From Leptolyngbyaceae cyanobacterium (GTDB lineage Bacteria; Cyanobacteriota; Cyanobacteriia; Phormidesmidales; Phormidesmidaceae): a stretch of DNA of 64,000 bases. The stretch covers positions 38,312-102,311 of the forward strand of contig CBDHHL010000014.1 of assembly GCA_965263355.1 (NCBI GenBank). The letters run 5' to 3'. The position numbers were made by a program, and so were the translations under genes. Shown here piece by piece: positions 1-64,000 of this stretch; positions within the stretch are counted from its first letter, which is position 1, and every line of letters begins with the position of its first letter. The notes under the pieces are model-generated. The model was not told the DNA's origin. It made no database searches and worked only from the letters and a program-made list of their open reading frames with translations.

Positions 1-1
1 T

Positions 2-832
2 AGGCAAGACCGTGAGACGATTTCACAACCTTTATGGAACCAATTATTGACCGGATTTGTTAAGACCAGAGCACATGCCCGGTTAGTTATTCACGGCAAA
101 ACTCTGCCAGCCATGGGCGTTCCTAACGGTTTCAATGAGCAAGCCAAGCAGGAGGCGACTATTTTAAGAGCTAAGCGTATGTCTGAAACTGTAGCCGTTA
201 GCGAACGGCGTAAATTAGCCCATGGAGGTCGCTACCCCAGCGGGCAATATACATACTTAGAAATGGACTCAGATAATAAACTTAGCGATTCAAAAGACAC
301 CTTAACTTTGCCTGACTGGTTGCAATTCGAACTTAATGATGAAGGTTTGCCGTGTTATGTGAGATCGGTGCTGGCATATTTCCCTGAATTACAGGGGCAA
401 GTCGAACCACGGTCTTGTCAAGCAGTTGCAGCGGTTCCCGTCGCTGATAACTCTATTGATTCGGCTAGACAGCAGTTAACCGCTCTTTGGGAAGGGGCCA
501 CAACCATTGCGCATCCCAGCAAAGACGAGATTGACTTAGAAGAAAAAGAAATTTGTGAAAATACTGAACGATTCGCCTATGTGGTCGTAAAGTATTTAAG
601 CGATAGGCAGCTTAATAAAACAACGTTGGCCCAGCTCCTAGCTAATTGTTATGAGCTGAAAAAGCATCTAAAGCTGAACAGCCATGATGAAAACATCAGG
701 GCCAAAGGTCGTGAGACTGCGAAGATCCTAACTAAAAAAGCTGGCAAACTTAATCTATTAAAGATTGAAGAACGCGGCCAAAGCATTAATATTTGGCCGC
801 CAGATGAACCGCTGTTTGGAGTCGCCAGATGA
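2..832 (+). CDS. Hypothetical protein, 5'-partial (frame is open to the window edge)
   Basis: ORF 47..832 extends upstream without a stop (RQDRETISQPLWNQLLTGFVK...). No diagnostic motif. Confidence 0.6.
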   Translation, partial: RQDRETISQPLWNQLLTGFVKTRAHARLVIHGKTLPAMGVPNGFNEQAKQEATILRAKRMSETVAVSERRKLAHGGRYPSGQYTYLEMDSDNKLSDSKDTLTLPDWLQFELNDEGLPCYVRSVLAYFPELQGQVEPRSCQAVAAVPVADNSIDSARQQLTALWEGATTIAHPSKDEIDLEEKEICENTERFAYVVVKYLSDRQLNKTTLAQLLANCYELKKHLKLNSHDENIRAKGRETAKILTKKAGKLNLLKIEERGQSINIWPPDEPLFGVAR

Positions 833-866
833 GGCCAAACAAAAATGATGAAACGCATGCGAGGCG

Positions 867-1085
867 ATGATTAAAATGGATATTTTCTTAGTTGGCTTAA
901 TAGCCATGGCTATCATGGCGATAGAAAATATCGTTACTTCTGGCGTTAGTAGAAGGCAAAATAAAAAAATTGCTTTCTTAAAAGAAGAAGTTGACGAACT
1001 AAACAAACAAGTAAACATTCTCAAAAATCAAGCCAAACGATTGGAGATTTTAGAGGAGATTGTAGTCAATCGTGAAAATATTTAA
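867..1085 (+). CDS. Small membrane-anchored coiled-coil protein
   Basis: Hydrophobic N-terminus then a heptad-like charged helix; overlaps the next ORF. Confidence 0.55.
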   Translation: MIKMDIFLVGLIAMAIMAIENIVTSGVSRRQNKKIAFLKEEVDELNKQVNILKNQAKRLEILEEIVVNRENI

Positions 1086-1512
1086 CTCTAATCGCACTGG
1101 CCATGTTACAGCCGCGATCGCTGTCGGTTGCGGCTTGGCTGGAGGTGCAATCGTTCTAAACTTGCCTTGGCAATTTTTCGTTACTGCCGCAACTATCCCA
1201 CTGTGGGAACTATGGGGAACATGCGACAATGATGTAAACTCTAGAAGTCTTAAAAAAGGCCGTTGGTATCGTCGTTTTTGGGTGTGGTGGTGGAAGAACT
1301 ACGCCCTAACCGTTGCGCATCGTTCAAGGTTTAGTCATTCAATTATTCCTGGAACAATCATCAGATTGATTGTTAGTGGCTGGGTTTTCTTTTTAGTGTG
1401 CAAACCTGGCCTATTAATTGCATTGTCTGTCTTGGCTGGATGCGTGATAGCGGATTGTGTTCATATGCTTAAAGATGGATACTGGCCTCAAGAAATTTTA
1501 TTCGGGAGATGA
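1072..1512 (+). CDS. Putative membrane metal-binding protein (DUF2227-like)
   Basis: N-terminal His, D-x-D, HRSRFSHSIIPGT and C-terminal H-x-x-x-D motifs between hydrophobic segments. Confidence 0.6.
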   Translation: MKIFNSNRTGHVTAAIAVGCGLAGGAIVLNLPWQFFVTAATIPLWELWGTCDNDVNSRSLKKGRWYRRFWVWWWKNYALTVAHRSRFSHSIIPGTIIRLIVSGWVFFLVCKPGLLIALSVLAGCVIADCVHMLKDGYWPQEILFGR

Positions 1513-1635
1513 AATAATGAAAGATTTTTTGCTTGGTTTTTGGATGATTCAATTTAGTTTTTATAACTGGCGTACTCTTTATTTTAAGAATCAGTTTAAT
1601 CAGCCATTTTGGAATAATTTGAACGGGGAAGGATA

Positions 1636-1818
1636 ATGACACCTATTTTCTTGAATTCGAATTCAATTAAGCTCATGGCTGAATGCCGTGATGCTGCTGA
1701 AAGAATCGTCTACAGACTGGATGAATGCGACATCGCAAATCGCACCAAAGAAAAAGATCAACAGGTGCATGAAGTGATGTTGGCTTTATTCAACGCGCAA
1801 ATCAACAAAAACAAATAA
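1636..1818 (+). CDS. Hypothetical protein
   Basis: ATG preceded by GGAAGGA RBS; 60 aa. Confidence 0.5.
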   Translation: MTPIFLNSNSIKLMAECRDAAERIVYRLDECDIANRTKEKDQQVHEVMLALFNAQINKNK

Positions 1819-2355
1819 TTCACAGCAACCGCCCACGATCGCACCGTCTGACCGAATACAAAGCCAGTCGCCACCACTGCCGACAAACCAGAATAAGTCT
1901 TTTTTAAGAAACCTGCATTGCCTGATTATCCTGTGGCGATGCAGGTTACTTTTTGCGATTACCTGTGGCATTTGAAAATTTCGCTTTCTTGCCAGTGGAG
2001 TGATTGACCCAAAAATAACGGCTGAACAAGTCCCAGCCCCCGATAATAAAACCATCCTGTAAAATTCCATCATCTGAATAAGCAGGCTTGCCTAGTTCAG
2101 CCAAAGCCCATGTGTTGATAGATTTTTGAGCTGGAATACTGATACGCCGATCCCGGCGAAGAACTTCGTTGGCCTTATTCAATGCGATCGCTTTTGCTAA
2201 TTGATTAAACATCAGTAGTAGTTAATGCACGACTGTTAAAGCATTCACAATTTTGACCGCAACATCCGGATTTGTATTTTGCATGACAATCATTACCAGT
2301 GCCAAAATTAAAAAACTAGGCTAATATCCAAGCAAAGCCGTCAATTACTATTTGG

Positions 2356-3615
2356 ATGCAATCAGTAGTTTTCTGGAATGGTTTTATGAAGGGTGCGAGT
2401 GAGATCGTGCCCCATCTCCCACCCGGCAAAGATATTTACGCTTTTGCCGAAGTCCAAGCAGGCGAAGATATAAGTTGGCTCGAAGAACTTCATAAGCTTT
2501 CCGGCAGGCACTATGAAGCATTTACCCAGCCATATCGCAACCAAGCACTGGCGATATATGTTGCCGACACAGTTAAAGTTTTAGAGCATAGAGAACTCAA
2601 TAACGTTAACTGCGACGGTAAAGGCAGAGCCAGTATTGCACTGCACTTAAAGCCTGAAGTTGGAGACGATTTCTGGATTGTTGTTGTTCACTTGCGTCGC
2701 CGCAATCGAATGGCAAGGGCTTGTGAGGCGGTCAGACTTAGAAATTGGATGCTGACTAAGCCGCGAGTGGTTGCAATTGGCGACTTTAATTTAGATATTG
2801 AGAGCAGGGAAGGCGGCAGTCGTGACCCTGCTTTTTACAAGCTTGTTGGAGGGGATATTGATTGGATTCGTCCCCAAAATAGAGAGCAGCCCACGCATTG
2901 TTCCCGGCATAGATCGTTATTGGATCTAGTTTTTGTGCGTGGGTTGCAGGGGACTGCACAAACCAGCGATATCCCGTGTAACAAGGCCAAAAATCCATCA
3001 GATCATCGGTGGATCGAGTTTAACCTAGAAGGTAAGAACATGGGCAAAACTAAAAATTATGGTGGTGGTTATTCTACTCACCAGCGTATTGGCAACCTTG
3101 AAAATATGTTCGGTGAGCTTCGAGATATTCTTGAAGACTTTAAGCAAAAACCAAGTGAACAAAAGAGTGAACCAGGGTTCGACTGGAAAGAACTTCCCTT
3201 GTTAGCTTGGCTATATGTTCAAGCTGCTTTTGGCGCAGCGATTAAAATTATCCAGTCTATCGCCGTTGCAGCGCTTGAACTAGGCCGCACAGTTGCCAGC
3301 ATTTTAGGTTTCACGGTTTTCTTATTGGCTGGATTGTTCGTTCTAATCACAGGAAGCAAGTACGTTCAATATGGCCTAGGACGTTTAGGGATTATTAACC
3401 ATGCAGACTCAGACCAACCAGACCCGCCAAACTATGCAGCCGAAACCGCAGGAGATGCGACTGCTGCTGTTGTTGAATGGACTACTGGGCTTGGTGTTTA
3501 TGGCAGTGACCGCGATCGTAGTCGAACAGCTGGGAACGATGAAAACGCAAGCTCAGGAATGGCTGAGGAACCGCGTAATGTCGAAATCTCAGGACTAAAA
3601 GAAGATCTTTCCTAA
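2356..3615 (+). CDS. Endonuclease/exonuclease/phosphatase (EEP) family protein fused to a C-terminal membrane domain
   Basis: WN, AEVQ, VVHL, GDFN, LDLVFV and SDH motifs in aa 1-225; hydrophobic helices follow. Confidence 0.8.
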   Translation: MQSVVFWNGFMKGASEIVPHLPPGKDIYAFAEVQAGEDISWLEELHKLSGRHYEAFTQPYRNQALAIYVADTVKVLEHRELNNVNCDGKGRASIALHLKPEVGDDFWIVVVHLRRRNRMARACEAVRLRNWMLTKPRVVAIGDFNLDIESREGGSRDPAFYKLVGGDIDWIRPQNREQPTHCSRHRSLLDLVFVRGLQGTAQTSDIPCNKAKNPSDHRWIEFNLEGKNMGKTKNYGGGYSTHQRIGNLENMFGELRDILEDFKQKPSEQKSEPGFDWKELPLLAWLYVQAAFGAAIKIIQSIAVAALELGRTVASILGFTVFLLAGLFVLITGSKYVQYGLGRLGIINHADSDQPDPPNYAAETAGDATAAVVEWTTGLGVYGSDRDRSRTAGNDENASSGMAEEPRNVEISGLKEDLS

Positions 3616-3678
3616 GTTTTACCAGGGAGTCTAGATCATGGCTTGCTATTCTTATGAGTAGCAAGCTTTTTTTTTGCC

Positions 3679-3969
3679 ATGAAATACCGAATAATACAAA
3701 AAGGAAATAGAGAATACAGAATTCAAATAAGATCTACCTGGATAGTTTTCATTAAACTTTTCTTTACAATTTTTACTGGTGGGTTTGCTTGGATTGCTTG
3801 GTGCTTAGCAAGCGATACAGGGTTTTTAGAGTTTTGGGAACCCTACGAAGACTTAGAAACCGCTGAAGATTACGAGCAAGCATATGAGAGGTTGCTCTAT
3901 ATTCGTGAGTTTCAAAACAACGAGATGCGGGTTAGACAAGCAAGGTATTTTGATTCCAATGAGCCATAA
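3679..3969 (+). CDS. Hypothetical membrane protein
   Basis: 96-aa ORF with one hydrophobic segment. Confidence 0.5.
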   Translation: MKYRIIQKGNREYRIQIRSTWIVFIKLFFTIFTGGFAWIAWCLASDTGFLEFWEPYEDLETAEDYEQAYERLLYIREFQNNEMRVRQARYFDSNEP

Positions 3970-4014
3970 TTGTATTGGTTCGCTACTCCTGAATGTTGTC
4001 TCTCTTTTAAGAGC

Positions 4015-4509
4015 ATGAAGAAATTTCTTTCACTTATTCCGTTAGCTTGTTTAGGCATTGCGTATGCCGCATCAAATGCCAGAGCTGCAGTAATAACACA
4101 AGCGACGGCTACCTTCGATTGCTATTACGTTGGATTTGACACTGTTGGGTCTTTAGAGATCAGAACCGACTATCCACTGGGCCACATCGCCCGCGCAGAA
4201 GCAATTGTTAATTTCAAATTCTTTGATGATCCGCCTGTCAATATTTCAATCGGAGACGAAAGTTCAACTGTCTTTTTCCGTCGAAACTATGTCAGTTTAG
4301 ATATCCCCCTCGAAGGTGACGAGCCACTAGATAGAGCACAGGAAGCAGAGCTTGTTTATTCTCGTATATCTGGCATTGGCCGTGATGATCTTGGATTCCC
4401 AACAGTCTATCAAGATATCCCTCTAACTCCATTTGGCTATGTCGGTGGTGTTGTCGAAAAATGCCATGAATTAGGCCAATTACCCAAAGCAAAAAATAAG
4501 TGTTCGTAG
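4015..4509 (+). CDS. Secreted hypothetical protein
   Basis: Signal peptide MKKFLSLIPLACLGIAYAASNARA; ATG 4015 is the likelier start than 3970. Confidence 0.55.
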   Translation: MKKFLSLIPLACLGIAYAASNARAAVITQATATFDCYYVGFDTVGSLEIRTDYPLGHIARAEAIVNFKFFDDPPVNISIGDESSTVFFRRNYVSLDIPLEGDEPLDRAQEAELVYSRISGIGRDDLGFPTVYQDIPLTPFGYVGGVVEKCHELGQLPKAKNKCS

Positions 4510-4517
4510 GTGGAATC

Positions 4518-5708
4518 ATGAAGAAGAGATATTTTTTAAGCGCGATCGCTTTATTAGGCTTAGGTGCTCCGGTTGCAGTGAGTCAGGTTTGCGACCAATT
4601 TACATTGACTGGGCCAAACTCAGGGGTTCAAGTGTTGGGTGACCTATGCCCTGATGGGTCCATCCAAAATGGACAAGTATTGAAGCCAGACGGCTCTAAC
4701 ATGGCAGCTGGTGAGACCATTACTTACACCGGCCCTGGTGGAGTGGCTAGTACATCAACTCATGATACGACGCCCAGCCTGCCAAGGCATTGGGAAGAGC
4801 TTGCAGGCTTCCCGCCCCCGTCAGTATCTGAGCTTTCGTTTGGAACGCCAACTCATGATCAGATTATTGGCCATGGGGATCTGAATGAATCCGTTTTCGG
4901 TGAGACCATCTTTTTTAGAAAAGACAATGTTCTTTTCGCTCAAATCCTTGAAGATGTAGTTCTTCCTCAGCCCACTGGGGGTCTTACTGACGGCGTTTAC
5001 GTTGTCAACGATATCGGCCATGGCAGTATCGCGGCTTTTTTCAATGGCGCGCTATCCTCAGATACCCAGATTAAGGGTTTTGGAGGTGAGTTCAGTGACC
5101 TGATCTCAACCTGGACCCCTAGTTCTGGTAGCCTGACGTATCACGAATTAGGAGTTACCAGCAATAAGTGGATTGCAAATTCAGATACTACGCAATCACT
5201 AGGAACTGTCCTTCGAAAGAATGGCAGAGAAGTAAACTCAATTGACCTTGATGCAATCGGATTTGTCGGCTCAGACTTTTATCTTTTTTCTGAGTCTGAT
5301 AAATACTTGGTTGTAGTTGATGACAACTACAATGTTGAGCGCATCTCGACGATTCCAGGCAAGTACTTTAATGGCCCTGGTACATTCACGGCCATCATTC
5401 AAGGTGACTTTGATTCTGACGGTCAAGCAAACGATTTTGCATCTGTGTTCAGAATCACCACTAGTGGCAACTCAAAGTACAGGTTTGAGATGTTCGAATA
5501 TGATTTATCCTCTAATTCGTATTCGAATATTGCAGACATCACAACTGACCTACTGTCAGGTGCCCCCCATCCTGAAGATTCACTGTCGGGCTATGGCAAT
5601 AGCATTGCTTTGTCCCGTCGCCGCAATGACGGTAACCAGCGGATGTACTACTGGAAAGTGGATGCCGTTGGTGGTAGCGTCTACTCAAGAAACTATCCAA
5701 CGAACTAA
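4518..5708 (+). CDS. Secreted beta-rich protein
   Basis: Signal peptide MKKRYFLSAIALLGLGAPVAVS after GGTGGA RBS; contains a GDFDSDG FG-GAP-like motif. Confidence 0.55.
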   Translation: MKKRYFLSAIALLGLGAPVAVSQVCDQFTLTGPNSGVQVLGDLCPDGSIQNGQVLKPDGSNMAAGETITYTGPGGVASTSTHDTTPSLPRHWEELAGFPPPSVSELSFGTPTHDQIIGHGDLNESVFGETIFFRKDNVLFAQILEDVVLPQPTGGLTDGVYVVNDIGHGSIAAFFNGALSSDTQIKGFGGEFSDLISTWTPSSGSLTYHELGVTSNKWIANSDTTQSLGTVLRKNGREVNSIDLDAIGFVGSDFYLFSESDKYLVVVDDNYNVERISTIPGKYFNGPGTFTAIIQGDFDSDGQANDFASVFRITTSGNSKYRFEMFEYDLSSNSYSNIADITTDLLSGAPHPEDSLSGYGNSIALSRRRNDGNQRMYYWKVDAVGGSVYSRNYPTN

Positions 5709-5711
5709 ATA

Positions 5712-6905
5712 ATGATTTTCAAAGCCTACATCGGGCTTTTTGCTTTGTTGTCTACACTCTGCAATCCGTGGGGCACAGACGACGAAGCAATTTTTTTATG
5801 GCCCAAACTTGTAATTCTGTTCTTGATTGCTGCATTAAATCAGTATTCAATCACTAAAGCTAACTCTCGAATTATCTGGCACTGGATAATCGGCTGGTTC
5901 CCCTGGTTGGCATGTGCATCAATTTCAACTTGGTTCGCGATAGTGCCTCATTACAGTGTCCTTGGTTACTACGGAAAAGCTTGCGGGCTTCTTTGGTGGA
6001 TAACCGTGGCTGTGTTTTTTTTGTTTAACAGACTAATCCTTAAAGAACGACCCGAACTATTCCAAGCTCAACTAACGGGTTTCCATATTGGAGGGGTAAT
6101 TAATGCAGCCGCTGGCCTCACTCAATGGGTACTTCACTTTTTTGGCATCGGGTTTGAACAGTATCCCATGCATGGGCTGTTCGGAAACTTTGGCGCATAT
6201 GCCGGGTTTATGCTGATGTGCTGCGCCGTTGCTGCTCAGTACAAAGCCAATAAATGGCTATTGGTTCTTTATACGATTGCCACACTGAATACTGGCGTGA
6301 GAATAGCCATGCTGGGGGCCGTTATTTGCAACTTGGTAGCTATTGGCTGGAAGCGAAGTATCCCCATAGTGCTATCGGCACTGGTCTTTATTGGACTTGT
6401 TACAAACAATAAGCAAGTTGGGGAGACAGCATCGCCCCATACTCCAGTGATGGCGCAGATCAGACGGATCAGTTCAAATCGAACCTACTATTGGGCTAGG
6501 GCATTCAGATATGCTCAGCGATCGCCTTTGATTGGCTACGGGTTCAATGGCTTGAATCTTCAAAAAGCGTTTCGTCAATGCCGCGAAGTGGGCATACTTC
6601 AATATTCGCGGTGGTCGTATCAATGCTCGGACGGCGCTTTCCCTGATGAAGATACTAAGCATTCGTATAATATTTGGCTCGACAGGCTAATAGAAACAGG
6701 CTTCCTAGGCTTGCTAGCTTATGGCTGGCTATGGGCTTGGTTGCTCTGGACTATTCGCGGTAGGGTGCTTTTGGTGTGGTCTATTTTTTTGCTGTGGTCT
6801 ATTTTTTGGTACGACGCAGCCGCATTTAGTTGGATAATATTTTGGATTTTTAGCAATGGCGAATCTTTCAGACGTTCCAAACGAACGGCAAGAACTAGCC
6901 CTTAA
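5712..6905 (+). CDS. O-antigen ligase-like (Wzy_C) polytopic membrane glycosyltransferase
   Basis: Many TM helices, GLFGN, R-x-x-x-W...SPLIGYG and YNIWLDRLIETGFLGL motifs. Confidence 0.75.
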   Translation: MIFKAYIGLFALLSTLCNPWGTDDEAIFLWPKLVILFLIAALNQYSITKANSRIIWHWIIGWFPWLACASISTWFAIVPHYSVLGYYGKACGLLWWITVAVFFLFNRLILKERPELFQAQLTGFHIGGVINAAAGLTQWVLHFFGIGFEQYPMHGLFGNFGAYAGFMLMCCAVAAQYKANKWLLVLYTIATLNTGVRIAMLGAVICNLVAIGWKRSIPIVLSALVFIGLVTNNKQVGETASPHTPVMAQIRRISSNRTYYWARAFRYAQRSPLIGYGFNGLNLQKAFRQCREVGILQYSRWSYQCSDGAFPDEDTKHSYNIWLDRLIETGFLGLLAYGWLWAWLLWTIRGRVLLVWSIFLLWSIFWYDAAAFSWIIFWIFSNGESFRRSKRTARTSP

Positions 6906-7062
6906 GCTGGGCTATCGGTTTGATCTTAAAACGGGAGAATATCTCGGCAGATATCGAAAAGGCGTATTTCAGCCCCCTGATGAAATGCCGCTGCCAGAAT
7001 TCCCTGAGGCAGCACTGAAAAGCGGAAAGCCAACGGGAAGGCATCTTAAGGTTTTAACTTGA
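6856..7062 (+). CDS. Hypothetical protein
   Basis: 68-aa ORF ending just before a terminator. Confidence 0.5.
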   Translation: MANLSDVPNERQELALKLGYRFDLKTGEYLGRYRKGVFQPPDEMPLPEFPEAALKSGKPTGRHLKVLT

Positions 7063-7080
7063 TTGACAATACAAACCATG

Positions 7081-7111
7081 AAACCGCTGCTTTTACGAGT
7101 AGCGGTTTTTT
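7081..7111 (+). terminator. Rho-independent terminator
   Basis: AAACCGCTGCT-tttacg-AGTAGCGGTTT stem followed by a T run. Confidence 0.75.
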
Positions 7112-7185
7112 GTTGGAAGACCCCTCTTCCAACCGCAAGTTAAACTGTGCTAGGGTGGGGTCTAACCTTTAGAAGATAAAGACCA

Positions 7186-7389
7186 ATGCCAAGAAAAAGA
7201 ATAGGCGTCGCCCAGTGGGGGTGTTCGCTGCCAGAAGAAGCCAGAGAAAGTCTCAAGGAAGTACTCAGAAACCTTGGCTGCCTATACAATGGGCAGCCAA
7301 GCTTAGGGGTTTTCCTAACAAGGATATGGAAAGGCGAACTAGTCATCTCAAAAAAAATTGAGATCCCCCTTGACGGGAATAACCTTTAG
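7186..7389 (+). CDS. Small putative DNA-binding regulator
   Basis: Basic N-terminus and short helices; flanked by two copies of TAACCTTTAGAAG. Confidence 0.45.
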   Translation: MPRKRIGVAQWGCSLPEEARESLKEVLRNLGCLYNGQPSLGVFLTRIWKGELVISKKIEIPLDGNNL

Positions 7390-7399
7390 AAGTTATAAC
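7370..7399 (+). promoter_or_regulatory. Sigma70-like promoter with an embedded repeated 13-mer
   Basis: TTGACG-N18-TATAAC; TAACCTTTAGAAG at 7380-7392 also occurs at 7163-7175. Confidence 0.55.
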
Positions 7400-7430
7400 T
7401 GAACCAGTTAAAGGCAAGGAGCCGAAAGAA

Positions 7431-7700
7431 ATGACTACTCAATCATTAGTTTTGGAAGCAAGACAATATTTTTCAGAAAGCCATATCGATATCGAGTCCT
7501 TGATTTCCAGTATTGAACGGCTTGTGGCCGATAAAGACTGGGAAAATGTACCTGATACAGACGGCGAATATGGATATGAATCCTGGGTTGAACTGTCCTA
7601 TGGACAGCCAGGGGATTTAGAGCCTGAGCCGGTCGTTGTTTTTTGCACTTGCAGTAATGAACCAGGGGCCATTACTGCAAAAACCTATAGGTACCTGTAA
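7431..7700 (+). CDS. Hypothetical acidic protein
   Basis: AAGGAG RBS upstream; 89 aa. Confidence 0.55.
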   Translation: MTTQSLVLEARQYFSESHIDIESLISSIERLVADKDWENVPDTDGEYGYESWVELSYGQPGDLEPEPVVVFCTCSNEPGAITAKTYRYL

Positions 7701-7702
7701 GG

Positions 7703-7927
7703 ATGATTATGGATAATACACCTGAATTACGAAAGCGCATCACCCGTGCAGCTGCCACTTGCTTCCATTGTCAATCTTGGCAGATTGACGCTATCTATAG
7801 TGATGGCGAATGGTATTTGTACGTTGCTGACGTGGCCGCAGGCACAACGGGAGAGCCCGAGCTAATCAAGTATAGGGTAGTCGAGAGTGATGAGCGTATC
7901 GCGTTTGAACTTACTGAAACTACCTGA
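7703..7927 (+). CDS. Hypothetical protein, paralogue of 26361..26591
   Basis: Shares PEL..RITRAAAT.F....WQID.I.SDGEWY with 26361..26591. Confidence 0.65.
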   Translation: MIMDNTPELRKRITRAAATCFHCQSWQIDAIYSDGEWYLYVADVAAGTTGEPELIKYRVVESDERIAFELTETT

Positions 7928-7945
7928 GGACATAATTACTATGCA

Positions 7946-8845
7946 TTAAATACTCAGTCTCATGTTCCCAGCCTCGTCCCAGACCCCAGAGAAACTATGG
8001 TTGCCCTGATGATCTCGGGAACTTTGCTCGCAAGCATTCCAAAGCCACAAATCAGCGCCATGATGTTCGCATCTGGCGCTGATTTCTTTATATATCTGGG
8101 TTTGTGCTTTTCTGACAATTGGCAAGTCAACTGTAGACAGCGCTGACGTTTCAAGCGCAACCTTAAGCCCAGCGCTTTGCAGTTCTCGCCAGAATGGGGG
8201 GAGATAGTTTAGTCGCATTAGCGAAACTGTTCCCATGGCTGAAATTTTCATCCATTGCACAGGGCCAACCTGCTCAGGGATTTCAGATTTTGCCTGATAC
8301 AGGCTAATATAATCAGCTCCGATAAATCCTGAGGCAATACCTTGCAAATCTTCGAGCCGGGTTACGATCCCATCGCGATCGCTTTGCTGACGGATTCTAT
8401 GCGATGAAATCCAAAGTTCAAGCTCTGGATAGTCAGCATGGATGGCCTTGTAAAAGGCAATTATCTCTGCCCAAAGATCGGTGTCACCACATAGGGTTAG
8501 CTCGCCTGCCAAGGTTATTTTTTTAGCGCCTCGACTGACACAGTGATCAACAATTGGTCTGGCTAGATTGTTAACATGTCCTTTTAATGTTAACGAGTCG
8601 CGGCCTTTTAGCTCAGGATAGCGACAGACAATTGGGTGAATATGAATGTCTAAGCCCGCAGCCTGATCAAGTTGTTTGTCCAACTCACTGAAGTCTGGGT
8701 TAGTGCCAAAAACGCCAACATCAGCAACGATTGAAAGGCCATAGATCTTTCTGAAATCAGCCGAGATCACAGGCTTGATGCCATTGTTTCTGATTACTTG
8801 TTGAGTAGTCAGTTTGTCAGGAGGAAATTGAGAATAAAGTTGCAT
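7946..8845 (-). CDS. Putative glycoside-hydrolase-like (TIM barrel) protein at the end of the tail operon
   Basis: PDFSELDKQL...IHIHPIV resembles clan A GH (GH10-like) N-terminal motifs; weak similarity. Confidence 0.4.
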   Translation of the reverse strand: MQLYSQFPPDKLTTQQVIRNNGIKPVISADFRKIYGLSIVADVGVFGTNPDFSELDKQLDQAAGLDIHIHPIVCRYPELKGRDSLTLKGHVNNLARPIVDHCVSRGAKKITLAGELTLCGDTDLWAEIIAFYKAIHADYPELELWISSHRIRQQSDRDGIVTRLEDLQGIASGFIGADYISLYQAKSEIPEQVGPVQWMKISAMGTVSLMRLNYLPPFWRELQSAGLKVALETSALSTVDLPIVRKAQTQIYKEISARCEHHGADLWLWNACEQSSRDHQGNHSFSGVWDEAGNMRLSI

Positions 8846-8848
8846 AAT

Positions 8849-9832
8849 TTAGGGCGGCAGTGGAGAACAAAGATTTCCGTTAAACCCTTCGTCATCGTCG
8901 CATTGACTATTAAAGAAGTCATCAGCGCAGCCAGGACAACAGGTCGCCAATAGCCAATCACTTAATTGATCCGACCAAATATAAACGCAAGGCGTCCCAT
9001 CCTCCTGATATATGGTAACCATGTCTCCCCTGATAAACGAGTTCGGGTCAGACGACGGAACCCCTTGGAAAAAGTTTTTTGAACCGGAAGTCCGCCAGGT
9101 CGTATTAGCTAGATCATAAGTCCACAAGCGATCAACCACAGTATCGTGATGCCCTTCCCCATTAACAGTACCTGGTGGAGCTGGCGTAGTTGGCGGCCCT
9201 GCGACATAGTTAATAGTTGCGCCGCCCCCACCACCAACAGGCCGCCATACGTCAGCAGCTTGGTCATAAATAGATAAAGAATTATCAATCGTGTTGTAGT
9301 GCAGCTGGCCATTGACTGTTCCTGACGAGATCGGGCCATTGGGTTCAAACGCGACAACTACTCCGCCGGAAGCCAGCTTTACAAACTGGCCAATTTTTTG
9401 TATCCAAACATAAGCATTAGCTTCGTTATAGTTGCCTTGAATGCCAGTTTGTTCAAGCCACAAATCACCGTTGGCCCCAAAATCACTGCCCTGAGTAGGC
9501 GGCCTAAGAGGATATCTAACTTGTGGTTGAGTTTGACTAACAGGCTGGTTAACCGTTTCCGTACTGCTTCCTAATAGCTCTAGCTGCCCCCCGGTCGATA
9601 ACTGCCGAGACTGCCCGATCGCTGGTTGCCGTGAAAGTTTTTGAACAGTAGATCTAGGAACTGTGAGAGAACCACCTGATTCTGTTCTAAGTGTGATTCC
9701 TTCAGCGCTGCTACCCGACACCGTGCCAGTAATAGTTGCAGCACCGATTCTTGCTTCAACCATTTGAGATTGAATGCGTTGAGTCGTGCGTTGCTTATTC
9801 CGGCTGGCTAATCTTTGGGTTAGGGCGGTCAT
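8849..9832 (-). CDS. Putative tail fibre/minor tail protein
   Basis: Repeated G(D/Q)LW...W and NG..H.T..D.L..YD....W fibre-type motifs; lies in the tail operon. Confidence 0.6.
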   Translation of the reverse strand: MTALTQRLASRNKQRTTQRIQSQMVEARIGAATITGTVSGSSAEGITLRTESGGSLTVPRSTVQKLSRQPAIGQSRQLSTGGQLELLGSSTETVNQPVSQTQPQVRYPLRPPTQGSDFGANGDLWLEQTGIQGNYNEANAYVWIQKIGQFVKLASGGVVVAFEPNGPISSGTVNGQLHYNTIDNSLSIYDQAADVWRPVGGGGGATINYVAGPPTTPAPPGTVNGEGHHDTVVDRLWTYDLANTTWRTSGSKNFFQGVPSSDPNSFIRGDMVTIYQEDGTPCVYIWSDQLSDWLLATCCPGCADDFFNSQCDDDEGFNGNLCSPLPP

Positions 9833-9834
9833 GG

Positions 9835-10206
9835 CTAACTAGCTGGCATTACAGACGTAGCAGAAAGGAGATAATTAATCCCACTAGTAATTGATTGGGT
9901 AGCGTCTAAAGTGCCTGATCTTCTTACGGTTCCATCTTTATCTTTAATTCTATACTCAGCAGCTGTCCCAGTAGCTGATGCTATCGCACTAATCGGCTGT
10001 CCTGTTAATTCGGCTGTTCCGGCTGTTGTGCTGCCAGCTGTAGTAAATGGGTTCGTTCCATCCAGATTCCAAACTACAAGCACAGTGCCAAAGCCAGTGG
10101 TCCCGTATTCATAGGTAGCATTGGCCCCAGCCCCATCATTTAATTCAATATTCACCGCTTGCAATGCAGCGTTTCGAGTATCTGTATCAATTGTTGAAGT
10201 TGGCAT
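9835..10206 (-). CDS. Phage structural protein
   Basis: A/T/G-rich, ASATGTAAEYRI motif, tail operon context. Confidence 0.55.
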   Translation of the reverse strand: MPTSTIDTDTRNAALQAVNIELNDGAGANATYEYGTTGFGTVLVVWNLDGTNPFTTAGSTTAGTAELTGQPISAIASATGTAAEYRIKDKDGTVRRSGTLDATQSITSGINYLLSATSVMPAS

Positions 10207-10209
10207 GAC

Positions 10210-10527
10210 TTAACCTAAAACTATACAACTAACTTTTTGAACGTTCGGGTTTGCTCCCGCACCCCCGCTAGACTCTCGCCAAACTCGAAATGTTGTTGAG
10301 CTTATCGATTGAGCGCCATGAGCATAGTTTAACGAAGCTCCTGACGATGGATCGGCATTAGCAAAGCACGGATAATCAGCCGAGGCTTGAGCCGAATCTA
10401 GGGTGATTAACCATTGACCTGTTGCTTCCCTCACGATACCCCCTGGGCTGATGCCATCTAAAAACAACTCAGTGATGGTCGTTCCATCGTCAGTAAATAC
10501 GCATGATGCCACTGCTGTTGTCGCCAC
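10210..10527 (-). CDS. Stand-alone duplicate of the C-terminal domain of the 882-aa tail protein
   Basis: Shares VFTDDGTTITELFLDG...ADPSSGAS.NY.HGAQS with the upstream ORF; GTG start at 10527 follows GGGGG. Confidence 0.65.
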   Translation of the reverse strand: MATTAVASCVFTDDGTTITELFLDGISPGGIVREATGQWLITLDSAQASADYPCFANADPSSGASLNYAHGAQSISSTTFRVWRESSGGAGANPNVQKVSCIVLG

Positions 10528-10529
10528 AA

Positions 10530-13178
10530 TTACCCCCAAACTGCAAAACTAACTTTTTGGATATTTGGATTTGCCCCAGCTCCTGACCTTGACTCTCGCC
10601 AAACCCTCAATGTTGTTGTACTAACTGATTGAGCGCCATGAGAATAATTAATAGAAGCCCCTGACGATGGATCAGCGCTCGCGATCGCGATAAAGTCAGC
10701 TGATGACATTGCCGATGCCAACGTAACTAACCATCGACCCGTTGCCTCCCTAGTAATGCCACCAGCGTTAACCCCGTCTAGGAATAACTCAGTGATGGTC
10801 GTTCCATCGTCAGTAAATACGCCTGATGCAATAGCCGTTAAGCCTGTAGCGTTTGCATCGACAGCAACTGGGTTATCTTGAATTGCTGGTAAGTTTTCAG
10901 TGTTGGTTGCGGCTTCGGCAACTGACGGGTTGTCTTGAATTGCTGGTAAGTTTTCAGTGTCGCTAACCGGGATAGGCGAATTATCAACAGCGACTGGATT
11001 GTCTTGAATTGCTGGTAAGTCTTCAGCATTACTAACCGGTGTTGGTGCCGTACTTGTAGCGACCGGATTATCTTGAATTGCTGGCAATTCTTCTGCATTG
11101 CTAGCAACGCCACTATCTGCAGCCGCTACCGGGTTATCTTGAATCGCTGGCAAGTCTTCAATGATATTAATCGGGACTGATATTTCTATTGGAGGGGTTA
11201 TTACATCCGGAGTAACCCCAACCTGACCAATCAACCCAAAATTACAACCAAATAAAGTCTCAGTTAAATTTGACGAGATGCTAAAACCGTTCAAAAAATA
11301 AGCTTCAATATTTCCATCGACAGTCACATCAACCCTCGATACCGGGTCAAACGCAGTAAATAATTCTGTCGGGATTGCTCCAATAAATGAACGGCCCAGG
11401 CTCAATCCGTGTTGCCATTTCGCGGCCCATTCTGCTAGATCATTGCATTGAATATCGCTCACAATTACGTCAGCATTAACCCGGATTGCTCCCTCTTTCC
11501 ATTTGTGGGCATTCCCAGAGATTGGCTGGACCGTAACTGACCCCGTAAATTCTTGGTGTTCCTCTGTGTAAATGCTTTCCTGATATTCAATATCTGGTGG
11601 CCTCGTTGAACCGTCACTGGCCTGCAAGGTGAAGGTCAGATCAGGATCTGGATTGTTCACCAGGGTCTCAGGATTGGCCCCCGTATAATTTTTGAAGATT
11701 ACGCCCCTAGGCTGCTGAGTAACTTGCTCAACACGCCACGCCTCAATGGCAGGATCTCCACTAACGTCCAGTACTCTAGTCCAGGTAGTCGTTTGAATTG
11801 AATAATCACGCTCTAAAAAGCGATTTAATTCATAGTTGGTAGGTGTTTTTTCGCCCCATTCCCAGAGGCACCATGGCCGACGTTCTGTGATAGTTCTCGA
11901 GCTGACTACGCCTAAAATATTGTCGTAAGTGTAGGTCGTGGTCGTTCGACTGTTGTCAAGTAGTGTCAGTGCCGAGCTATTTTCTTCCTCACTAAACGCA
12001 TCGCCACCACTAAGCCCCCGTGCTTTGCGAATTAGCTCAACTGTTTCAGTCAGTCGTTTAGTAATTCCGTTATATCGATGGGTAATCGAGCTGTCTTCAG
12101 AATCCTGCAGACCATTGTTCGTATTGTCAGTATCTGTCAATAGAGTCGGCACAACGCCAGAGTTATCCGTAGTGATAACCCTAGGCTGTATCTGTAATTC
12201 AGCTTGGCGTTCTACATACGTAATTACTGTCTGAGGTGCGCCCCCAACTGGCGTTATCGTTTTAGTCTCAGTGCTAGTCAGAGACGTATAGCCTGGACCG
12301 GGCACAGTACGAACGATTACGCTAGGATTTTCAATCTCTTGAGCAAGGTCGGAACCGCCCGTTACTGTTAATTCCCCCGGCGGTCGTTCTTCAAGATTGA
12401 CGGGTTCCCATCCGTTCTCGCCAACTTCGTCTCCTCCAATGCCGATAGTTAGGCTAAAATCTGGTGCTGTTTTGAGTGTAAAGTCAGCTGAAGTAAGTTT
12501 TAATTCTTCAGCAGCATCAAGCCAAACAACATACTTTTGAGCTGCTGCTATTTCCCCAATCTCACGCACTGTTGACCGGGTAGATTTTTTCTGGACAGCT
12601 GTATTGACTGAATAACCGCCCGCGATCGTATCTGACGATGTTGGGATGCCTATCTGAGTCGCGATATTACGAATTAACGTTGTGGGCGTTGTGGTTGTTC
12701 CCTGGGTAATTCCTGAATAATTATTCTCTGGGGTAAATAAGTCTAGTGATTTCCCAAGATCCCCTAAGTCAATCGTAATCTGGGCTTGGGATTCACTTGT
12801 GGGAATTTCTATCCTAGGGGATGCTTCCCTCAAGATATAAAACGGTGGCCAAAATCTTTCAAAAGCTGCCCCCGTCCACATGCTCAGTGTAATCCGGTTT
12901 CCCATGGCCAACACTTCAGCCCCCGACGGGTTAGAGGCAGTATCGCGGTTATCAAGACTAACTGTTGTGGACAATTCTGGACTTAATACAATGCTGCCTT
13001 CCCATGCCAGCCAACCGTTTAGCCTATTTCCCGATCTCAGTTCGGAAAAATCGATATCGACGCTAATCAAAGCGTCAGAAATATCATGCGGGCCACTGAT
13101 TACAGCCCGATTAGCGTCTAAAATTTCGAGGCTTGCTGTCCAGTCCCTATCTTGAGCGTCAATAGTGAAAGAGGTCAT
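10530..13178 (-). CDS. Large tail tip/baseplate hub-like protein with internal repeats
   Basis: Second gene after the tape measure; T/S-rich beta composition; five LPAIQDNP repeats. Confidence 0.6.
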   Translation of the reverse strand: MTSFTIDAQDRDWTASLEILDANRAVISGPHDISDALISVDIDFSELRSGNRLNGWLAWEGSIVLSPELSTTVSLDNRDTASNPSGAEVLAMGNRITLSMWTGAAFERFWPPFYILREASPRIEIPTSESQAQITIDLGDLGKSLDLFTPENNYSGITQGTTTTPTTLIRNIATQIGIPTSSDTIAGGYSVNTAVQKKSTRSTVREIGEIAAAQKYVVWLDAAEELKLTSADFTLKTAPDFSLTIGIGGDEVGENGWEPVNLEERPPGELTVTGGSDLAQEIENPSVIVRTVPGPGYTSLTSTETKTITPVGGAPQTVITYVERQAELQIQPRVITTDNSGVVPTLLTDTDNTNNGLQDSEDSSITHRYNGITKRLTETVELIRKARGLSGGDAFSEEENSSALTLLDNSRTTTTYTYDNILGVVSSRTITERRPWCLWEWGEKTPTNYELNRFLERDYSIQTTTWTRVLDVSGDPAIEAWRVEQVTQQPRGVIFKNYTGANPETLVNNPDPDLTFTLQASDGSTRPPDIEYQESIYTEEHQEFTGSVTVQPISGNAHKWKEGAIRVNADVIVSDIQCNDLAEWAAKWQHGLSLGRSFIGAIPTELFTAFDPVSRVDVTVDGNIEAYFLNGFSISSNLTETLFGCNFGLIGQVGVTPDVITPPIEISVPINIIEDLPAIQDNPVAAADSGVASNAEELPAIQDNPVATSTAPTPVSNAEDLPAIQDNPVAVDNSPIPVSDTENLPAIQDNPSVAEAATNTENLPAIQDNPVAVDANATGLTAIASGVFTDDGTTITELFLDGVNAGGITREATGRWLVTLASAMSSADFIAIASADPSSGASINYSHGAQSVSTTTLRVWRESRSGAGANPNIQKVSFAVWG
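10860..11165 (-). repeat. Five intragenic repeats E(D/E/N)LPAIQDNP
   Basis: A TCTTGAAT(T/C)GCTGG core recurs five times. Confidence 0.85.
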
Positions 13179-13666
13179 GCCACGATAACCCCCGATTCTG
13201 TAAACTGAAACTGAGCTACACGAACTCCATCAGCTTTCTCACTGTATTCAAACCCTCGTTGGTTTGTTGGCTCGGCTTGCCATTGGGGATAGTAGCAAAT
13301 TGTATTAGCGTCAGCTGCTACTGTGCTATTGGGCGCGATCGCTCTGGTGTTCGTCGTCCCATTCTCAGCCCAGTAATTTGTATAGTCATAGATGACCCAT
13401 GGGCTAGGGTTGCCCCAATAAGCAGCTTCCATTCGAATTAAAATTTCTTGCTGGTCAAGGGTTAGGCAACCAACAAAATTCCAAATAGCAAATCTAGTTA
13501 AAGCCCCCGTCCTAGCTGCTGCCCCCCGTTTACTACGAACAATCCCTTTATAACGACCATCAACCCGTGGGAACTGACCAGGGTAACGGCCAAACAAAGT
13601 GATAGCTAGGCTGTAATCGGCATGATTTAGAACGATTCCCCGTTCTGTAGTGGTAGGCAGGGCCAT
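13175..13666 (-). CDS. Putative distal tail protein
   Basis: 163 aa immediately downstream of the tape measure; positional inference. Confidence 0.5.
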   Translation of the reverse strand: MALPTTTERGIVLNHADYSLAITLFGRYPGQFPRVDGRYKGIVRSKRGAAARTGALTRFAIWNFVGCLTLDQQEILIRMEAAYWGNPSPWVIYDYTNYWAENGTTNTRAIAPNSTVAADANTICYYPQWQAEPTNQRGFEYSEKADGVRVAQFQFTESGVIVA

Positions 13667-16600
13667 TAGATAACTCCCTCCGCAATCTGTTGTTGCCGGG
13701 TTAGATCGGCTGTAATTTGGGCGGCATCAGCGATCGGGTCAGGAGTCGATACGGTTAGATTTTCTATGCCAGTGGGCAAGGTCTCTGGCAAAGCAGTAAC
13801 AGCGTCTCTAACTTCCTCTAACTTGGTTGTCAGCTGTTCTATCTGAGTATCGGCTAATAAAATTTCTTGCTGAGCTTCAGCAAATGCATTAACTCCACCA
13901 AGCCCTAAACTATCCAAAATGCTTTGAGCAAATGGATTTTGGCTATCTGAAAAATTAAAAGCTTCCTCTACTGTAAATCCGTCGCCGGAACGTGCTAGCC
14001 GCTGGGCCTGATTAATTCCTGACTGCAACTGTGACGCAGTTTCACTATCAATTGCGCCTGCTCGTCTGGCTGAACGTAAATTATCTTCAAGCTGGTTCAA
14101 GTCTTCTAATGCCTGCTCAGCGCCGACATCTTCTAGGCCGCTTAATGACGAAACAATCGAATCAATAGCACTCTGCCGTCGTTCCGTCTCATCGGCAATA
14201 TCACTTTCTAAGTCTTTTTGCTCGTCTAGTAAATCAGTTTGGCGTTCAATTAATGATTCAATGCCCTCCAATCTCCGCTCTCTGATTGCCTCAGCTTCAG
14301 CGGTTTCAGCTAAGATGCTTTGTTCTTCTTCTTGAGCGTCTAAAATACTCAGTTGAACATCTAAATTTGCCCTAGCAGATTCAATTCCTTGCGCCCTAAG
14401 TTCAACAATCGACTGAAGCCCATTAAGTTCCTCTGTCGATATTCCCTGGCTCGAACGGGCTCTATCTACTGCAATCTGGGCTTCATCACGGGCAATCTGA
14501 GCTAACGTTATTTGTCTCTGACCATCAAGCGTTACTATTTGCCGTTGGATAGCAATCTGTTGCTGTTGGGCTTGGGTGCCTGCTCGGATTGATTGCAACT
14601 GATTAAGCAATAGCCGATCTCTGGCTTCCTCAATTGCTGCAAAGTTTTCAGTTGCCTCTGCTTGAGCCAATTGAGCACTAATTAATTGAGCCGCTGAATC
14701 AATTCTTGCAGCATCAACATTAGCTAAAGCCTGGGATATTGATAATTGATTTTCTAAACCAGAATTATCAACCTCAAACTGCAAATTTGTTTGTTCGGAT
14801 GCCAGGGCATTTAACCGCTCTCTGGCTGATAGCTCTTCTTCAATCCGTTCTCTAACAGCATCAGCAGCGGCTTGTTCAGCTGCGATCTGCTGCTCAATCG
14901 CCTGCACTGACAATTCAGCAGACTCCTGTTTAGCAGTGACCAACCGTTGCTCAGCTTCCTCAGCTGTAATAATGCCATCGGCTCTTAGTTGATTGATTTG
15001 ATCGATTTCATCTTGAGCAATCTGGATTCGCTGCTGAGCAAAGTCAGCTTGAATATCACGAATAGCCGAATCTGCATTGCTTTCGGCTGTTGGATCTTCA
15101 GGGCCAGCTGCCAATTGAGCCTGACGAATATCATTAATCTGTTCAGCTTCTTGAGCTGCTAATCTTGCCAGGGCAGCAGACTGAGTATCCTCCAATGCCT
15201 GCAACGATTCTTCCCTGATCTGTTCTTTTCTCCGTTCAGATAATTCAACGCCATTGGCTTCAATATCTCCCAACTGGCCAGCTAATGCCTGGGCTGCTGC
15301 CAACTGTTCCTCTCTGCTATTTTGGCCAGCATCAGAAGATAATCTACTTCCGGCATTCACTAACGCCTGAACGCCCTCAGCACCAGCATCAGTGATTACA
15401 GCTGGTTGGACTGCCTCAGCTGTTAAAAATCCTAACTGTTCCCGCAATAATTGAACTGTATTAGTGACCCCGGTAAAGGCTAGGCCTATCGCGCCAATAG
15501 CTGGGCCTAAGGTGCCAAACTGATTTATTAAATCGCCAACCAAGGAAAAGCGATCTAAAAATTCAGTGACCGGATTTACTAAACCGGATATTGAATCTCT
15601 AACCTGAATTGCAACCGGGACAATCCCTTCAAGAATTAATGAAAATTGCCCAATTGCCTCAGCTGGGCCATCGCCTATCGTGTCAGAATATGCGGCTGAT
15701 AGTACAGTAAACGCCTCAGCAGCAACGCCCGCAATTCTTAAAGTTCCACCCAGGACAGTTCCAAGATTTTCAATTGATTGGCCAAATCTATCAAGATTTT
15801 CAGGATCACTCAATATATTAGATAGCGAATCAATCAGGCTAGCTGCCCCCGCATCAACTGAATCAAATAAGCTACGAAGGCTAGCTGATAAAACGTCGAC
15901 AACTTCAGACCCGTCAACAGCCTCCAATAGTGCCTCGACTGAAGCCGCTGTGTCCCCAAAAGCATCACCGTCTTCAATGGCAGCATTAATTGACGCGGTT
16001 AATGTTCTAACGCCCGCCTCTATACCTGGTGTCAGTGCCAAACCAAGATCGGTTCCGGCAGTGGTCAGGGTTCCTTGCAGTCGATTAACCGCCGCAGCAA
16101 CGCCCTGATTTAGATTGTCTGCAGCTTCACCGGATGCGCCGAAACCCTGTTCAAGTTCATCAGTTTTTGCGATTACATCGTCTAAACCTTGCAATAACAA
16201 CCCTATCTGTGAAGCACTTCTGCCACCAAAAATATCTTGTAAAGCTGTAAATCGATCTTCTTCACTTAGCGGCTCAAGTGCATCTCTAAGATCCACTAAT
16301 GTGTCTGTAAATGCGGTCGGGCCTTGATTATCAAAGAATGAAACGTTTAGCTTATCTAAGGCATCCCGTGCTGTATCAGTCCTGCCTCTTAAACCATCCA
16401 GGGCATTCCTGGTTGCAGTCGCGGCAACTTCAGGAGTGGCTGTCTCGGAGAATTTAGCAAATGTTGCCAATAATGTTGACGCGCTAACATCAGCATCGAC
16501 AAACGAACCGCCCGCTTTACCAAATGCCTGCAAAATGCCTTCAGCCGATGTAACTGCTGTTGTATTGGCAAGTAGCGTGATTTTATCGGCCAAAGCATCG

Positions 16601-18138
16601 GCAGACTCGTTAAAAATATTTGTTCCTGCCTGAATAGCTTTAGCAGTCGCATCAATATTAGTAAAACCAGTTCCTTCTAGTGCAGCTACAACGCCTGCAA
16701 CATTATCACCAACCTCAGTGACTTCACCACCTAATTCGACCATTCGAGTAGCGATGCGCGCCACTTCTTCAGGCGTTTTACTGGTTTCAATTCCTAATCG
16801 TCTAGACTCTTCAGTAACTGCGGCGATCGCTTCCTCAGCTCCACCCGCACGAGCGCTAAACGTAACTAATGCCTGCTCAAAGCCAACTGCATTTTGAACA
16901 GTTGAAAGCCCTGCTCTGATGCCCCCTCCAATAGCGTTAGCTAGAGTATCAAAAACTCTTTGGCCAATCCCCTGGAAAATTCCTTGAACAATTCCGCTAC
17001 TATTCCGGATGCCACTAAGATCTAGATTGGGCGATATTGTGGGAGAACTTAATTGTCTTAGTTCCCTGTTAATTTGCCGTAATGCCTGCCTAGCGTTCCC
17101 GCCCCCTAATGCCTCTAACCGTCTATCGAGAGTACGGATCTGTTCAGTTGCGTTGTCGGCATCGACATTTAATCGAACTCGTTTATCGTCAAGCGTACCG
17201 AGCTGAGTCTGAATCTGCCTAATGCGTGGTTCAGCTTGGCGTGTATCAGCCTCTAGCCGAAGTCGTCGTGATTGAATTCTGCCGATCCTATCTTCTATCT
17301 GCAGAATTTGATTCTGTAACGTGCTATCGGTTTCTAGCTTAATTCGCTCATTGCTTAATTGCTGGATTCGCTGATCCAGCAAATTAAGTGCTTGGTTACT
17401 GGTGGATGGGTTTAGCTCTAAATTTATTCGAGTATTTCTAAGCCGTTCTATCGTTTGCTCGATAGTATTTATTTCTTCAGTGCGAGCATCAATCTTTAGC
17501 TGGATATCAGAACGATTACGCTGAAGTTCAGTAACTTGAGCGTCTAAATTCCGAATTGTTGCTTCAGCTGCTCTAGAATTTGCTCGAATCTGAATCTCTT
17601 TGTCACGCAGTTGTTGAATTCTGGCATCAACCGCCGCAATCTGATTTTGAATATTTCGAGCATTAACTTCTAGGTTAATCCTCTCACGACTCAATCCATC
17701 AACAGCCTGTTGAACCGTTGCAAACCCACGCCTTAACTCCTGAACATTACGCTGGGCAGCATTCGTATTGACAGTTACTGGAATATTTGATTGGGCTCTT
17801 AGCTGAGTCAGTGACTGAGCGATCGCGTCAGCTTGAGCAGCACTACGCCCAAAGTCAACACTTGCCTGAGTTCTGTTGATAGCTTCTAACTGTTGTCTAA
17901 GCTGGGTTATCTCTCTAGTAATTGAATCGTCAAGATTAACATCCAGCCGAACATTATCAGCATTACTAAGCTGCTGTCTAATATCACTGATGCCACGAAT
18001 AACAGTCTCATCATTCAGCCTGACATCAATAGCAAGGTCATCAACCCGGTTGAACCGTGTCCGCAAGTCAGCGATCGCAGCCGTAATACTCGACTCCGAA
18101 AATTCAACTGCGAATTCAACCGAACCAGCTTGAACCAC
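13666..18138 (-). CDS. Tail tape measure protein
   Basis: 1490 aa, helical and A/Q/L-rich, with a PhageMin_Tail-like core (FEQALVTF...ETSKTPEEVA...LADKITLLANTT); follows the chaperones. Confidence 0.9.
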   Translation of the reverse strand: MVQAGSVEFAVEFSESSITAAIADLRTRFNRVDDLAIDVRLNDETVIRGISDIRQQLSNADNVRLDVNLDDSITREITQLRQQLEAINRTQASVDFGRSAAQADAIAQSLTQLRAQSNIPVTVNTNAAQRNVQELRRGFATVQQAVDGLSRERINLEVNARNIQNQIAAVDARIQQLRDKEIQIRANSRAAEATIRNLDAQVTELQRNRSDIQLKIDARTEEINTIEQTIERLRNTRINLELNPSTSNQALNLLDQRIQQLSNERIKLETDSTLQNQILQIEDRIGRIQSRRLRLEADTRQAEPRIRQIQTQLGTLDDKRVRLNVDADNATEQIRTLDRRLEALGGGNARQALRQINRELRQLSSPTISPNLDLSGIRNSSGIVQGIFQGIGQRVFDTLANAIGGGIRAGLSTVQNAVGFEQALVTFSARAGGAEEAIAAVTEESRRLGIETSKTPEEVARIATRMVELGGEVTEVGDNVAGVVAALEGTGFTNIDATAKAIQAGTNIFNESADALADKITLLANTTAVTSAEGILQAFGKAGGSFVDADVSASTLLATFAKFSETATPEVAATATRNALDGLRGRTDTARDALDKLNVSFFDNQGPTAFTDTLVDLRDALEPLSEEDRFTALQDIFGGRSASQIGLLLQGLDDVIAKTDELEQGFGASGEAADNLNQGVAAAVNRLQGTLTTAGTDLGLALTPGIEAGVRTLTASINAAIEDGDAFGDTAASVEALLEAVDGSEVVDVLSASLRSLFDSVDAGAASLIDSLSNILSDPENLDRFGQSIENLGTVLGGTLRIAGVAAEAFTVLSAAYSDTIGDGPAEAIGQFSLILEGIVPVAIQVRDSISGLVNPVTEFLDRFSLVGDLINQFGTLGPAIGAIGLAFTGVTNTVQLLREQLGFLTAEAVQPAVITDAGAEGVQALVNAGSRLSSDAGQNSREEQLAAAQALAGQLGDIEANGVELSERRKEQIREESLQALEDTQSAALARLAAQEAEQINDIRQAQLAAGPEDPTAESNADSAIRDIQADFAQQRIQIAQDEIDQINQLRADGIITAEEAEQRLVTAKQESAELSVQAIEQQIAAEQAAADAVRERIEEELSARERLNALASEQTNLQFEVDNSGLENQLSISQALANVDAARIDSAAQLISAQLAQAEATENFAAIEEARDRLLLNQLQSIRAGTQAQQQQIAIQRQIVTLDGQRQITLAQIARDEAQIAVDRARSSQGISTEELNGLQSIVELRAQGIESARANLDVQLSILDAQEEEQSILAETAEAEAIRERRLEGIESLIERQTDLLDEQKDLESDIADETERRQSAIDSIVSSLSGLEDVGAEQALEDLNQLEDNLRSARRAGAIDSETASQLQSGINQAQRLARSGDGFTVEEAFNFSDSQNPFAQSILDSLGLGGVNAFAEAQQEILLADTQIEQLTTKLEEVRDAVTALPETLPTGIENLTVSTPDPIADAAQITADLTRQQQIAEGVI

Positions 18139-18560
18139 TATTCAACTTTTCCTGCTAATAACGTCATATCGCGTTCAGACATAATCGCCCTGACCCAATC
18201 CGGCACTCGGCTTTTCCTCAGCAACTTCACATAGATTTTTGCGCCCTCAGGGGGGATAGTCTTAGCAAGCTCATTCCTGCGTTGGGTTAATCCCCAACGA
18301 TTAAAATCAGTCGCGCTGGCGTCTTCAGCGTTCTTAAAATTCGCCCGTGCGATTAATGCCGCAACCTCACTAGTCGCGGTGGCTTCCTCAGCTAGCTCGG
18401 CTATGCGGTCATCGCGCCAGACTCTGGCGGCATCCAAGGCGAGTTTTGACGGACAGTTTCTAAACTGGGTAGGCCTGAAATATTCGCAGCCTGGATACCA
18501 TCGCTGTAGTTGCCAGCAGAGTTTTCCCCAATCGATTGGCTCTGAGTTTCGTCGTTTCCC
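18138..18560 (-). CDS. Tail assembly chaperone, -1 frameshift (gpT-like) portion
   Basis: Frame is open from the slippery GGGAAAC (18560-18554) through ORF 18437..18138. Confidence 0.7.
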   Translation of the reverse strand, partial: GKRRNSEPIDWGKLCWQLQRWYPGCEYFRPTQFRNCPSKLALDAARVWRDDRIAELAEEATATSEVAALIARANFKNAEDASATDFNRWGLTQRRNELAKTIPPEGAKIYVKLLRKSRVPDWVRAIMSERDMTLLAGKVE

Positions 18561-18913
18561 AACTCAGTTTCAGGATCGTAAATATACTCAGTTGGATTTA
18601 TTCGCTTCCCTGGTAAGCCATAGATAAATAAGCTAAACAAAGCTTCAGCCAATGGCCTGGGAGTATTTGCAATAATCTTTTCAGTAGGGACATCATCGCC
18701 AAGTACGCCACGATGTTTAAGGCAAAACGCAACTAACAGGTCCATCAATCGCTTATCGCTAATCTCTTCGTTATCCCTAAGACTCTGGAAATATTCTTCC
18801 TCTGCCACTAATAAGGACGGATAAACCGGAACAGTAACCGGGGGCATCCCAGGCACCCGAACCACGCGATCGACTGATTTAATTTCCCATAAGGTCTGAG
18901 TCACAACGAACAA
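18401..18913 (-). CDS. Tail assembly chaperone (gpG-like)
   Basis: Lies between tail tube and tape measure; contains in-frame G GGA AAC. Confidence 0.7.
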   Translation of the reverse strand: MFVVTQTLWEIKSVDRVVRVPGMPPVTVPVYPSLLVAEEEYFQSLRDNEEISDKRLMDLLVAFCLKHRGVLGDDVPTEKIIANTPRPLAEALFSLFIYGLPGKRINPTEYIYDPETELGNDETQSQSIGENSAGNYSDGIQAANISGLPSLETVRQNSPWMPPESGAMTA

Positions 18914-19136
18914 CCTCCAAGTCTAAGTATGTATAAATTGCTTCTAGGTCACTCGGCATTACAACAACAATTTCAGTATTGTTCTGCCGATACGGTTCGA
19001 CCAGTAACGCCTCTTGCCCTGCGAAACCAGCACACATTTTAGGTTTAGTAAAGCTAAGTAATGCCCTTAGCCTTGACCCTTCAACTGTGCAGCCAAGCAT
19101 GAAAATATGCTGGTTTTGCAAGGCTTGAATCTTCAC
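18879..19136 (-). CDS. Hypothetical tail-operon protein
   Basis: 85 aa, coupled to its neighbours. Confidence 0.5.
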   Translation of the reverse strand: MKIQALQNQHIFMLGCTVEGSRLRALLSFTKPKMCAGFAGQEALLVEPYRQNNTEIVVVMPSDLEAIYTYLDLEVVRCDSDLMGN

Positions 19137-19846
19137 TAAGCAGCAGCCTCAAGTTCAGTCACAGCGCCGGAGAACGTGCCATTAAGAGACAGTGCCAACT
19201 TGTTGCCGTTCTGACCGTCCTTAGAACCATCCGACATTCGAGCAACACCAAACGATAACGGTGGAGTGCTAAACGTGACGGCATCAGGGTTCGGGTCTTG
19301 AACTTCGAGATAAACGTCATTCTCAGCATTCACGGCATAGCGTAAAATCCGTTGCCCGCTGGAATACTCAGATAAGTTAGCCGCGATCGTGAAAGTTCTA
19401 GTCGTATCCTGACGGGAAGATTCACCAGAACCAATGTGCTGATATGTCGAAACATTGTTCAGCGTGGTCTGGACCCCCAGGTTGTGAGACGTAATCAAAT
19501 CAACCTCACCGGGCCAATTGGCAACCGCGCTGTTAGGAATATTTTCATTAGCAGTCAGTTCAATATTGCTCCCATCGTTACTATCAGCCGTGACAATGGC
19601 CATATAAGATCCAGCTGCATCGACGAACCGCAATACTGTTCCCGCGATAATCGGCACTGTAGGAGCAGCGCTCGCAGTCATCGTTGATGCGGTTCCCGTA
19701 GTTGTAGCCGTAAAAGCAGCGCCCAGTGTTAAAGTGATCGGCGCAATCCGACCGGGCACGCTTGTATTATTTGTTACTAAAGCTGCAAAGATTTTTGTCT
19801 CCCGTGAGTCGGGCATTAACAGCGGATTATTACCAGCACCTGGCAT
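19136..19846 (-). CDS. Major tail tube protein
   Basis: 236 aa, beta-rich, ends ALSLNGTFSGAVT; upstream of chaperones and tape measure. Confidence 0.7.
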   Translation of the reverse strand: MPGAGNNPLLMPDSRETKIFAALVTNNTSVPGRIAPITLTLGAAFTATTTGTASTMTASAAPTVPIIAGTVLRFVDAAGSYMAIVTADSNDGSNIELTANENIPNSAVANWPGEVDLITSHNLGVQTTLNNVSTYQHIGSGESSRQDTTRTFTIAANLSEYSSGQRILRYAVNAENDVYLEVQDPNPDAVTFSTPPLSFGVARMSDGSKDGQNGNKLALSLNGTFSGAVTELEAAA

Positions 19847-19851
19847 AGTGA

Positions 19852-20295
19852 TTAACTCCTGATTTGATGAACAATTCGAAAACTCTCAGATTCAATCGTG
19901 TCGAGTCTTGAATCCCTTGGCGTTTTAACCGACACTCCAGCTTGAAACAGATAGCCCATGCCACTAATCAACGCAGCAGCAGCAGCCGCTACCGTGCCCG
20001 CTTCGTCCCACTGTTTGAGCGTGATAGTCGTCGTATATTCCAAGCCAAGCTGTTGAGAATAAAACTGTGTAAGCGTCGCTTGCTGCTGAGGCGTAATAAC
20101 AACCTCCAAGCCTTCTAAACTCTTAGGCTGTCTCTGCCATTGAATGCCGCCAACGTCTTGAGTTTTGCCATAGTCCAACACCAACGACGGCAATGTCTGA
20201 GTACCCGTAGCTGTAACATACGTACGAGTTCCCAGATAGGGAGTCATTAGGGTCTGAACTTGGTCTCTAATCTGGGCAATGCTAATTACAGGCAT
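19852..20295 (-). CDS. Putative tail terminator
   Basis: 147 aa directly upstream of the tail tube; positional inference. Confidence 0.5.
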   Translation of the reverse strand: MPVISIAQIRDQVQTLMTPYLGTRTYVTATGTQTLPSLVLDYGKTQDVGGIQWQRQPKSLEGLEVVITPQQQATLTQFYSQQLGLEYTTTITLKQWDEAGTVAAAAAALISGMGYLFQAGVSVKTPRDSRLDTIESESFRIVHQIRS

Positions 20296-20687
20296 CAGAA
20301 CACCTCCCGTAATTGCTGAGCCAGGACAGCAGCCAAGTCATATTGTTCTACTGTCTGTAATACTGGATTACGAGCGGGATACGTTGAGCCGCTACGAGTC
20401 GTGAACCCGTTAAATACAAATACTGAATGTTGAGCAGTCCATTCAAATAAAATAGTCAATTGGGAAGGGAAACTATATTGCTGCGAGTCCCTAAATTCCC
20501 CCAAGTCCACAATATTTCTAGGGCTAAAAACTTCCTCACCAGACTTCCGTTTAGTGAACCCTGGCCATGGATACAACGGTTGCTCAATTGATTCAGTTAG
20601 CAACCTATCCATATCTACAGCAAAACCTCGTAGCCCCCTATCAAGGCCACGATTAAACGCTGTTCTGTCAAAATTTAGGACTGCCAT
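20295..20687 (-). CDS. Tail completion/neck protein (HK97 gp10-like)
   Basis: PRNIVDLGEFRDS and YPARNP motifs. Confidence 0.65.
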   Translation of the reverse strand: MAVLNFDRTAFNRGLDRGLRGFAVDMDRLLTESIEQPLYPWPGFTKRKSGEEVFSPRNIVDLGEFRDSQQYSFPSQLTILFEWTAQHSVFVFNGFTTRSGSTYPARNPVLQTVEQYDLAAVLAQQLREVF

Positions 20688-20751
20688 AACTGCAGCCTAC
20701 AGTCATTTTTGGCAATATGTTAAAATTTCCAAGATACTTGGAAAACGTTGC

Positions 20752-21084
20752 ATGCCTGGAGAAATAAGAGCTGGCGGTTTATCTGAAGAAACTTTGAAGC
20801 GGTTTTCAGAGTTAAAAGATTACTTTGGGGTCAATACTCAGACCGGGACCATGGATCTTATGGTCAATATCTTGCATCTTCATTTATTAGGCAGCAGTCG
20901 TGTAGCGTTGTTTAGAAAAGCTGCCAAGTTAGTCAGTGCCAATGAGCGATTAAACCGGGAATTGCAGCCTAGTGAAGTGCAACGGGTTTCTATTCAAAAA
21001 GGCTTAGTGCTTGTTTGGGCTAGGCATCAAGGCGAGCCGTATAAAATCTCTGAAGAAGTTTGGGAGCAGGGAATAAATGAATGA
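20752..21084 (+). CDS. Putative small regulator in opposite orientation within the tail operon
   Basis: ATG 20752 follows the palindrome TTTCCAAG-ATA-CTTGGAAA (20726-20744); RHH-like N-terminus. Confidence 0.5.
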   Translation: MPGEIRAGGLSEETLKRFSELKDYFGVNTQTGTMDLMVNILHLHLLGSSRVALFRKAAKLVSANERLNRELQPSEVQRVSIQKGLVLVWARHQGEPYKISEEVWEQGINE

Positions 21085-21085
21085 A

Positions 21086-22456
21086 CTACCCCACCGTGTA
21101 GACGGATGGGGTTTCAACACTCCCCATCTTGCGGTGAGATTTCTGTCTCTTCGCCTGTCCCAGTTGCTTCATTCCTCCCGTATGTTTACGGTTTTCAGAA
21201 GTAGAGCTGAGACATCCAAGACTAACGAGGCTGAAATTTCCTAACCCCGGTTGATTGTTGGTCGCAACGTTGTACATCACCACAACTGAGCCACGGTCAC
21301 GGGGGATCTCAAAGCCGCATCCATCGCAGATGTGATAGCGGTTACTGAGTTCTGCCCAGTGTTTATGCACCTTGCCGCAGTTGGGGCAGCGTTGCGAAGG
21401 TTTGACCTTTTTGGTCGGCAAAAACAGGACTAAGCCCCCTTTTTGCTCAATCTTGTACGTCACCATTTTGTTGATGGTGCCAAAGCCAACAGATAGGATC
21501 TCGCGGTTGAGTCCAGCTTTCTGGCGTTTCCGCTTACTCCCCTTTTTGGCCTTTCGGGTCATCCCTTTAGTGTTGAGCTTTTCGGTAACGCCGATGTCAT
21601 AACGACTTGCAATGTCTGACGTTACCTTGTGCTGCCAGTCCTTACGCTGACGGGCAGCCTTAGCCTTCAACTTAGCCTCACGTCGATTCGCCTTCTTCCA
21701 TCGACGTGAGGCTTTTTGACCCTTTACAGGGTTACGCTTTCGGCGTTTAGTCTTAGCGACTTTCCGAACTTTTTTATTTGTCTCTCTACTAAACCTGGGA
21801 TTCTCCAGCTCGGCAAACTCCGAACCGTCAAACAGGGTCAGGGCTGTTTCTGTTCCCAGATCATAGGCAACCATCGACTCATACGCCAAGTCAGACTCAG
21901 ATCCAAATTGAACGACCGGATCTGCAACGTTGACCGTAATCGAGGCATACCAGGCTTTTTGACCAGGCTTGTAAATAATGGTGCATGTTGTCGGCACACC
22001 CCATTGCTTAGCCTTGCCGCGCATCTTGATCTTGATGCCCAACAGCTCTAAATACCCGTGTGTACCTTCAGTGTGGGCAATCCAGCCAGACTTAGCCGGA
22101 TAGGTCCACCCTGAGTACTTACGAATCGACTTGAACTTAGGCAAACCGCCTAAGCCTTTGAAAAACCGCTGATAAGCAAAATCAACACGCTTAAGTGTTG
22201 CCTGGATAGCTTGAGAGCCTAACGCCTTGAACTCTGGCCATTCAACCTTGAAGTCTGGCAAACAGTTCTGTTGAGCAAAGTAGTCAACAGAGATCCCCCA
22301 TTGCTTCCACATTGTTTTTCGCTCAGACACGGCAGCATTGTACAGATAGCAATGCAATCGACGTGCATCAAACAAAGCCCGCTCTTGAGCCTTGTTTGGA
22401 TACAGTCGAAATGTCTGCCGCCTTACTGCCATAAATAAATAGAGCGCAAAAAACAA
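21086..22456 (-). CDS. tnpB: RNA-guided endonuclease TnpB
   Basis: FRLYPN N-terminus, RuvC YDLG / TEKL / RD and CPNC-CDGC zinc finger; likely start ATG 22432. Confidence 0.92.
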   Translation of the reverse strand: MFFALYLFMAVRRQTFRLYPNKAQERALFDARRLHCYLYNAAVSERKTMWKQWGISVDYFAQQNCLPDFKVEWPEFKALGSQAIQATLKRVDFAYQRFFKGLGGLPKFKSIRKYSGWTYPAKSGWIAHTEGTHGYLELLGIKIKMRGKAKQWGVPTTCTIIYKPGQKAWYASITVNVADPVVQFGSESDLAYESMVAYDLGTETALTLFDGSEFAELENPRFSRETNKKVRKVAKTKRRKRNPVKGQKASRRWKKANRREAKLKAKAARQRKDWQHKVTSDIASRYDIGVTEKLNTKGMTRKAKKGSKRKRQKAGLNREILSVGFGTINKMVTYKIEQKGGLVLFLPTKKVKPSQRCPNCGKVHKHWAELSNRYHICDGCGFEIPRDRGSVVVMYNVATNNQPGLGNFSLVSLGCLSSTSENRKHTGGMKQLGQAKRQKSHRKMGSVETPSVYTVG

Positions 22457-22530
22457 AATCAGTTGATAGTTGCTGATACAGCTAAGTTAACATAGAATCA
22501 GGGGAATGAGTAGAAATCAGTAAAAGTGCT

Positions 22531-22950
22531 ATGAAATCTGGCTCACATGTCGTTTATGACATTCACCTGCATATTGTGTTTATCACTAAATATCGTCGCC
22601 AAGTGCTTACACAGCCCATGCTTGAGAGGATGTCTGAGGTTGTTAAGCGTGTCTTGGAGTCTAACCGGTGTGAGCTATCAGAGCTGAACGGGGAACCGGA
22701 TCATGTCCATCTGCTGGTGGACATGCACCCGGATAACAACATTTCTAATCTGGTCTCATCCCTGAAATCGGCTACCAGCCGCATTCTTAGAAAGGATTTC
22801 AAGGATGAAATAGACAAAGTTTATTGGGGCAAGGCCAAGCTGTGGCACGATGCAAAATGCATTGTCAGCTGTGGCGGTGCCCCCCTAGAAAAAGTCAAAC
22901 AGTACATTCAGGAACAAAGCGGCGGGAGAGTGCCTAGCTCTACTTCGTGA
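22531..22950 (+). CDS. tnpA: IS200/IS605 Y1 (HUH) transposase
   Basis: HIVFITKYRR, DHVHLL HUH motif and YIQEQ catalytic Tyr. Confidence 0.95.
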   Translation: MKSGSHVVYDIHLHIVFITKYRRQVLTQPMLERMSEVVKRVLESNRCELSELNGEPDHVHLLVDMHPDNNISNLVSSLKSATSRILRKDFKDEIDKVYWGKAKLWHDAKCIVSCGGAPLEKVKQYIQEQSGGRVPSSTS

Positions 22951-23010
22951 CGCTAGACGCGCTATCCATCCCCACCGTGTAGACGGATAGGGAATTCCGC
23001 TTATTTGTTA

Positions 23011-23315
23011 ATGAGGTTAGACTTCCTTTCTTAACAGGGTGGGGGCTTTATTCGACATACCAAATGCGCCGATATATAACCGCACTATTCCATGGAGGCG
23101 CTGATCACTGTGAGCTGGACACCGATCCAAGCATTTTACTACCGAGCTATGAAATTCGACTGGCTTTTGACTATGGTCCTTCTGGAGTGATGAAGGATCT
23201 TGGGCGATGCGAGGGAGATCATTTAGTGATGACCTTTGACTATGTAATCTTTTCTAGCCAATTTGCTAGCGCCCCACTACATGAACTAGGTCAAAAAATT
23301 TGTATGCTCAGCTAG
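23011..23315 (+). pseudogene. Gene separated from its start codon by the IS605 insertion
   Basis: Joining 21080 to 23011 gives ATG AAT GAG GTT..., in frame with ORF 23064..23315 (102 aa). Confidence 0.6.
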
Positions 23316-23712
23316 CTGTCCATCTTGCAATAAACCGTTCGCCAATGCCAGGGGCCGCATCAGCGATCGCGAGCGGTTGAATGAGCACTTCAACTTTGCC
23401 GCTAATGCCGTTTAATTCCATCGTCCCAGTCGGTGGTTCAGGCCATCCCCTAAGATTATTAGGAAATAAATACTCAGTCGGTGCTGCTTCAGTGCCGCAC
23501 CAACCAAGTAGCATCACACTATTATTATTGGGTCCTTCGAACGCGCTAGTGTTGAACTGGCTTGCTCTATTTTGAGTCGCTACTTTTACCCGACATGGCA
23601 CCGTGACAGCGGTTAGGCCATCAGCGGAGCCACCCTCAAAATCATCAGTTATACCAGTGGGTAGTTGGAAAATAATAGAAGTTGGGTATAGGCCGAAGTT
23701 AGTGATTGCCAT
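23308..23712 (-). CDS. Putative head-closure/neck protein
   Basis: 134 aa, beta-rich; first gene of the neck-tail series once the inserted operon and IS are removed. Confidence 0.45.
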   Translation of the reverse strand: MAITNFGLYPTSIIFQLPTGITDDFEGGSADGLTAVTVPCRVKVATQNRASQFNTSAFEGPNNNSVMLLGWCGTEAAPTEYLFPNNLRGWPEPPTGTMELNGISGKVEVLIQPLAIADAAPGIGERFIARWTAS

Positions 23713-24257
23713 TATCGATTTTTAGCCAAAATATCAACCCCCCCAAACATGCCAGACTTAGCCACAGTTTGACCAGCTTGTGTTTTGAAAACTAACACCG
23801 ATGTGCAATCGCAAGTTTTATCAGAAACATTTTTAAGATTCAGAATCATTTCTGACAACTGCAAGTCACTTTGGGCAAACAATGCAGCAGTGCCGGTAAT
23901 CGAAACCACTGGGCGCACTGTATCTACTCGAATATCTTTGATGGCAAGACCGTTAGGATCAACAACTCCAACTATATCCTTAAATGACTTGATTTCAGCT
24001 GGGTCAAACCCTTTCTTGTCTTGATTAGCAGCTTCAACTACAGCATCTATCTCTGCTTGATATTTTTCAGGATTCGCCTGACGCTCTAACCAAGCCTGAT
24101 GGATTTTTTCTCGTCTAGCGTCTGCCTGGACTTTTTGTGTGACTACGGTGCCCACAGTCAAGCCAATGGCACCGACTGTGCAAGCGATCGCAATTAAAGC
24201 ATTCTTGTTCATTGCCATTATCTCCTTAAAAAAATAATCAAAACTACCGTACTCCAC
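23712..24257 (-). CDS. Membrane-anchored hypothetical protein
   Basis: N-terminal TM helix; probable start at 24218 after AAGGAG. Confidence 0.55.
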   Translation of the reverse strand: MEYGSFDYFFKEIMAMNKNALIAIACTVGAIGLTVGTVVTQKVQADARREKIHQAWLERQANPEKYQAEIDAVVEAANQDKKGFDPAEIKSFKDIVGVVDPNGLAIKDIRVDTVRPVVSITGTAALFAQSDLQLSEMILNLKNVSDKTCDCTSVLVFKTQAGQTVAKSGMFGGVDILAKNR

Positions 24258-24684
24258 CTTCTACCTCACTAGTGCTAGTGCCAGGAGTCACATTAAACGT
24301 AATCTCCGTTCTACGGTTTCCACGCTCATATGTTACTGCGGGCAATGATGCTTCCCGCCCATCTTCATACTGTAAATACGGAACTACGCGATCACCTGGT
24401 TCAGCAGCCCTTGAAAAACTAACCGTCCCAGTAGCTGTCCAATTGGTTCTGTTAATGCGACGGACTTGGAAGGTGGCTTTAGGCGATTCTGTGGCAACTT
24501 CCACTGCGGGTAGTTCAGGTGATCGTCTGGCCGCGATCGTTACTGGCTGCTCAGATGCTGGACACATATGGGACAGGTCAGTAATGTCTCCGTCTTCAGT
24601 CATGCTGTAGCAGACGGGTAACGCGTTGGCCGTAGTGGCCATGGACAGGGTGAAAGCGATCGCTGCTGTGATTAGTTTTTTCAT
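24244..24684 (-). CDS. Secreted protein with a cyanobacterial-type CY...G...DL..MC motif
   Basis: Signal peptide MKKLITAAIAFTLSMATTANA. Confidence 0.6.
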   Translation of the reverse strand: MKKLITAAIAFTLSMATTANALPVCYSMTEDGDITDLSHMCPASEQPVTIAARRSPELPAVEVATESPKATFQVRRINRTNWTATGTVSFSRAAEPGDRVVPYLQYEDGREASLPAVTYERGNRRTEITFNVTPGTSTSEVEGGVR

Positions 24685-24987
24685 TTTTCTTTTCAGTGTA
24701 ATGTAATTATTTTTACAGTTGAAATTGTTTGAAATCAGGGGAGCCCGAACGTTTTCTCTGTTTTGATTAATTCGCCTGAATGATCAAAGGTTCTTTTGAT
24801 GGTGTAATGACCATGATTCGTTTCGACGACTTGCAAACCACCTTTGATGTATTCAAAAGTATTTGAATCTTCATACCAATCCATTGCTAACAGCCTCGCG
24901 GTTGTTTCCTCGACAACCTGCAATCCGTATTCACTCAGAACGACTTTAGCCCGCCAAAGTTGATCCGGCTCAGTCAGAAACCATAAG

Positions 24988-26269
24988 CCTGCTTCATAAA
25001 ACCTATACAAACCTAGACATCTAGGATTAGTTGTTTACTAAACGCTTCAACTACAGGCGTCGGCGCTACTGTATCCACGTTTCTTAAAGAACTCAAGCCG
25101 AGTCCTATTTTCAGAATATTTAGAGCTGCATTAAAATCTCTGTCCAGCTTTGAACCGCAATTTTTACAGTCAAATATTCTATCCTTTAGAGTTAAATCTT
25201 CTTTTTTCCATCCGCATTGAGAACATGTTTTTGAACTTGGTTCCCAGCGCGAAATAAAGACCAATTCAGACTCATAAAGCTTGCATTTGTATTCAAGTTG
25301 GCGTCTGAATTCATGCCACCCCATCAAACTAATGGCACCTGCTAATTTATGATTTGCCATCATGCCTTTAATATTCAAATCTTCTAGGCATATGACAGAA
25401 AAGTTTTTAGCTAAATAGGTTGTTGATTTATGCAAAAAATCAAGCCTTATGCACTTTGCTTTATAGTGCAATTTTTGAATTTTTTGCATAGCTTTTTGCC
25501 ATCGGGTGGAACCTTTTGTTTTGTTCCTGGCTACGTATTGAAGCTTAGCTATTTTTGCCTTGATCCTTTTGTATTCAGTTATTGGAGCTTCTAAGATTTC
25601 ACCATTAGACAATGTTCCAAAAGTTTTTAGCCCTAAGTCGATCCCTACAGCAAGCTTGGTTTTTGCTTGTTGAATAGGTTCAACTTCTAGCCGAAAACTA
25701 ACAAACCATTTTGAACCGTCCCTAGAGATAGTTGCATTTTTAGGCTTAAACCCATTTGGCAGTTCTTCAAACGTTTTTACCCAACCAATGCGTGGTAACT
25801 TTATGGCTTTTTGCTGGCATGAAATACTGCCATCTAAGGTGAACGTATCACGGCATTTTCCTTTTTTCTTGAATTTTGGTGGACCTGAAATTTTCTTGAA
25901 ACACCTATCCCATGAGACACGTAAAGATCGTATAGCGTTTTGATGAGCAGCTTTACTGCATTCGTAATACCAAGGATTAGCCTTTTTGATTTCTCTACAA
26001 TGCCATTTATTTAGGTCAATTGCAGACGGGAATTTAACTTTTTGATCTGACTCTCCCAGCGACTTAGCTAATCTGTTGATATCTAAAATTAACTTTGTAT
26101 GGGCTAAAGCATGGTTCCAAGCATGACGAGCAATGCCACAATGCTTTTTGAAAGCTGTGATTTGCTTGTTGTTTGGTTTTAATTCAGTCTTAAATCCAAT
26201 CAGCATTGTGAACATTCTGTATAGATTTGTCTAGCTTTTCTCAGGTTTTAGGCTTCTAGAATTTCCTCC
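24988..26269 (-). mobile_element. Non-autonomous IS607-like tnpB element
   Basis: GG at both junctions; short TGT(A/C)TAG-type repeats at both ends in inverted arrangement; no transposase gene. Confidence 0.7.
25013..26215 (-). CDS. tnpB: RNA-guided endonuclease TnpB (IS607-type)
   Basis: GFKTELKPNNKQ, GIDLGLK, LEDL, CSQC/CKNC and DRDFNAA motifs. Confidence 0.92.
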   Translation of the reverse strand: MFTMLIGFKTELKPNNKQITAFKKHCGIARHAWNHALAHTKLILDINRLAKSLGESDQKVKFPSAIDLNKWHCREIKKANPWYYECSKAAHQNAIRSLRVSWDRCFKKISGPPKFKKKGKCRDTFTLDGSISCQQKAIKLPRIGWVKTFEELPNGFKPKNATISRDGSKWFVSFRLEVEPIQQAKTKLAVGIDLGLKTFGTLSNGEILEAPITEYKRIKAKIAKLQYVARNKTKGSTRWQKAMQKIQKLHYKAKCIRLDFLHKSTTYLAKNFSVICLEDLNIKGMMANHKLAGAISLMGWHEFRRQLEYKCKLYESELVFISRWEPSSKTCSQCGWKKEDLTLKDRIFDCKNCGSKLDRDFNAALNILKIGLGLSSLRNVDTVAPTPVVEAFSKQLILDV

Positions 26270-26360
26270 AACGTCAATGCCGCACTCAAACCCTCGCTGC
26301 TTTAGCTGGTCTAAAGCGGCGCGATCGTTTTTGTAGTCGCCTGTGGCATCAGCTTTATAT

Positions 26361-26591
26361 TCAGTCATCGTTAAGTTCAAACGCAAAACCATCAACTGAG
26401 AATTCACCGTTACTTTCGATTGCCTTGTGCTTGATTAACACAGGCTCTCTCGCTGGCCACTGCGCCACATGAGCGTAGTAGACGTACCATTCACCATCGC
26501 TATGGATGGTGTCAATCTGCCAAGGCCGACGCTGGAAATAGGTGGCAGCTGCACGGGTGATGCGGCCTTGCAATTCAGGTGAGTTATTCAT
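26361..26591 (-). CDS. Hypothetical protein, paralogue of 7703..7927
   Basis: Clear sequence similarity to 7703..7927. Confidence 0.65.
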   Translation of the reverse strand: MNNSPELQGRITRAAATYFQRRPWQIDTIHSDGEWYVYYAHVAQWPAREPVLIKHKAIESNGEFSVDGFAFELNDD

Positions 26592-26598
26592 TCTTCTG

Positions 26599-26986
26599 CG
26601 TTATCAACATCACAGGCAGTTTAACGCCATGCCTAGGGCAAGTAAATTAATATTCCCAAGCCAAGGTTTTTAATGGATTGTCGTGATTCTCTCCATCGCC
26701 ATTATCACGAACACCGTTTTTCAAGGACACAACTTGCCCATAATCGCCAACCCAAACAATGTCATTGACATCCCATCCATAAGCTTTAGCTACAATCTCG
26801 GTTTTTTCAAGTAACTCTTCATCTGTGAAATAAAATACCTTTGGAATCCAAGTGAGGCCTCCATTACACACAAATGGAAAGTTTTTAACTGCCGTATTTG
26901 TCGGCACATGAACAGGTCTAAAATATTGGCCCATGGTCTTTTCTCCGTTATCAACATCACAGGCAGTTTAACGCCATGCCTAGGGC
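26599..26986. repeat. 41-bp perfect direct repeat (26599-26639 and 26946-26986)
   Basis: CGTTATCAACATCACAGGCAGTTTAACGCCATGCCTAGGGC occurs twice, each copy just upstream of a minus-strand start. Confidence 0.9.
26647..26934 (-). CDS. Hypothetical protein between the 41-bp repeats
   Basis: MGQYF... with an IVWVGDYG motif; GGAG RBS. Confidence 0.6.
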   Translation of the reverse strand: MGQYFRPVHVPTNTAVKNFPFVCNGGLTWIPKVFYFTDEELLEKTEIVAKAYGWDVNDIVWVGDYGQVVSLKNGVRDNGDGENHDNPLKTLAWEY

Positions 26987-26995
26987 GACTTGAAA

Positions 26996-27178
26996 CTATT
27001 GAGGCACCGTTAATGCTGCCCAGTGGGTTATTCCCATGTCATCCAAACTTCTCATTGTATTGGCATCCTCCCAGACCCCATCAATGTAGCTGGCAACAAA
27101 GTAACCGTGGTCAAGCGAATATACTAATATTGGTGCCCATTCATCGGGCTTATGATCGCCAACACTAATCCAATTCAT
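26996..27178 (-). CDS. DUF551-like phage protein
   Basis: MNWISVGD.KP...ILVY...ITHWAAL..P pattern. Confidence 0.65.
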   Translation of the reverse strand: MNWISVGDHKPDEWAPILVYSLDHGYFVASYIDGVWEDANTMRSLDDMGITHWAALTVPQ

Positions 27179-27379
27179 GATTTTTTCTCCTTTCTCGTTT
27201 TTTGAAAACAAACTACATTAAAGCTACATTTGCCGTGAAGAGAAGCAAAAGGTAGCCAATGATATAAAGATTATCCATTGATCTTCCTCAAAAAAAACTC
27301 CCCTCTGTCTTGACTAGGCTTGGGACTAGCACGCAGCTTCAGCGTGGCGACATTAGAGCGGGGCAATTGCCCCTAGTAA

Positions 27380-27553
27380 TTAAAACTCGACTATGTAATC
27401 AGCTCCGATTACGTCAAGCTCAGGAGGTATAGCACTGCCGTAATTCTTGGCTCGATACGCCTCATAAGCCTCATGGTGAGACGCTGCAGTGATCAGCGCT
27501 AAAACCTCATCTCTACCGTAGACTGTGATCGCGAATAGCATAAATTTCTTCAT
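27380..27553 (-). CDS. Hypothetical protein
   Basis: MKKFMLF start lies downstream of the promoter at 27570-27598. Confidence 0.5.
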   Translation of the reverse strand: MKKFMLFAITVYGRDEVLALITAASHHEAYEAYRAKNYGSAIPPELDVIGADYIVEF

Positions 27554-27569
27554 CCGTTTCAACAATCCC

Positions 27570-27612
27570 AATATAACGAACCTCTTTTCAGATGTCAAGT
27601 GTTTTCTTGACA
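27570..27612 (-). promoter_or_regulatory. Promoter TTGACA-N17-TATATT overlapped by the palindrome TGTCAAG-N6-CTTGACA
   Basis: Palindrome at 27593-27612; related copies at 28065-28084 and 30942-30961. Confidence 0.7.
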
Positions 27613-27651
27613 AAAAAGAACCCCGCTAGCCGGGGTATGGTTAGCGGGGTT
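27612..27651 (-). terminator. Rho-independent terminator
   Basis: AACCCCGCTAGCC...GGTTAGCGGGGTT stem with an A run on its left. Confidence 0.6.
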
Positions 27652-27659
27652 AGACGTCG

Positions 27660-27944
27660 CTATATTTTAACGATGTCATCGGGGAAAACCTCAGTAACTT
27701 CTAAGCCATTTGCAAACTCGCCGTTATCGTCAGCAACGATTGGCGCGATTTTCATGAAGTTGCGGTTGCTGTCAACTACAACAAAAGTTGACTTAGCAAG
27801 CGTTTCTCCGTAGAAAAAGGTTGCGTCTTCGACGTCCGCAAAACGATATCTCGGCAATGGATATCCATCAGCGTTTGTCAAGGGCTTACGAGCGTTAGCG
27901 TTTTCAATTGCCTTACAAAATGCAGTGCCAGATAAAACAGCCAT
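27660..27944 (-). CDS. Hypothetical protein
   Basis: AAGGAG RBS; 94 aa. Confidence 0.6.
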   Translation of the reverse strand: MAVLSGTAFCKAIENANARKPLTNADGYPLPRYRFADVEDATFFYGETLAKSTFVVVDSNRNFMKIAPIVADDNGEFANGLEVTEVFPDDIVKI

Positions 27945-28040
27945 GAACGTTTCTCCTTAATATATTTGCTAGCGGTTGGCGACTAAGTTCTTCTAGGAAG
28001 TTTGCGCTTAGCGGTTACCCGTTTCGCTTTGTTACTAACA

Positions 28041-28084
28041 AGTATGCCTTTTTTTGTTTTCAGATGTCAAGTGTTTTCCTGACT
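28041..28084 (-). promoter_or_regulatory. Promoter TTGACA-N18-CATACT with an operator copy
   Basis: TGTCAAGTGTTTTCCTGACT at 28065-28084. Confidence 0.65.
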
Positions 28085-28140
28085 ATTTGCAAAATTAATT
28101 TTGCTTTGCTATAGTCCAGATGTAAGTAATAGGCTTGACT

Positions 28141-28407
28141 ATGAAACTAAGTGAATTCCTTGAATCACTACCAAACATGCTGATTGAATGGAGGGAAATA
28201 GAATTCCCGGTTGACGCAGACGCAGCTAGAGCGCTAAACCTCACCAGGCAGGGCTTTGCCGCCAAAGAAGCCAAGCTTCCCAATGCCCGGTTTAGCTCAA
28301 TATTAAAGTTTGTTCATATGCTGGAAAAGCAGTCCAATGATAGTCCAGAAGTGATTATAATGCCAGCAAAAGGCTTTACACAAAAGACTTCTAACGATGT
28401 TGATTAG
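28141..28407 (+). CDS. Putative HTH repressor divergent from the operator-bearing promoters
   Basis: DADAARALNLTRQGF HTH-like segment. Confidence 0.5.
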   Translation: MKLSEFLESLPNMLIEWREIEFPVDADAARALNLTRQGFAAKEAKLPNARFSSILKFVHMLEKQSNDSPEVIIMPAKGFTQKTSNDVD

Positions 28408-28461
28408 TTGCCCTGGACGCAGCTAGTCAAGAAAAGAAAAATACTTAGGAGAAAAACAACG

Positions 28462-28752
28462 ATGAAAAGAAAATTCTACGTATTTAATAGCCAGGAAGCC
28501 GTTACAGAGCATTGTAAAGCCGTAAAAACACTCAGTGATTTACAGCAGCTTAAATACGATATCGAGTCGGCAAACTGCAACCTGACAAACTTTCTCGATG
28601 GCAACACAGGGGTTTATGCAGTGGAGCACTACGGCCATGTGTCGACTAGGTGGGTGTTTTTAACCCAAAAGGCTTATCAAAAACTTGGCGGTTTCCTGAC
28701 TGACCATGAAAAAGAGCAATTAAACGGATACACCGTCTTAGACGCAGATTAA
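28462..28752 (+). CDS. Hypothetical protein
   Basis: AGGAG RBS before ATG 28462. Confidence 0.55.
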   Translation: MKRKFYVFNSQEAVTEHCKAVKTLSDLQQLKYDIESANCNLTNFLDGNTGVYAVEHYGHVSTRWVFLTQKAYQKLGGFLTDHEKEQLNGYTVLDAD

Positions 28753-28761
28753 GGAGAAAAA

Positions 28762-29040
28762 ATGGAATTTCCTAGATGTAAAACCTGCGATTATTGGACA
28801 CTTGACGGTCAATCGTCTCGAGACTCATCTATGTGGGAGCCAATGAACCCCGATTTAACACCCATGGATATTGGGTACGAAGTGAGGTCTTGCCAGCATC
28901 CCGAGAAAACGTTTGCAGAGCTGCCCTTAGGTGCGTCAGGGTTCGGCTTGATCGATGGTTCAGAGTACTATGCAGAACTGTTTACTGCTGAAAATTTTGG
29001 GTGCGTTAGGCATTCTGGGCAAGGAAAGAAAAATACTTAG
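28762..29040 (+). CDS. Cys-rich phage protein
   Basis: CKTC...C...FGCVRH pattern; AAGGAG RBS. Confidence 0.6.
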   Translation: MEFPRCKTCDYWTLDGQSSRDSSMWEPMNPDLTPMDIGYEVRSCQHPEKTFAELPLGASGFGLIDGSEYYAELFTAENFGCVRHSGQGKKNT

Positions 29041-29047
29041 GAGAAAA

Positions 29048-29272
29048 ATGGAAATGAAAAGAGAACATTATTATGTTTTTTGGGTTACCAATGAGCAAAA
29101 CGAAAGGTCGGTTGTTGCAAGCCCCCAGCCTGATTGGGTTAAGTCAGCAGACCAATTGTATGCATGGCTAAATGGGCTAGGGCGTGTTCCGAATTCTCCC
29201 TATACTTCAGCCATGGCGGATAGCCCAAGAGAGGCAAGATTGAAGGGGCGACGGGCAATTACTGAAAATTAG
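29048..29272 (+). CDS. Hypothetical protein
   Basis: AGGAG RBS before ATG 29048. Confidence 0.5.
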   Translation: MEMKREHYYVFWVTNEQNERSVVASPQPDWVKSADQLYAWLNGLGRVPNSPYTSAMADSPREARLKGRRAITEN

Positions 29273-29407
29273 TTTACTGGGCGCGATCGCAAGGCAAAAA
29301 ACGTCGAGCCTAAAAGCTTGGCGGTTTGTCTTTTTATCCATACATATATACACACACAATTAATTAAGTGTGTGCTAAATTAAAAGAGTAGTTGAGCAGC
29401 TAAGGCC

Positions 29408-29779
29408 ATGAACACTGAAAAAAGCTTTTACATAAAAGAAACCTCGACAGGGGTTGAATACTCTAGGGATGGGATTGAATTCCAATCTGGCGATTATTGC
29501 CAAGTGGTTCTTGCCACAGAGAATATTCGCCATGCTATTGCTCGCTTTTCCAACACAGGACACAGCCAGCTTGCATTAGACGCTGGCGGCGAAGTTATTG
29601 AGGTTACCGAAGGTTGGTACGGTGGCGCAAAGAAAACTGTAAAAGTTTCACTGGCGTTGCTTGAAACGTTCTGCGAGCAATTTGCACCGGCTGAAAATGA
29701 CCACACCGGCATGATGCAGACATCCACCGGGGAGTGGATCATGGCTGATGACTGGGACGCAATTGAGGGAAATGTGTAA
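29408..29779 (+). CDS. Hypothetical acidic protein
   Basis: 123 aa downstream of the palindrome CACACAC-N10-GTGTGTG (29351-29374). Confidence 0.6.
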   Translation: MNTEKSFYIKETSTGVEYSRDGIEFQSGDYCQVVLATENIRHAIARFSNTGHSQLALDAGGEVIEVTEGWYGGAKKTVKVSLALLETFCEQFAPAENDHTGMMQTSTGEWIMADDWDAIEGNV

Positions 29780-29784
29780 GTGCC

Positions 29785-29961
29785 ATGAAAAGCAATCCAC
29801 GCAATGCAGGCGCTAAGCCATTGGGAGACGAGCCCAGGCAACGGACTAACGTCATGTTAGACCCTGCGTTAAAGGCTAGGGCAAGCAATAAGGCCAATGA
29901 TCTGGGGACAAGCCTTAGTCAGTTGATTAATGACGCGATCGCTGCCTACCTATCGCACTAA
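29785..29961 (+). CDS. Ribbon-helix-helix (CopG-like) regulator, 58 aa, not in the ORF track
   Basis: MKSNPRNAGAKPLGDEPRQRTNVMLDPALKARASNKANDLGTSLSQLINDAIAAYLSH. Confidence 0.75.
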   Translation: MKSNPRNAGAKPLGDEPRQRTNVMLDPALKARASNKANDLGTSLSQLINDAIAAYLSH

Positions 29962-30941
29962 AACCAGCTAAATGAATCCACCGACCGTCAGGCATGAAAG
30001 CTTGGCGGTTTTTTAGTGGCCATTTTTTTTGCCGCTTCCCCTTCCCCCCTTTCTAGAACGACGAGCAAGGGCGGTGTGTGCCAGTTATTTCAATGCACAT
30101 AGGCGCTTATCTGTCAAATTTTAGCAAACTGTATCATGGTTGTTACAGAATGAAGGGGGTAAAACGCCAAAAACACTGCCAATAAAGGATTCTTATTTTG
30201 ATAAGTCCTAGACTCAGGCATGTACATTGATGTACATATCGTTTGTATCATGGATGTTACAGAATCCAACTTACGAACATAGGACTGGCACACTATTTTT
30301 TTCAAACGGTATAATCTGATACGAAATAGGCAAGGTGCTGAAAGTACTGAAAGCTCGTTAGTGGTGAATAAAAGTCATTCAAAAAATCACTGGGTTTCCC
30401 CTACTAATCCCCTGCTTTTCAGCAGTTATTTCATAGTTATTTCAAGCGCTTTCTGTCGGCTGTATCCCTTGCTATATATACATTATAGCGTTTTCTATGT
30501 CTTAATATTCTATATTTTTTAATTTCAAACTTTCTGTTTTAGAAAAAAATGGAGAGTAAAAAGGGATAATTATAAAAAAGTGGCACAGTGCATATAAAGA
30601 TTTTTAGGCCAGATTTTCAAAGTAAAAAATAGTTTTCAGAGCCCAAAAAAGCCCTTTTTCGGCCTATCCCTTATATATCAATAGATGCAGCGATTCTAGG
30701 TTGTGCATTTACAATGTATTTCTTGATTTTTTTTGTGAATAAACTGAACTTGATTACTCGAATTAGGGGTAGTCAATTACGGACGTTCGTTTTTAGCCCT
30801 CGTTCTGTTTGTGAAGGGGGAAGGGGGAGAGTGTGCCAGTTCGCGAGTTTAGCCTTAGGTTTACCGGTAGTTTTCGCGATGTTATGCCTTGGCCAGTGAG
30901 TGCGATCGCACTCTAAGCCATAATCAAACTGCCTCAGAAAA

Positions 30942-30985
30942 TGTCAAGAAAAGACTTGACAACTGAAATAAAAAAAAGCAATACT
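30942..30985 (+). promoter_or_regulatory. Promoter with operator palindrome TGTCAAG-AAAAGA-CTTGACA
   Basis: TTGACA at 30956-30961, N18, then AATACT. Confidence 0.65.
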
Positions 30986-31012
30986 GTTAGCAACACCGAT
31001 TGAGGCAAGCAA

Positions 31013-31186
31013 ATGACATTCGATACAATCCTTTCCGTCTTGAGCAACGCAATTCAGTCCGGCGCACAGCCCACTCAGCGCAGCCTAGAACTAATGGCCC
31101 AGCACATTGCAAACGCCCAGCTAGACGACGACCAAAGAGACCACCTTGAGGCGATGCTGGAGCAACTGGTTTTCAATCCTGAGTGA
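31013..31186 (+). CDS. Small hypothetical protein, 57 aa, not in the ORF track
   Basis: MTFDTILSVLSNAIQSGAQ...VFNPE; GAGG RBS, own promoter and terminator. Confidence 0.6.
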   Translation: MTFDTILSVLSNAIQSGAQPTQRSLELMAQHIANAQLDDDQRDHLEAMLEQLVFNPE

Positions 31187-31234
31187 TAATGACCAGCGGC
31201 TGTCGCTCGCAATCCATCCCAGTAAACTAACGCT

Positions 31235-31256
31235 AGGGGCTTCGGCCCCTTTTTTT
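31235..31256 (+). terminator. Rho-independent terminator
   Basis: AGGGGC-TTCG-GCCCCT followed by a T run. Confidence 0.85.
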
Positions 31257-31836
31257 ATCGAATATCGAGTCCTAACTCTCTTAACTGCTTAGGTGTGCTG
31301 GAACTAGCCTTGAGCGCTGCTGCACGGTCAGCATTGCTAGCTCCTGACCACATTTTATTTAACTTATATTTGCCTACCTCGTAGGCCTGCTTAGCAGTTG
31401 CTACAGATAGAGATCCGATACTTTCTCCACGACCACGGGCAATATCATTTTTAAGATTGTTAGCGAAGGTCAGAGTAGCCAGAAATCCACCACCGGATGT
31501 ATCGACCATTTGCGATCGCGTTGGCTTGGCATAGCTAGAGTTCCAATCCATGCGGGCCATGGTGCCGTCGTTGTCAAATACACGCAAGTTTTGAGCTGAG
31601 ACTATCTCGCTCATGGCTGTTGCGGCTGCATCGTTGGGGAGAGCAGAGGTTAAAGTTATTTCTGCATTAGCGGCAATTGGTTCTAATTTTTTTTCGGATT
31701 CAGCAGCCAAAAAAGTTGAGTCAGAAATGCCACCACTACCGGAGCCACTACCAGCAACTTTCTGGCTGCTATGATTTCCGGCCTTTACGGCAGAACCGCC
31801 ATTGCCAACTTGAATCATAAATATTGCTGGCTCCAT
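31255..31836 (-). CDS. Hypothetical protein co-transcribed with the radical SAM gene
   Basis: 193-aa ORF with a G/S-rich N-terminus. Confidence 0.55.
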   Translation of the reverse strand: MEPAIFMIQVGNGGSAVKAGNHSSQKVAGSGSGSGGISDSTFLAAESEKKLEPIAANAEITLTSALPNDAAATAMSEIVSAQNLRVFDNDGTMARMDWNSSYAKPTRSQMVDTSGGGFLATLTFANNLKNDIARGRGESIGSLSVATAKQAYEVGKYKLNKMWSGASNADRAAALKASSSTPKQLRELGLDIR

Positions 31837-33098
31837 AATCCGTTTGCCTCAGGATTAAACACTAATATAGGATGCCCTTCTTTATCCGTCCAACGAGACC
31901 AGCCTACAGTCCCGTCAGACTGCCGTTCATAATCGCCAGCCCACTGGAAACAGCCAACATTAGCAGGGCACAGGACAGAATCTAACCAATCCCATATTAA
32001 GCCCAGCAATTCTTGATACGTCATTTGATTAGTGATTCCCAAGTCGCGAGTCTTAGACCAAAATCCAGGGCCAGCCACGGCACCAATATGTTGCCCAATC
32101 GGCCATACACCCTCAGGAAGGCTAGGCAGCATCAGGTCTAACCAAGCCTCAAAATAAATAAGATCGCCAGGTTCATGAAAATCATGGCACCAATTGACGA
32201 ACTCCTGCATCATTGGATATCGAGTGGGATAAGTTTCTATATAAGGCTTAAAGTATTCTGTTCGTTGCGGCTGCTGATTATCGTAAACAGCCAATCCAAT
32301 CTCGTCGGCTTTGGCTCTAAGTGCTGATAACGTCTCAGCGATCGCAGGATAATTTTTATGATTCCTTGGCAGCGCCATATCCAAGATCTCATCCCCCAGC
32401 CGCTTTTTGTCAGCGACAGACATTTTTGAAATTTGCTTGTGGCTTAAGTGTAAGGGTTGAATCCACATGCCCTCAACACCGATGCTGTGCAATGTTGTGA
32501 CCATCAATTCAGGGTCAGGCAACCACTGAGGCACGACTGGATTAACGCCAACACAAACACGATGGCCATGGGTGATTAGTGTTTCAATCATCTCTAGCCG
32601 TAACGATGGCCTAGGCGCACCAGGGGCAGATACTTTCTTTCCGATGTCATCGTCTAGCGTCTCTAGTGACACATAGAACACTGTCGGCTTGATTAGATCC
32701 AGTGCTGAACAGTGATATTTGTTTGGTTTTTTGAGCAGGCCATGGCCCCCTTTGGTTTGAAGGGAACAGGGGATATCTAATTCTGATAGTGTCTCTAAAA
32801 TCCGCAAGCTTAGTTCGTAGTTATTGCCTGCAAATGGGTCTATGTGATTACTAAATTGGATCGGGTATCCAGACCTCAGTAAATGTTTTTCTAGGGTTAG
32901 CTTGCCAGGGGAAAAAGCATTTTTGAGTAGGCCGAATATCTGGCTAGTGTTAGCGACGCGATCGGGTTTATTCAGGTTGGCAAAGCAGAATGGACAATGG
33001 TGACTGCACACATTCAGGCTTAGCTCTAGCGGGCATGGGGCGTTCAGTAAAAAACCTCCATAGTATGTGGTTAGTGATTGCTTTTCCATCGCCGCCAC
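31815..33098 (-). CDS. Radical SAM protein (SPL-like)
   Basis: CSHHCPFC (Cx3Cx2C), DPF, QTKG and PGAPRPSLRL motifs. Confidence 0.85.
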   Translation of the reverse strand: MAAMEKQSLTTYYGGFLLNAPCPLELSLNVCSHHCPFCFANLNKPDRVANTSQIFGLLKNAFSPGKLTLEKHLLRSGYPIQFSNHIDPFAGNNYELSLRILETLSELDIPCSLQTKGGHGLLKKPNKYHCSALDLIKPTVFYVSLETLDDDIGKKVSAPGAPRPSLRLEMIETLITHGHRVCVGVNPVVPQWLPDPELMVTTLHSIGVEGMWIQPLHLSHKQISKMSVADKKRLGDEILDMALPRNHKNYPAIAETLSALRAKADEIGLAVYDNQQPQRTEYFKPYIETYPTRYPMMQEFVNWCHDFHEPGDLIYFEAWLDLMLPSLPEGVWPIGQHIGAVAGPGFWSKTRDLGITNQMTYQELLGLIWDWLDSVLCPANVGCFQWAGDYERQSDGTVGWSRWTDKEGHPILVFNPEANGLWSQQYL

Positions 33099-33736
33099 AT
33101 TTCCTTAAATGCTTTGCCATCCGTAGCATATCCCAGCCGCTCTTTGTCCTGATTCCATTCAAACATTTCATCCTGAGTCAATACGATCGCTAACGGCACT
33201 TTGTCGCTATCGCCTAATGGCGGCATTTGCTCAGGTTCGAGGTTTTGCTGGGGTTCAGGGTTTTGTTGAGGTTCGCGATCGCTGTTGGTGAGTTCTTCAT
33301 CTGTGTCTAATAAAACGGCTTGCTCAGTAGGCAACCAAAAATCATCAATATCAAGCAGTCCCGTGTTATTAGCTTCAAGCAATACTGTAGGCTCCCAGCT
33401 AAGATTCACTTCAGCAATTCGGTTGTGTGCGACTCCGAGCCTCACTGCTTTGGCATCGTCAGCAGTAGGAATATCAGTGCGCCTAAGATAAATCGGCATG
33501 CTTCCATCATGATCTAAAACCAGTACCTTACCTGAGTCTGACAGTGTTTCTCGCCTAGCGGAACCGTGATAAATCTGATTGTTAGCAGCCATCTCACCAG
33601 CACCCGACCAACCATCTCGCGAGATAGAGTTGTCAAGCATGGTCATACCCCGGTCGGTGTGTTGGTTGGCGTTATTTTCCTGAGGTAAGATTTGATCAAG
33701 GTCCAGAATTGTAAGGCGATTTTCTAGATTTTCCAT
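33071..33736 (-). CDS. ParB/Srx-like N-terminal domain protein
   Basis: NANQH...LDNSI...G...HGSARR and AHNRIAE..W motifs; likely start ATG 33736. Confidence 0.65.
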   Translation of the reverse strand: MENLENRLTILDLDQILPQENNANQHTDRGMTMLDNSISRDGWSGAGEMAANNQIYHGSARRETLSDSGKVLVLDHDGSMPIYLRRTDIPTADDAKAVRLGVAHNRIAEVNLSWEPTVLLEANNTGLLDIDDFWLPTEQAVLLDTDEELTNSDREPQQNPEPQQNLEPEQMPPLGDSDKVPLAIVLTQDEMFEWNQDKERLGYATDGKAFKEMWRRWKSNH

Positions 33737-33750
33737 AGCAAAGTTGTTAA

Positions 33751-33823
33751 GATGGGCCTTGGATGGGCCTAATATCAAGGGTTCTGGGCTTCAGTTGGGC
33801 TAAGGATGGGCTGTAGATGGGCC
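33751..33823. repeat. Six helically phased TGGGC boxes
   Basis: TGGGC at 33753, 33764, 33785, 33796, 33807 and 33818. Confidence 0.75.
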
Positions 33824-34398
33824 AATTGTGGCATAGACAACCGGGGGAACCGGCAAATGCATATGAGGCGTTTAGGGCAGCCTTGGAGCGTGGTGAGCGT
33901 CGAAAGATACTAGAAGTTTATCGCGACTTTAGGGATAAGCCTAATGCGTCATGCTTGCCGGGTAGCTGGAAAACTTGGATTAGGGATTGGGCATGGGATG
34001 ATCGCTTTAAGGCGTTTGATAAATTCAATATTGATGAAGAGATAGCGGCGCAGCAGCAGGCTGATACAGAATTATTTAATAAAAAGCTTGAGGAATATCG
34101 CAAGGCTCACGAAGATGGTGGCAAGTCAGGCTTTAATTTGATTATTACTGGCACCAATGTTCTGAGGCGATTTATTTCTGATTACGACCATCCAAGGGAT
34201 GAGAAGGGCCGGTTTTTATTAGATGAAAATGGGCAAAAATTGGCACCAAAGCGAGAGATAAAGACAGCTAGCGAAGCGCAATCACTGTCTATTGTGGTGG
34301 ATAAATATACGAAAATTAGTAGTGATTGGTGGGATAAAGCGTTAGGCATTCCTGAGTTGCAGGAGCAGTTGGAGGGGATTAATGCCCCGAAAAAGTAA
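33817..34398 (+). CDS. terS: Terminase small subunit
   Basis: W.RQPGE...AY.AF HTH-type N-terminus and W..R...FD; directly upstream of terL. Confidence 0.75.
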   Translation: MGQLWHRQPGEPANAYEAFRAALERGERRKILEVYRDFRDKPNASCLPGSWKTWIRDWAWDDRFKAFDKFNIDEEIAAQQQADTELFNKKLEEYRKAHEDGGKSGFNLIITGTNVLRRFISDYDHPRDEKGRFLLDENGQKLAPKREIKTASEAQSLSIVVDKYTKISSDWWDKALGIPELQEQLEGINAPKK

Positions 34399-35731
34399 GA
34401 GTATTATGTCGCGGGCAGTTGCGAATACTCCGATCATGCAGGCATTGGCTAGGCATGTAGAGCAGCAGCGTGAGGTTCAGCAGATTAATGCAACTGATGC
34501 TTTGCCAAAAACGCCTCAAGAATTGCTGCCAAAAACGCCAGAATGGGCCTTGGGTTTCTTTGAGCCTGCACGGTTTAAGGCTGCATATGGGGGCAGAGCT
34601 TGTGGGAAAAGTCATACATTTGCAGAGCTGATGTTGGCTAGGATGGTTTGTGAGCCTGACTTGCAATGTGTTTGTATTCGTAAATATCGAGTAACGCTTA
34701 CAAACTCAACTCAGCTGCTGTTAAAAAATAAAGTTACTGACCTTGGCTGGGGTGACTATTTTGATGTGCAACAGACGCAAATCAAGCGGAAGGGTGGGAG
34801 GGGATTTATCACTTTTGTCGGGATGCAGGACCATAACGCATCATCGATTAAAGGTTTTGAAAATTTTGGTATTGCGTGGGTTGATGAAGCGTCAGAGATT
34901 GATCAGTTTTCGTTAGATCTTCTTATCCCGACCTTGAGAAGTGAAGGTGCTGAGACTTGGTTTTCATGGAACCCGGATCAACCGACAGACCCAGTTGATT
35001 ATTTTTTTAGAGGGCCGAATTTACCAAAGAATTCGATTATCAAAGGCATCAGTTTTAAGGACAATCCATTTTTAACTCAGACCAGTAAAGACGATGAAGA
35101 ACGGGACCGAATAGCAGACCCAGAAAAGCATGAATGGATCTGGCTTGGAGGCTACAATGTTAAGTCTGATGCAGTTGTGTTTGCGGGCCGCTGGCGTATT
35201 GCAGAGACTGACACAGCCACTTGGGATGGGCCATATTATGGAGCAGACTGGGGTTTTGCTAATGACCCGACTGCTGCTGTTGAGATATGGGTTAGTGGCC
35301 AGCAAGTATACATTAGCCGCGAGAGCTATGCTTATCGATTAGAGACAGACAAGATTGCTAATAGATGGCTTAAAGATATTCCTGGTATGGAGAAAGCCAT
35401 TTGTAGGGCTGATAATGCGCGACCTGAGAGTATAAGCTATTTAAGACGGCATGGATTCCCAAACTTGAGGCCTTGCAGTAAATGGCCAAACTGTGTGGAA
35501 GATGGGATCGACTGGCTAAGAAGCTTTGAAATTTTAGTGCATCCTAATTGTGTTAATACTCAAACGGAGCTTAAACGATATCGTTATAAAGAAAATAAGG
35601 GTGGGGATGTTTTAGCTCAAATCGTGGATAAGGATAATCATATTCTAGACTCCGTACGCTATGGACTAGAACCCTTGATTAGAAAGAGACACACACAATT
35701 TGGTAAAGGAAAAGCTAGGGGCGCGATTTAA
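34382..35731 (+). CDS. terL: Terminase large subunit (PBSX family)
   Basis: GGRACGKS Walker A, WVDEA Walker B, SWNP, GADWGFANDP and DKDNHILDSVRY. Confidence 0.95.
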   Translation: MPRKSKSIMSRAVANTPIMQALARHVEQQREVQQINATDALPKTPQELLPKTPEWALGFFEPARFKAAYGGRACGKSHTFAELMLARMVCEPDLQCVCIRKYRVTLTNSTQLLLKNKVTDLGWGDYFDVQQTQIKRKGGRGFITFVGMQDHNASSIKGFENFGIAWVDEASEIDQFSLDLLIPTLRSEGAETWFSWNPDQPTDPVDYFFRGPNLPKNSIIKGISFKDNPFLTQTSKDDEERDRIADPEKHEWIWLGGYNVKSDAVVFAGRWRIAETDTATWDGPYYGADWGFANDPTAAVEIWVSGQQVYISRESYAYRLETDKIANRWLKDIPGMEKAICRADNARPESISYLRRHGFPNLRPCSKWPNCVEDGIDWLRSFEILVHPNCVNTQTELKRYRYKENKGGDVLAQIVDKDNHILDSVRYGLEPLIRKRHTQFGKGKARGAI

Positions 35732-37083
35732 TGCCGAGCACTGATAAGGCATCATTTAAGCAAGAACATTTCAACAAATACTCAGCTGAATATGAGTTGA
35801 TAGATGATGTTTGGTCGTTGCTAGCTGAGCAAGAAAAGCTTAGGCAATATTTACCAGCTCGTAATAATGAGTCGCCTGAGAGCTATCAGCTGAGATTGCA
35901 AACTACGGTTTTACCAAGCACGTTTAAGGACACGATAGAATCGGGAGCTGGCAGATTAGGGAAGGCAAAAGTAAGTGAAGAGTCATTGCCTCCTATAGAA
36001 GCTTTGGAACTAAATACGAACGGGAGAGGCAAAACGTTAGACCTGTTTGTATTTGAAGTATTTGTTGAGATTTTGAAGAAAGGCTGTTGTGTGATTCTGG
36101 TTGATACAACGGATGAAAGTTCCCCTGCTTTTTTGCAGTTGATTCCGGTTGATTCAATCCAGAATATTGCTATGGAGGATGACAAACTAACTCGTTTGGT
36201 CATCACTGAAAAAGAGTATGTGGCTGATGGTTATGGGGTTAAAGAGGAAAAACGCTATAAAGAGTATTTGCCTGATGAGCTTAAGATTTGGCATGATTCC
36301 GAAGGCGAGTTTAAGCTTGCTGTTGACCCTATCCCATTAACCAATGCAGCTCAAGAGCCTAGGGGTGAAGTTTACGCTCTTTGGATTGGGACTATTGGGG
36401 GTAAGCCTTGGATACCTCCATCGCCACCATTGCTGCAGCTGGCTAAGTTATGCATCCAGCAAATGCATAAGGTTTCTAACTTAGATAGGGCTGAAGATAT
36501 ACAAGCATTGCCCCCAGTGTTGCGGCTATTGCCTGAGACTGCCGATCCGAATGATAAATATGATGACATCATTTGGGATCCTGAATCTGTTGAGGAGGTA
36601 CCTTTTGGTGGCGATATCAGGCCAGCGGCAACTATCAGTAGTGATTTATCACGGTTTCATGTTCGCAATCTTGATAGGCAAGCATTGATGGACAATTTTG
36701 TTAATGCTCATCTACAGGAGCGGGTTCGAACTGATTATCAGGCTAGCAAGGCAGACGAAGCAGAAACATCACGATTAGAGCTATATATTAAAGTTATCCA
36801 GCAAGGGTTTAAAGACGCGTTTCGATTTGTGATGTTGCTGAGCGATCGCACCTATGACCCAGCTGACAACCCAGGCGAGATCATCCTGTCGGCTACTGCT
36901 TACAATAAAGTGACGGACGAAGAAATCAAGCTGCTATCAGATACGTTCAACGCTGGGTTTATGCAATTAGAGATGGCCCAGCAGATATCTAAGCAACAAT
37001 GGGAATCACGGGGCTATGAGATTGACGAGTCGTTATTAGTGAATACGCCGTTTAGCAACAATCAAAACTTGGTGGTCGAGTGA
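35731..37083 (+). CDS. Portal protein (DUF4055-like)
   Basis: YLPAR..ESPESY..RL and PPLLQLA motifs; follows terL. Confidence 0.85.
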   Translation: MPSTDKASFKQEHFNKYSAEYELIDDVWSLLAEQEKLRQYLPARNNESPESYQLRLQTTVLPSTFKDTIESGAGRLGKAKVSEESLPPIEALELNTNGRGKTLDLFVFEVFVEILKKGCCVILVDTTDESSPAFLQLIPVDSIQNIAMEDDKLTRLVITEKEYVADGYGVKEEKRYKEYLPDELKIWHDSEGEFKLAVDPIPLTNAAQEPRGEVYALWIGTIGGKPWIPPSPPLLQLAKLCIQQMHKVSNLDRAEDIQALPPVLRLLPETADPNDKYDDIIWDPESVEEVPFGGDIRPAATISSDLSRFHVRNLDRQALMDNFVNAHLQERVRTDYQASKADEAETSRLELYIKVIQQGFKDAFRFVMLLSDRTYDPADNPGEIILSATAYNKVTDEEIKLLSDTFNAGFMQLEMAQQISKQQWESRGYEIDESLLVNTPFSNNQNLVVE

Positions 37084-37520
37084 TGCCGTTTACAACTACG
37101 CAGAAATCACAATTGTGGGATATTTTCAGCCGAGATACTGACGATTTAGACCCTAGTTCTGGGTTTATGCGGGCTATCATGCTTTTTGAAAATAAAGACA
37201 CTGAATATCCTGAGTATGGGTTGGTTGCAGGCATACAGACAACGCTTGTTAAAATCACTGAGCTGAAACCGCAAGTTGAGGCAGCACAGACATCGAGTGG
37301 GCTAACGACTGAAACCGTAGTTGATCACTATACAAGAGAGTATTCTGATAAAGCCTCCAATCAAATCCTTGGCACAGCGTTACAGCTTAAGGGTTTGATT
37401 CAGGGCATCAGGGATAAATTAAAGCTTGATGATTATATGTTCAATAAACGTAAATCACGGTTGCTAGGCGTTAGACCGATGTATGCCTATCGCCATTATG
37501 GACGTTCACATTTGCGATGA
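37080..37520 (+). CDS. Putative head-tail adaptor
   Basis: 146 aa between portal and minor head gene; positional inference. Confidence 0.4.
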   Translation: MMPFTTTQKSQLWDIFSRDTDDLDPSSGFMRAIMLFENKDTEYPEYGLVAGIQTTLVKITELKPQVEAAQTSSGLTTETVVDHYTREYSDKASNQILGTALQLKGLIQGIRDKLKLDDYMFNKRKSRLLGVRPMYAYRHYGRSHLR

Positions 37521-38338
37521 TAGAACCATTTCAGCCTGAGATAGCTGAAACCGCATCAAGTGAAGATATTGAAGCAGCATTATTAATTACGTTAGCGATT
37601 CTAGCTAGGGCGACAAATAGAACCCCTAGCAAGATTCGTAATTTAATCAATGGAGGGCAGTTTGACCAAGAGACGCAGCGGTTTTCTGGTGTGTCTAGCC
37701 TTGAGATACGGAAACTGTTAGACCAGTTGCGCCGATCATTAAGTAGACGGTCATTAAGAGCAACCGAACAACTGCTGAGTGGTGATATTACATTGGCTCA
37801 ATGGCAATTAATTATTACTGAAGAAACTAAAAATTATTCTATTGTGGCAGCCGCTTTAGCGATTGGGGGGCTTGCGATTATTAGGAGCTTATCCAGACAG
37901 CAAAGCCGATTATTTTGGTTAGGGATAGATCGGGCATTGCGCAGACAAATAGATGGATTATCTCGCGTTACTGCCAGGATTGGGAATGGTATCTATACGC
38001 CTGATCGGGTTCGTTGGTATGGGGATTATAAGTCTTCGTCTGTTGTTGGTTCATACAACCAGGCTCGAAAACTAGGGCTGATGGTGACCGGGTTTAATGA
38101 AGGGCGACGATGGATGGACCCGGCAGCTAATCATTGCGTTGATTGCCCTGCTTATGAAACCGATTGGACAGATATCACAAACATAGTGCCTGTTGGTGTT
38201 GCGTGTAGGTGTAATGGTCGATGCCGTTGTACTACTCAGTACAGATTTAACCCAGAACGAATATTGAATGAAACTCTAGAAGAAAAGATTAATCGGGCCG
38301 CAGCGTTTGATAGCACGCTCTTCCGTCGATTAGGCTAA
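37517..38338 (+). CDS. Minor head morphogenesis protein (Mu gpF/SPP1 gp7-like)
   Basis: C-terminal HCVDC...CRCNGRCRC. Confidence 0.7.
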   Translation: MIEPFQPEIAETASSEDIEAALLITLAILARATNRTPSKIRNLINGGQFDQETQRFSGVSSLEIRKLLDQLRRSLSRRSLRATEQLLSGDITLAQWQLIITEETKNYSIVAAALAIGGLAIIRSLSRQQSRLFWLGIDRALRRQIDGLSRVTARIGNGIYTPDRVRWYGDYKSSSVVGSYNQARKLGLMVTGFNEGRRWMDPAANHCVDCPAYETDWTDITNIVPVGVACRCNGRCRCTTQYRFNPERILNETLEEKINRAAAFDSTLFRRLG

Positions 38339-38381
38339 TATTAGGGTGCCACAACATTACACTCTTTAGGAATAGTCAGAA

Positions 38382-39197
38382 ATGTCTGAAGTTCAACAAA
38401 CTGAAAATCAAGATACCCCAGTAGTGGAAGTTAATGGGGAACCATTACCCGTCGAGAAAGAAGTTAATAATTTAGACGGAGTATTATCAACGCTTCAAAA
38501 GTATCAAAAATTTGGAAACTTAAAGGAAATAGAAAAAGCCGTTGAAGCGTCTCAACAATTGACGGCATTAAGCGCAGCCCTCCAAGAAGATGGATTTGAG
38601 CTTGCAACACTGCCATCAAAGTTAAAAGAAATCACAGCAAGATCGGCCAAAGAGGAAGCGCTGGAAAAAGAATTGACCGAACGCTACGAAGCACGAATAA
38701 AGCTTAAAGATACTGAGCATCACCAAGCATTGACTGCAGCTGAAAAACGAGCAGCGCAAGCCGAACAAAGTTTACTAAATAGAAAGCGTTCTGACCAAGT
38801 GCGCCCATTGTTTGCGGCCAATGCTAAGGAAGGGGCTTCTCAAGAATGGGGCTTGTATTGGGAGCAAATTAGTAAATACGTTGAGTTTGAAGAGGGCACA
38901 GATAAGATTGCTAAAATCTTAAAGCCCAACGGTGATCAAGCATTCGTCACCGTGAACAATGAAACAAAAGAAGCGACATTAACTGATCTGTTCGCGGGAA
39001 TTGTTCAAGGCGATTATGGATTCACCCTTGCTAATGCGATGAGACCTATCAGCAGCTCGACGGGTGGAGGGTTAGTTAATCCAGCGACAGGCACAGCGGC
39101 TACTATTAAACAATCTGATTTGGCCAATCTGCCACCGGCTGAGTTGGCAACCGTCAAACAAAAATTAAAGCGAGGTGAAATCAGAGTAATCCAATGA
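38382..39197 (+). CDS. Capsid scaffolding protein
   Basis: Acidic coiled coil with a G-rich C-terminal linker, upstream of the capsid gene. Confidence 0.7.
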   Translation: MSEVQQTENQDTPVVEVNGEPLPVEKEVNNLDGVLSTLQKYQKFGNLKEIEKAVEASQQLTALSAALQEDGFELATLPSKLKEITARSAKEEALEKELTERYEARIKLKDTEHHQALTAAEKRAAQAEQSLLNRKRSDQVRPLFAANAKEGASQEWGLYWEQISKYVEFEEGTDKIAKILKPNGDQAFVTVNNETKEATLTDLFAGIVQGDYGFTLANAMRPISSSTGGGLVNPATGTAATIKQSDLANLPPAELATVKQKLKRGEIRVIQ

Positions 39198-39412
39198 TGG
39201 ATTCTATTGACAAAAATGAACTTTAGCGTTATTTTCGGGGAATATACCCCATCTATGTGTGGGGCATTAGAGCCAGTCTCTATCTAAAAAAAATAACTCT
39301 TTGGGATCTTAAGCCAGACTTAACCCCATGCCTGCCAGACAGCGAGAGTTTGCAAGCTATGGGGTTTTGTTGTGGCAAACGACCCTAATCAATTTAAGGT
39401 TCCAAGGAAACA

Positions 39413-40585
39413 ATGCCTAATACTGTCGCTGGTTTAACTCCCGAAGCGGAGATCCGGGTCTTAGAAGTGCTGCGCGAGAGCATGGCAATGACCCGTTTGG
39501 TTACTGTAAATAAAGATGATATTCAAGTGCCCGTTCGTCGGGGTTCTACTGTGGATATCAATCAAATTAATGAATTTACGACCCGTCAAGTTGTACCCGG
39601 TGTTACACCTCCAGCTACTGGCGAGAATGAGATTGATCCTAAAGTTGATCGACTGACGCTAGACCAGCATGAAGAGTCTAGTTTTATTTTGACGAACCAA
39701 GAATTACTGGCTATTTCTGCCGGTGAATCTGAAACGTTTGACGAAGCGATTCGCTCGGTTTGTTATAGCGTCAATGCGTCCTTGACCGGACTTTACACTC
39801 ACGTATATAACGCAGTTGGGACACCTGGCACGACTCCATTTGTAGCTGACACTCAGGTCTTAGGTGATGCGAACGCGTTACTTGATATTGCTAAAGCGCC
39901 CATGTCGATGCGTCGATTGACGCTAGACCCATTTAGCTACAACCAGGCTACTCAGTTGGGTATTTTCCAGCGGGTAAATGAGTCTGGGACCAGCCAAGCA
40001 TTGCGTGATGCGATGATTCCTAGGGCTGTTGGTTATGACTGGGGGATGGATCAGCAAGTCGCTCAACATACCTCCACGGCAGCCGGTGCTTATGCTATTG
40101 CAGCAGCTGCAACCGCAGGCGTAAATAGTCGCACGATTACCGTTGATAATGGCGCAGGTGCGTTACCGACGCCTATGGCCCCTGGTGATTTATTCACGAT
40201 CGCTGGTTCGACTCAGCAATATTCAGTGGTTAGTTATACGGCTAACGCGACTGATGCGACGGTTGTTATTAGCCCTGGATTGGTTGCTGACGTGAACCCA
40301 GCTGATGCGATTACCATTTCTGCAGCCTCGGCAAACCATCGGGCAAATTTAGCGTTTCACCGTAGTGCGTTTCATATCGCGACTCGGATTGAAGCGCAAG
40401 CTGATTTGTCTGTCCTGCCAGGGTATCGGTCTAATCGAGTTCGTTCTACGATTACTGATCCTCAGACTGGCGTTGCGATGACCGTTGAATTCTACGACGA
40501 ATATCACCAGACTCGTTGCGAAGTCTCTGTTATGTGGGGCGTTGTTTGCGCTCGTCCACAGCTTGCCTGTCGTATTTTGGGTTAA
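39413..40585 (+). CDS. Major capsid protein (P22 coat-like)
   Basis: RGSTVDI, NLAFHRSAF and C-terminal WG...RPQLACRILG motifs. Confidence 0.85.
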   Translation: MPNTVAGLTPEAEIRVLEVLRESMAMTRLVTVNKDDIQVPVRRGSTVDINQINEFTTRQVVPGVTPPATGENEIDPKVDRLTLDQHEESSFILTNQELLAISAGESETFDEAIRSVCYSVNASLTGLYTHVYNAVGTPGTTPFVADTQVLGDANALLDIAKAPMSMRRLTLDPFSYNQATQLGIFQRVNESGTSQALRDAMIPRAVGYDWGMDQQVAQHTSTAAGAYAIAAAATAGVNSRTITVDNGAGALPTPMAPGDLFTIAGSTQQYSVVSYTANATDATVVISPGLVADVNPADAITISAASANHRANLAFHRSAFHIATRIEAQADLSVLPGYRSNRVRSTITDPQTGVAMTVEFYDEYHQTRCEVSVMWGVVCARPQLACRILG

Positions 40586-40588
40586 TAA

Positions 40589-40873
40589 ATGTCTTTTCAA
40601 ATCTTAGAAACCGTTGAAATCAAAAATGGCGAGGGGTTTCTACGGATTAATAAACGAGACTTTGACCCAGATAAGCACATTCTTTTAGATGCTGATGATC
40701 CAGTTATCAAAAAGAATGTGCCAGACAGGGCTAGCCGCGAAGAGGAGCTAAGAACTGAATCTTGGCAAACGCTCAAGGCGTTAGCTGCAGCGTTAGATCC
40801 TCCAATTACTGAAAAACCAGATAACGGCTGGGATGAAGTGATTCCTTTTATCCTGGCTCAGGAGTTTGATTAG
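40589..40873 (+). CDS. Small head-associated protein
   Basis: INKRDFDPDKH motif plus a HeH-like tail; directly after the capsid gene. Confidence 0.55.
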   Translation: MSFQILETVEIKNGEGFLRINKRDFDPDKHILLDADDPVIKKNVPDRASREEELRTESWQTLKALAAALDPPITEKPDNGWDEVIPFILAQEFD

Positions 40874-42438
40874 TGGTAAAAAATACCATCCATGGCTGGG
40901 AACGTGTCACTAATCAGGCAATCCCTGTCAATGTTGATGCAGGCGGCAATCTTTTAGTTGTTGGGACCAGTGGTGTATCTACAAATATTTACGCCACTGT
41001 TCAGGGTGCTGCAGGTGGCGGAGTTGGCTATAACGCTGGTGACGTTTTAGTCCTTAGGCAAATTGGAACAGACCCACCAGAATGGTTTAACACAACGTCT
41101 AATACAGTTTTAGCGACTGCCCCAACAAACGTTGAACCTGTTGGCGGTGTAGCTGGGACAACTCAGGTTACAAATTTTCCTGCAACAGTTTCCACAAGTT
41201 CTGGCCTTGTCGATGCAAACACGCCTCGATTTACTTTGGCGAGTGATGACATAGACCAGTTGGCCCCATCGCCAACCGCAACGCCTTATCAAATTAATGG
41301 TGCTGGGCCTGTGCTGTTTGGGGTTCTTTCAAGAGATAGAACGACTCTAACTAACATCCCATCAGGTGTCGATATTACGATTGGCACCGGGCCAACAGAA
41401 GCCCAGCTGACAGCAAGTTCTTCCACTGGCGGTTTAGGCTCGCTTGAATCTGTCACTTACGATATTAGTGATGGGGCCGGTGGCACCATCAGCACGGGGA
41501 ACAGTGGCTTTGCGGTCATTGGTCGCGACGATCTTGTTTATCCCACGGCGAATGACGCGTTTGCCGATGAGAACGGAATTACGATTGGAACTGCTAATGG
41601 GAACGCGATCGTTACGGCAGTAGTTGGAGCTTCGAGCACTAACGACCCGATACTGTTAGTTTCTGAATCTGTTCTCGAAATCCCAGTAACTGGCGATGCA
41701 GCAGCCACAGCAAACAGGCCAATTGCAGGCGGGCTTATTACGGGTGCAACTGGATTTACTGTGGCCCCTGTAACGACGTTCGCGACTATCACGTTTGAAA
41801 TTGCTCAAGATAGGCTTGCTCAAATCAACACTGAAAGCGAGACGACGGCGGTCGCAACAGAAAATGAGTGGTTGTTAATTTACACAATTGATGGCACTAC
41901 GCCGAACCCCACGATCGCATCAGAGTTAGGGCAATGGGCAAGCAATGGAACCACGATAACGATTAGCCGCAGTGCATTGGAGGCATTGCGAGTATTCGGC
42001 AACCAAGATATTGCGGGGGCAGCTACAGCATTTAGCCGCTCGCGAATGACGATCCGTCAGTATCAAGGGGCGTTCCCTGGCCCTAAGGTTGCTAGGAATA
42101 AGCCCGACCTGTCTTGGTTCTTGACGGGTGGGGTTACGGGTGGTAACACAGCTGTCCAACAAAGTGCATCGGCTCCGGTCGTACTTAGTGCCAATCTCAA
42201 CACTGATCAACAGTTAGTGCCTGCGAATCCAAGTAGAGTAAACGTAGTCATTCGGAATAGTACAAATCAGACTGTTTACGTCCAATACGGCTCTACTGCT
42301 GCCCAAACGACCGGCGGGAATTATGTCTACACAATTCCGGCTAGTCGATTTGAAACGGATGATTTTAATGGCGAGATTCGAGTAATCGCAGAAGCGGCGG
42401 CAACTGGTGAAATTGTTGCAAGAGAGGTTGTGCAGTAA
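40873..42438 (+). CDS. Putative virion decoration/fibre protein
   Basis: T/G/A-rich beta protein with a C-terminal NPSRVNVVIRN...VYV domain. Confidence 0.55.
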   Translation: MVKNTIHGWERVTNQAIPVNVDAGGNLLVVGTSGVSTNIYATVQGAAGGGVGYNAGDVLVLRQIGTDPPEWFNTTSNTVLATAPTNVEPVGGVAGTTQVTNFPATVSTSSGLVDANTPRFTLASDDIDQLAPSPTATPYQINGAGPVLFGVLSRDRTTLTNIPSGVDITIGTGPTEAQLTASSSTGGLGSLESVTYDISDGAGGTISTGNSGFAVIGRDDLVYPTANDAFADENGITIGTANGNAIVTAVVGASSTNDPILLVSESVLEIPVTGDAAATANRPIAGGLITGATGFTVAPVTTFATITFEIAQDRLAQINTESETTAVATENEWLLIYTIDGTTPNPTIASELGQWASNGTTITISRSALEALRVFGNQDIAGAATAFSRSRMTIRQYQGAFPGPKVARNKPDLSWFLTGGVTGGNTAVQQSASAPVVLSANLNTDQQLVPANPSRVNVVIRNSTNQTVYVQYGSTAAQTTGGNYVYTIPASRFETDDFNGEIRVIAEAAATGEIVAREVVQ

Positions 42439-43091
42439 TGGCTCCTATTGGTGGGAAATTCATTTCGTCCAGGTTCCCTGATAGTATGGCCTGGCTTGCG
42501 ATGCCTGCCAATGGCGCGCCAGGTTCAGCTCAGCCAACGAATATCACGTTTAGGCCAAACAGTAACGATCCTGAGGATGCAAAAGTCCCACTAATTAGAA
42601 CAACCTTCACGTTTGGCACGGGCGGAGCCGCGAGAGTTTCACAGGCCAGGATTAAAGGACCAAAAATTAAGCTACTGGACTCTAGCGGGGCTGAAATCCC
42701 TGAAGGTTCTAGTACCGTTGGCAAGGACTTCGAATTTCAAAACGGCTTCTTCTATAGGGGCCACTACAATTTTGGATTCCAAAATTGGAGCAATGGCGAG
42801 TATATCGATATCGGGCTAATGGACGCTGATCTATTTGAGGCTCAAGTCATTGCCTCAGATCCGGGTCCGCACGCAGCTGGTCTATTGAATTACCAAGCGG
42901 ACGGCACTGGGGAGAACGATAATACAGGCACGTTGCGGTTATTGGCTGGCGAGTTTTATTTGGACCTATCAGGAGAAACAAGCCCTAAAAAGTTGTGTCT
43001 GGGGGCTTATAACGCTGATGGAGGATCAAACAGCACCAAGGGGTTGACCTGGTGGCACATGTCGTTGTTTATCTATGAGGTGATGGTGTGA
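42438..43091 (+). CDS. Hypothetical structural protein
   Basis: Translationally coupled within the late operon. Confidence 0.5.
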   Translation: MAPIGGKFISSRFPDSMAWLAMPANGAPGSAQPTNITFRPNSNDPEDAKVPLIRTTFTFGTGGAARVSQARIKGPKIKLLDSSGAEIPEGSSTVGKDFEFQNGFFYRGHYNFGFQNWSNGEYIDIGLMDADLFEAQVIASDPGPHAAGLLNYQADGTGENDNTGTLRLLAGEFYLDLSGETSPKKLCLGAYNADGGSNSTKGLTWWHMSLFIYEVMV

Positions 43092-43285
43092 GCAGTGCTG
43101 AAGTATTGAAGGCTATCCCTATCGGAAAGTTGGCTGCTGGCCAATCAGTAACTATTGAGCTGGCTAATAAAAGCATGGTTGAGCTGTTTTTTAATGCGAC
43201 TAATCAGCTTGTTGTTTTCAATAAAGATGATAGCGATTTATATTATGCCGGGGCTTATCTTGAGTCAGTAGAGGAGGAGGATTAA
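43088..43285 (+). CDS. Hypothetical protein
   Basis: GTGA overlap with the upstream gene. Confidence 0.5.
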   Translation: MSSAEVLKAIPIGKLAAGQSVTIELANKSMVELFFNATNQLVVFNKDDSDLYYAGAYLESVEEED

Positions 43286-43287
43286 TA

Positions 43288-43926
43288 ATGCCAGCTATCG
43301 GTGCTTTTCTCCCAGCGGTTCAATCATCTAGCTCTACAACAACGCCTCAGAATACTTACGAAGAAACGATACGATTGAATTCTCAATTTGCTGCTGCGAC
43401 CACTGCAACAGTGAATCGTATCGCTACCAATGGTGGCCCTGGGGCTGCAACAGGAACAGACGGCAGTCAATTCACAATATCCTCTGCTGACTTTGCAAGC
43501 ATTCAAGCAATATATGTTGTTCCGTCAATTGGCAACAGTAACGGTTCACAGCTTTGGTATCAGGGATTGAATTACACAACTGGGGTTAATGAATTTGGCG
43601 TTGAAGGGCCAACCCCGCAACCGGGAACGCTTGATGGGGACACGTTCACCCAGGATATAACCTGGCAGGCTGGATTCGGACTAACCGGCACAGGCACCGC
43701 AGCCGAAGCGATCACAGTTACTCTGAACGCGGCTGCCTTGACCCATATAGACGGAAGCAACAGCGTGACCGTTGATACTGACGGCAATTGGTTTTTCTAT
43801 CCCAATGCGCCACAAGTCGACGACCCAACGGCATCACTGATAGAGGTTCGTTCGAACGGAGTCGTTATTTCAACGTTCACCGTTCAGCACTGTGCAGTTG
43901 AAATCCAGCTCAGGAGGACGTTCTAA
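43288..43926 (+). CDS. Hypothetical structural protein
   Basis: T-rich; GGAGGA RBS. Confidence 0.5.
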   Translation: MPAIGAFLPAVQSSSSTTTPQNTYEETIRLNSQFAAATTATVNRIATNGGPGAATGTDGSQFTISSADFASIQAIYVVPSIGNSNGSQLWYQGLNYTTGVNEFGVEGPTPQPGTLDGDTFTQDITWQAGFGLTGTGTAAEAITVTLNAAALTHIDGSNSVTVDTDGNWFFYPNAPQVDDPTASLIEVRSNGVVISTFTVQHCAVEIQLRRTF

Positions 43927-45725
43927 TGCCCTACACAGGAAAGGGTAGGGGCTCCTACGGTGGACGTGACACTGCCTACAGGCTTAGGAATGCTCGCGCC
44001 ATCCAACGGCAACAGGCCGCGACAGCGCCTGACACTACGCCCCCACCAACCGGTAATTTCGCTATAAATGCAATCTCACCAATATCTGTAGTCGGTAACG
44101 GACAAGAGCTGACCCTTCAGCCAACAGTAATTAATGAAGCTGCAACGCCAACGTGGTCATTTTCGGGATTGCCAACGGATTGGACGGGAGACACGGCAAC
44201 CGGATTAATCCAGGGAACCCAAACTTCCGTTGACCAGTCGACCCCGCTCACTGCCTCTGTTACTGTGACCGCTAATGACGGTGTCGAATCTGTCAATGAA
44301 ACGGCATCTATCACGATTAATCCCCCACCACTAGCACTTGCTTCAATGCCAGCCGGAACCCCGATTTTATTTATCGGTTCCGGTCAATCGAATTGGGTTA
44401 GTACCGCTCAGTCTGCACCAGCGTATGCAGACACACCGATCGCGAATGCAGTAATCCAAAATAGCGCTGGTTCTTTTATTCCGTTTGAGCATAACCCTGG
44501 TTTTTCTAGGCCACAGGACTATTTTGCAAGGGATTTTGAGGTTCAATATCCCAACCTGAGACTATTAGTCGTTGAGCATGGCGACGGCGGGAACGGGTTT
44601 GAGTCTGGCACTGGAACTTTTGCGGTTGGGGGAGCTGCTAGGAATACTCTTTTCAACTTTATTGAAAACGCGTGGCAACGTTTGAGGCTGGGGAATGTTC
44701 CCTTTGTTGTGTGGGGAATGTTCTGGATTCAAGGCAATGCCGACGCCAACAACCTAGCCGAAGCACAGGCTCATGGAACGCAGCTGCCCATATTTTTTGA
44801 TGATATTGATGCATTGTTCGGATTTCATATTCCTAAGGTTGTCGCTCGCTTTTGGTCAGTAAACTACGAGAATCCGACGACGCCGCAAACTCCAAACGTT
44901 CAGGAAATCCGAGACGACCACGAAGCTTTGAGTGATGCCTGGACGAACCTGGACGACATCACAAACGTTGCTCAGGGGATGGGCACTGATAACGTCCACT
45001 ATAATCAGACCGGAAATCAAAAAAATGCAGCGCGAGCATTGGCGGCTTTGAACTCGCTACCGGCTCCAACTTTGATTGACCCAAACCAAGGCATTCATAT
45101 TGACGGTCGAGACATCACAGACGTTAATAATCTGCCTGCAGAAATAACACTGGTCTCCCCTGACAGCAGCGTTTTGTTAGCTCCACAGAACCTGGTAGGG
45201 ATGCGAATCAGGCGAAATAATTCACCAGGCGTTTACGGGACTTATTATCTCAGAGCTACTAGCCCAATGAGTTGGGATAATGCAGTTGTGATCAGCATGC
45301 GGACGGGAACCAATGCCGCAGATCAGAACGTGGCGGGCATCAGTCAGGACCCGGCAGCCTGGGATGCTCGCACGGACAACACAACAATTGTTTGGAGAAA
45401 CAATACCGGGGAATTGATGATTGATAACACAGTCGTTGATACTTTTGCTGGGGCGATTGCTGCCAACCAATTTATCCAACTACAATTCCAACGGATAGAC
45501 GATGATATCAGAGTTGAGATATTTAGTCTTTCGATTGGAACCCTCGAGGTCTTTCAATCATTTGCCAGATATTTCAGGAATCCGTTAGCGCCATTGGCTA
45601 CCTACACCTGGGTTGATGGGGCATTGACACTAACCAATCCAATCCCGTTTTTAGATGCCCATGGGGCGGGAACCGACTTTAGATTTTTGTTGTTCAAAGA
45701 GGCTCTTAAGGAGGTTGGTGCATGA
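43926..45725 (+). CDS. Ig-like (He_PIG) plus SGNH/sialate O-acetylesterase-like virion protein
   Basis: GLPTDW...TGLIQGT Ig repeat; GQSN, WIQG.AD and DNVHY catalytic motifs. Confidence 0.75.
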   Translation: MPYTGKGRGSYGGRDTAYRLRNARAIQRQQAATAPDTTPPPTGNFAINAISPISVVGNGQELTLQPTVINEAATPTWSFSGLPTDWTGDTATGLIQGTQTSVDQSTPLTASVTVTANDGVESVNETASITINPPPLALASMPAGTPILFIGSGQSNWVSTAQSAPAYADTPIANAVIQNSAGSFIPFEHNPGFSRPQDYFARDFEVQYPNLRLLVVEHGDGGNGFESGTGTFAVGGAARNTLFNFIENAWQRLRLGNVPFVVWGMFWIQGNADANNLAEAQAHGTQLPIFFDDIDALFGFHIPKVVARFWSVNYENPTTPQTPNVQEIRDDHEALSDAWTNLDDITNVAQGMGTDNVHYNQTGNQKNAARALAALNSLPAPTLIDPNQGIHIDGRDITDVNNLPAEITLVSPDSSVLLAPQNLVGMRIRRNNSPGVYGTYYLRATSPMSWDNAVVISMRTGTNAADQNVAGISQDPAAWDARTDNTTIVWRNNTGELMIDNTVVDTFAGAIAANQFIQLQFQRIDDDIRVEIFSLSIGTLEVFQSFARYFRNPLAPLATYTWVDGALTLTNPIPFLDAHGAGTDFRFLLFKEALKEVGA

Positions 45726-46582
45726 CCTTACTGACTAGTGGACAGGTGGCAAAACCAGCTAGCGCTCTAACGGCTAGCACGCAGACTGAATCACTGATAA
45801 CTGAAACCGATAAATATAGGGCGACTGCAGACATCGCAGCTTTGGCAATTACTAAAAACGACATCATCACAAACACAATCACCCGTGATTCTACAGGAGT
45901 AATTCAGAATCAAACTTGGCGCAATCAAACAACCGCAACAGATCTCGTAACAGTCCCCACGGCTCTGCAAATATCGTCCTTTCTTAGGCCAGTTGATGCG
46001 ATCGCAAATCAAGCGATTATCGGCTACGAAACTTTGCCCATTCCAGTCCTATCGAACGATACGGTCACGACTGCGGTATTCACCAACCCAGCTGCAGGGG
46101 GTTCTGTCGCGATTGAGGTAGCGGATGTAACGGGTTATGCAGTCAATCAGGTTATCAATGTCTGGGGGATTATCCTGCCAGACGTGTTCCGCTATGGTTC
46201 CTATTCAATCACGGGCATCGTTGGCAACACAATTACCGGGACTCTATTGGAGGGACTTGCTAACTGGCAAATTACAGTGACGAATACGGGCGAATCAACG
46301 ACGGATGGCACGGTACCCCCTGGGGCAAGAGTGACCAACAAATCAATGCTTCGGCAAATCCCTGCAACTGCTGAAGCTGTTGAATACACGGTATCTTCAG
46401 CAATCCCTGACGACGGCACCCGGTTTGTCAGAACGACGTTGATTAACCAAGAAATTACGACTGCTCCTGAATTGTATCAAGGTAGTAGCGATATTTTGGA
46501 AACCAAGGTCAATCTAGCTTGTACTCAGTTCACAGCGACTGAAAGCGATGTTGTTGTTAATGCTGAGTATTCAGAGGGTTAA
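45722..46582 (+). CDS. Hypothetical structural protein
   Basis: T-rich beta composition in the late operon. Confidence 0.5.
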   Translation: MTLLTSGQVAKPASALTASTQTESLITETDKYRATADIAALAITKNDIITNTITRDSTGVIQNQTWRNQTTATDLVTVPTALQISSFLRPVDAIANQAIIGYETLPIPVLSNDTVTTAVFTNPAAGGSVAIEVADVTGYAVNQVINVWGIILPDVFRYGSYSITGIVGNTITGTLLEGLANWQITVTNTGESTTDGTVPPGARVTNKSMLRQIPATAEAVEYTVSSAIPDDGTRFVRTTLINQEITTAPELYQGSSDILETKVNLACTQFTATESDVVVNAEYSEG

Positions 46583-46585
46583 TAA

Positions 46586-48406
46586 ATGACTAGGCAGAGA
46601 ATAATTAGGACCAGGGCAAGTCAATCAGTAATCAGATCTTTTTTGGTTGACTCTAATTCGCCAGCGATAGCCAATAGCAATGTTACTCATGGCGTTTTTC
46701 ATGTTGATACTAGACTAGGGCCTGCAACCATTCAGCTGCCTGCTAACCCTCGTAATTTTCAGAGATGGGAGATCAGTGACGATTATTGGGCGCTAAGCGA
46801 TACAAATACTCTCACTATTGACCTAAACGGAAAGCAGCTAAACAGAGAAAACCCGCCAAACGGAAATTATATATTGACAGAGCCAGGGACCATTGAATTC
46901 CTACACTACGATCAAACCCTCGACAGTTGGCTTACTAATGAAGTTTGGATTCAGGGCGGTTCTTCAGCGCCAAATGCAGCAGACATCACAATTCCTGTAA
47001 TCGCTGGACTCGCAACCAACGGCTCATGGGAAGTTGCGACGAACACCGGTCGAATCCTGGTCACTTATACTGATAACGTTGAAATTGATGTCGCAACCAT
47101 CACACCAATAGAATTTGTTGCGCCTACTGAGCTAGGCTTAGCGGCTAATGCAACGATCAGCCTAACCCCTGACACTACAGGCTTGACGAATGGGACAAGC
47201 GTTGTTGTGCCCTATGATTTTACTTTGCCAGGTGCGCTTACTTTCGTCGACATGTACACGGTCGAATCATTGAGCGTTCAAGCCGCTGGGACCAATGTGA
47301 TCTCAGACACTAGCGGCAATTCAATTTTGCCTGGAACTGCTATGGGCAATGTCGATATTGACCTAAGAGCAACCATAACGGCAACGTTTGACAGCGACGG
47401 GGCCACAGCATTCAACTTTAATACTGCTCTGGCTGATGCTGACACAAGACTTCCTGTCTACACGTTTAGCGATGGCCAGCCAGCTCAGACAATAGAAGAC
47501 TTGAGCGGAATTGTTTTAGCGACTGGAACGCAGACAATTACGGCAAGTCTACCCGCAACGGCGACGGAAGTTGACATCCAAGATGCAAGATTGACCAACC
47601 TTGCTGGGCTTGAGAATTGGATAGCAAAAGAAAAAATCGTTCTGGATGACAATTTGTTGATAAACCTCCCGAGCGGCCTTTTTATCGGAGCAAACTCGCT
47701 AGAAAATGTTAGTGTCACTAATAACAATATCAGTGTTATCCCCCCAGAAATTGCTAACGCGACAGCGCTAAGATCACTGACTTTAACTAGTAACTCCATT
47801 ACAGCACTCCCCACTGAAATTTCTGGGCTGACAAATCTTGTTACGTTTATTGTCAACTCTAATCAGTTGACTGCATTGCCGCCAGAAATTAGCAGCTTGA
47901 CTTCAATGCGAACATTTCAGGCCAATCAAAACGATATTACTAATGCAGGCCTACCCGCTCAATTATGGGCATTGCCCGCGTTGCAAACACTGAGTTTGAC
48001 AGGCAACCAGCTAACGACTATCCCTGACGCAATCTCAAGCTTAGCAGGAACATTAAGGCGATTATTCCTAGGCAACAATCAGATTGTCTCAGCAAATATT
48101 ACAAACAATATGGCACTGCTGACCAGTCTTACAAATCTAGGTCTCGAAGGCAATTCATTAACCAGCTTGCCTGCTTCTATCGCTGGGATCTCAAGCTTGA
48201 TCAGTCTGAATTTATACAATCAAGGGTCGACAATGACGAGCGCCGTTGTAGATCAATTCTTGGCGGCATTAGTCGCGGGGCAACCGTGGGATGCATCAGC
48301 AACCATTAATATTGGAGTCAGCTCACCAGCTCCAACAGCGGCTGGCTTAGCCGACAAGACAACGCTAGAGACAGGAACGCCAGCGCACACCGTAACAACT
48401 AACTAG
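46586..48406 (+). CDS. Fibre-like protein with C-terminal leucine-rich repeats
   Basis: VDTRLGPATIQLP...LTIDLNG fibre motif; about 9 LxxLxLxxNxLxxLP repeats. Confidence 0.8.
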   Translation: MTRQRIIRTRASQSVIRSFLVDSNSPAIANSNVTHGVFHVDTRLGPATIQLPANPRNFQRWEISDDYWALSDTNTLTIDLNGKQLNRENPPNGNYILTEPGTIEFLHYDQTLDSWLTNEVWIQGGSSAPNAADITIPVIAGLATNGSWEVATNTGRILVTYTDNVEIDVATITPIEFVAPTELGLAANATISLTPDTTGLTNGTSVVVPYDFTLPGALTFVDMYTVESLSVQAAGTNVISDTSGNSILPGTAMGNVDIDLRATITATFDSDGATAFNFNTALADADTRLPVYTFSDGQPAQTIEDLSGIVLATGTQTITASLPATATEVDIQDARLTNLAGLENWIAKEKIVLDDNLLINLPSGLFIGANSLENVSVTNNNISVIPPEIANATALRSLTLTSNSITALPTEISGLTNLVTFIVNSNQLTALPPEISSLTSMRTFQANQNDITNAGLPAQLWALPALQTLSLTGNQLTTIPDAISSLAGTLRRLFLGNNQIVSANITNNMALLTSLTNLGLEGNSLTSLPASIAGISSLISLNLYNQGSTMTSAVVDQFLAALVAGQPWDASATINIGVSSPAPTAAGLADKTTLETGTPAHTVTTN

Positions 48407-48414
48407 GGGGCAAA

Positions 48415-49560
48415 ATGGTCGATCAACTCGTTTTTAGAACAGTCTCAGGCGATACCGGCAATGAAGTTCCGGACACCCAAGAAGATAAACTGGCAATGCT
48501 TTTGCCGGAGATTCCTGGCGGGTATGATCCAGCGCTAGTGGGTGGTTATCTTACGGGCGCTCAGGTCTTTCATGGAGGCACGCTTTACACGGCAAATAAG
48601 GCGAGCCTTGACCCACCGGGGCCTTTCGCAGCGGCAGATTGGGACACGTTTGTTACGGAGGACGATGGAAAAGAGATCACTCAGCAGCTGGACGGTGCAA
48701 CGCTGGGCTATGCGTCCATTGGTTATCTGCAGAACGGTGGAACTTACCCACTGACGACAAATATAAATACAGCTAAAAAAGTTGACGCGATTATCCCTCC
48801 AAACAGCGCTGTTACCGTCGACGGAACACTTTACACAAACGCAAGCTTAACTGAATCTCAAGGGCTTAAGCTTTATAACGATGGGACAGGCTGGGTTAGG
48901 GAATCGGCAGGCGCTGAAGTCCCATCGAGCAGCCTCAGCTTCCAAGGACTGACATCGTTTTTCCAGTGGACTGGGAATGTGACTTTGGGCACATCGGGAA
49001 CTGAATCGCCCATCAGCATGGGCAATGGGACAGCGGTTGACCTGTCTCTAGCTACCCATGCCCTTTTTACCTATAAGGCGTTTCTATCGGCTAACAATCC
49101 CTATCTCTTTAGTGACTTGCAGGATCTTACTGCAGATCCCAGTACTCCGTATCTATCGCTGGTCTATAACAACGGTCACATAGACGTGGAGTACGACCGG
49201 GCACAAACCGATCTCTCGGTGGGAGATATCATTTTCAGGCGAGGGGGATCTTATCAGGTAGTTTTAGTAAAGGCCGAGTTTTTTACACTGATTGAGACCG
49301 GATTAACAGCCCCTACTACCCATGTAGTCTCTTTGGACCAGGCGGGAAGCGTTAAAACGTTTCTAAACGGTCAGACCTTTGTTAATCTCATGGATATGAA
49401 GTTTGCCGAAGTAGCGGTGACCTTGGACCCTGGTTTTAGATTAGCCCTAGCGAACCCTAACCCGGCCCCGGGAGTGACTATACGAGATTATGACCTAGGG
49501 ATAATCAGCGTTGTTACTGCCTCAGACAGAACCCTTAGACTAGAGCAGGAAGCAATATAA
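48415..49560 (+). CDS. Putative virion protein with a carbohydrate-binding-like motif
   Basis: Y..G..V.H.G..Y.A...W pattern resembling CBM5/12. Confidence 0.5.
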   Translation: MVDQLVFRTVSGDTGNEVPDTQEDKLAMLLPEIPGGYDPALVGGYLTGAQVFHGGTLYTANKASLDPPGPFAAADWDTFVTEDDGKEITQQLDGATLGYASIGYLQNGGTYPLTTNINTAKKVDAIIPPNSAVTVDGTLYTNASLTESQGLKLYNDGTGWVRESAGAEVPSSSLSFQGLTSFFQWTGNVTLGTSGTESPISMGNGTAVDLSLATHALFTYKAFLSANNPYLFSDLQDLTADPSTPYLSLVYNNGHIDVEYDRAQTDLSVGDIIFRRGGSYQVVLVKAEFFTLIETGLTAPTTHVVSLDQAGSVKTFLNGQTFVNLMDMKFAEVAVTLDPGFRLALANPNPAPGVTIRDYDLGIISVVTASDRTLRLEQEAI

Positions 49561-51554
49561 TGGGTATAGTTCGCTATCTTCAAGGGCTTGCGGAATATCC
49601 TAATCTCAGTGAGTCTGATGTTGCTCAGACCCATGTCTATCATGCATTTGACCAGTCTGTAGATTCCGCTAGAGAGTATAACCTGCAATTATTTAACATA
49701 GGTGTTGATGTCTCGGTAGCACTTATACAATTCAACCCAGGAGATTCTAGCGGCCTTAAGCCGGTTATCTCTCCCTATGCGATATCGCATATTTATTCTC
49801 CAGGGACCTATTACCCGTCTTATGTGATTACGTTATCCGATGGATCTAGCTTCACTCAGCCGTTACCGGTGTTAGAGATCGAGTCTCGGACTGAGCTTTT
49901 CTTATTCGAGACAGCCGGAAGCTTTTCCTTCACCACACCTACCTATCCCCACACTCATATGTCGATATACGGGGTGGCCGGAGGTGGGGGCGGTGGCGGT
50001 GGCCAGTTCAACACGTTCTCTTTTGCTATTCTTTCAGGTGGCGGAGGTGGCGGAGGTGGCGCTGCTTTTGAGCTTGTACGTTGGCCCTATGGGACTGATT
50101 TAAGAGGCCAAAGTGTTACCGGTTCTGTAGGATCTGGGGGGAGCGCAGGGTCCGGAGGTGATGGTGGCCCGACACCAGGGGGCAGCGGGAGAAGCACTAT
50201 TATTAATGCCTGGGGTAACTTTCCGAGGATCCTTGCTCGCGGTGGCTCTGGTGGCCAGCACGCTAGTCTAACAAACCCTCAAGGGGGAGCCGGGGGCCAG
50301 GTCACCGAGGGCTTCGCCTCACTAGTCACTATTCCCGGTGGTAGGGGCGGCAATGGCGCTCGGGGGATAACCAACACTAACAACACCCCTGGTAATGGGG
50401 AATCTTCCGGAGGCACTGCTGGTGGCGGTGGTGGCGCTCACTCATCGGGAAATTTATTTCCGGCTAACGTTGCAACCGGGGCATCCGGTTCTAATAGTGC
50501 TCAGGAGATAACGCAAGATAACCCGAGAGTTTATGGCGATGGTGGCGATGGGGGCAATGCTCGGTTGTTCTTGAGCGCTCAATCAGGAGAATTAAGAGGT
50601 GGGGGCGGCGGCGGAGGTCCAGGGGCACCCGGCAATACGGGCATATCTCCCAGGGGAGGATCGGGGACTAGAGGATACGTCTTTTTTGTTTTTGAGGACC
50701 TGAGCCTGAGTGCTCCAGCGACAGCTGACGAGATCATACTATTTAACACTCCAGGGTCATTTAGTTTCACAGTGCCGGTCAACATTTATAGCGAATTTAG
50801 ACTATATGCCTCAGCTCCCGGTGGTGGCGGTGGTGGGGGCGCTCAAAGTGACTATAGTAACGGTAAATCCGGCGGTGGTGGCGGTGGCTCAGGAGATTCT
50901 TTAGAACTGGTGCAGGCATTTCCGCTATCACTGCAAGGGCAAACGATAACCGGGACTATCGGCAATCCTGGCCTTGGTGGATCTGCAAACTCTAACGGTT
51001 CATCTGGAGGCCAAGTAACCATAGATGCTGTAGGGCCGTTTGATGCCATAACGCTTAGGGGCGGTGTTGGGGGTGCTGCTGGCCAGACATCCACCGTTGA
51101 TACTGTAGACATAGCCGGAGGGTTAGGTGGTCCAGGGGGGAACGGCAGCTCTAGTATTCCTGGCATCGTCTATCGTAATGGTTCCCAAGGGGGCAACGGA
51201 GCCAGCGCGTTACCTAATGGACAGCTGGGGGCTACCCAGTCTCAAGGGGGCACAAGTAACGGGGGTCCGGGTTCTGGCAGTGGGGGAGGATCAGCCAGTG
51301 CGGGATCCGGTCCAACGGCGTTTGGTATCCCTGGTGGTGGCTCGGGCAATGGCGTCGTGATCCCTGATAAAGATAACCCTAACGCCTTTGGAGCCGGAGG
51401 TAAGGGGGGCAACTTTGGAGGCACTACGAATCCGGCTAGTGATGGCTCAGGCTATGGAGCTGGTGGGGGCGGAGGTACCGGTTCAGACGGTACTGTAGAT
51501 GCCTCAGGAGGTAACGGTGGGGGAGGATATGTGCTCATTGTTCTAGTTGCTTAA
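49560..51554 (+). CDS. Glycine-rich tail-fibre-like protein with two Gly-rich domains
   Basis: Two LF.T.GSFSFT.P...GGGGGGG...GGSG.V units. Confidence 0.75.
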   Translation: MGIVRYLQGLAEYPNLSESDVAQTHVYHAFDQSVDSAREYNLQLFNIGVDVSVALIQFNPGDSSGLKPVISPYAISHIYSPGTYYPSYVITLSDGSSFTQPLPVLEIESRTELFLFETAGSFSFTTPTYPHTHMSIYGVAGGGGGGGGQFNTFSFAILSGGGGGGGGAAFELVRWPYGTDLRGQSVTGSVGSGGSAGSGGDGGPTPGGSGRSTIINAWGNFPRILARGGSGGQHASLTNPQGGAGGQVTEGFASLVTIPGGRGGNGARGITNTNNTPGNGESSGGTAGGGGGAHSSGNLFPANVATGASGSNSAQEITQDNPRVYGDGGDGGNARLFLSAQSGELRGGGGGGGPGAPGNTGISPRGGSGTRGYVFFVFEDLSLSAPATADEIILFNTPGSFSFTVPVNIYSEFRLYASAPGGGGGGGAQSDYSNGKSGGGGGGSGDSLELVQAFPLSLQGQTITGTIGNPGLGGSANSNGSSGGQVTIDAVGPFDAITLRGGVGGAAGQTSTVDTVDIAGGLGGPGGNGSSSIPGIVYRNGSQGGNGASALPNGQLGATQSQGGTSNGGPGSGSGGGSASAGSGPTAFGIPGGGSGNGVVIPDKDNPNAFGAGGKGGNFGGTTNPASDGSGYGAGGGGGTGSDGTVDASGGNGGGGYVLIVLVA

Positions 51555-51628
51555 TCTTCTGAAAACCAGGGTGTGTTATTAGAGAGAGAGACCATGGATT
51601 TATATTGAACTAAAAATGGTTTAATTTG

Positions 51629-52372
51629 ATGCCTGATGCAGCATTAGCAAGAGCTGGATTTGAATTCAATCCTGATCCCGTCATCTTTGGGGATTCACAA
51701 CGCAAAATAGTCCTTGCTAATCCAGCGGCGGCTAGACTTTTTGAGTACGAAAATCCAACGGCAATGGTTGGGTTGAAAGTTTACAGCTTGGTTCCCGAAT
51801 CTCTTATATCAGAAAGCGCTCATGACAGAATGTATGACGCGTTTCTACGTGGTCAGAGGACCCGTGATATGGGTTCTGAAGCTCCGCTTTTTGGCAAAAC
51901 ACGAATGGGACGACAGATCCCTATCTGGCTACGACTATTTATTGTCAATCACGAAGGTGAAACTTATGTTGGCGAAGTCGTTCGAGATCGTACAGAATAT
52001 TTACGCCAAGAAGAACAAATAAAGGAGCAAGAGCAACAGGAGCGAGATTTGATCTTGCAATTGGAGAAATCCAATAAAGAACTGAAAGCGTCCAACAAGG
52101 ATATGCAAGTTCAATTGCGGCAATCTGAGCTACAAGAACTCGTCGTTAAGTGGCTGATCTATGCGGGTGTTTTTTTCTATCTGACCCCATTTTTATTAAG
52201 TATTTTTAGGCGAGTGCCAACGGAACTGATGTCTTTTGGCAGAGACGCTACGATCCTAGTGATCGGGGCGCTCGTTAATGCGACCGGTGCAGCTGTTGGT
52301 ATCGTATCAAAGGCTAAGGACATGGCTAATGAAAAGTCAATAGATAGCAAAACTCCTAATGCGAAACGATAG
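51629..52372 (+). CDS. PAS domain, coiled coil and two-TM protein
   Basis: IVLANPAAARLFEY...LVP...H...G.T..G..IPI...VVRDRTE PAS/PAC pattern; C-terminal TM pair. Confidence 0.8.
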   Translation: MPDAALARAGFEFNPDPVIFGDSQRKIVLANPAAARLFEYENPTAMVGLKVYSLVPESLISESAHDRMYDAFLRGQRTRDMGSEAPLFGKTRMGRQIPIWLRLFIVNHEGETYVGEVVRDRTEYLRQEEQIKEQEQQERDLILQLEKSNKELKASNKDMQVQLRQSELQELVVKWLIYAGVFFYLTPFLLSIFRRVPTELMSFGRDATILVIGALVNATGAAVGIVSKAKDMANEKSIDSKTPNAKR

Positions 52373-52994
52373 AGCATTGTTTCCATTCCTTAGAACACAA
52401 TTGGGTCGGGCGTTCATAATCGTATCGATTGGGTTATTTTTTGGCCTAGTTCTTTTCTGGACGAGTCACACTCAGTTTAGCGAGGCTTGCTTGCAAATCA
52501 AAACGCCTGGTTCTATAGCGCAGGGGATAGCCCGAGGTCTTATATATCAGCAAAGTATTGAGGACGTAATAACCTCCATGGGCGATAGGCTGAACGCTCA
52601 ATGGGTGGGGTCATTTTTGTACGACGAGGACCAACGTCGGCGCTTTAGTTTTGCGATCGCACGGATCGGAGTGCCAGTATCAGCAACTTACGGGTGGCTG
52701 GACATCCAGCAAGAGGATATATATCTAGAGCAACTTGATTACCATAAGTTAGGCCAGTGCTGGGTCAAGCCTACCAAGGATCTCCCAGAAGGCCTATTGA
52801 AGCAGCAACTTGAGCCCAATAACATCCAACTAACTATCTCCTGTCCTATATTGGCTCAGAATGGCGATACATTTGGATATGTAGCCTTTGGCTTCGATAG
52901 AGTCATGGCAAACAAAGAAACTGTTGCGGAGTCTATTAGGGCGAGCCCTATCTTCGCTTTTGATGCAAGTAATGCAGGCTTTTTCGGGAATTAA
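52359..52994 (+). CDS. Membrane-anchored GAF-like protein
   Basis: N-terminal TM; ISCPILAQNGDTFGYVAFGF GAF-type strands. Confidence 0.55.
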   Translation: MRNDRALFPFLRTQLGRAFIIVSIGLFFGLVLFWTSHTQFSEACLQIKTPGSIAQGIARGLIYQQSIEDVITSMGDRLNAQWVGSFLYDEDQRRRFSFAIARIGVPVSATYGWLDIQQEDIYLEQLDYHKLGQCWVKPTKDLPEGLLKQQLEPNNIQLTISCPILAQNGDTFGYVAFGFDRVMANKETVAESIRASPIFAFDASNAGFFGN

Positions 52995-52997
52995 TCA

Positions 52998-54155
52998 ATG
53001 AAATACATCATCGAGACATCAGATCAATTTCAAAATGCACTCAAAGTTGCTGAGGCAAGCGATCGTATCCTGCTAAAGTCTGGCGTTTATCAACATGAAG
53101 AATACAACACTTCATGGGAAACACGGACCCGTGGAAATGCTTTTTTTGCTAGTGGGCTAAAAGGAACAGCCGAAGCTCCAATTAGGATAATGCCGTTTGG
53201 GGATGGCCCTGTGACTATACTTTCTGACGTGAATGGTTTAGCGATAAAAGATTCTAAGTATATTATTATCGAGGGCATAGAGTTTATAGGGCCGAACTCA
53301 AAGCTGAGTACTGAGCAAGCTTTAGAGGTCTGGTGGAACGAAAACCCTATAATGATAACGGGCAGAGGAATTGCCTTAAATCGTTGCAGCAATATCGATA
53401 TAACAAGATGCCGAGTGCATCATTTCCCAGGGGCGGGAATATCCAGCAAGCACGGTTACGATATCAGCATTTACGATAACGCTATCTATAACAATTGCTG
53501 GTTCTCAATATCAGGATCGCATGGTATCGCGAATAGCGAGCCTAAAGGGCCTAGCGGATCTTCAATGAAGATCTACCGTAACCTGGTTTTTGGGAACCAA
53601 TGCTGTGTTATATCAAGGGTATTTTCCAAGGGTTATGTCACTTTGGCGTTAGACGAAGGCAACGGTATTCACTTTCAGAATGATGAAAAGATTTATAGGG
53701 GCGGGCTGCTGATAAAAGAGAACATTAGCGTGTTTAACGGGAAGGCAGGAATAGGCCTTAACAGAGTGTCGACACATCAGCTAGACTCAGCCATCATAAA
53801 AGATAATCTGCTAGCCGGTAACTGCATAACAACAGACTCAGGACAGCTCAGTGAGCGAGAAAGTCAAGTCTCTTTTATCCGGAACATATTGGGCGGTGAA
53901 CCCTACGTTAAGAGCATAGGGTTCTCTACAAGCGATTACGCTAGCAATATAGAGGCACCCGAGTTCGCTAGTCTATCGGATTTACTTCCTCCCGAAGGGG
54001 CAGAACTTAGAGAGACTTATACTAATATCTTGTCTCAGTTTAGTATGTTCGTTGCGCCCTGCGACCAGGAGATAAACTTGGAAAGCATGATAAAAAAGAT
54101 AAAAGATACTCAGCCAGCGGATATGGCGCATATAGAGTTTATAGAGCATTGCTAA
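52998..54155 (+). CDS. Right-handed parallel beta-helix (pectin-lyase-like) protein
   Basis: D.ILLKSG.Y, GTAEAPI.I, YIIIEGIEF, GI/N-ladder repeats and DEGNGI. Confidence 0.75.
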   Translation: MKYIIETSDQFQNALKVAEASDRILLKSGVYQHEEYNTSWETRTRGNAFFASGLKGTAEAPIRIMPFGDGPVTILSDVNGLAIKDSKYIIIEGIEFIGPNSKLSTEQALEVWWNENPIMITGRGIALNRCSNIDITRCRVHHFPGAGISSKHGYDISIYDNAIYNNCWFSISGSHGIANSEPKGPSGSSMKIYRNLVFGNQCCVISRVFSKGYVTLALDEGNGIHFQNDEKIYRGGLLIKENISVFNGKAGIGLNRVSTHQLDSAIIKDNLLAGNCITTDSGQLSERESQVSFIRNILGGEPYVKSIGFSTSDYASNIEAPEFASLSDLLPPEGAELRETYTNILSQFSMFVAPCDQEINLESMIKKIKDTQPADMAHIEFIEHC

Positions 54156-54342
54156 GTTTCAGTCCCTTAACAGGGATTAAAGCTTTAGCAGCCTTCATCT
54201 AAGGCCATGGTTGCGAAGCACTTAGAGAAGTTTCAGTCCCTGTTAAGGGATTAAAGCTTTAGCAGCTAGGGTTCTCTACAAGCGATTACGCTAGCAATAT
54301 CAAGAGTTTCAGTCCCTGTTAAGGGATTAAAGCTTTAGCAGC
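54156..54342 (-). CRISPR. CRISPR mini-array: three 37-nt repeats and two spacers (37 and 39 nt)
   Basis: Repeats at 54156-54192, 54230-54266 and 54306-54342. Minus-strand consensus GCTGCTAAAGCTTTAATCCCTTAACAGGGACTGAAAC has an internal hairpin and a GAAAC end. Confidence 0.92.
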
Positions 54343-54662
54343 TGCATAAGCTGCATCCCTTTAGCAGCAAGGCTTTATGAGCGATTCTGGCAAAGCTCAG
54401 AAAATGGCAATCCTGCCAAAGCTTTAATCTCTGTTTTTCAAGGTTGTTTTTTAGCATCGCTTAGCTTTGCCAAAAAAAGATGAGACTGTTCGCCATAGAT
54501 CCGGCGAATCTATAAGGGCCTTACGGACTCCTTTTGCTCCTATCTTGCCTTTCGGCTGGTGTTTGCCAGTTTCCCAGCAAAAGATGCCCATAGCCCCCTA
54601 AAGAGCCTTAGCGCTGAAGCCATCCAACAACGTTTCCGCTGCCTTGTCGCCCAAACTGCGAT
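54343..54662 (-). ncRNA. Putative leader/tracrRNA-like RNA containing an anti-repeat
   Basis: 54413-54432 matches the repeat at 18/20 in inverted orientation; leftward promoter at 54698-54669; no long ORF. Confidence 0.5.
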
Positions 54663-54668
54663 GTCCTT

Positions 54669-54698
54669 ATATTAGCGTGCTATGATTTTGTACGTCAA
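54669..54698. promoter_or_regulatory. Overlapping divergent promoters
   Basis: Minus strand TTGACG-N18-TAATAT; plus strand TGC-TATGAT extended -10 at 54678-54686. Confidence 0.55.
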
Positions 54699-54714
54699 GC
54701 ATTTTTTAATATAA

Positions 54715-54891
54715 ATGGGGAAAGAGAATAGAGAAGGCAGGATTTACGCCCGCATCAAGCAAAGTCGCAAACAAAAGCTAGAGCAATATTGTAAGCTTTG
54801 GAATATATCGATCGCTGACCTATTGGAACGCTTTATTGATATGCTGCCAGAACTCCCGAAAATAGACGCACAAAACAATGAAGACAATTAA
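54715..54891 (+). CDS. Ribbon-helix-helix regulator, 58 aa, not in the ORF track
   Basis: MGKENREGRIYARIKQSRKQKLEQYCKLWNISIADLLERFIDMLP...; overlaps the nuclease start. Confidence 0.75.
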   Translation: MGKENREGRIYARIKQSRKQKLEQYCKLWNISIADLLERFIDMLPELPKIDAQNNEDN

Positions 54892-56611
54892 AGTAAAAGT
54901 TCAGCCAACTCCGGAGACGCTAATTAAATACGAGAAAATTTGCAGAGAACTTGAATGGCTATGGAACTATGTAAGGGCCGTAGCCTTACATAATCATTGC
55001 CTTGAATGGTATGCGTGGGCCGAGGGGAAAGGCGCTAACTTGTCAGGCTGCATTAAAACGCCGCTACGCTTTTCAAAGAATGGCGGATGGATTGGAGCAG
55101 CTTGTCAGATTGCTAAAGGAGGGCCATATTTTAAGAAGTCAGATAAAGCTCCTTTGATTCACTATGACGATGGCAAAACGAAACAAGGCTATGAATTAGT
55201 GGCTGGGGATAAGCCATATGAGCCAATAAAGCCAGAGCGTCATAGATATCGCGAAGTCTCTTATTCCAGTAAAGGTACCTCAATAACCCGTTCCAGTAAA
55301 AGCACCTCAATAACCCGCGAGCTAAAAGGAAAAGGTTGGGGCCTAGACAATATGGCGTTACTAAATGCGTCACGAAGTTCTCAGGGTCTTGATGAATTAA
55401 CTTGCCATAGCGATTTTGTTGGAGGGCTACTAGCTGACTTTGAAGTTGCCTGGGATGCGTATTTAAACACAAAACTGCCTGCCAGAAAGCAGCCAAAGTA
55501 TAAGGACGGCAAGCAACGTAAAATTAGCACGTTGAACAATAATCAAAAAACTATCCCGTTCAAAAAAGGACAATTCAACGGTCAAGGCTTAGTTTTAGAG
55601 CCGTGCGATCGCAGCTATAAAAAAAGGCTTGAAGGCTACGTAACAAAAACTTATAAGTTGACATTAAAGCCGAGCGGCTTCTATTTATGCTTAATTGCTC
55701 AAAGTGAAGCGGAAGAAGAGAATAGATTAAAACTCAAACAGCAAGGAAAAGCTTTAAGTTCTATCAAGAAAAAAATTCTTGATAGCATTAAAGGGAAGAA
55801 AGAACAAACTAAGGCATTAGCTAACAGTGAAGAATATCAAGCGGCATTAGCCAAGAAAAAGTCAATAGAGAATGAGTTGCCATACTTGCTAATAGAAGAC
55901 TCAAAATGCGCTAAACGAACCGGGCATATGGCGGGCATTGACCCTGGGATTAAGGCAATTGTAGCGACTGACGAAGGTCATTTATTTAATCCTAACGAAA
56001 GCCGAGAACGCATACAAAATCATATTGAAAAGCTGCAATCTAAGCTTGACATTATGACTGAAAAAAATGATAAGCGGCTAGACCAAATATGGAAGCGTGG
56101 GCAGCGTGAAGCCACTAATAACGAGCAAAAACTTAGAGATAAAATATCCAGGCTGCATGAACGAGCTGCTAATAGTTCAAACGCGTTTAATCATAAGTTA
56201 TCAACCAGGTTAGCAAGAACTTATGATGTCATCGCCTGGGAGGCTACGGCGTTAACTAACATGGGGAGACAGACAACGCCTAAATTAGCTGAAGATGGAA
56301 GTTGTTACGAGCAAAACGGCAGAGCAGCCAAGGCAGGATTGAACAGATCTTTGAAAACAGCTTGCATGGGTGACCTTAGAGCTAAGACAAAATCTAAATT
56401 AAAGGAAGCCGGGAAAACGTATGCAGAAACCGAAGCTAGATACTCCTCCCAACGCTGTCATTGTTGTGGGGGAAAAGGCATTAGGCCGACTCAAGACACG
56501 TTTATTTGTTTGAATGAACAATGTGATTTATTCAATGAGAAACAAAACGCAGATACTAACGCTGCTAAAAATCACAAGAACAATGGCTTGAAGATGCTTA
56601 AGGTTGGTTGA
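54878..56611 (+). CDS. CRISPR-associated TnpB-derived type V effector (Cas12/C2c8-like), 577 aa
   Basis: RuvC-I GIDPG, RuvC-II AWE, CHCC...C...C zinc finger and RuvC-III NADTNAAKN; adjacent to the array, no tnpA. Confidence 0.8.
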   Translation: MKTIKVKVQPTPETLIKYEKICRELEWLWNYVRAVALHNHCLEWYAWAEGKGANLSGCIKTPLRFSKNGGWIGAACQIAKGGPYFKKSDKAPLIHYDDGKTKQGYELVAGDKPYEPIKPERHRYREVSYSSKGTSITRSSKSTSITRELKGKGWGLDNMALLNASRSSQGLDELTCHSDFVGGLLADFEVAWDAYLNTKLPARKQPKYKDGKQRKISTLNNNQKTIPFKKGQFNGQGLVLEPCDRSYKKRLEGYVTKTYKLTLKPSGFYLCLIAQSEAEEENRLKLKQQGKALSSIKKKILDSIKGKKEQTKALANSEEYQAALAKKKSIENELPYLLIEDSKCAKRTGHMAGIDPGIKAIVATDEGHLFNPNESRERIQNHIEKLQSKLDIMTEKNDKRLDQIWKRGQREATNNEQKLRDKISRLHERAANSSNAFNHKLSTRLARTYDVIAWEATALTNMGRQTTPKLAEDGSCYEQNGRAAKAGLNRSLKTACMGDLRAKTKSKLKEAGKTYAETEARYSSQRCHCCGGKGIRPTQDTFICLNEQCDLFNEKQNADTNAAKNHKNNGLKMLKVG

Positions 56612-56700
56612 GCATCAGCGGAAATGCTATGATTGGCAGCAGCTGACAATATTGGAACTATTGGCAGCTGCTTAACCACAAACTTAACGGAAGTAAGTAC

Positions 56701-57426
56701 ATGGCTAATACAGATATTACCGCATTCAATTGCGATGGAGAATTAGTAGTTGATTCTAGGCTGATTGCAGAACGGCTAGGAATTGATCATTCTAATTTCT
56801 TAGAAACTATCGAAAAGCACAGAACCATTGCTACGCAGGCGTTTGGAATTTTCAGGTTTGAAACGGAGAAATTAAATGGGCCGGGACGACGCCCCAAATA
56901 CTGCCTACTCAACGAAGATCAAGCGACCTTCGTTATGACATTGAGTCGCAATACGCCAGATGTCGTAAAATGCAAAGTCGAACTAATACAAGCATTTTCA
57001 AAAGCTAAAGCTGCGCTCAAAGCTTTAGTTCAGCCTACTGAAAATTTAGCAATTGAAGCATGGGTTCTTGACCATCCTCAGCAATGGGAAGAGCACTTTT
57101 TCCCAGAATGGAGGGCTGAAGCTGAGCGATTAACCGGATGGCGCTGGAGCTACCGTTGTATGTCAGGCTTCATCAATAAAGCTGTTTACGATTGGATGCC
57201 TAAAGCTGTTCTAGACAGGCTGAATGAAGTAAACCCGCAAGATACCAAAGGACGTAGAAAGTCAAAGCAACATCAGTACCTGACAGATGACGCTGATACT
57301 CAGGTCTTAAAAGACTATATTCGCACGTCATACGAACTAATGATTGTATGTGGAGAAAAGACAGAGTTTCTTCGACTTATCCGCAATCGACATACAAAAG
57401 TAATTCAGCCCTGGTTATTTGCCTGA
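56701..57426 (+). CDS. Rha-family N-terminal plus P63C-like C-terminal phage regulatory protein
   Basis: VDSRLIAE...LNEDQATFVM...K.ELI.AF and W...F...VYD.MP...HQYLT motifs. Confidence 0.75.
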   Translation: MANTDITAFNCDGELVVDSRLIAERLGIDHSNFLETIEKHRTIATQAFGIFRFETEKLNGPGRRPKYCLLNEDQATFVMTLSRNTPDVVKCKVELIQAFSKAKAALKALVQPTENLAIEAWVLDHPQQWEEHFFPEWRAEAERLTGWRWSYRCMSGFINKAVYDWMPKAVLDRLNEVNPQDTKGRRKSKQHQYLTDDADTQVLKDYIRTSYELMIVCGEKTEFLRLIRNRHTKVIQPWLFA

Positions 57427-57454
57427 TTAAAAGAAACTCTCAACAATAAGGAAA

Positions 57455-57688
57455 ATGAATTTTTTCAACAACAAAAAAGAAACCCGACACTCTGCCGTGT
57501 CAAAACAACATTGTGACGACATGGCAAAAAGATACGGCTGGGAGCAACCTGAAGAAGACAAAGATCGCTACGAAAAAAGAAATTGTTCTATCTTGCCGAT
57601 AGACTGTATTTTCATAGGCGATTGCCAGTTCCCAGTCAGTTCAATGGATCAAAGTCAAGGCGATATACACAACGGAGAGGAGGAGTAA
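57455..57688 (+). CDS. Hypothetical protein
   Basis: AAGGA RBS; 77 aa. Confidence 0.55.
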   Translation: MNFFNNKKETRHSAVSKQHCDDMAKRYGWEQPEEDKDRYEKRNCSILPIDCIFIGDCQFPVSSMDQSQGDIHNGEEE

Positions 57689-57690
57689 TC

Positions 57691-58179
57691 ATGAACAAGC
57701 CAGATTTAATTGTTTGCATCCCTGACATGGATCGCGTTCCTGACGAGCATTACAACGAAGCTCAGGACATGACTTGTATTTTAGTAGACTACAGCGGCAA
57801 TTCAAAAATTAAAAACGGACGACGCATGGGGACTGAAAAGAAAATAGACCCTGACAGCGCAGATCCTAGATTTCCCGGCGCAGTTACTCATCAACGTTTG
57901 GGGCCATGGCTAATTGATGATGAGTATGAAGAATACATTCCTGATATTCCTATGGTCAATGATGACTATGTAGAATATATTCCTGCTATTCCTACTCACG
58001 CATACAATGCAGTCTATACGTTTAAGTTTAGCTATGCCCCATTGCCAGATGAAGAAAACCCATGGGTAGAAATTGAGCGGACGCAAGACTTTAGCAATCT
58101 TCCAAGGCAAGTTTTGCTTGATATGGGCCTAACAGAAGAACAAATTGATTCGGGCGTGTTAGAGCAATACAAACTTTAG
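57691..58179 (+). CDS. Hypothetical protein with an internal 14-aa duplication
   Basis: GGAGGAG RBS before ATG 57691; DEYEEYIPDIP and DDYVEYIPAIP. Confidence 0.6.
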   Translation: MNKPDLIVCIPDMDRVPDEHYNEAQDMTCILVDYSGNSKIKNGRRMGTEKKIDPDSADPRFPGAVTHQRLGPWLIDDEYEEYIPDIPMVNDDYVEYIPAIPTHAYNAVYTFKFSYAPLPDEENPWVEIERTQDFSNLPRQVLLDMGLTEEQIDSGVLEQYKL

Positions 58180-58198
58180 GGCTTAGCGGACATAAAAC

Positions 58199-58243
58199 AA
58201 AAAAACTCGCTAACCTTTTCTTGATTAGCGAGGTTTTTTGTTT
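58199..58243. terminator. Bidirectional terminator
   Basis: A run, CTCGCTAA...TTAGCGAG stem and T run between convergent genes. Confidence 0.7.
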
Positions 58244-58503
58244 TATGCTGCCTTAACTTTACGTTCAGCGCGAATTTCTTTTTTATATCGCTTACAAAAT
58301 GCCCCGTTAAACTTACGAAGAGAGTTAAATGCATTGCCATAAGCGATTTTAGCTTCCTGCCAACCGACCATGGCCTTTGTAGATGCAGGTGTTAACCCAT
58401 TGGCTTCTCTTGGATATTCGTTAAGTTTTTTGCTAGCTGCTTTTACTTGTTCCTCTAGAACGTTTTTAGCGGTTTTGTCAATGCAATAGTTGCCAGTTAA
58501 CAT
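58243..58503 (-). CDS. Hypothetical basic phage protein
   Basis: 86 aa with a NGLTP motif; has its own promoter repeat. Confidence 0.6.
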   Translation of the reverse strand: MLTGNYCIDKTAKNVLEEQVKAASKKLNEYPREANGLTPASTKAMVGWQEAKIAYGNAFNSLRKFNGAFCKRYKKEIRAERKVKAA

Positions 58504-58569
58504 AATCTTTTTCTCTCGCTTGCTACTCTTCTAATATACCCTCACCCTTTGTCACATGTCTAGGGAGTG

Positions 58570-58794
58570 TCATTCATCCGTACGTTTTGCTGCCCTACTT
58601 TTCCGCTGTCTAAGGGCCGCCGGTGACGGGTCATCGACTGGGGGCCTACCGCCTACGGTTTTTCCTGGAGTATGGCAGCGCTTGCAGACGGTGCATTTAT
58701 ATTGCTGTCTGCCTGATTTCAGAAGTTTGTTTTTTTGGGCCTTTCCCTTACAATGTGGGCACTGTGGGTTAAGCGTTTTTGGTATTGGTGGCAT
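58570..58794 (-). CDS. Zinc-ribbon DNA-binding protein (InsA-N-like)
   Basis: CPHC...SGRQQYKC..C followed by GRPP and RQRKSR. Confidence 0.65.
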   Translation of the reverse strand: MPPIPKTLNPQCPHCKGKAQKNKLLKSGRQQYKCTVCKRCHTPGKTVGGRPPVDDPSPAALRQRKSRAAKRTDE

Positions 58795-58811
58795 GATGTT
58801 AAAATATTGAG

Positions 58812-59018
58812 ATGCAAGAAAAAACTACTAATCGTCTAAAAGCCATATTCTTTTTCTTTGGCGAACCAGAAATAGTGGAAAGGGATCATGGCCTAACACT
58901 TAATGGAGTAAGGCTTAACTGGAAGCTAGGGGTATGGGATTTTGAAATAGATATTGATTCTTGCGGGAGAATTGAGAGCTTCATGATTGATAGGCTAGAA
59001 GCTCTCAATTGCGACTAA
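58812..59018 (+). CDS. Hypothetical protein
   Basis: 68-aa ORF. Confidence 0.4.
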   Translation: MQEKTTNRLKAIFFFFGEPEIVERDHGLTLNGVRLNWKLGVWDFEIDIDSCGRIESFMIDRLEALNCD

Positions 59019-59389
59019 CAAGCCCAAGCAAAAGAGCCGTCTTCATATTTAATAACGTGATGCTGCTTTTTCCCGCGTGGGGACTTTATTGTGATTCGCT
59101 GACGTGTTGCGCCGTTCACTTCAAAGGTTGATCGGGAAACTTCATCAAAAGCCTTTAGTCGATCAGATGCTAGCCTGTCAAGGGAAAGGTATGTCCCGAT
59201 TGTTTTAGTGGGGTTGGCTATCTCTTGTTTAACAAGCTCAGCCGCTTTATCCATGAATTTGGCGTTAGCAGCAAAATAGCCCTTAACGATATCTTCCATG
59301 GGAGTAGTCTCGATGTCGATTTCGTTGTACTCAATGAATGCTGCAATTTTCTGAGCTAGTTCGTTTTGTACTGCGGTGTCGTTAGTCAT
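59015..59389 (-). CDS. Hypothetical protein
   Basis: 124 aa downstream of the 45-bp repeat. Confidence 0.6.
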   Translation of the reverse strand: MTNDTAVQNELAQKIAAFIEYNEIDIETTPMEDIVKGYFAANAKFMDKAAELVKQEIANPTKTIGTYLSLDRLASDRLKAFDEVSRSTFEVNGATRQRITIKSPRGKKQHHVIKYEDGSFAWAC

Positions 59390-59603
59390 TTATTTTTCTC
59401 TCTCTCGCTTGCTACTCTTCTAATATACCCTCACCCTTTGTCACAATACAACCCCCTGTCATTTATCCGTACATTGGGCATGACTACCTGGAAAATTTTT
59501 TGTTAGTAATTTCTTTTGCCAAAAATGACCGCAACTGAAAACCTTTGTCTATTGCTGTCAGCATTGGAAGCTTGATACAATGCTGTCAGCACCCTAACAG
59601 TCC

Positions 59604-61178
59604 ATGGTCGCACCAAGCCTAAGTCTAACCCAGTTCTATCCCACATTTACAGGTCGCACCCTGGCCAATACGATCAGGACTGATTTAGTGACGACGGGTT
59701 TTGATGTTTCGAATGATGGGGCTCGCATCGCGGGCACTGCGACCAATGGGAATAGCAATTATATTGAACTTTTATTAGACAATCCCATTAATGCAACGGG
59801 CATAATTTTCAAAGTCTTTATGCAAACGGCCTATCGGACCCAAAATATTCAGCTAGGGCTAGGGTCTGGGCCAGATATCTATCAGTTATGGCAAACGCCA
59901 ACGGACCCTAGGATCTTTTTTCGTCTGCATGACCTGTTAATTGATGTAAGACAGCCCCCTGTATACCCAGCTGTAGGGGCGTTTAATATTACAGCCGTTG
60001 ATAGAATCCGGTTGAATTTTGACGCAATCTCATCTGCGACTAACGCCAACTTGATCCGTTTTGAAGGCATCCCTTATTACTTTGACGGAGATACGGAAGG
60101 CGTTCAGTTGATTGATGGCGACATTGGAAACCCGCTTAGTTTTGCTGCACTATATACGGCGTTAGAAGCGTATAACGTGTTTGCGATCGCGTCACGAATC
60201 ACCCCGCTTAACACGTTTCTAGGCACTAACAGTATGCAGTTTGTCGCGCCTGTGACGATGGGCAACGCCGGAACAACTGCAGTAAGTCAAAACCCGTCTA
60301 CGCTTATATTTTCAAGCACGCCAAACAACGCGAATAACAACAATATAGACAACAGCACGAACCTGGTTGAGTCGGCATTTAGGGCTAGGTTTTCAGGGCT
60401 AACGGCACCTGACAGAACATTTCAAAACCTAAATATGCCGTTTTTATGGGCAGATGAGGGGGGCGGGAATACATGGCCCAGATTGGTTTTGATTGGCCCA
60501 TCTACTGTCAACCTGGGGACTAGTGATTATCAAGGCGCTCGAATCCAGGCGGGAAGCGGGTTGACCAGTGGAGGAAATAATATTGTGATTGAATGGTTGA
60601 ACTCAACAGCACCAACCGTTTACGAGTGGAACGGCACTGCCAACCTAGCTGGCTCGACGTTCAATAGTCCAGCCAGCACTTATTACATAGATATCCCAGC
60701 TAGTTTAGGGACAGTGACCCTGGATGTAAGCGATGTTAATTTTACGACAAGACCCACGGGCGATCGTGTTTTCAGGGCAGCGCCTGGAGTTGGGGAGACG
60801 GTAACGATCCGGGCTGCTGCTAGTGCTGCGTTTACTGTGGCTGCGAATGTGCAGAATGATGGGGCGGGCACTGTTGAAATTCTTGCGCCACAAGTTACTT
60901 TAACTATTCAGGGTATTCCTGCAGGGGGGATTTTTACAATCTGGGATGACGAAGATCCCGACCCGCAAGATCTGGGGACATTGTTGCAAGAGACTAGTCC
61001 TACTACAGGGGCCGATATTACTTATATTGGCAGTAGTGGAAATGCTTTGATTTTACAGTTTGTTCCTAACACTGGGGATAGCGCACAATATCAAGAATTT
61101 AATTTTCCGTTTACGTTCCCAGCTGCATCACAAAATTTAGACCTGTCAACACAATTAGAACTGGAGAATAGTTTGTAA
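59604..61178 (+). CDS. Putative virion structural protein
   Basis: N/T/G-rich beta protein; first gene of a coupled operon. Confidence 0.55.
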   Translation: MVAPSLSLTQFYPTFTGRTLANTIRTDLVTTGFDVSNDGARIAGTATNGNSNYIELLLDNPINATGIIFKVFMQTAYRTQNIQLGLGSGPDIYQLWQTPTDPRIFFRLHDLLIDVRQPPVYPAVGAFNITAVDRIRLNFDAISSATNANLIRFEGIPYYFDGDTEGVQLIDGDIGNPLSFAALYTALEAYNVFAIASRITPLNTFLGTNSMQFVAPVTMGNAGTTAVSQNPSTLIFSSTPNNANNNNIDNSTNLVESAFRARFSGLTAPDRTFQNLNMPFLWADEGGGNTWPRLVLIGPSTVNLGTSDYQGARIQAGSGLTSGGNNIVIEWLNSTAPTVYEWNGTANLAGSTFNSPASTYYIDIPASLGTVTLDVSDVNFTTRPTGDRVFRAAPGVGETVTIRAAASAAFTVAANVQNDGAGTVEILAPQVTLTIQGIPAGGIFTIWDDEDPDPQDLGTLLQETSPTTGADITYIGSSGNALILQFVPNTGDSAQYQEFNFPFTFPAASQNLDLSTQLELENSL

Positions 61179-62698
61179 TGGCACCCCCTCAGCTGATTAC
61201 TTTAGCAAATCAAGCCACTTTATTAGTTGAGTCTAGCCAAGGACGGGCGGGCGCTCCAGACGGGAATATCTTTTTTGATACAGCAAACGACAGAATTGAA
61301 ATTATCACTTTAGAGGAGCTAGCTAATGTCGATTTGGGTTCCGGTGCTGAGGCTAACCCATTAACCAATGACTTTGGAATTACATTGCAGGCACTCTATG
61401 CCTTTGAAAGGCGTAGCCGAAGAACAAATTTAGCGCTAAGAAATTTCTTGCCCGGTGTTGACGGCGTATTCCAAGATGCGGGTGCTTGGACATTTGAAGC
61501 CGGAATAAAATTAGCAGCCGATGCCAATAGTTCAACTGGTGACGATAGGACGAAAATTAGGAGTTCTGGTTGGAGGGAATTAGCAGCCAATGGCAGTATT
61601 GACCGCATTTACTTTGGCGCACGTTCACTAAACGACATTCAGCCGACATCGCAGCCATACATTCAAATTGCGGCAAGTACTTCAGAAGCCGATTTGCTAG
61701 CGGCTACACCCATCGATGCTGCAAGAACAGGCCCATTAGACCAGGCTTTCCAAACGTTTGGCTCTACTGCAAACGGTGATGCAGCAGCGGGTGATTTTGA
61801 CTTTACAACCAGTCGGATCTTTGTAGCCAGAGTGAGGACATTTGGCTTTACTCAGGGTGGCGCAACTAGTACTAGTTCAGGTGTTTCTCGCCTGCAAAGT
61901 TTCTCAGCTGGATTTGGTGTTGGTGAAAGTACAAGTCCGGTTAACGCCTTTACTGAGGCTGATGTATTTGGTGGCGCTGCTATTGCTCCATTCACTGGGA
62001 TGCTGTTTACCCGTAATGCAGCTCCAACAACTCAGACTGGATTTAACGAAGGTAATGGCGACTTTACCGATTCTCTTAGTAACTCTGGTGGAGGTTCGTT
62101 GTTACAAATCAGAGCACGCCTTGATGCTTTGATGCGGCAAGATACGGATATTGATCAGAATGGAAACGGGATTCTAGCAAAACGAATTGACCCGTTATAC
62201 ACAGTCGACGATCAAGGTCGATTGGTGACAAAGCAAGGGCTGTTTATTGAAAACATCCCTGCATCTGATCAACAGTCAGTTGTTTTTACAGCCGATGACG
62301 GCAGCACTCGAACCTATCCATTCACGGTCCAAGTCGATGTCTCTGTCTCCGATGCATGGCAAGCCGATCCAAATGCTTGGTACCGGTGCATGTTTGCTGA
62401 TGGTGCGGGGGCAAACGACTTTGATACTTCTAATGCTGTCATTGTTAATGATTCAGCAAACAATCCAGTAGAGGGCACATCAGCCGACGCGATCGGCGTA
62501 GCTGGTTCTTACTTAATCCGTTTCACATTTGACTATGACGGCAACACCCAGGCTGGTCTAGCCGCTGGAATTGATAAGGCGGTTGTATTCCTGGCTGAAG
62601 GGGACGGAGGGGCGCAAGCTGCTAATGCACAATTTACAATTGTGAGGCAGGCTGTTGTTACGGCACAGGCACTATCTGAAGTGGAAACTAACTTGTGA
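61178..62698 (+). CDS. Putative virion structural protein
   Basis: GITLQALYAF, IRSSGWRE and FTFDYDGNTQ motifs of the kind seen in phage structural genes. Confidence 0.55.
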   Translation: MAPPQLITLANQATLLVESSQGRAGAPDGNIFFDTANDRIEIITLEELANVDLGSGAEANPLTNDFGITLQALYAFERRSRRTNLALRNFLPGVDGVFQDAGAWTFEAGIKLAADANSSTGDDRTKIRSSGWRELAANGSIDRIYFGARSLNDIQPTSQPYIQIAASTSEADLLAATPIDAARTGPLDQAFQTFGSTANGDAAAGDFDFTTSRIFVARVRTFGFTQGGATSTSSGVSRLQSFSAGFGVGESTSPVNAFTEADVFGGAAIAPFTGMLFTRNAAPTTQTGFNEGNGDFTDSLSNSGGGSLLQIRARLDALMRQDTDIDQNGNGILAKRIDPLYTVDDQGRLVTKQGLFIENIPASDQQSVVFTADDGSTRTYPFTVQVDVSVSDAWQADPNAWYRCMFADGAGANDFDTSNAVIVNDSANNPVEGTSADAIGVAGSYLIRFTFDYDGNTQAGLAAGIDKAVVFLAEGDGGAQAANAQFTIVRQAVVTAQALSEVETNL

Positions 62699-63018
62699 TG
62701 AAAACTGTACTTAGACCCTATTCGATCACTATTGACTCAGTAAAGCCCGATAAACCACCACTGGTTTCTATCAAGTTACAGCAGCTTACGATGGCAGACG
62801 GTGAAATAAAAAGTATCTCAGGGAGTGAGAACGCTATTTATAAAAATGCCGAGGATTGCTTGGCTCAAACTCTAGAGTTCAAAGACCCTGTGACTGGAAT
62901 TGAAGGGCAAATCAGTGTAGCAGGTGTCGCTCAAATCGTGACTAAGCTTGCCGTTCAATGGTCGCAAGAAAAGTTAAACTCTCAAATAGACCCAGAAACA
63001 GGCTGGCTACTTGATTAA
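62695..63018 (+). CDS. Hypothetical phage protein
   Basis: DPVTG motif; GTGA overlap with the upstream gene. Confidence 0.55.
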   Translation: MMKTVLRPYSITIDSVKPDKPPLVSIKLQQLTMADGEIKSISGSENAIYKNAEDCLAQTLEFKDPVTGIEGQISVAGVAQIVTKLAVQWSQEKLNSQIDPETGWLLD

Positions 63019-63683
63019 TGCCGTTAATCGCATCAGAAGATTATCCTAATAAACTCATCTACCTGGGTGCTGATTCCGTAGGGGTGGAAGTGTTGCCGAT
63101 TGATATTTATAAAGAACATCGTGAGCGTAGACGATTAAATGCAAACGGGGAACGCAATTTCTTTCCTATGGTTGATGCGTTCGGCAATGACCAGATTGGG
63201 CCAACAAAATTCACCCCTCGGTTCGTCAATTTAGCCAATGGCGCAAGGATCGTACCGTTTGATACAACTCACACCTTAGTAATACGCGGGTCACTGGTTA
63301 GCACATCTGAAGGTATTGAGGGGCCAGAACTGTTTAATAAAGCTCCTATTTTATCTAGCGTCGATATTGACTATCAACCGCCACAGGTTGAAGTAATACA
63401 AGCCGGATCAGGTCTTGACGATACCGAGAGAGAACAACTAGCTAACCTTGCCAGCCTAATAGAGCTTGGCCCAAATGGCACTGATTATCAACTATCAGAG
63501 GTTGCCTTATGGCAGGTTATCAGGCAAATGATCGCTAACGAAGCCCGAAACCTAGCCCTAAACACATTCCAGAAAACAGTCCCAGCCACGGGCGGGCCAT
63601 ACCCTGAAGCAGCAGGCACCGTTGTTCTAAGTAAAACCGTTACAGGCGATATCGACGGTGATCAATTGGGGTTAACAGACTGA
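63018..63683 (+). CDS. Putative virion structural protein
   Basis: TAATG coupling; IDIYKE...F..L.NG.RI.P pattern. Confidence 0.5.
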   Translation: MPLIASEDYPNKLIYLGADSVGVEVLPIDIYKEHRERRRLNANGERNFFPMVDAFGNDQIGPTKFTPRFVNLANGARIVPFDTTHTLVIRGSLVSTSEGIEGPELFNKAPILSSVDIDYQPPQVEVIQAGSGLDDTEREQLANLASLIELGPNGTDYQLSEVALWQVIRQMIANEARNLALNTFQKTVPATGGPYPEAAGTVVLSKTVTGDIDGDQLGLTD

Positions 63684-63925
63684 TGCACAATTCTTTTTAC
63701 TGGCGACGTGGCGTCGAGACAACAACCCCTGGCACGGGCACGGGTGGCCCATGCTACGACTTAGCAGGCACTATAGAAACCCCTAGCACTGTGACGGGCA
63801 CGATCGCACAGAATATAATCAGAATGGAATTATCACCCGTCCCATTCACTGGACTAATTAACCTAGAACCAGCTGTGGGGACGGTTCCTGATGAAAACAC
63901 AATTACTGGTGAGGTGGGCTGCTGA
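63683..63925 (+). CDS. Hypothetical protein
   Basis: TGATG coupling; T/G-rich. Confidence 0.5.
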   Translation: MHNSFYWRRGVETTTPGTGTGGPCYDLAGTIETPSTVTGTIAQNIIRMELSPVPFTGLINLEPAVGTVPDENTITGEVGC

Positions 63926-64000
63926 TGACAATTACCTTAAACTATCCTAGTCCCCTCCAAGCCGGAAACAGCTGGACGTTCATGGTATTAATCACAGCAC

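Follow-up and report, generated by a model that had tools for sequence, protein, structure and literature searches.

The window analysed here, a stretch of 64,000 nucleotides that represents about 63% of a ~102-kb contig, belongs to a tailed, cyanophage-like virus with a complete type V-P (Cas12p) interference module of its own (Table 1). A gene for a right-handed beta-helix protein closes the tail/structural block and is the donor gene for spacers, and a CRISPR array of three 37-nt repeats and two spacers (37 and 39 nt) abuts its stop codon. In this module the effector gene lies on the plus strand, and the promoter, the tracrRNA-like gene and the three-repeat array point away from it on the minus strand. 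A small ORF like the one whose end overlaps the start of the effector gene was found upstream in only 1 of 10 relatives (L011), and an Rfam search over 52000-58000 returned no relevant family.

Table 1. Features of the beta-helix and cas12p-like region (positions in the window)
Feature	Coordinates	Strand	Basis or remark
Right-handed beta-helix gene, 385 aa	52998..54155	+	ORF; Pfam Beta_helix E 7e-07
Same-gene stretch used as spacer in relatives' arrays	53894..53926	-	3 runs; minus-strand flank GTA
Resident near-target of spacer 2	53917..53955	-	36/39 match
PAM-position flank of resident near-target	53956..53958	-	reads GTG
Repeat 1, leader-distal	54156..54192	-	loop of its hairpin reverse-complementary to that in repeats 2/3
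Spacer 1, 37 nt	54193..54229	-	target search negative
Repeat 2	54230..54266	-	identical to repeat 3
Spacer 2, 39 nt, leader-proximal	54267..54305	-	N-I-K allele of the adjoining beta-helix gene
Repeat 3, leader-proximal	54306..54342	-	guide-sense end ...GAAAC
tracrRNA-like gene	54400..54662	-	conserved box, covariation, anti-repeat, terminator-like site
Sigma-70-like promoter (TTGACG, 18 nt, TATAAT-like TAATAT)	54669..54698	-	sequence; arrangement conserved in relatives
58-aa ORF, end overlaps cas12p start	54715..54891	+	without family match
cas12p-like effector, 577 aa, TnpB-derived	54878..56611	+	PDB 9jfs, Pfam and NCBIfam matches

The effector and its family

The effector matched the solved Cas12p structures (9jfs/9jg3) over residues 1-570, and against 9jfs_A the match reached 376.5 bits (E 2e-111), with query residues 1-56 and 49-570 aligned. 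It also matched PF07282 and PF01385 in Pfam and passed the cut-off of NF040570 guided_TnpB (111.7 bits, cut-off 100). The acidic residues D355, E455 and D559, which from their motif patterns we take to be those of the three RuvC motifs, are invariant in 14 sequences, and the RuvC acidic triad appears to be intact. Of the residues that contact thioredoxin in Cas12p, Cys127 has its counterpart in Cys76, and Trp44, Tyr45 and Trp47 are conserved; the positions aligned to Trp102 and Phe105 of Cas12p are not conserved. A scan of 67 window ORFs brought up no cas gene besides the effector.

Cas12p is described, in the accessible text of its report, as a phage-associated, tracrRNA-dependent and thioredoxin-activated nuclease that recognizes a GTN PAM (GTA better than GTG) and works with a 17-nt guide (10.1101/2025.01.20.633832). 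The window locus resembles it in the homologous residues 1-570, the phage location, the GTN-type flanks and a tracrRNA with anti-repeat and GUUU:AAAC pairing, whereas the window protein is without ~44 residues between the two aligned 9jfs blocks and the tracr-plus-array module lies upstream of, and divergent from, the effector gene rather than downstream. Seven metagenome loci extend 600 bp or more beyond the effector gene, and in 6 of them an array with repeats ending in GAAAC is found 400-500 bp downstream on the same strand. The 5' flanks of seven natural protospacers of the Cas12p-like family read GTG, GTA, GTG, ATA, GTG, GTA and TTG, that is, GTR in five, with T at -2 and a purine at -1 in all seven, which is consistent with the GTN PAM of Cas12p. 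As judged from its sequence, the locus is a phage-borne type V-P (Cas12p, "Cas12 hacker") system. A cellular locus of the family (L015), which has housekeeping genes on its flanks, holds four spacers that match phage L009, and these spacers show that the family interferes with phages.

The best profile matches of the effector were to Cas12u2/C2c8 and covered only the C-terminal half of those profiles, and membership of type V-U2 (C2c8/Cas12u2) was rejected because the score against NF038192 (168.9 bits) lies below the cut-off of 350. With the PADLOC Cas12u2 profile the window effector scored 185 bits, compared with 525.9 bits over the full length for the protein of cyanophage vB_AphaS-CL131. 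The type V-U2 (C2c8) locus of that phage is alike in lying on a cyanophage-type virus and in having a TnpB-like effector beside an array, and differs in that no kin-directed spacer is reported for it in the accessible text of its description (PMC6293099).

Single-protein queries of IMG/VR returned no relative of the effector or of the beta-helix gene, and an alignment query found 6 loci there. A megablast of 52900-56700 matched no phage record. Effector searches gave no match in MAGs G001 and G002 and, among 301 sampled genomes of the phylum of G001, one weak C-terminal match and no full-length one.

The array and its tracrRNA-like gene

The promoter points the tracrRNA-like gene towards the array. 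At the 5' end of this gene a box (54647-54661) forms a hairpin with GUUUG in its loop, and an anti-repeat (54413-54432) precedes a short hairpin with a stretch of T residues (54405-54418). The box and the promoter are kept in all nine metagenome loci with DNA after the effector gene, and 20 of the 28 predicted pairs of the RNA show compensatory changes. The anti-repeat was sought as an ungapped helix, RNAduplex with free bulges being too noisy in the relatives; it pairs with the window repeat at 19 of 20 positions, where the best of 60 shuffles reached 17, and such a helix clearly exceeded the shuffles in the window only, not in the relatives. The loop GUUUG of the box and the repeat end AAAC agree with the published pseudoknot motif of Cas12p, and the RNA predicted for the window is a tracrRNA that has an anti-repeat and forms a UUUG:AAAC pseudoknot with the repeat's 3' end.

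In each 37-nt repeat an 8-nt ...ACUGAAAC tail comes after a hairpin. The minus-strand reading of the array that had been put forward in the preliminary description was borne out by the promoter (54698-54669) and the 19/20 anti-repeat pairing, both on that strand, and by the identity of repeats 2 and 3, which are unlike repeat 1; uptake of spacer 2 with copying of the repeat on the leader side would produce this pattern. This reading also supports the earlier placement of the self-like spacer at the leader end. A further argument for orientation, repeat 1 as a decayed terminal repeat, was dropped because the repeats in the metagenome runs resemble repeat 1.

Spacer 1 matched only itself in the window (up to 3 mismatches) and nothing in phage records. 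Of the 8 spacers known for this lineage only 2 match the window, which covers about 63% of the contig; the 5 further spacers from the metagenome runs have no match in it at up to 3 mismatches.

Spacer 2 and the alleles of the beta-helix gene

Spacer 2 matches the resident beta-helix gene at 36 of 39 positions, with an identical run of 34 nt (53917-53950) followed by CAAGA in place of the resident AGAGG, exactly as first described and as confirmed by sequence comparison and blastn-short. Because the 34-nt match has an E-value of 2.4e-14 (blastn-short against about 300 kb of DNA), it is not due to chance, and the near-match is real. In the reading frame of the gene the resident sequence AAT ATA GAG G (N-I-E) stands against AAT ATC AAG A (N-I-K) in the spacer, which agrees with the earlier reading. 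The three mismatches (plus-strand bases 53955, 53952 and 53951) all fall within the last 5 nt, which are guide positions 1, 4 and 5 in the minus-strand reading; they thus lie on the PAM-proximal side, beside the GTG flank, as had been proposed. Under random placement the probability that all three fall in guide positions 1-5 is 10/9139 (~0.001), a figure that is weakened because the resident gene is unusually divergent just downstream, with 6 of the 8 residues that are unique to it among 7 sequences lying in codons 319-341. The three mismatches may be the edge of this divergent patch and not dedicated escape changes.

At the N-I-E site of the window, N-I-K stands in all six relatives of the beta-helix protein (93-96% identity), and Glu319 of the window allele is unique among the 7 sequences. 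In metagenome run X1, 53951 A>C and 53952 G>A accounted for 57.9 of a depth of 110, in X2 for 198.4 of 198.4 and in X3 for 76.4 of 76.4. The ATC AAG (N-I-K) bases of spacer 2, which account for two of the three mismatches, are a real natural allele. The third mismatch (53955) is absent from the differences listed for the three runs. The coding-compatible alternative allele suggested earlier is supported for ATC AAG, the third base being unseen in the relatives' DNA. The perfect 39-nt match for which the preliminary description had suggested a search was not seen either: each of the six relatives differs somewhere at the protein level, the nearest to spacer 2 (P0076) by an Ala/Ser difference, five of the six differ at that level inside the 34-nt stretch shared by spacer and resident gene, and neither the spacer core nor the repeat pattern occurs in IMG/VR.

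The relatives hold spacers of their own. Independent Logan contigs from the three runs contain repeat-flanked spacers, which speaks against a misassembled array, and one of these spacers comes from the beta-helix gene itself (53894-53926); its joints with the repeats (54192 to 53894 and 53926 to 54156) were present at depths of 12.3, 87.7 and 52.9 in the three runs. A common variant, 53928 A>G, would turn the GTA flank of this site into GCA. Targeting between the window phage and its relatives looks reciprocal.

A comparable arrangement was found in an unrelated Cas12p phage contig (L019) with a three-repeat array, in which a spacer (5398-5433) matches the cas12p gene of siblings L009 and L008 at 36/36 and the contig's own cas12p at 35/36, where guide position 6 is mismatched (Asp to Asn); Asp is encoded at this site by all seven other relatives. 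On this comparison, L019 is a second, independent case of a sibling-matching spacer combined with an altered own copy. Spacers of 6 further phage-type loci of the family had no match in the roughly 20 kb around each locus.

A probable conflict between sibling phages, and other readings

We consider it probable that the locus serves a conflict between sibling phages in which the carrier is protected from its own guide by PAM-proximal mismatches, and spacer 2 looks like a weapon against such siblings. The newest guide, from spacer 2, is complementary to the plus strand of the adjoining beta-helix (tail-spike-type) gene, and its first five bases have the sibling ATC AAG form at two of the three differing positions, the third base being unseen in sibling DNA. 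The resident copy keeps a usable GTG PAM and differs at guide positions 1, 4 and 5. If the system is expressed, R-loop formation would fail at the resident copy, the seed mismatches would block cleavage and the carrier would be spared, and siblings that bring the common allele into the cell by co-infection or superinfection would be cut. Because the window is without adaptation genes, a host Cas1-Cas2(-Cas4) of the I-D kind is the probable source of new spacers, acting in trans.

A close known parallel is found in the mini-arrays of archaeal viruses, where, in the accessible text, the spacers of SPV1 and SPV2 are directed against siblings, each carrier avoids self-targeting through mutations in its own locus, and arrays and targets are close together (Medvedeva et al. 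2019; PMC6858448). The window likewise has a very short viral array, a spacer that matches relatives, an altered resident locus and nearby targets, with no perfect full-length donor seen; the archaeal viruses, however, are effector-less and use the host type I/III machinery, whereas the window phage brings its own Cas12p and tracrRNA. Compared with known Cas12p, a kin-directed spacer with self-protection by seed mismatches would be new; neither mismatch tolerance nor natural spacer targets are reported in the accessible text on Cas12p (10.1101/2025.01.20.633832).

Free-standing phage homing endonucleases and synthetic cleave-and-rescue drives direct a nuclease against the relatives' neighbouring allele, the carrier being shielded by cut-site polymorphisms. 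The window is like them in that the relatives' allele of the adjoining gene is targeted and the carrier copy is polymorphic, and unlike them in that the specificity would come from an RNA guide and no cassette-free target was seen. A cleave-and-rescue or homing-like drive, in which a spacer against the common allele of a gene beside the array is tightly linked to a seed-mutated, resistant copy of that gene and kills or converts siblings in mixed infection, spreading the array-plus-allele block, is conceivable, though unlikely; if true, it would explain the nearby targets of virus-borne arrays, so far unexplained in archaeal viruses. The linked killer-and-rescue or homing-like version in which the events are the same and selection acts on the spread of the cassette and the adjacent resistant allele is, in our judgement, decidedly unlikely. 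A sibling cut near the cassette would be repaired from the carrier genome, which would copy the resistant allele and the array, and tight linkage would block recombinants that pair the spacer with a sensitive target. TnpB, the ancestor of the effector, is reported to favour the retention of its own transposon by guided cutting, which speaks for such a role, as does the rare allele held by the carrier in both the window and L019. The distance from target to array is also very short, about 200-260 bp for the sites of two different spacers in the window and ~1.1 kb in L019, and a similar unexplained nearness is reported for SPV1/SPV2 in the accessible text of PMC6858448. Ascertainment, however, accounts for part of this nearness, since the searchable DNA amounted to only 15-64 kb per phage, and nearness can also come from spacer uptake near the cut or near the array. 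Moreover, the RNA-guided homing into cassette-free relatives that had been envisaged earlier found no counterpart: no relative without the cassette was seen (6 relatives, 3 runs), none of the contigs listed for the three runs skips the cassette, 5 of the 6 beta-helix relatives are on contigs equal in size to one with a Cas12p relative, and a conversion tract was not demonstrated.

Spacer 2 could instead be a relic of autoimmunity, taken from the phage's own replicating DNA, with survival only of genomes that already differed on the PAM-proximal side, or came to differ there by mutation or recombination, and a guide that is now functionless. Over 34 nt it shows no difference from the resident gene, a stretch in which 5 of the 6 relatives differ at the protein level, Glu319 is unique to the window, and the phage would be the main DNA donor in an infected cell. 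This explanation is nevertheless quite improbable, given that the N-I-K form of the gene is common in the three metagenome runs, so that the guide likely has present targets, that a second spacer, found in the relatives, is aimed at the 60-bp stretch in which the target of spacer 2 lies, and that the pattern is repeated in L019.

The preliminary description had assigned the array to type I-D, and a host type I-D or type III effector might serve it, the adjoining Cas12p gene being no partner. The PAM of type I-D is also GTN in the published text available, and 37-nt hairpin repeats with the ...ACUGAAAC tail have similar forms in the arrays of cyanobacterial MAGs L003 and L004. The assignment was abandoned because the adjoining 577-aa effector, which we regard as the array's partner, matches Cas12p with its published GTN PAM and tracrRNA, and no I-D genes are present among the 67 ORFs. 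In addition, array, tracrRNA-like gene and effector travel together in phage and cellular loci despite strongly differing repeats, the anti-repeat and the pseudoknot motif suit the window's own repeat, and within 10 kb of the cellular locus L015 no further cas gene is present, all of which makes a host effector very improbable. Self-regulation, in which the guide, being complementary to the coding strand and hence antisense to the mRNA of the beta-helix gene, would lower expression of this gene of the phage itself with the help of its partial DNA match, found no support and is hardly credible: some small type V effectors are repressors, yet the RuvC acidic residues are invariant in a family that cleaves DNA, the mismatches lie exactly at the R-loop start, and the promoter of the gene is distant from the site, which is located at the 3' end.

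A 2026 review goes no further on the role of Cas12p than "potentially directed against competing phages". Under the sibling-conflict reading, the window locus provides a concrete natural target of Cas12p and L019 a second one; in both cases the target would be the siblings' allele of a gene by the array, and the carrier copy has PAM-proximal mismatches. The proposed role of Cas12p would thereby become testable, the natural pairs of matched and mismatched targets could be used for measuring Cas12p seed rules, and the conflict through mini-arrays would be extended from archaeal viruses to bacteriophages with an effector of their own.

Effector and guide module

The window is DNA of a tailed phage, encoding a large terminase, a portal, a major head protein and a tape measure, and searches of IMG/VR and of deposited phage records gave no near relative. 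The array is followed downstream by two ORFs, of 58 and 577 aa; the product of the longer one carries TnpB/Cas12f-type RuvC and zinc-ribbon domains and matched the Cas12p structures 9jfs/9jg3 over residues 1-570 (E 2e-111). The preprint passages on Cas12p (bioRxiv 10.1101/2025.01.20.633832) describe a phage-associated Cas12 of 500-700 aa ("Cas12 hacker", type V-P) that recognizes a GTN PAM (GTA > GTG > GTT > GTC), for which a 17-nt guide suffices and host thioredoxin is required, and whose tracrRNA pairs through GUUU (positions 7-10) with the AAAC at the repeat end in a pseudoknot. Trp44, Tyr45 and Trp47 are kept in the window effector, and Cys76 aligns with the thioredoxin-contacting Cys127 of Cas12p. 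The effector is not assigned to type V-U2, because the V-U2/C2c8 profiles matched only the C-terminal half of the protein, with 168.9 bits against a curated cut-off of 350.

Features of the phage locus (window positions)
Feature	Position	Strand	Remarks
IS200/IS605-type pair	21086-22950		TnpB of 456 aa (minus) and Y1 transposase (22531-22950)
Second ordinary TnpB	25013-26215		400 aa
Leucine-rich-repeat protein	46586-48406		tail-fibre block
PAS-domain protein	51626-52372		tail-fibre block
385-aa ORF	52998-54155		right-handed beta-helix domain; holds the resident site
Resident site	53917-53955		near-match of spacer 2
Direct repeats (n = 3)	54156-54192, 54230-54266, 54306-54342	minus (as read)	37 nt
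Hairpin loops of repeats 1, 2 and 3	54167-54178, 54241-54252, 54317-54328		
Spacers (n = 2)	second, 54267-54305		37 and 39 nt; between the three repeats
Anti-repeat	54432-54413	minus	20 nt; pairs 19/20 with guide-sense repeat positions 2-21
Hairpin box	54661-54647	minus	counterpart of the conserved 15-nt box
Sigma-70-like promoter	54698-54669	minus	points towards the array
58-aa ORF	54715-54891		
cas12p	54878-56611	plus	577 aa
Tandem duplication in cas12p	55264-55317		27 nt, 93% identity; codes a 9-residue repeat

The duplication within cas12p falls in a length-variable loop, because it is gapped against 9jfs; small deletions at 55269-55285 were observed in contigs from three metagenome runs of one study (50-61% of the locus's sampled words; contigs aligned to 52900-56700), and relatives span 564 to 591 aa. 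In one relative (P0079, contig of 97,691 bp) the gene is called with just 461 aa, its start corresponding to about residue 110 in the other relatives, and may be truncated or broken at its 5' end. The 58-aa ORF overlaps the cas12p start codon between divergent promoters; no family match was found for it, a similar ORF occurs in just 1 of 10 relatives (L011), and a resemblance by eye to a small ribbon-helix-helix regulator is a guess. Two ordinary TnpB genes, one of them paired with a Y1 transposase, are also encoded by the phage, as are a PAS-domain and a leucine-rich-repeat protein in its tail-fibre block.

The family alignment (14 members) led to 11 metagenome loci and 6 IMG/VR loci, 3 of the 6 being the same contigs. 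An array lies 400-500 bp 3' of the gene, on the same strand, in 6 of the 7 metagenome loci whose DNA extends 600 bp or more past the gene, and its repeats diverge strongly between loci and share a GAAAC end. All nine loci having DNA after the gene contain a sigma-70-like promoter and, behind it, a conserved hairpin box of 15 nt with GUUUG in its loop, and their consensus fold has 28 pairs, with compensatory changes in 20. In the window, the pairing of the anti-repeat exceeds the 17 positions that 60 shuffles reached at most, and next to it come a small hairpin and then a run of T. Because promoter, box and anti-repeat all lie on the minus strand, the tracr-plus-array module is present in an inverted arrangement upstream of the effector, with the array predicted to be read on the minus strand; this sequence evidence agrees with the transcription proposed in the preliminary description.

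Other arrangements were observed among relatives. In Cylindrospermopsis virus CrV-01T (MH636380), a 668-aa "transposase" (gene 4001-6007) is a full-length relative of the effector (32.8% identity), with the promoter and the tracr 5' box twice upstream (2799 and 3372) on the strand of the gene and no array from about 1.5 kb upstream to 0.5 kb downstream of it. Phage L009 (L009/L021) has a second tracr-type box (6528), on the opposite strand, beside a second array (5778-6246) with a different repeat; this array is shared by L019, a phage contig from IMG/VR, and no second effector gene adjoins it in L009.

A spacer nearly matching the neighbouring gene

Spacer 2 is identical over 34 nt to the beta-helix gene (53917-53950; E = 2.4e-14, short-query BLAST), whose last stop-codon base is the start of the first repeat, and then reads CAAGA against AGAGG in the gene, so that 36 of 39 positions match. 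The preliminary description was correct as to this near-match and its coding frame, in which the resident AAT ATA GAG G (Asn-Ile-Glu, N-I-E) stands against AAT ATC AAG A (Asn-Ile-Lys, N-I-K) in the spacer, and also as to the PAM-proximal location of the mismatches, which fall at guide positions 1, 4 and 5 beside a GTG flank. Repeats 2 and 3 are identical, as expected had the leader-side repeat been copied on acquisition of spacer 2, which makes this spacer the newest. Repeat 1 differs from both in its hairpin loop, an exact reverse complement of theirs on an unchanged stem. It looks like the leader-side repeat underwent a template-switch inversion and was duplicated afterwards; loose ends and joints in the metagenome runs suggest the repeat-1 form for the population repeats.

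Seven natural protospacers were collected in the family: four of locus L015 against phage L009, the window's own, that of a population spacer and one in L019. Their flanks (GTG, GTA, GTG, ATA, GTG, GTA and TTG) have T at -2 and a purine at -1 in 7/7 cases, and this agreement with the published Cas12p PAM independently confirms the array orientation. L015 is a cellular locus, with ArgJ, GatB, Obg and similar genes as neighbours, and L009 is a phage with portal and tail genes, listed in IMG/VR. One L015 spacer (12503-12535) perfectly matches L009 at 11445-11477, within the phage cas12p (33/33, flank GTG); a host Cas12p system is thus directed against its phage-borne counterpart. Given the general behaviour of type V effectors, the seed mismatches would shield the resident site from its own guide; no Cas12p mismatch data were found in the preprint passages.

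The window beta-helix protein has an identical database entry, encoded on a contig of 102,311 bp. Six further members of its 90% cluster are 93-96% identical to it, and all six have N-I-K, followed by Ala in four and otherwise by Thr or Ile. None equals the full translation of spacer 2, the closest (P0076) having one Ala/Ser difference. In the three runs, the spacer bases at 53951 (A>C) and 53952 (G>A) accounted for 57.9/110, 198.4/198.4 and 76.4/76.4 of the depth, and the third mismatch, 53955, is absent from the differences listed for the runs' contigs. These depths and the six relatives indicate that at two bases the spacer matches the common form of the gene and that the carrier's form is rare. 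The alternative coding allele proposed earlier therefore stands for these two bases; the change at 53955 and a perfect match were not seen in the relatives and runs. Eight residues of the window protein are unique among the seven sequences, six of them in codons 319-341, and the three mismatches may lie at the border of a divergent patch instead of having arisen as dedicated escape changes.

Further spacers probably directed at kin

Flanked by the same repeats, five or more other spacers occur in the arrays of the runs, and the five that were compared with the window gave no match. Joints from a repeat to 53894 and from 53926 to a repeat occur in 3/3 runs (depth 12.3, 87.7 and 52.9) and point to a spacer that aligns with the beta-helix gene at 53894-53926, placed by joints rather than by letters. 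The site has a GTA flank in the window, which would become GCA under the common A>G change at 53928, and a codon 309 Phe/Leu polymorphism lies within the first six guide positions. On the basis of this variant and polymorphism, it appears that relatives target the allele of the window and are themselves protected, which would amount to reciprocal targeting inside 62 bp of one gene. Those 62 bp have 6 variable residues of 22, versus 33 of 363 elsewhere (one-sided Fisher p = 0.016).

L019, whose DNA is 93-96% identical to that of L009, has a three-repeat array after cas12p. Its spacer 5398-5433 matches the cas12p genes of L009 and of the related locus L008 at 36/36 positions and its own at 35/36, the one difference (Asp to Asn) falling at guide position 6; Asp is found there in 7/7 other relatives. 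No spacer match was detected within the approximately 20 kb searched around each of six other phage-type loci.

Probable conflict between sibling phages and its alternatives

Conflict between sibling phages is the best-supported reading: a phage-borne Cas12p would be guided to a neighbouring structural gene in its common allelic form, and PAM-proximal mismatches would spare the carrier's own copy. The passages of Medvedeva et al. (PMC6858448) on mini-arrays of archaeal viruses report the same self-avoidance by mutation and targets unexplainedly near the arrays; in contrast to those viruses, the window phage brings its own effector.

Less likely are a pure relic of self-acquired autoimmunity, self-repression by the guide and an array that serves a host type I-D or type III effector. 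A scan of 67 ORFs of the window gave no member of the Cas1, Cas2, Cas4, Cas6 or thioredoxin families; the window makes up about 63% of its contig (about 102 kb). In a preprint on Cas12k elements, type V arrays of cyanobacteria that have 37-nt repeats and GTN PAMs are proposed to borrow the adaptation machinery of type I-D systems, and the window array may do likewise; the type I-D setting first assumed is thus plausible for adaptation but not for the effector, which matches Cas12p. A linkage-based drive, in which closeness of target and array keeps the guide linked to the resistant allele, is a weaker and less probable alternative. The proximity figures are biased, since little DNA per phage is searchable, and closeness may also arise if spacers are taken up beside a cut or beside the array itself. 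The stronger form suggested earlier, homing into cassette-free relatives, is disfavoured because no such relatives were seen among the relatives and run contigs; five of the six beta-helix relatives appear to carry the cassette, since a contig of identical size encodes a Cas12p relative.

Published work already covers the effector family, CRISPR on phages and kin-directed mini-arrays, and no statement on natural Cas12p spacer targets was found in the passages retrieved from the preprint. What appears new, as read from the sequences, is a natural target of a Cas12p array together with putative self-protection by seed mismatch, seen twice, in the window phage and in L019.

Follow-up and report, generated by a model that had tools for sequence, protein, structure and literature searches.

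Three 37-nt repeats lying beside a gene for a TnpB-like RuvC nuclease raise the question of whether this locus is a minimal RNA-guided system and, if so, to which family it belongs and what it targets. The window, by which we mean the whole 64-kb stretch of DNA that was analysed, encodes phage proteins (terminase, portal, major head, tape measure, tail fibre and Rha), and the locus is a compact CRISPR system borne by a phage whose hosts are filamentous cyanobacteria. The initial annotation had proposed a small RNA-guided type V system on phage-type DNA, comprising a mini-array and a tracrRNA, which the present analysis supports. It had also suggested an uncharacterised or C2c8 system; however, the nuclease is a member of Cas12p, a family already in the literature, and does not represent a new type V subtype. 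Cas12p, also known as 'Cas12 hacker' or type V-P (PDB 9jfs and 9jg3), was described with its structure, tracrRNA, PAM and cofactor in the text of a preprint (Wang et al., 10.1101/2025.01.20.633832), the journal version of which appears in a reference list as Nat Microbiol 2026.

Judged from its sequence, the nuclease is a full-length relative of Cas12p from a shorter sister clade, with part of the thioredoxin-binding subregion missing. The HMM search and phylogeny proposed in the initial annotation place it inside the Cas12p family and apart from the TnpBs. A phmmer search against PDB chains matched Cas12p (9jfs_A) at E 2e-111 over query residues 1-56 and 49-570, with about 37-41% identity to the solved Cas12p lineage, and 37 protein clusters, all of 476-632 aa, were found at E <= 1e-87. 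In a quick tree, a branch with SH-aLRT support of 99 split the Cas12p family from the TnpBs, and the window protein fell in a short clade (support 95; 561-600 aa) beside a long clade (98). As had been noted earlier, the nuclease is longer than the two TnpBs of the window (577 aa as against 456 and 400 aa), its ORF overlaps a 58-aa ORF, and the D/E/D residues of a RuvC domain are present; the triad D355 (GIDPG), E455 (AWE) and D559 (NADTNAA) proved invariant in 32 family members, as did the residues of the CxxC...CxxxxC zinc finger, C527, C530, C544 and C549. These three catalytic residues equal D378, E478 and D582 of Cas12p-1 in the numbering of the preprint (10.1101/2025.01.20.633832). The PAM-reading residues are likewise kept (D157, equal to D197, and N222/Q223, equal to N261/Q262 of Cas12p-1), and the segment that holds W102 and F105 of Cas12p-1 is absent. 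The divergent 'hacker-2' of the preprint may already belong to the short clade. Relatives on IMG/VR contigs were recovered when the viral contigs were scanned with an alignment-based query, while a single-protein query gave none, and megablast of 53000-57500 against a phage collection returned no match.

The thioredoxin pocket is kept at W44, Y45, W47, C76 (equal to C127 of Cas12p-1) and I78. Complex prediction for window residues 1-340 with THIO1_NOSS1 gave scores of 0.81, 0.80 and 0.01 (median 0.80; best of three controls 0.00). Of 157 solved complexes 116 reach the mark applied to these scores, as do 2 of 215 mismatched pairs; since a like complex has already been solved, the pass may merely reproduce that known structure, and the run at 0.01, like the absent W102/F105 segment, speaks against thioredoxin binding. 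Agreement between the runs is at least 0% of contacts and partner pLDDT at least 84, and in the predicted complex C76 touches thioredoxin residues 32-35. By likeness to published Cas12p, host thioredoxin would bind the pocket around C76 and would be needed by the nuclease.

The anatomy of the locus is given in Table 1. The beta-helix gene ends in a TAA stop (54153-54155), directly past which the first repeat begins, and the coordinates thus bear out the placement of the repeats in the initial annotation; the spacing of the three repeats is 74 and 76. The leader-distal repeat is a degenerate variant with 87% identity, the other two being perfect, and its hairpin segment is the reverse complement of that in the other two, so that the stem is unchanged and the loop flipped. 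The repeat resembles those of related loci L001, L002 and L079, and the relatives' repeats, which read ...GGGAYTGAAAC on the gene strand, match the minus strand of the window. The following gap of 372 nt (54343-54714), which had been taken for about 370 nt of non-coding DNA, in fact holds a predicted tracrRNA gene and the array leader.

Table 1. Features of the cas12p locus and of the adjoining beta-helix gene (window coordinates).
Feature	Position	Strand	Basis or remark
Beta-helix gene, 385 aa; ends the tail-side module	52998..54155	+	Pfam Beta_helix E 7e-07; 3' part holds two natural protospacers
Protospacer 53894-53926 of a spacer seen only in metagenome arrays, with 5' PAM GTA 53927-53929	53894..53929	-	Paired joints
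Spacer A protospacer 53917-53955, with 5' PAM GTG 53956-53958	53917..53958	-	Self-match in beta-helix gene
Leader-distal variant repeat	54156..54192	-	Repeat analysis
Spacer B, 37 nt	54193..54229	-	No target found
Repeat, 37 nt; minus-strand end GGGACTGAAAC as in relatives' repeats	54230..54266	-	
Spacer A, 39 nt; matches adjoining beta-helix gene	54267..54305	-	
Leader-proximal repeat, 37 nt	54306..54342	-	
Array leader with T-run and TTTGCCAGAAT motif, as in relatives' leaders and those of host type I arrays	54343..54412	-	
Terminator-like hairpin	54418-54405	-	
tracrRNA anti-repeat; pairs with 5' part of repeat	54413..54435	-	
tracrRNA core, 5' end AUCGCAGUUUGG	54482..54662	-	Covariance model R1
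Promoter-like site TTGACG-18-TAATAT for tracrRNA	54669..54698	-	Aligned with relatives' TTGACA/TAATAT boxes
58-aa ORF, possibly a ribbon-helix-helix regulator	54715..54891	+	
cas12p, short clade, 577 aa	54878..56611	+	

The tracrRNA was located with a covariance model, R1, built from 11 relatives only, with the window left out. R1 matches 54662-54482 of the minus strand (51.4 bits, E 2.7e-11), its sole match in the 64 kb; it recognised none of six TnpB/C2c8-like control loci and matches the Cas12p loci whose DNA extends beyond the gene. Compensatory changes occur at 14 of the 23 predicted pairs, and the 23-nt anti-repeat is 91% complementary to the repeat. The 5' end of the predicted RNA, AUCGCAGUUUGG, carries GUUU, the partner of the AAAC at the 3' end of the repeat under the GUUU:AAAC pseudoknot rule of the Cas12p preprint (10.1101/2025.01.20.633832). 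Because the sole R1 match is on the minus strand, the tracrRNA and mini-array would be transcribed from that strand, divergently from the ORF-cas12p operon, and the predicted tracrRNA start at 54662 lies 52 nt from the start of the 58-aa ORF on the opposite strand. In 18 related loci the array instead lies downstream of the gene and on the gene strand; the proposed check on homologues found 18 of the 24 fetched loci to be array-linked. An Rfam search over 53900-56800 returned only one weak, unrelated row. As to identity and anatomy, it is very probable that this is a Cas12p member with a minus-strand tracrRNA and array. The opposite transcription of the RNA module relative to the nuclease gene had been absent from the initial annotation.

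The small gene in front of cas12p had been described as encoding a ribbon-helix-helix (RHH) protein of 58 aa. The ORF and its overlap with cas12p, 14 nt long, stand, but the fold is unconfirmed: no Pfam match passes (best RepB-RCR_reg, E 0.069), the monomer model (pLDDT 76) has three helices, and a fold search gave no match at E <= 0.001, with weak rows that include the RHH proteins CopG, ORF56, ParG, PutA and TacA1 over about 30 residues at 0.7-1.0 A. No shared operator was seen between the promoter regions of the window and of L165.

The spacers bear on what the system targets. Thirty-four nucleotides of spacer A (54267-54300) are copied exactly at 53917-53950, inside the beta-helix gene. 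This protospacer mismatches the guide at PAM-proximal positions 1, 4 and 5, while in a sister allele (53951 A>C, 53952 G>A) the match is 38 of 39; no allele seen fits spacer A perfectly, position 1 being mismatched in the own and the sister allele alike. In metagenome runs X1-X3, the paired joints 54192>53894 and 53926>54156, whose shorter side spans just 29-33 letters at 85% likeness, indicate a further spacer against the beta-helix gene, and at least five more repeat-spacer-repeat contigs carry other spacers, consistent with spacer turnover; these population data are contigs of one study and at most two samples, possibly the window's own source. Sister contigs differ here at about 8% of sites (20 of 262), so that polymorphism at PAM or seed positions could be due to chance. 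The 34-nt copy in the beta-helix gene had been overlooked earlier.

None of five other population spacers matched the window with up to three mismatches. For spacer B neither a second window site nor a match in the phage collection or the viral contigs was found, and the viral contigs gave neither the core of spacer A nor relatives of the beta-helix gene. Of 130 unique spacers from 14 of them, five have credible targets among all fetched DNA, every one of these in a Cas12p-bearing phage contig, and two related-locus spacers match cas12p genes. Two rows of the spacer search, from L009 (low-complexity) and L079 (an 18-nt partial match), were set aside as spurious. The five targets are flanked by GTG (three times), TTG and ATA, and GTN stands at five of seven natural flanks overall (binomial p 1.8e-5 at 1/16 per site). 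The conserved PAM readers and the natural flanks GTG and GTA suggest that the window Cas12p probably uses a 5'-GTN PAM.

It is conceivable, though unlikely, that the locus is decaying or has been repurposed, having lost the downstream module of tracrRNA and array that is usual in relatives, kept a two-spacer remnant and acquired a deletion in the thioredoxin subregion of its effector; it would then cleave nothing or only bind DNA, for example tuning the beta-helix gene through the partly matching spacer. In keeping with decay, the array has only three repeats and two spacers where relatives' arrays span about 300 to 2,800 bp (10, 15 and 27 repeat copies were counted in three of them), and its terminal repeat is altered; yet the promoter, the tracrRNA core helices, the anti-repeat and two perfect repeats are intact, and related arrays in the same samples bear other spacers. 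Downstream of cas12p, neither a tracrRNA nor an array was found in the 89 nt that precede the next gene, the single R1 match lying elsewhere, but the inverted upstream module is also present in the related loci L008, L012 and L165. The window protein lacks an 11-aa stretch that its 94% sibling P0001 and the main population form possess, but so do six other short-clade members (P0002-P0006, P0009), and the ORF is intact, with the catalytic, zinc-finger, PAM-reading and C76-pocket residues all present. Finally, the self-matching spacer has seed mismatches; given what is generally known of Cas12 seeds, however, three mismatches within the first five positions would tell against stable binding and cutting alike.

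It is very improbable that the nuclease represents a separate and uncharacterised type V subtype derived from TnpB, or that it belongs to C2c8/V-U2. Its best NCBIfam match is V_cas_c2c8 (E 2.1e-49), Pfam detects TnpB-type domains only, and the identity to the solved Cas12p lineage is no more than the 37-41% given above; however, the C2c8 model (NF038192) scores 168.9 bits against a cut-off of 350 and over residues 341-532 only, canonical Cas12p proteins score equally sub-threshold on it, and the V-U2 effector of phage CL131 aligns to residues 352-576 only, whereas the Cas12p alignment extends over residues 1-570 and the tracrRNA core and pseudoknot motif are common to Cas12p. The 'uncharacterised' part of such a reading is already refuted. 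An ordinary TnpB of the IS200/IS605 kind, with an omega RNA at the 3' end of its gene and with unrelated repeats nearby, for which one could cite the TnpB models that match the C-terminal half and the two true TnpBs and tnpA elsewhere in the window, has practically no chance of being correct and, in agreement with the initial annotation, is ruled out by the score on the IS200 TnpB model (NF038281, 49.7 against a cut-off of 425), by a 3' flank of only 89 nt that gave no structured-RNA match, by the array linkage of the family and by the tree. That annotation had seen no tnpA, but a Y1, IS200-like tnpA lies at 22531-22950 beside the 456-aa TnpB; it is 32 kb from the Cas12p locus, which no tnpA adjoins.

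As stated in the initial annotation, no cas1, cas2 or cas4 is visible: none was matched among the 86 called ORFs of the window, 72 of which were scanned with Pfam and the other 14 with PHROGs only. Leader and repeat were compared with those of a Nostocaceae genome, G001, which is another genome than that of the window phage's host and which has a complete type I-D locus as well as another type I locus, the Cas1 of the latter scoring 415 bits against the I-D model; the repeats of both are 37 nt long and end in GGGAYTGAAAC. A leader motif, TTTT-N8-TCTGCCAAAAY, occurs five times in G001 and not at all in controls, and three of the five copies lie 64-65 nt before a first repeat, namely those of two host arrays and of the Cas12p array there; in the window leader a close variant stands 62 nt ahead of the first repeat. 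The type I-D PAM has been given as GTN/GTH (PMC10212523). Because leader, repeat and PAM match those of host arrays, we infer that new spacers could be supplied in trans by host I-D-class Cas1-Cas2-Cas4. The borrowed I-D adaptation suggested earlier thus gains support from three features of the sequence, namely the length and 3' end of the repeat, the motif of the leader with its spacing, and the GTN PAM, but it stays an extrapolation from another host's genome, to which we give a roughly even chance.

By likeness to published Cas12p, the tracrRNA would pair with the repeat through its long anti-repeat and the GUUU:AAAC pseudoknot, and the ribonucleoprotein would read a 5'-GTN PAM and cut DNA. 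Its role could lie in conflict between sister phages, with spacer A aimed at a co-circulating beta-helix allele; the phage's own copy, with differences at three of the five positions nearest the PAM, may be spared. We regard the case for such a role as about evenly balanced. A broader proposal, which we hold tentatively and at somewhat less than even confidence, is that sister cyanophages may fight by means of Cas12p arrays that tell kin from self and are aimed at sibling tail-region alleles and even cas12p, own copies being shielded by a few PAM-proximal mismatches. Since the phage array copies the host leader, repeat end and PAM, host I-D-class adaptation might refresh these arrays, and the short clade, in which a small regulator would govern a flipped guide module, might be a distinct working form of Cas12p.

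With Cas12p, a minimal phage type V system has already been published, and the locus is thus a further case of a known kind; what it adds is the flipped guide-RNA module and the spacer that fits a sister form of a tail-region gene of the phage itself. The main text of the preprint (10.1101/2025.01.20.633832) names no natural spacer targets, and to that text our analysis adds sister phages, including their cas12p genes, as such targets. It further adds support from natural targets for the GTN PAM, a plausible way in which host I-D-class adaptation could supply spacers, and a shorter clade whose thioredoxin-binding region is trimmed and whose locus is arranged differently. Two questions become testable, namely how self is avoided while close kin are cut and how far thioredoxin dependence extends across the Cas12p family.

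The window system resembles Cas12p as the preprint text describes it in full-length homology, RuvC triad, zinc finger, PAM readers, W44/Y45/W47/C76 pocket, 37-nt repeat, tracrRNA core, GUUU:AAAC pseudoknot motif and GTN natural flanks, and in being phage-borne without adaptation genes. It departs from Cas12p in the sister-clade position and size of its protein, which lacks an insert of about 45 aa (W102, F105) and the C-terminal tail, in a tracrRNA and array that lie upstream and inverted rather than downstream on the gene strand, in an insertion of about 50 nt in the tracrRNA core, in the small ORF translationally overlapped with cas12p, and in an array of two spacers only. The virus-borne mini-arrays described in interviral conflicts by Medvedeva et al. 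(2019; PMC6858448) similarly consist of a leader and one or two spacers on a virus and rely on host CRISPR components, as our locus may do for adaptation; those mini-arrays, however, belong to an archaeal virus, have no cas genes and use host effectors, whereas this bacterial cyanophage brings its own effector and tracrRNA. In the C2c8/V-U2 system reported for cyanophage vB_AphaS-CL131 (PMC6293099), a TnpB-like RuvC effector also stands beside an array without adaptation genes, and its authors report that they found no tracrRNA; the RuvC half of the window nuclease is related to that effector, the N-terminal half unrelated. Cyanobacterial type I-D systems (PMC10212523), finally, have in common with the window locus a 37-nt repeat that has a 3' hairpin and ends in ...TGAAAC, a leader motif equally far from the first repeat and a GTN PAM. 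The window locus differs from them in having no Cascade, Cas3, Cas6 or Cas1-2-4 genes, and in the 5' half of the repeat, with which the phage's own tracrRNA is predicted to pair.

The locus holds a genuine Cas12p system that appears intact and belongs to a sister clade of shorter proteins. Judged by sequence, its 577-aa nuclease is a Cas12p: among all PDB chain sequences the best match was 9jfs_A, "Cas12p" (E 2e-111, residues 1-570), while TnpB structures scored 1e-5 or worse. The preprint on this family, the "Cas12 hacker", describes phage-encoded proteins of 500-700 aa with a 37-nt repeat, a tracrRNA, a GTN PAM and activation by host thioredoxin at a pocket around C127 (bioRxiv 10.1101/2025.01.20.633832). 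The RuvC D/E/D residues reported in the initial annotation were located at D355, E455 and D559, alongside the four cysteines of a zinc finger. Identity as C2c8 was rejected, with a score of 168.9 bits on the NCBIfam C2c8 model, whose cut-off is 350, and a match restricted to residues 341-532; canonical Cas12p proteins score similarly on this model.

The protein database contained 37 clusters at E <= 1e-87, and an alignment of 32 of these showed two groups, a long form of ~620 aa that includes the solved lineage and a short form of 561-600 aa that includes the window protein. A quick tree separated the family from TnpBs with support of 99, and the short and long groups with 95 and 98, respectively. 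Compared with long-form Cas12p, the short form lacks both the C-terminal tail and an insert of ~45 residues bearing W102 and F105. The window protein retains, as in Cas12p, the RuvC triad, the PAM readers D157, N222 and Q223, and the thioredoxin-pocket residues W44, Y45, W47, C76 and I78. Within the gene, a 27-nt tandem duplication (55264-55317), encoding SSKGTSITR/SSKSTSITR, is shared with P0001, a 94% sibling of the window nuclease, and is absent from its 85% relative P0002. At 55028-55036, in the thioredoxin-binding subregion, contigs from metagenome runs X1-X3 carry 33 extra letters that correspond to an 11-aa stretch of P0001, and the window allele seems to have lost this segment by deletion between two repeats that code for KGA.

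The repeats and the 58-aa and 577-aa ORFs lie where the initial annotation had placed them.

Features of the cas12p locus in window coordinates
Feature	Position	Strand	Remark
Beta-helix gene	52998-54155	+	first repeat starts immediately after its stop
37-nt repeat	54156-54192		87% identical
37-nt repeat	54230-54266		
37-nt repeat	54306-54342		
Anti-repeat stretch, 23 nt	54413-54435		91% complementary to repeat
tracrRNA match (covariance model)	54662-54482	minus	51.4 bits, E 2.7e-11
Promoter-like site TTGACG-18-TAATAT	54698-54669	minus	directly upstream of tracrRNA match; aligned with relatives' boxes
58-aa ORF	54715-54891		14-nt overlap with 577-aa ORF
577-aa ORF (cas12p)	54878-56611	+	

Linkage of the homologues to arrays, which had been proposed as a check, was found in 18 of 24 related loci drawn from viral, genome and metagenome collections (several being the same contig twice); five of the six array-less loci end at or soon after the gene, and the sixth is L164. 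In the 12 loci checked, a conserved motif, CGCAGTTTGG, lies downstream of the gene, and the array starts 258-338 nt beyond it on the gene strand, where the relatives' repeats read ...TAATCCC-loop-GGGAYTGAAAC, as does the minus strand of the window. A covariance model of the tracrRNA core, trained on 11 relatives and not on the window, showed compensatory changes in 14 of 23 pairs. It found a single match in the 64-kb window and none in six TnpB/C2c8-like control loci. The 5' start of this match, AUCGCAGUUUGG, includes the GUUU that, according to the preprint text available, pairs with the terminal AAAC of the repeat (bioRxiv 10.1101/2025.01.20.633832). The minus strand presents tracrRNA core, anti-repeat, leader and array in that order, with the degenerate repeat at the distal end; the guide module is therefore intact but sits upstream of cas12p in inverted orientation, and the 89 nt that follow the gene hold nothing comparable. 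The related loci L008, L012 and L165 likewise carry an extra inverted module upstream, so this layout recurs in the Cas12p family. L008 (879-998 and 1-770) and L012 (1410-1529 and 797-1246) have two guide modules each, one downstream of cas12p and an inverted one upstream, which KilA-N and GIY-YIG genes separate from cas12p. The terminal repeat of the window carries its hairpin segment as the exact reverse complement of the version found in the others, so that the stem is kept and the loop flipped, as if by a small inversion at a quasi-palindrome.

The 39-nt spacer A of the mini-array (54267-54305, minus strand) matches the beta-helix gene at 53917-53955 over 34 consecutive positions, with mismatches at guide positions 1, 4 and 5 and a 5' GTG flank. 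Metagenome contigs show a sister version of the gene, with 53951 A>C and 53952 G>A, for which the match rises to 38/39. These contigs come from three coded runs of one study, representing at most two samples and possibly the window's own source. Paired contig joints, 29-33 letters on the shorter side, most probably, though this calls for caution, mark a repeat-spacer-repeat contig with a spacer that corresponds to 53894-53926 and a GTA flank; at least five other spacers lie between the same repeats, and none of five matched the window. Because the sister contigs differ at ~8% of sites, variation in the PAM or seed is no more than suggestive. In all, the system has a flipped guide module and a mini-array, one spacer of which corresponds to a sister allele of the adjacent phage gene.

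Searching all DNA fetched with 130 unique spacers from 14 related loci yielded credible targets for five of them, every one on another Cas12p-bearing phage contig; two of these five spacers target cas12p genes. The spacer at L169:7502 matches the cas12p of L012 perfectly (L012:6445-6477, GTG flank), and that at L008:5397 matches the same gene at L012:6025-6060 and also its own gene, with one further mismatch at position 6. L079 and L008 each have one spacer against their own contig, with PAM-proximal mismatches. Natural protospacer flanks were GTN in 5/7 cases (p 1.8e-5). The preprint text available names no natural spacer targets (bioRxiv 10.1101/2025.01.20.633832); the pattern is similar to that of virus-borne mini-arrays (Medvedeva et al., PMC6858448).

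As the initial annotation had claimed, none of the 86 called ORFs matched Cas1, Cas2 or Cas4 (72 searched by Pfam, 14 by PHROGs only). It had further proposed that adaptation is borrowed from a host I-D system, which we examined in a stand-in, the Nostocaceae genome bearing L079, not this phage's own host. Besides a complete I-D locus, this genome contains another type I locus with a Cas1 that passes the I-D Cas1 model; both loci have 37-nt repeats ending GGGAYTGAAAC. The leader motif TTTT-N8-TCTGCCAAAAY has five copies there and none in controls; three lie 64-65 nt before the first repeat of two host arrays and the Cas12p array. In the window leader, a close variant of this motif lies 62 nt ahead of the first repeat. 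The I-D PAM is GTN or GTH (PMC10212523). The shared repeat end, leader motif and GTN-type PAM thus support, by likeness, the proposed borrowing of adaptation.

For the 58-aa ORF, which may encode the RHH protein proposed in the initial annotation, only close homologues, 90% identical, were found. It bears a weak likeness (pairwise E 1e-4) to a 51-aa ORF placed likewise in L165, and that ORF too starts ~40 nt from an inverted tracrRNA; in L079 an ORF of TacA1/RHH type precedes cas12p. The small protein may be a regulator acting on overlapping divergent promoters. Elsewhere in the window, another 58-aa ORF (29785-29961) gave a weak RHH_1 (CopG) match, slightly below cut-off (E 8.4e-4).

No thioredoxin gene was found in the window. 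When residues 1-340 were modelled together with Nostoc thioredoxin 1, the complex predictions scored 0.81, 0.80 and 0.01 (median 0.80; best control 0.00). The mark used is one that 116 of 157 solved complexes reach, against 2 of 215 mismatched pairs; contact agreement between runs was at least 0% and partner pLDDT at least 84. In the predicted complex, C76 contacts thioredoxin active-site residues 32-35. The model shows likeness and not binding, because a like complex has already been solved.

The window also encodes phage proteins, namely large terminase, portal, major head, tape measure, tail fibre and Rha. The absence of tnpA noted earlier holds near cas12p and fails for the window, where a divergent Y1 tnpA (22531-22950) and a 456-aa TnpB form an IS200/IS605-type pair (21086-22950); another TnpB (400 aa, 25013-26215) stands alone. 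An isolated cyanophage, Cylindrospermopsis raciborskii virus RM-2018a (MH636380.1, 1798-5007), also encodes a 668-aa homologue (33% identity) annotated as a transposase, with two tracrRNA-like elements upstream on the gene strand and no array found within the 7.8 kb examined. A k-mer scan of the window revealed a second spaced-repeat cluster (10876-11084), probably a coding repeat, inside the 882-aa tail-fibre ORF (10530-13178).

Follow-up and report, generated by a model that had tools for sequence, protein, structure and literature searches.

The closest described relative of the system reported here is Cas12p (type V-P, also named 'Cas12 hacker'), a phage-borne effector of 500–700 amino acids whose structure has been solved in complex with its RNA (bioRxiv 10.1101/2025.01.20.633832; PDB 9JFS, 9JG3). 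That work reports a RuvC triad of D378/E478/D582, a PAM measured as GTN, and a resolved RNA of 118 tracrRNA nucleotides and 10 repeat nucleotides, in which tracrRNA bases 7G–10U form a pseudoknot with crRNA positions −1C to −4A (10.1101/2025.01.20.633832). GTN is also the reported PAM of type I-D in Synechocystis (PMC5896167). In type V-K, as reported for AnCAST of Anabaena 7120, the tracrRNA precedes the array and shares its strand, and a joint tracrRNA-array precursor from one promoter is already established (PMC9938897, PMC12416283); two separated anti-repeats are described there and in V-B, V-F1 and V-G (PMC12416283). Type V effectors in phages further include V-U2 (C2c8) of cyanophage CL131, a TnpB-derived protein encoded with an array (PMC6293099), and Cas12r of Thermus phages, a system reported to have no adaptation genes, to echo the repeat and PAM of a host class 1 system, to recognize an ARG PAM and not to need a tracrRNA (10.64898/2026.04.20.719267). 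Pairing of leader RNA with the first repeat in cis is described for types II-A and VI-B, where it competes with the repeat's own fold and blocks the extraneous crRNA that the first repeat yields (PMC13187072, summarizing Liao 2022). We found no description of a leader anti-repeat for Cas12p or for type V, and the word 'leader' is absent from the main text, supplements aside, of the Cas12p preprint (10.1101/2025.01.20.633832).

Here we analyse a 64-kb stretch of DNA (the window), in which positions 54343–54698 cover the leader and the tracrRNA gene belonging to a divergent CRISPR-Cas12p (type V-P) system of a phage (Table 1). The system is a divergent member of an already published type, whose pseudoknot and PAM are published too; its unusual part is a third anti-repeat arm, 46 nucleotides past the tracrRNA core, in a leader of host type. 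With Cas12p it has in common a phage-borne effector in the 500–700-residue range, the catalytic and PAM-contacting residues, the PAM, the pairing of tracrRNA GUUU with repeat AAAC, and a short second duplex. Like V-K it has a same-strand tracrRNA upstream of the array, two separated short anti-repeats and, likely, a joint one-promoter precursor, but it differs in its intact RuvC domain, its scaffold and the third arm. It resembles the CL131 system in placing a TnpB-derived effector and an array in a cyanophage. Like Cas12r, it is a phage type V system with no adaptation genes of its own, and its repeat and PAM are reminiscent of those of a host class 1 system.

Table 1. Positions of the features of the Cas12p locus in the window
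Feature	Position	Strand	Remarks
Cas12p-family nuclease gene	54878..56611	+	577 aa; RuvC D355/E455/D559 intact; divergent from RNA cassette
Predicted sigma-70-type promoter (-35 TTGACG, -10 TAATAT)	54669..54698	-	predicted start 54662
Cas12p-type tracrRNA core, about 181 nt	54482..54662	-	homology and covarying stems
5' hairpin	54647..54662	-	loop with GUUU, 54656-54653 (RNA positions 7-10)
Long stem	54536..54606	-	arms 54606-54601 and 54541-54536; encloses most of a lineage-specific insertion
Last conserved tracrRNA hairpin	54489..54508	-	compensatory changes relative to homologs
Proximal anti-repeat CAGUCUC	54482..54488	-	7 pairs with repeat GGGACUG, one of them G-U
U7 run past core	54472..54478	-	possible 3' end or leaky terminator (inferred)
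Promoter-side arm of 12/13 inverted repeat	54460..54472		resembles leader arms of homologs
Leader motif CCTTGAAAAAC	54433..54443	-	type seen in host cyanobacterial CRISPR leaders
Distal anti-repeat	54413..54435	-	complements first 20-23 repeat bases
Array-side arm of 12/13 inverted repeat	54388..54400		
Repeat 1 (leader end)	54306..54341	-	36 nt, GAAAC end, internal hairpin
Leader-proximal spacer	54266..54305	-	40 nt; near-match to neighbouring gene
Repeat 2	54230..54265	-	36 nt
Second spacer	54192..54229	-	38 nt
Repeat 3 (trailer end)	54156..54191	-	36 nt; loop of hairpin inverted compared with the other two repeats
Near-match protospacer in adjacent beta-helix gene (52998-54155)	53916..53955	-	GTG PAM

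A divergent Cas12p effector in a tailed phage

Genes for terminase, portal, major head and tape-measure proteins mark the window as part of a tailed phage, and the genes on either side of the Cas12p gene are phage genes. Since homologs occur in Cylindrospermopsis phages and in a Nostocaceae genome, and given the family to which the repeat belongs, the host is probably a cyanobacterium; among 400 sampled genomes of the phylum, apart from the central genome G001, the Cas12p family was found in none. A PADLOC scan of 25 window open reading frames, a set that most frames below 150 aa fall outside, matched three TnpB/Cas12-like proteins only, with no match to Cas1, Cas2, Cas4 or Cas6. Two further TnpB-like genes of the same phage lie on the minus strand at 21086–22456 and 25013–26215, and a gene for a PAS-domain membrane protein sits amid the tail genes (51626–52372). 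Beyond the effector gene, an exact 45-nt direct repeat (58512–58556 and 59401–59445, 889 nt apart) surrounds small genes, and sister contigs skip parts of the DNA between its copies.

The 577-residue protein matches the solved Cas12p (PDB 9JFS) with an E value of 2e-111 in phmmer. Its identity to L006, a homologous locus whose sequence agrees with the stretches of 9JFS printed in the alignment and which serves as our stand-in for the solved protein, is 43.6%, and a quick tree unites the two in one clade with a support of 100, CL131-like proteins standing apart. All three residues of the RuvC triad are kept (D378, E478 and D582 corresponding to D355, E455 and D559), and the PAM contacts D197, N261, Q262 and K332 align with D157, N222, Q223 and K287, the last of these in a less certain stretch of the alignment. 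In the thioredoxin pocket, 8 of 14 residues are identical, including C127 (C76 here); W102 falls inside a deletion, and L51, F105, I110, V113 and I172 are changed. About 52 residues of the REC region are absent relative to the solved protein. What the locus offers is a shorter Cas12p whose thioredoxin pocket is altered and whose tracrRNA is larger, and the boundaries required for guide design are already mapped. Within the gene we also note a 27-nt tandem duplication (55264–55317) and, in sister strains, an 11-codon insertion near 55036 (about 55028–55036).

Two other assignments were considered for the effector and dropped. V-U2 (C2c8), the type of its best PADLOC match and our first assignment, is contradicted by a score of 168.9 bits against a curated c2c8 cut-off of 350 in NCBIfam, by 185 bits with the PADLOC Cas12u2 model, for which the CL131 protein scores 526, and by the separate clade; the repeats differ too, and CL131-like V-U2 loci (L172:4154-4410, L014-L028) gave no match to the tracrRNA profile of the window. 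Type V-K, whose Cas12k serves Tn7-like transposition without nuclease activity, is excluded by the intact RuvC triad and by flanking genes that are phage genes rather than Tn7-like ones.

A conserved tracrRNA scaffold behind a recurring promoter

The preliminary description had proposed a leftward TTGACG-N18-TAATAT promoter at 54698–54669, and it is present there, pointing to the array. Taken alone such a match is no more than chance would give (19 sites, where shuffled sequence has 15.4 ± 4.5), yet the pattern TTGAC.-N17/18-TA...T stands exactly 6 nt ahead of the conserved first base in 10 of 13 family RNAs. The proposal that a tracrRNA lies under this promoter is supported by these recurring elements together with a conserved scaffold and covarying stems. 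A plus-strand promoter-like match at 54644–54673, at chance level when taken alone, overlaps the tracrRNA start and the leftward −10 element and possibly serves the effector gene.

The covariance analysis across homologous loci that had been suggested as a check bears the scaffold out: over 17 sequences, 98.3% of cells are paired and 12 of 17 pairs show two-sided change, values reached by none of 500 shuffles and by no slid control. This covariation is strong but is not a probability, because the structure was derived from the same alignment and the sequences are related. A tracrRNA profile finds the window RNA with an E value of 4e-13, the window sequence having been part of its training set; pattern searches for the scaffold gave mostly chance matches, which we filtered by the profile search. 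At the DNA level the RNA region has no match in phage records, and no Rfam family reaches its gathering score in the window; one chance-level match lies elsewhere.

The core is about 60 nt longer than in most homologs, its last hairpin ending at RNA position 174, against 112–116 in 9 of 11 homolog sets and 127 and 135 in the other two. Homologous loci carry the conserved RNA between effector gene and array, and those seen linked to an array have the cassette downstream of the gene; by contrast, the window has a single scaffold copy, which starts at 54662 on the minus strand and is read away from the effector gene, on its upstream side. Such a placement recurs in L085, where a fused tracrRNA-repeat stub with an AAAC end (718–578, minus strand) is directed away from the effector gene from a position 263 nt upstream, a second copy lying downstream; L008 likewise carries an upstream, divergent scaffold copy.

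Short anti-repeats and the pseudoknot

Two short elements of the tracrRNA together match the last 11 bases of the repeat. The proximal anti-repeat, directly after the last hairpin, complements the bases ahead of the repeat's final four, and GUUU in the 5' hairpin loop matches the terminal AAAC, a pairing predicted, at the level of sequence, to form the pseudoknot known from the solved Cas12p. A short complementary stretch of the proximal kind follows the last hairpin in each RNA of the family. The earlier idea that the GAAAC 3' end of the repeat stays free is thus wrong, and the contrast drawn from it with Cas12f and Cas12k, whose tracrRNAs pair with the spacer-adjacent part, falls away, as that part has matching anti-repeats here as well. 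Loop and repeat change together across the family (23 of 24 tabulated rows counted, L300 being the one left uncounted): all 13 RNAs with a GUUU loop have an anchored partner followed by AAAC, whereas of the 10 tabulated with a GUUC loop six have GAAC, four lack a site and none has AAAC. The change from one loop to the other may have been a single event.

A separate variation concerns the six-base hairpin loop of the repeat: the sequence that repeats 1 and 2 share appears as its reverse complement in repeat 3, and the repeat 3 form predominates in sister strains.

Spacers point to a GTR PAM and to sister phages

The leader-proximal spacer nearly matches the adjacent gene at 53916–53955, with mismatches at positions 1, 4, 5 and 40. 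Sister strains hold an allele that matches the spacer at positions 4 and 5, and another sister strain has a spacer from 53894–53926, on whose 5' side the sequence reads GTA. For the second spacer, neither the window nor the phage records yielded a target, and an overlay of 20 kb of reads gave no additional protospacers. For the whole family, targets could be located within 2.3 Mb of retrieved DNA for 12 of 145 spacers. Read in the GAAAC orientation, 7 of these 12 targets have GTA or GTG directly on their 5' side (GT at −3/−2, p 2e-6), six of the seven coming from the near-identical arrays L088 and L089 and one from the window. From these flanks we infer a GTR PAM, which fixes the array in the leftward orientation assumed in the preliminary description. 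Sister phages are the likely targets: the alleles and the spacer of sister strains fit competition between sister phages, as has been reviewed for viral mini-arrays (PMC11656645). Arrays of L008/L012 and L089 contain spacers against Cas12p genes of related phages, one of which matches the Cas12p gene of its own group exactly, behind TTG rather than GTN.

A third anti-repeat in the leader

Positions 54413–54432 had been described as an 18/20 inverted copy of the first 20 minus-strand bases of the repeat, lying between the arms of an inverted repeat, 54388–54400 and 54460–54472; both observations hold. The match extends to 21/23 against the leftmost repeat (repeat 3, with the inverted loop), and in the 64-kb window it is the sole site, the three repeats aside, with five or fewer mismatches to the repeat. 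None of 200 shuffles of the leader equals it (p 0.005). The arm starts 46 nt past the proximal anti-repeat, beyond the U7 run and directly behind the leader motif shared with hosts; the RNA core resolved for Cas12p does not include it. The U7 run has one extra base in sister strains. In these strains 54430 is C, which takes away the only non-pairing position of the arm.

The count of 19/20 pairs with G-U allowed, given earlier for the minus strand, is correct, and the plus strand reaches 19/20 as well, so that pairing by itself leaves the strand unfixed. An array read rightward, whose anti-repeat would pair with the spacer-adjacent half of a plus-strand repeat, could draw on this equality and on the plus-strand promoter match, though that match lies downstream of the arm; as scaffold, promoter, GAAAC end, PAM and solved homolog all fit the minus strand, we regard such a reading as hardly credible.

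A complement of the 5' part of the repeat that exceeds shuffled expectation is present in six of the 11 family leaders, compared with one of the 17 host leaders (Fisher p 0.007; 0.015 with the near-copies L088 and L089 merged), counts that are not independent events because the leaders are related. The 17 host leaders come from 31 loci; the remainder were set aside because the first repeat lay at the edge of the locus, the DNA upstream resembled a repeat, the leader duplicated another or there was no array that could be used. Part of the match consists of the core GGGATT, which is found in some host leaders too; beyond this shared core, the arm's cognate repeat is its best or tied-best partner in all five repeat types (1 of 120 permutations). 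In five of the 11 family leaders, including that of L006, the arm is not significant. In L002, L004 and L090 the distal anti-repeat is accompanied by a long proximal one, and since they carry both, the distal arm is not simply a displaced piece of the proximal.

These comparisons bear on whether the arm has a role in RNA at all. It might be a relic, or a leader feature acting in DNA, such as an inverted partial repeat whose likeness is maintained by recombination or template switching, the two short anti-repeats sufficing for guide formation. The inverted repeat loop is a sign of template switching, and this account would also fit the position of the arm outside the solved core, its absence from 5 of 11 leaders and the lack of a folding benefit in homologs described below. 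Against it, the arm tracks its cognate repeat in every repeat type, is rare in host leaders of the same repeat family, and departs in sister strains only at a site that is G-U-compatible on the transcribed strand; on balance we consider a relic unlikely.

Probable co-transcription and predicted folding of the arm on repeat 1

The RNA of roughly 320 nt proposed to run up to the first repeat agrees with the distance from the predicted start at 54662 to repeat 1, 321 nt. A −10-like hexamer stands 45–95 nt ahead of repeat 1 in 15 of 17 host leaders of the same repeat family, whereas the window leader has none after the core; one is present in 3 of 10 family leaders. Its absence makes likely, as had been suggested, a single transcript that runs from about 54662 through the leader into the array, although the U7 run could end most transcripts ahead of the arm, which would count against this arrangement.

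In folding models of window transcripts, which leave out pseudoknots, protein and kinetics, the arm pairs with repeat 1 with a probability of 0.81–0.91. The internal hairpin of repeat 1 has a probability of 0.12 in the native sequence and of 0.79 when the arm is shuffled, and pairing of the proximal anti-repeat moves in the opposite direction, from 0.85 native to 0.17 shuffled; in a short transcript the latter values are 0.98 and 0.19, with none of 15 shuffles as high as the native arm. The earlier claim of a fold-back on the repeat in cis is thus upheld by the models, apart from the free GAAAC end that had been attached to it. A general chaperone role of family leaders finds no such support: proximal pairing is better in native than in shuffled leaders in 0 of 10 homologs, and in three (L001, L008a and L088) the native leader does worse.

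Instead of being a device for the first repeat, the arm could form the 3' terminus of a mature tracrRNA as long as about 250 nt, and so belong to a split anti-repeat 2 that pairs in trans with any repeat. Its fit to the repeat 3 form (22/23 pairs, against 19/23 with repeat 1), the repeat 3 form flanking spacers derived from sister-strain reads, and the single contiguous anti-repeat that covers most of the repeat in L002, L004 and L090 all speak for pairing in trans. We nonetheless find it doubtful, for in a transcript with two repeats the model pairs the arm with repeat 1 at 0.81 and with repeat 2 at 0.02, and the U7 run and leader motifs lie between arm and core.

The whole is best explained, we think with middling confidence, by a distal arm that is a third anti-repeat and, in cis on one transcript, binds the 5' half of repeat 1. 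One promoter would drive tracrRNA, leader and array. The arm would then pair with the 5' half of repeat 1, looping out 46 nt, and open the repeat's hairpin, which would let the seven proximal pairs form and free the 3' half of repeat 1 for the two short anti-repeats; because the proximal anti-repeat provides only these seven pairs, the arm would supply the rest of the duplex. GUUU would form its pseudoknot with AAAC and the short anti-repeat the stem held by Cas12p, as in the solved homolog, and the arm-repeat helix of 20–23 pairs may be trimmed by a host RNase such as RNase III. New spacers would be supplied by the host's type I-D adaptation proteins, a likely source because leader, repeat family and PAM resemble those of host class 1 arrays.

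The fold predicted here resembles that of the II-A and VI-B leaders, in that leader RNA pairs with the first repeat in cis and competes with its fold, and an inhibitory arm has to be weighed: it might damp crRNA 1, or conceal the hairpin of repeat 1 from the Cas6 of the host, and so restrain self-attack or keep the guide from being diverted. The precedent (PMC13187072), the loss of the repeat hairpin in the models, the host class 1 family of the repeat and a leader-proximal spacer that nearly matches the phage's own gene are in keeping with inhibition. The layout is different, however: the window has repeat-guide units with a 5' PAM rather than the guide-repeat units of II-A and VI-B, and in type V the first repeat heads the newest useful guide. 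The 16 bases at the 3' end of the repeat stay available, and their predicted pairing with the tracrRNA rises, so that the arm is predicted to help rather than block, and inhibition appears quite improbable.

Returning to a third anti-repeat that acts in cis, we offer a broader and more tentative proposal: that Cas12p phages put this element into a leader taken over from class 1 arrays of their hosts, where it would serve as a built-in RNA chaperone. It would melt the Cas6-type hairpin of repeat 1 and pass the newest guide in cis to the tracrRNA, so that the two form a natural single-guide precursor; it would also shield that guide from host processing and favour the newest spacer in a type V system. 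If the arm works as predicted, type V would join types II-A and VI in using leader-repeat pairing, but to the opposite effect, and a phage would share the repeat and adaptation proteins of its host while keeping the guides for its own nuclease.

Scaffold copies and second modules in homologous loci

Stand-alone scaffold copies occur in CrV-01T/Cr-LKS4-like phages (L170:1798-1923, L171:2009-2134, L176, L242, L246, L275, L210 and L222). These have the GUUC loop, a short fused stem and a GAAC end, like natural single-guide RNAs, and the sequence downstream of them continues into phage genes; the 700 nt ahead of the Cas12p-like genes in L170 and L171 showed no array. The guide of L171 matches gene sequence in L170 and L171 at 93–97%, and that of L246 matches L242/L268 over 22 nt, in both cases with no GTN PAM on the 5' side.

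Other loci combine modules. L008 (895, minus strand, and 4901, plus strand) and G476 each have one effector and two tracrRNA-array modules with different repeats, each leader pairing better with the repeat of the other module than with its own in an early test in which the repeat ends were mis-set in three sets. L006 has a second array, of a CL131-like repeat type, in reverse.
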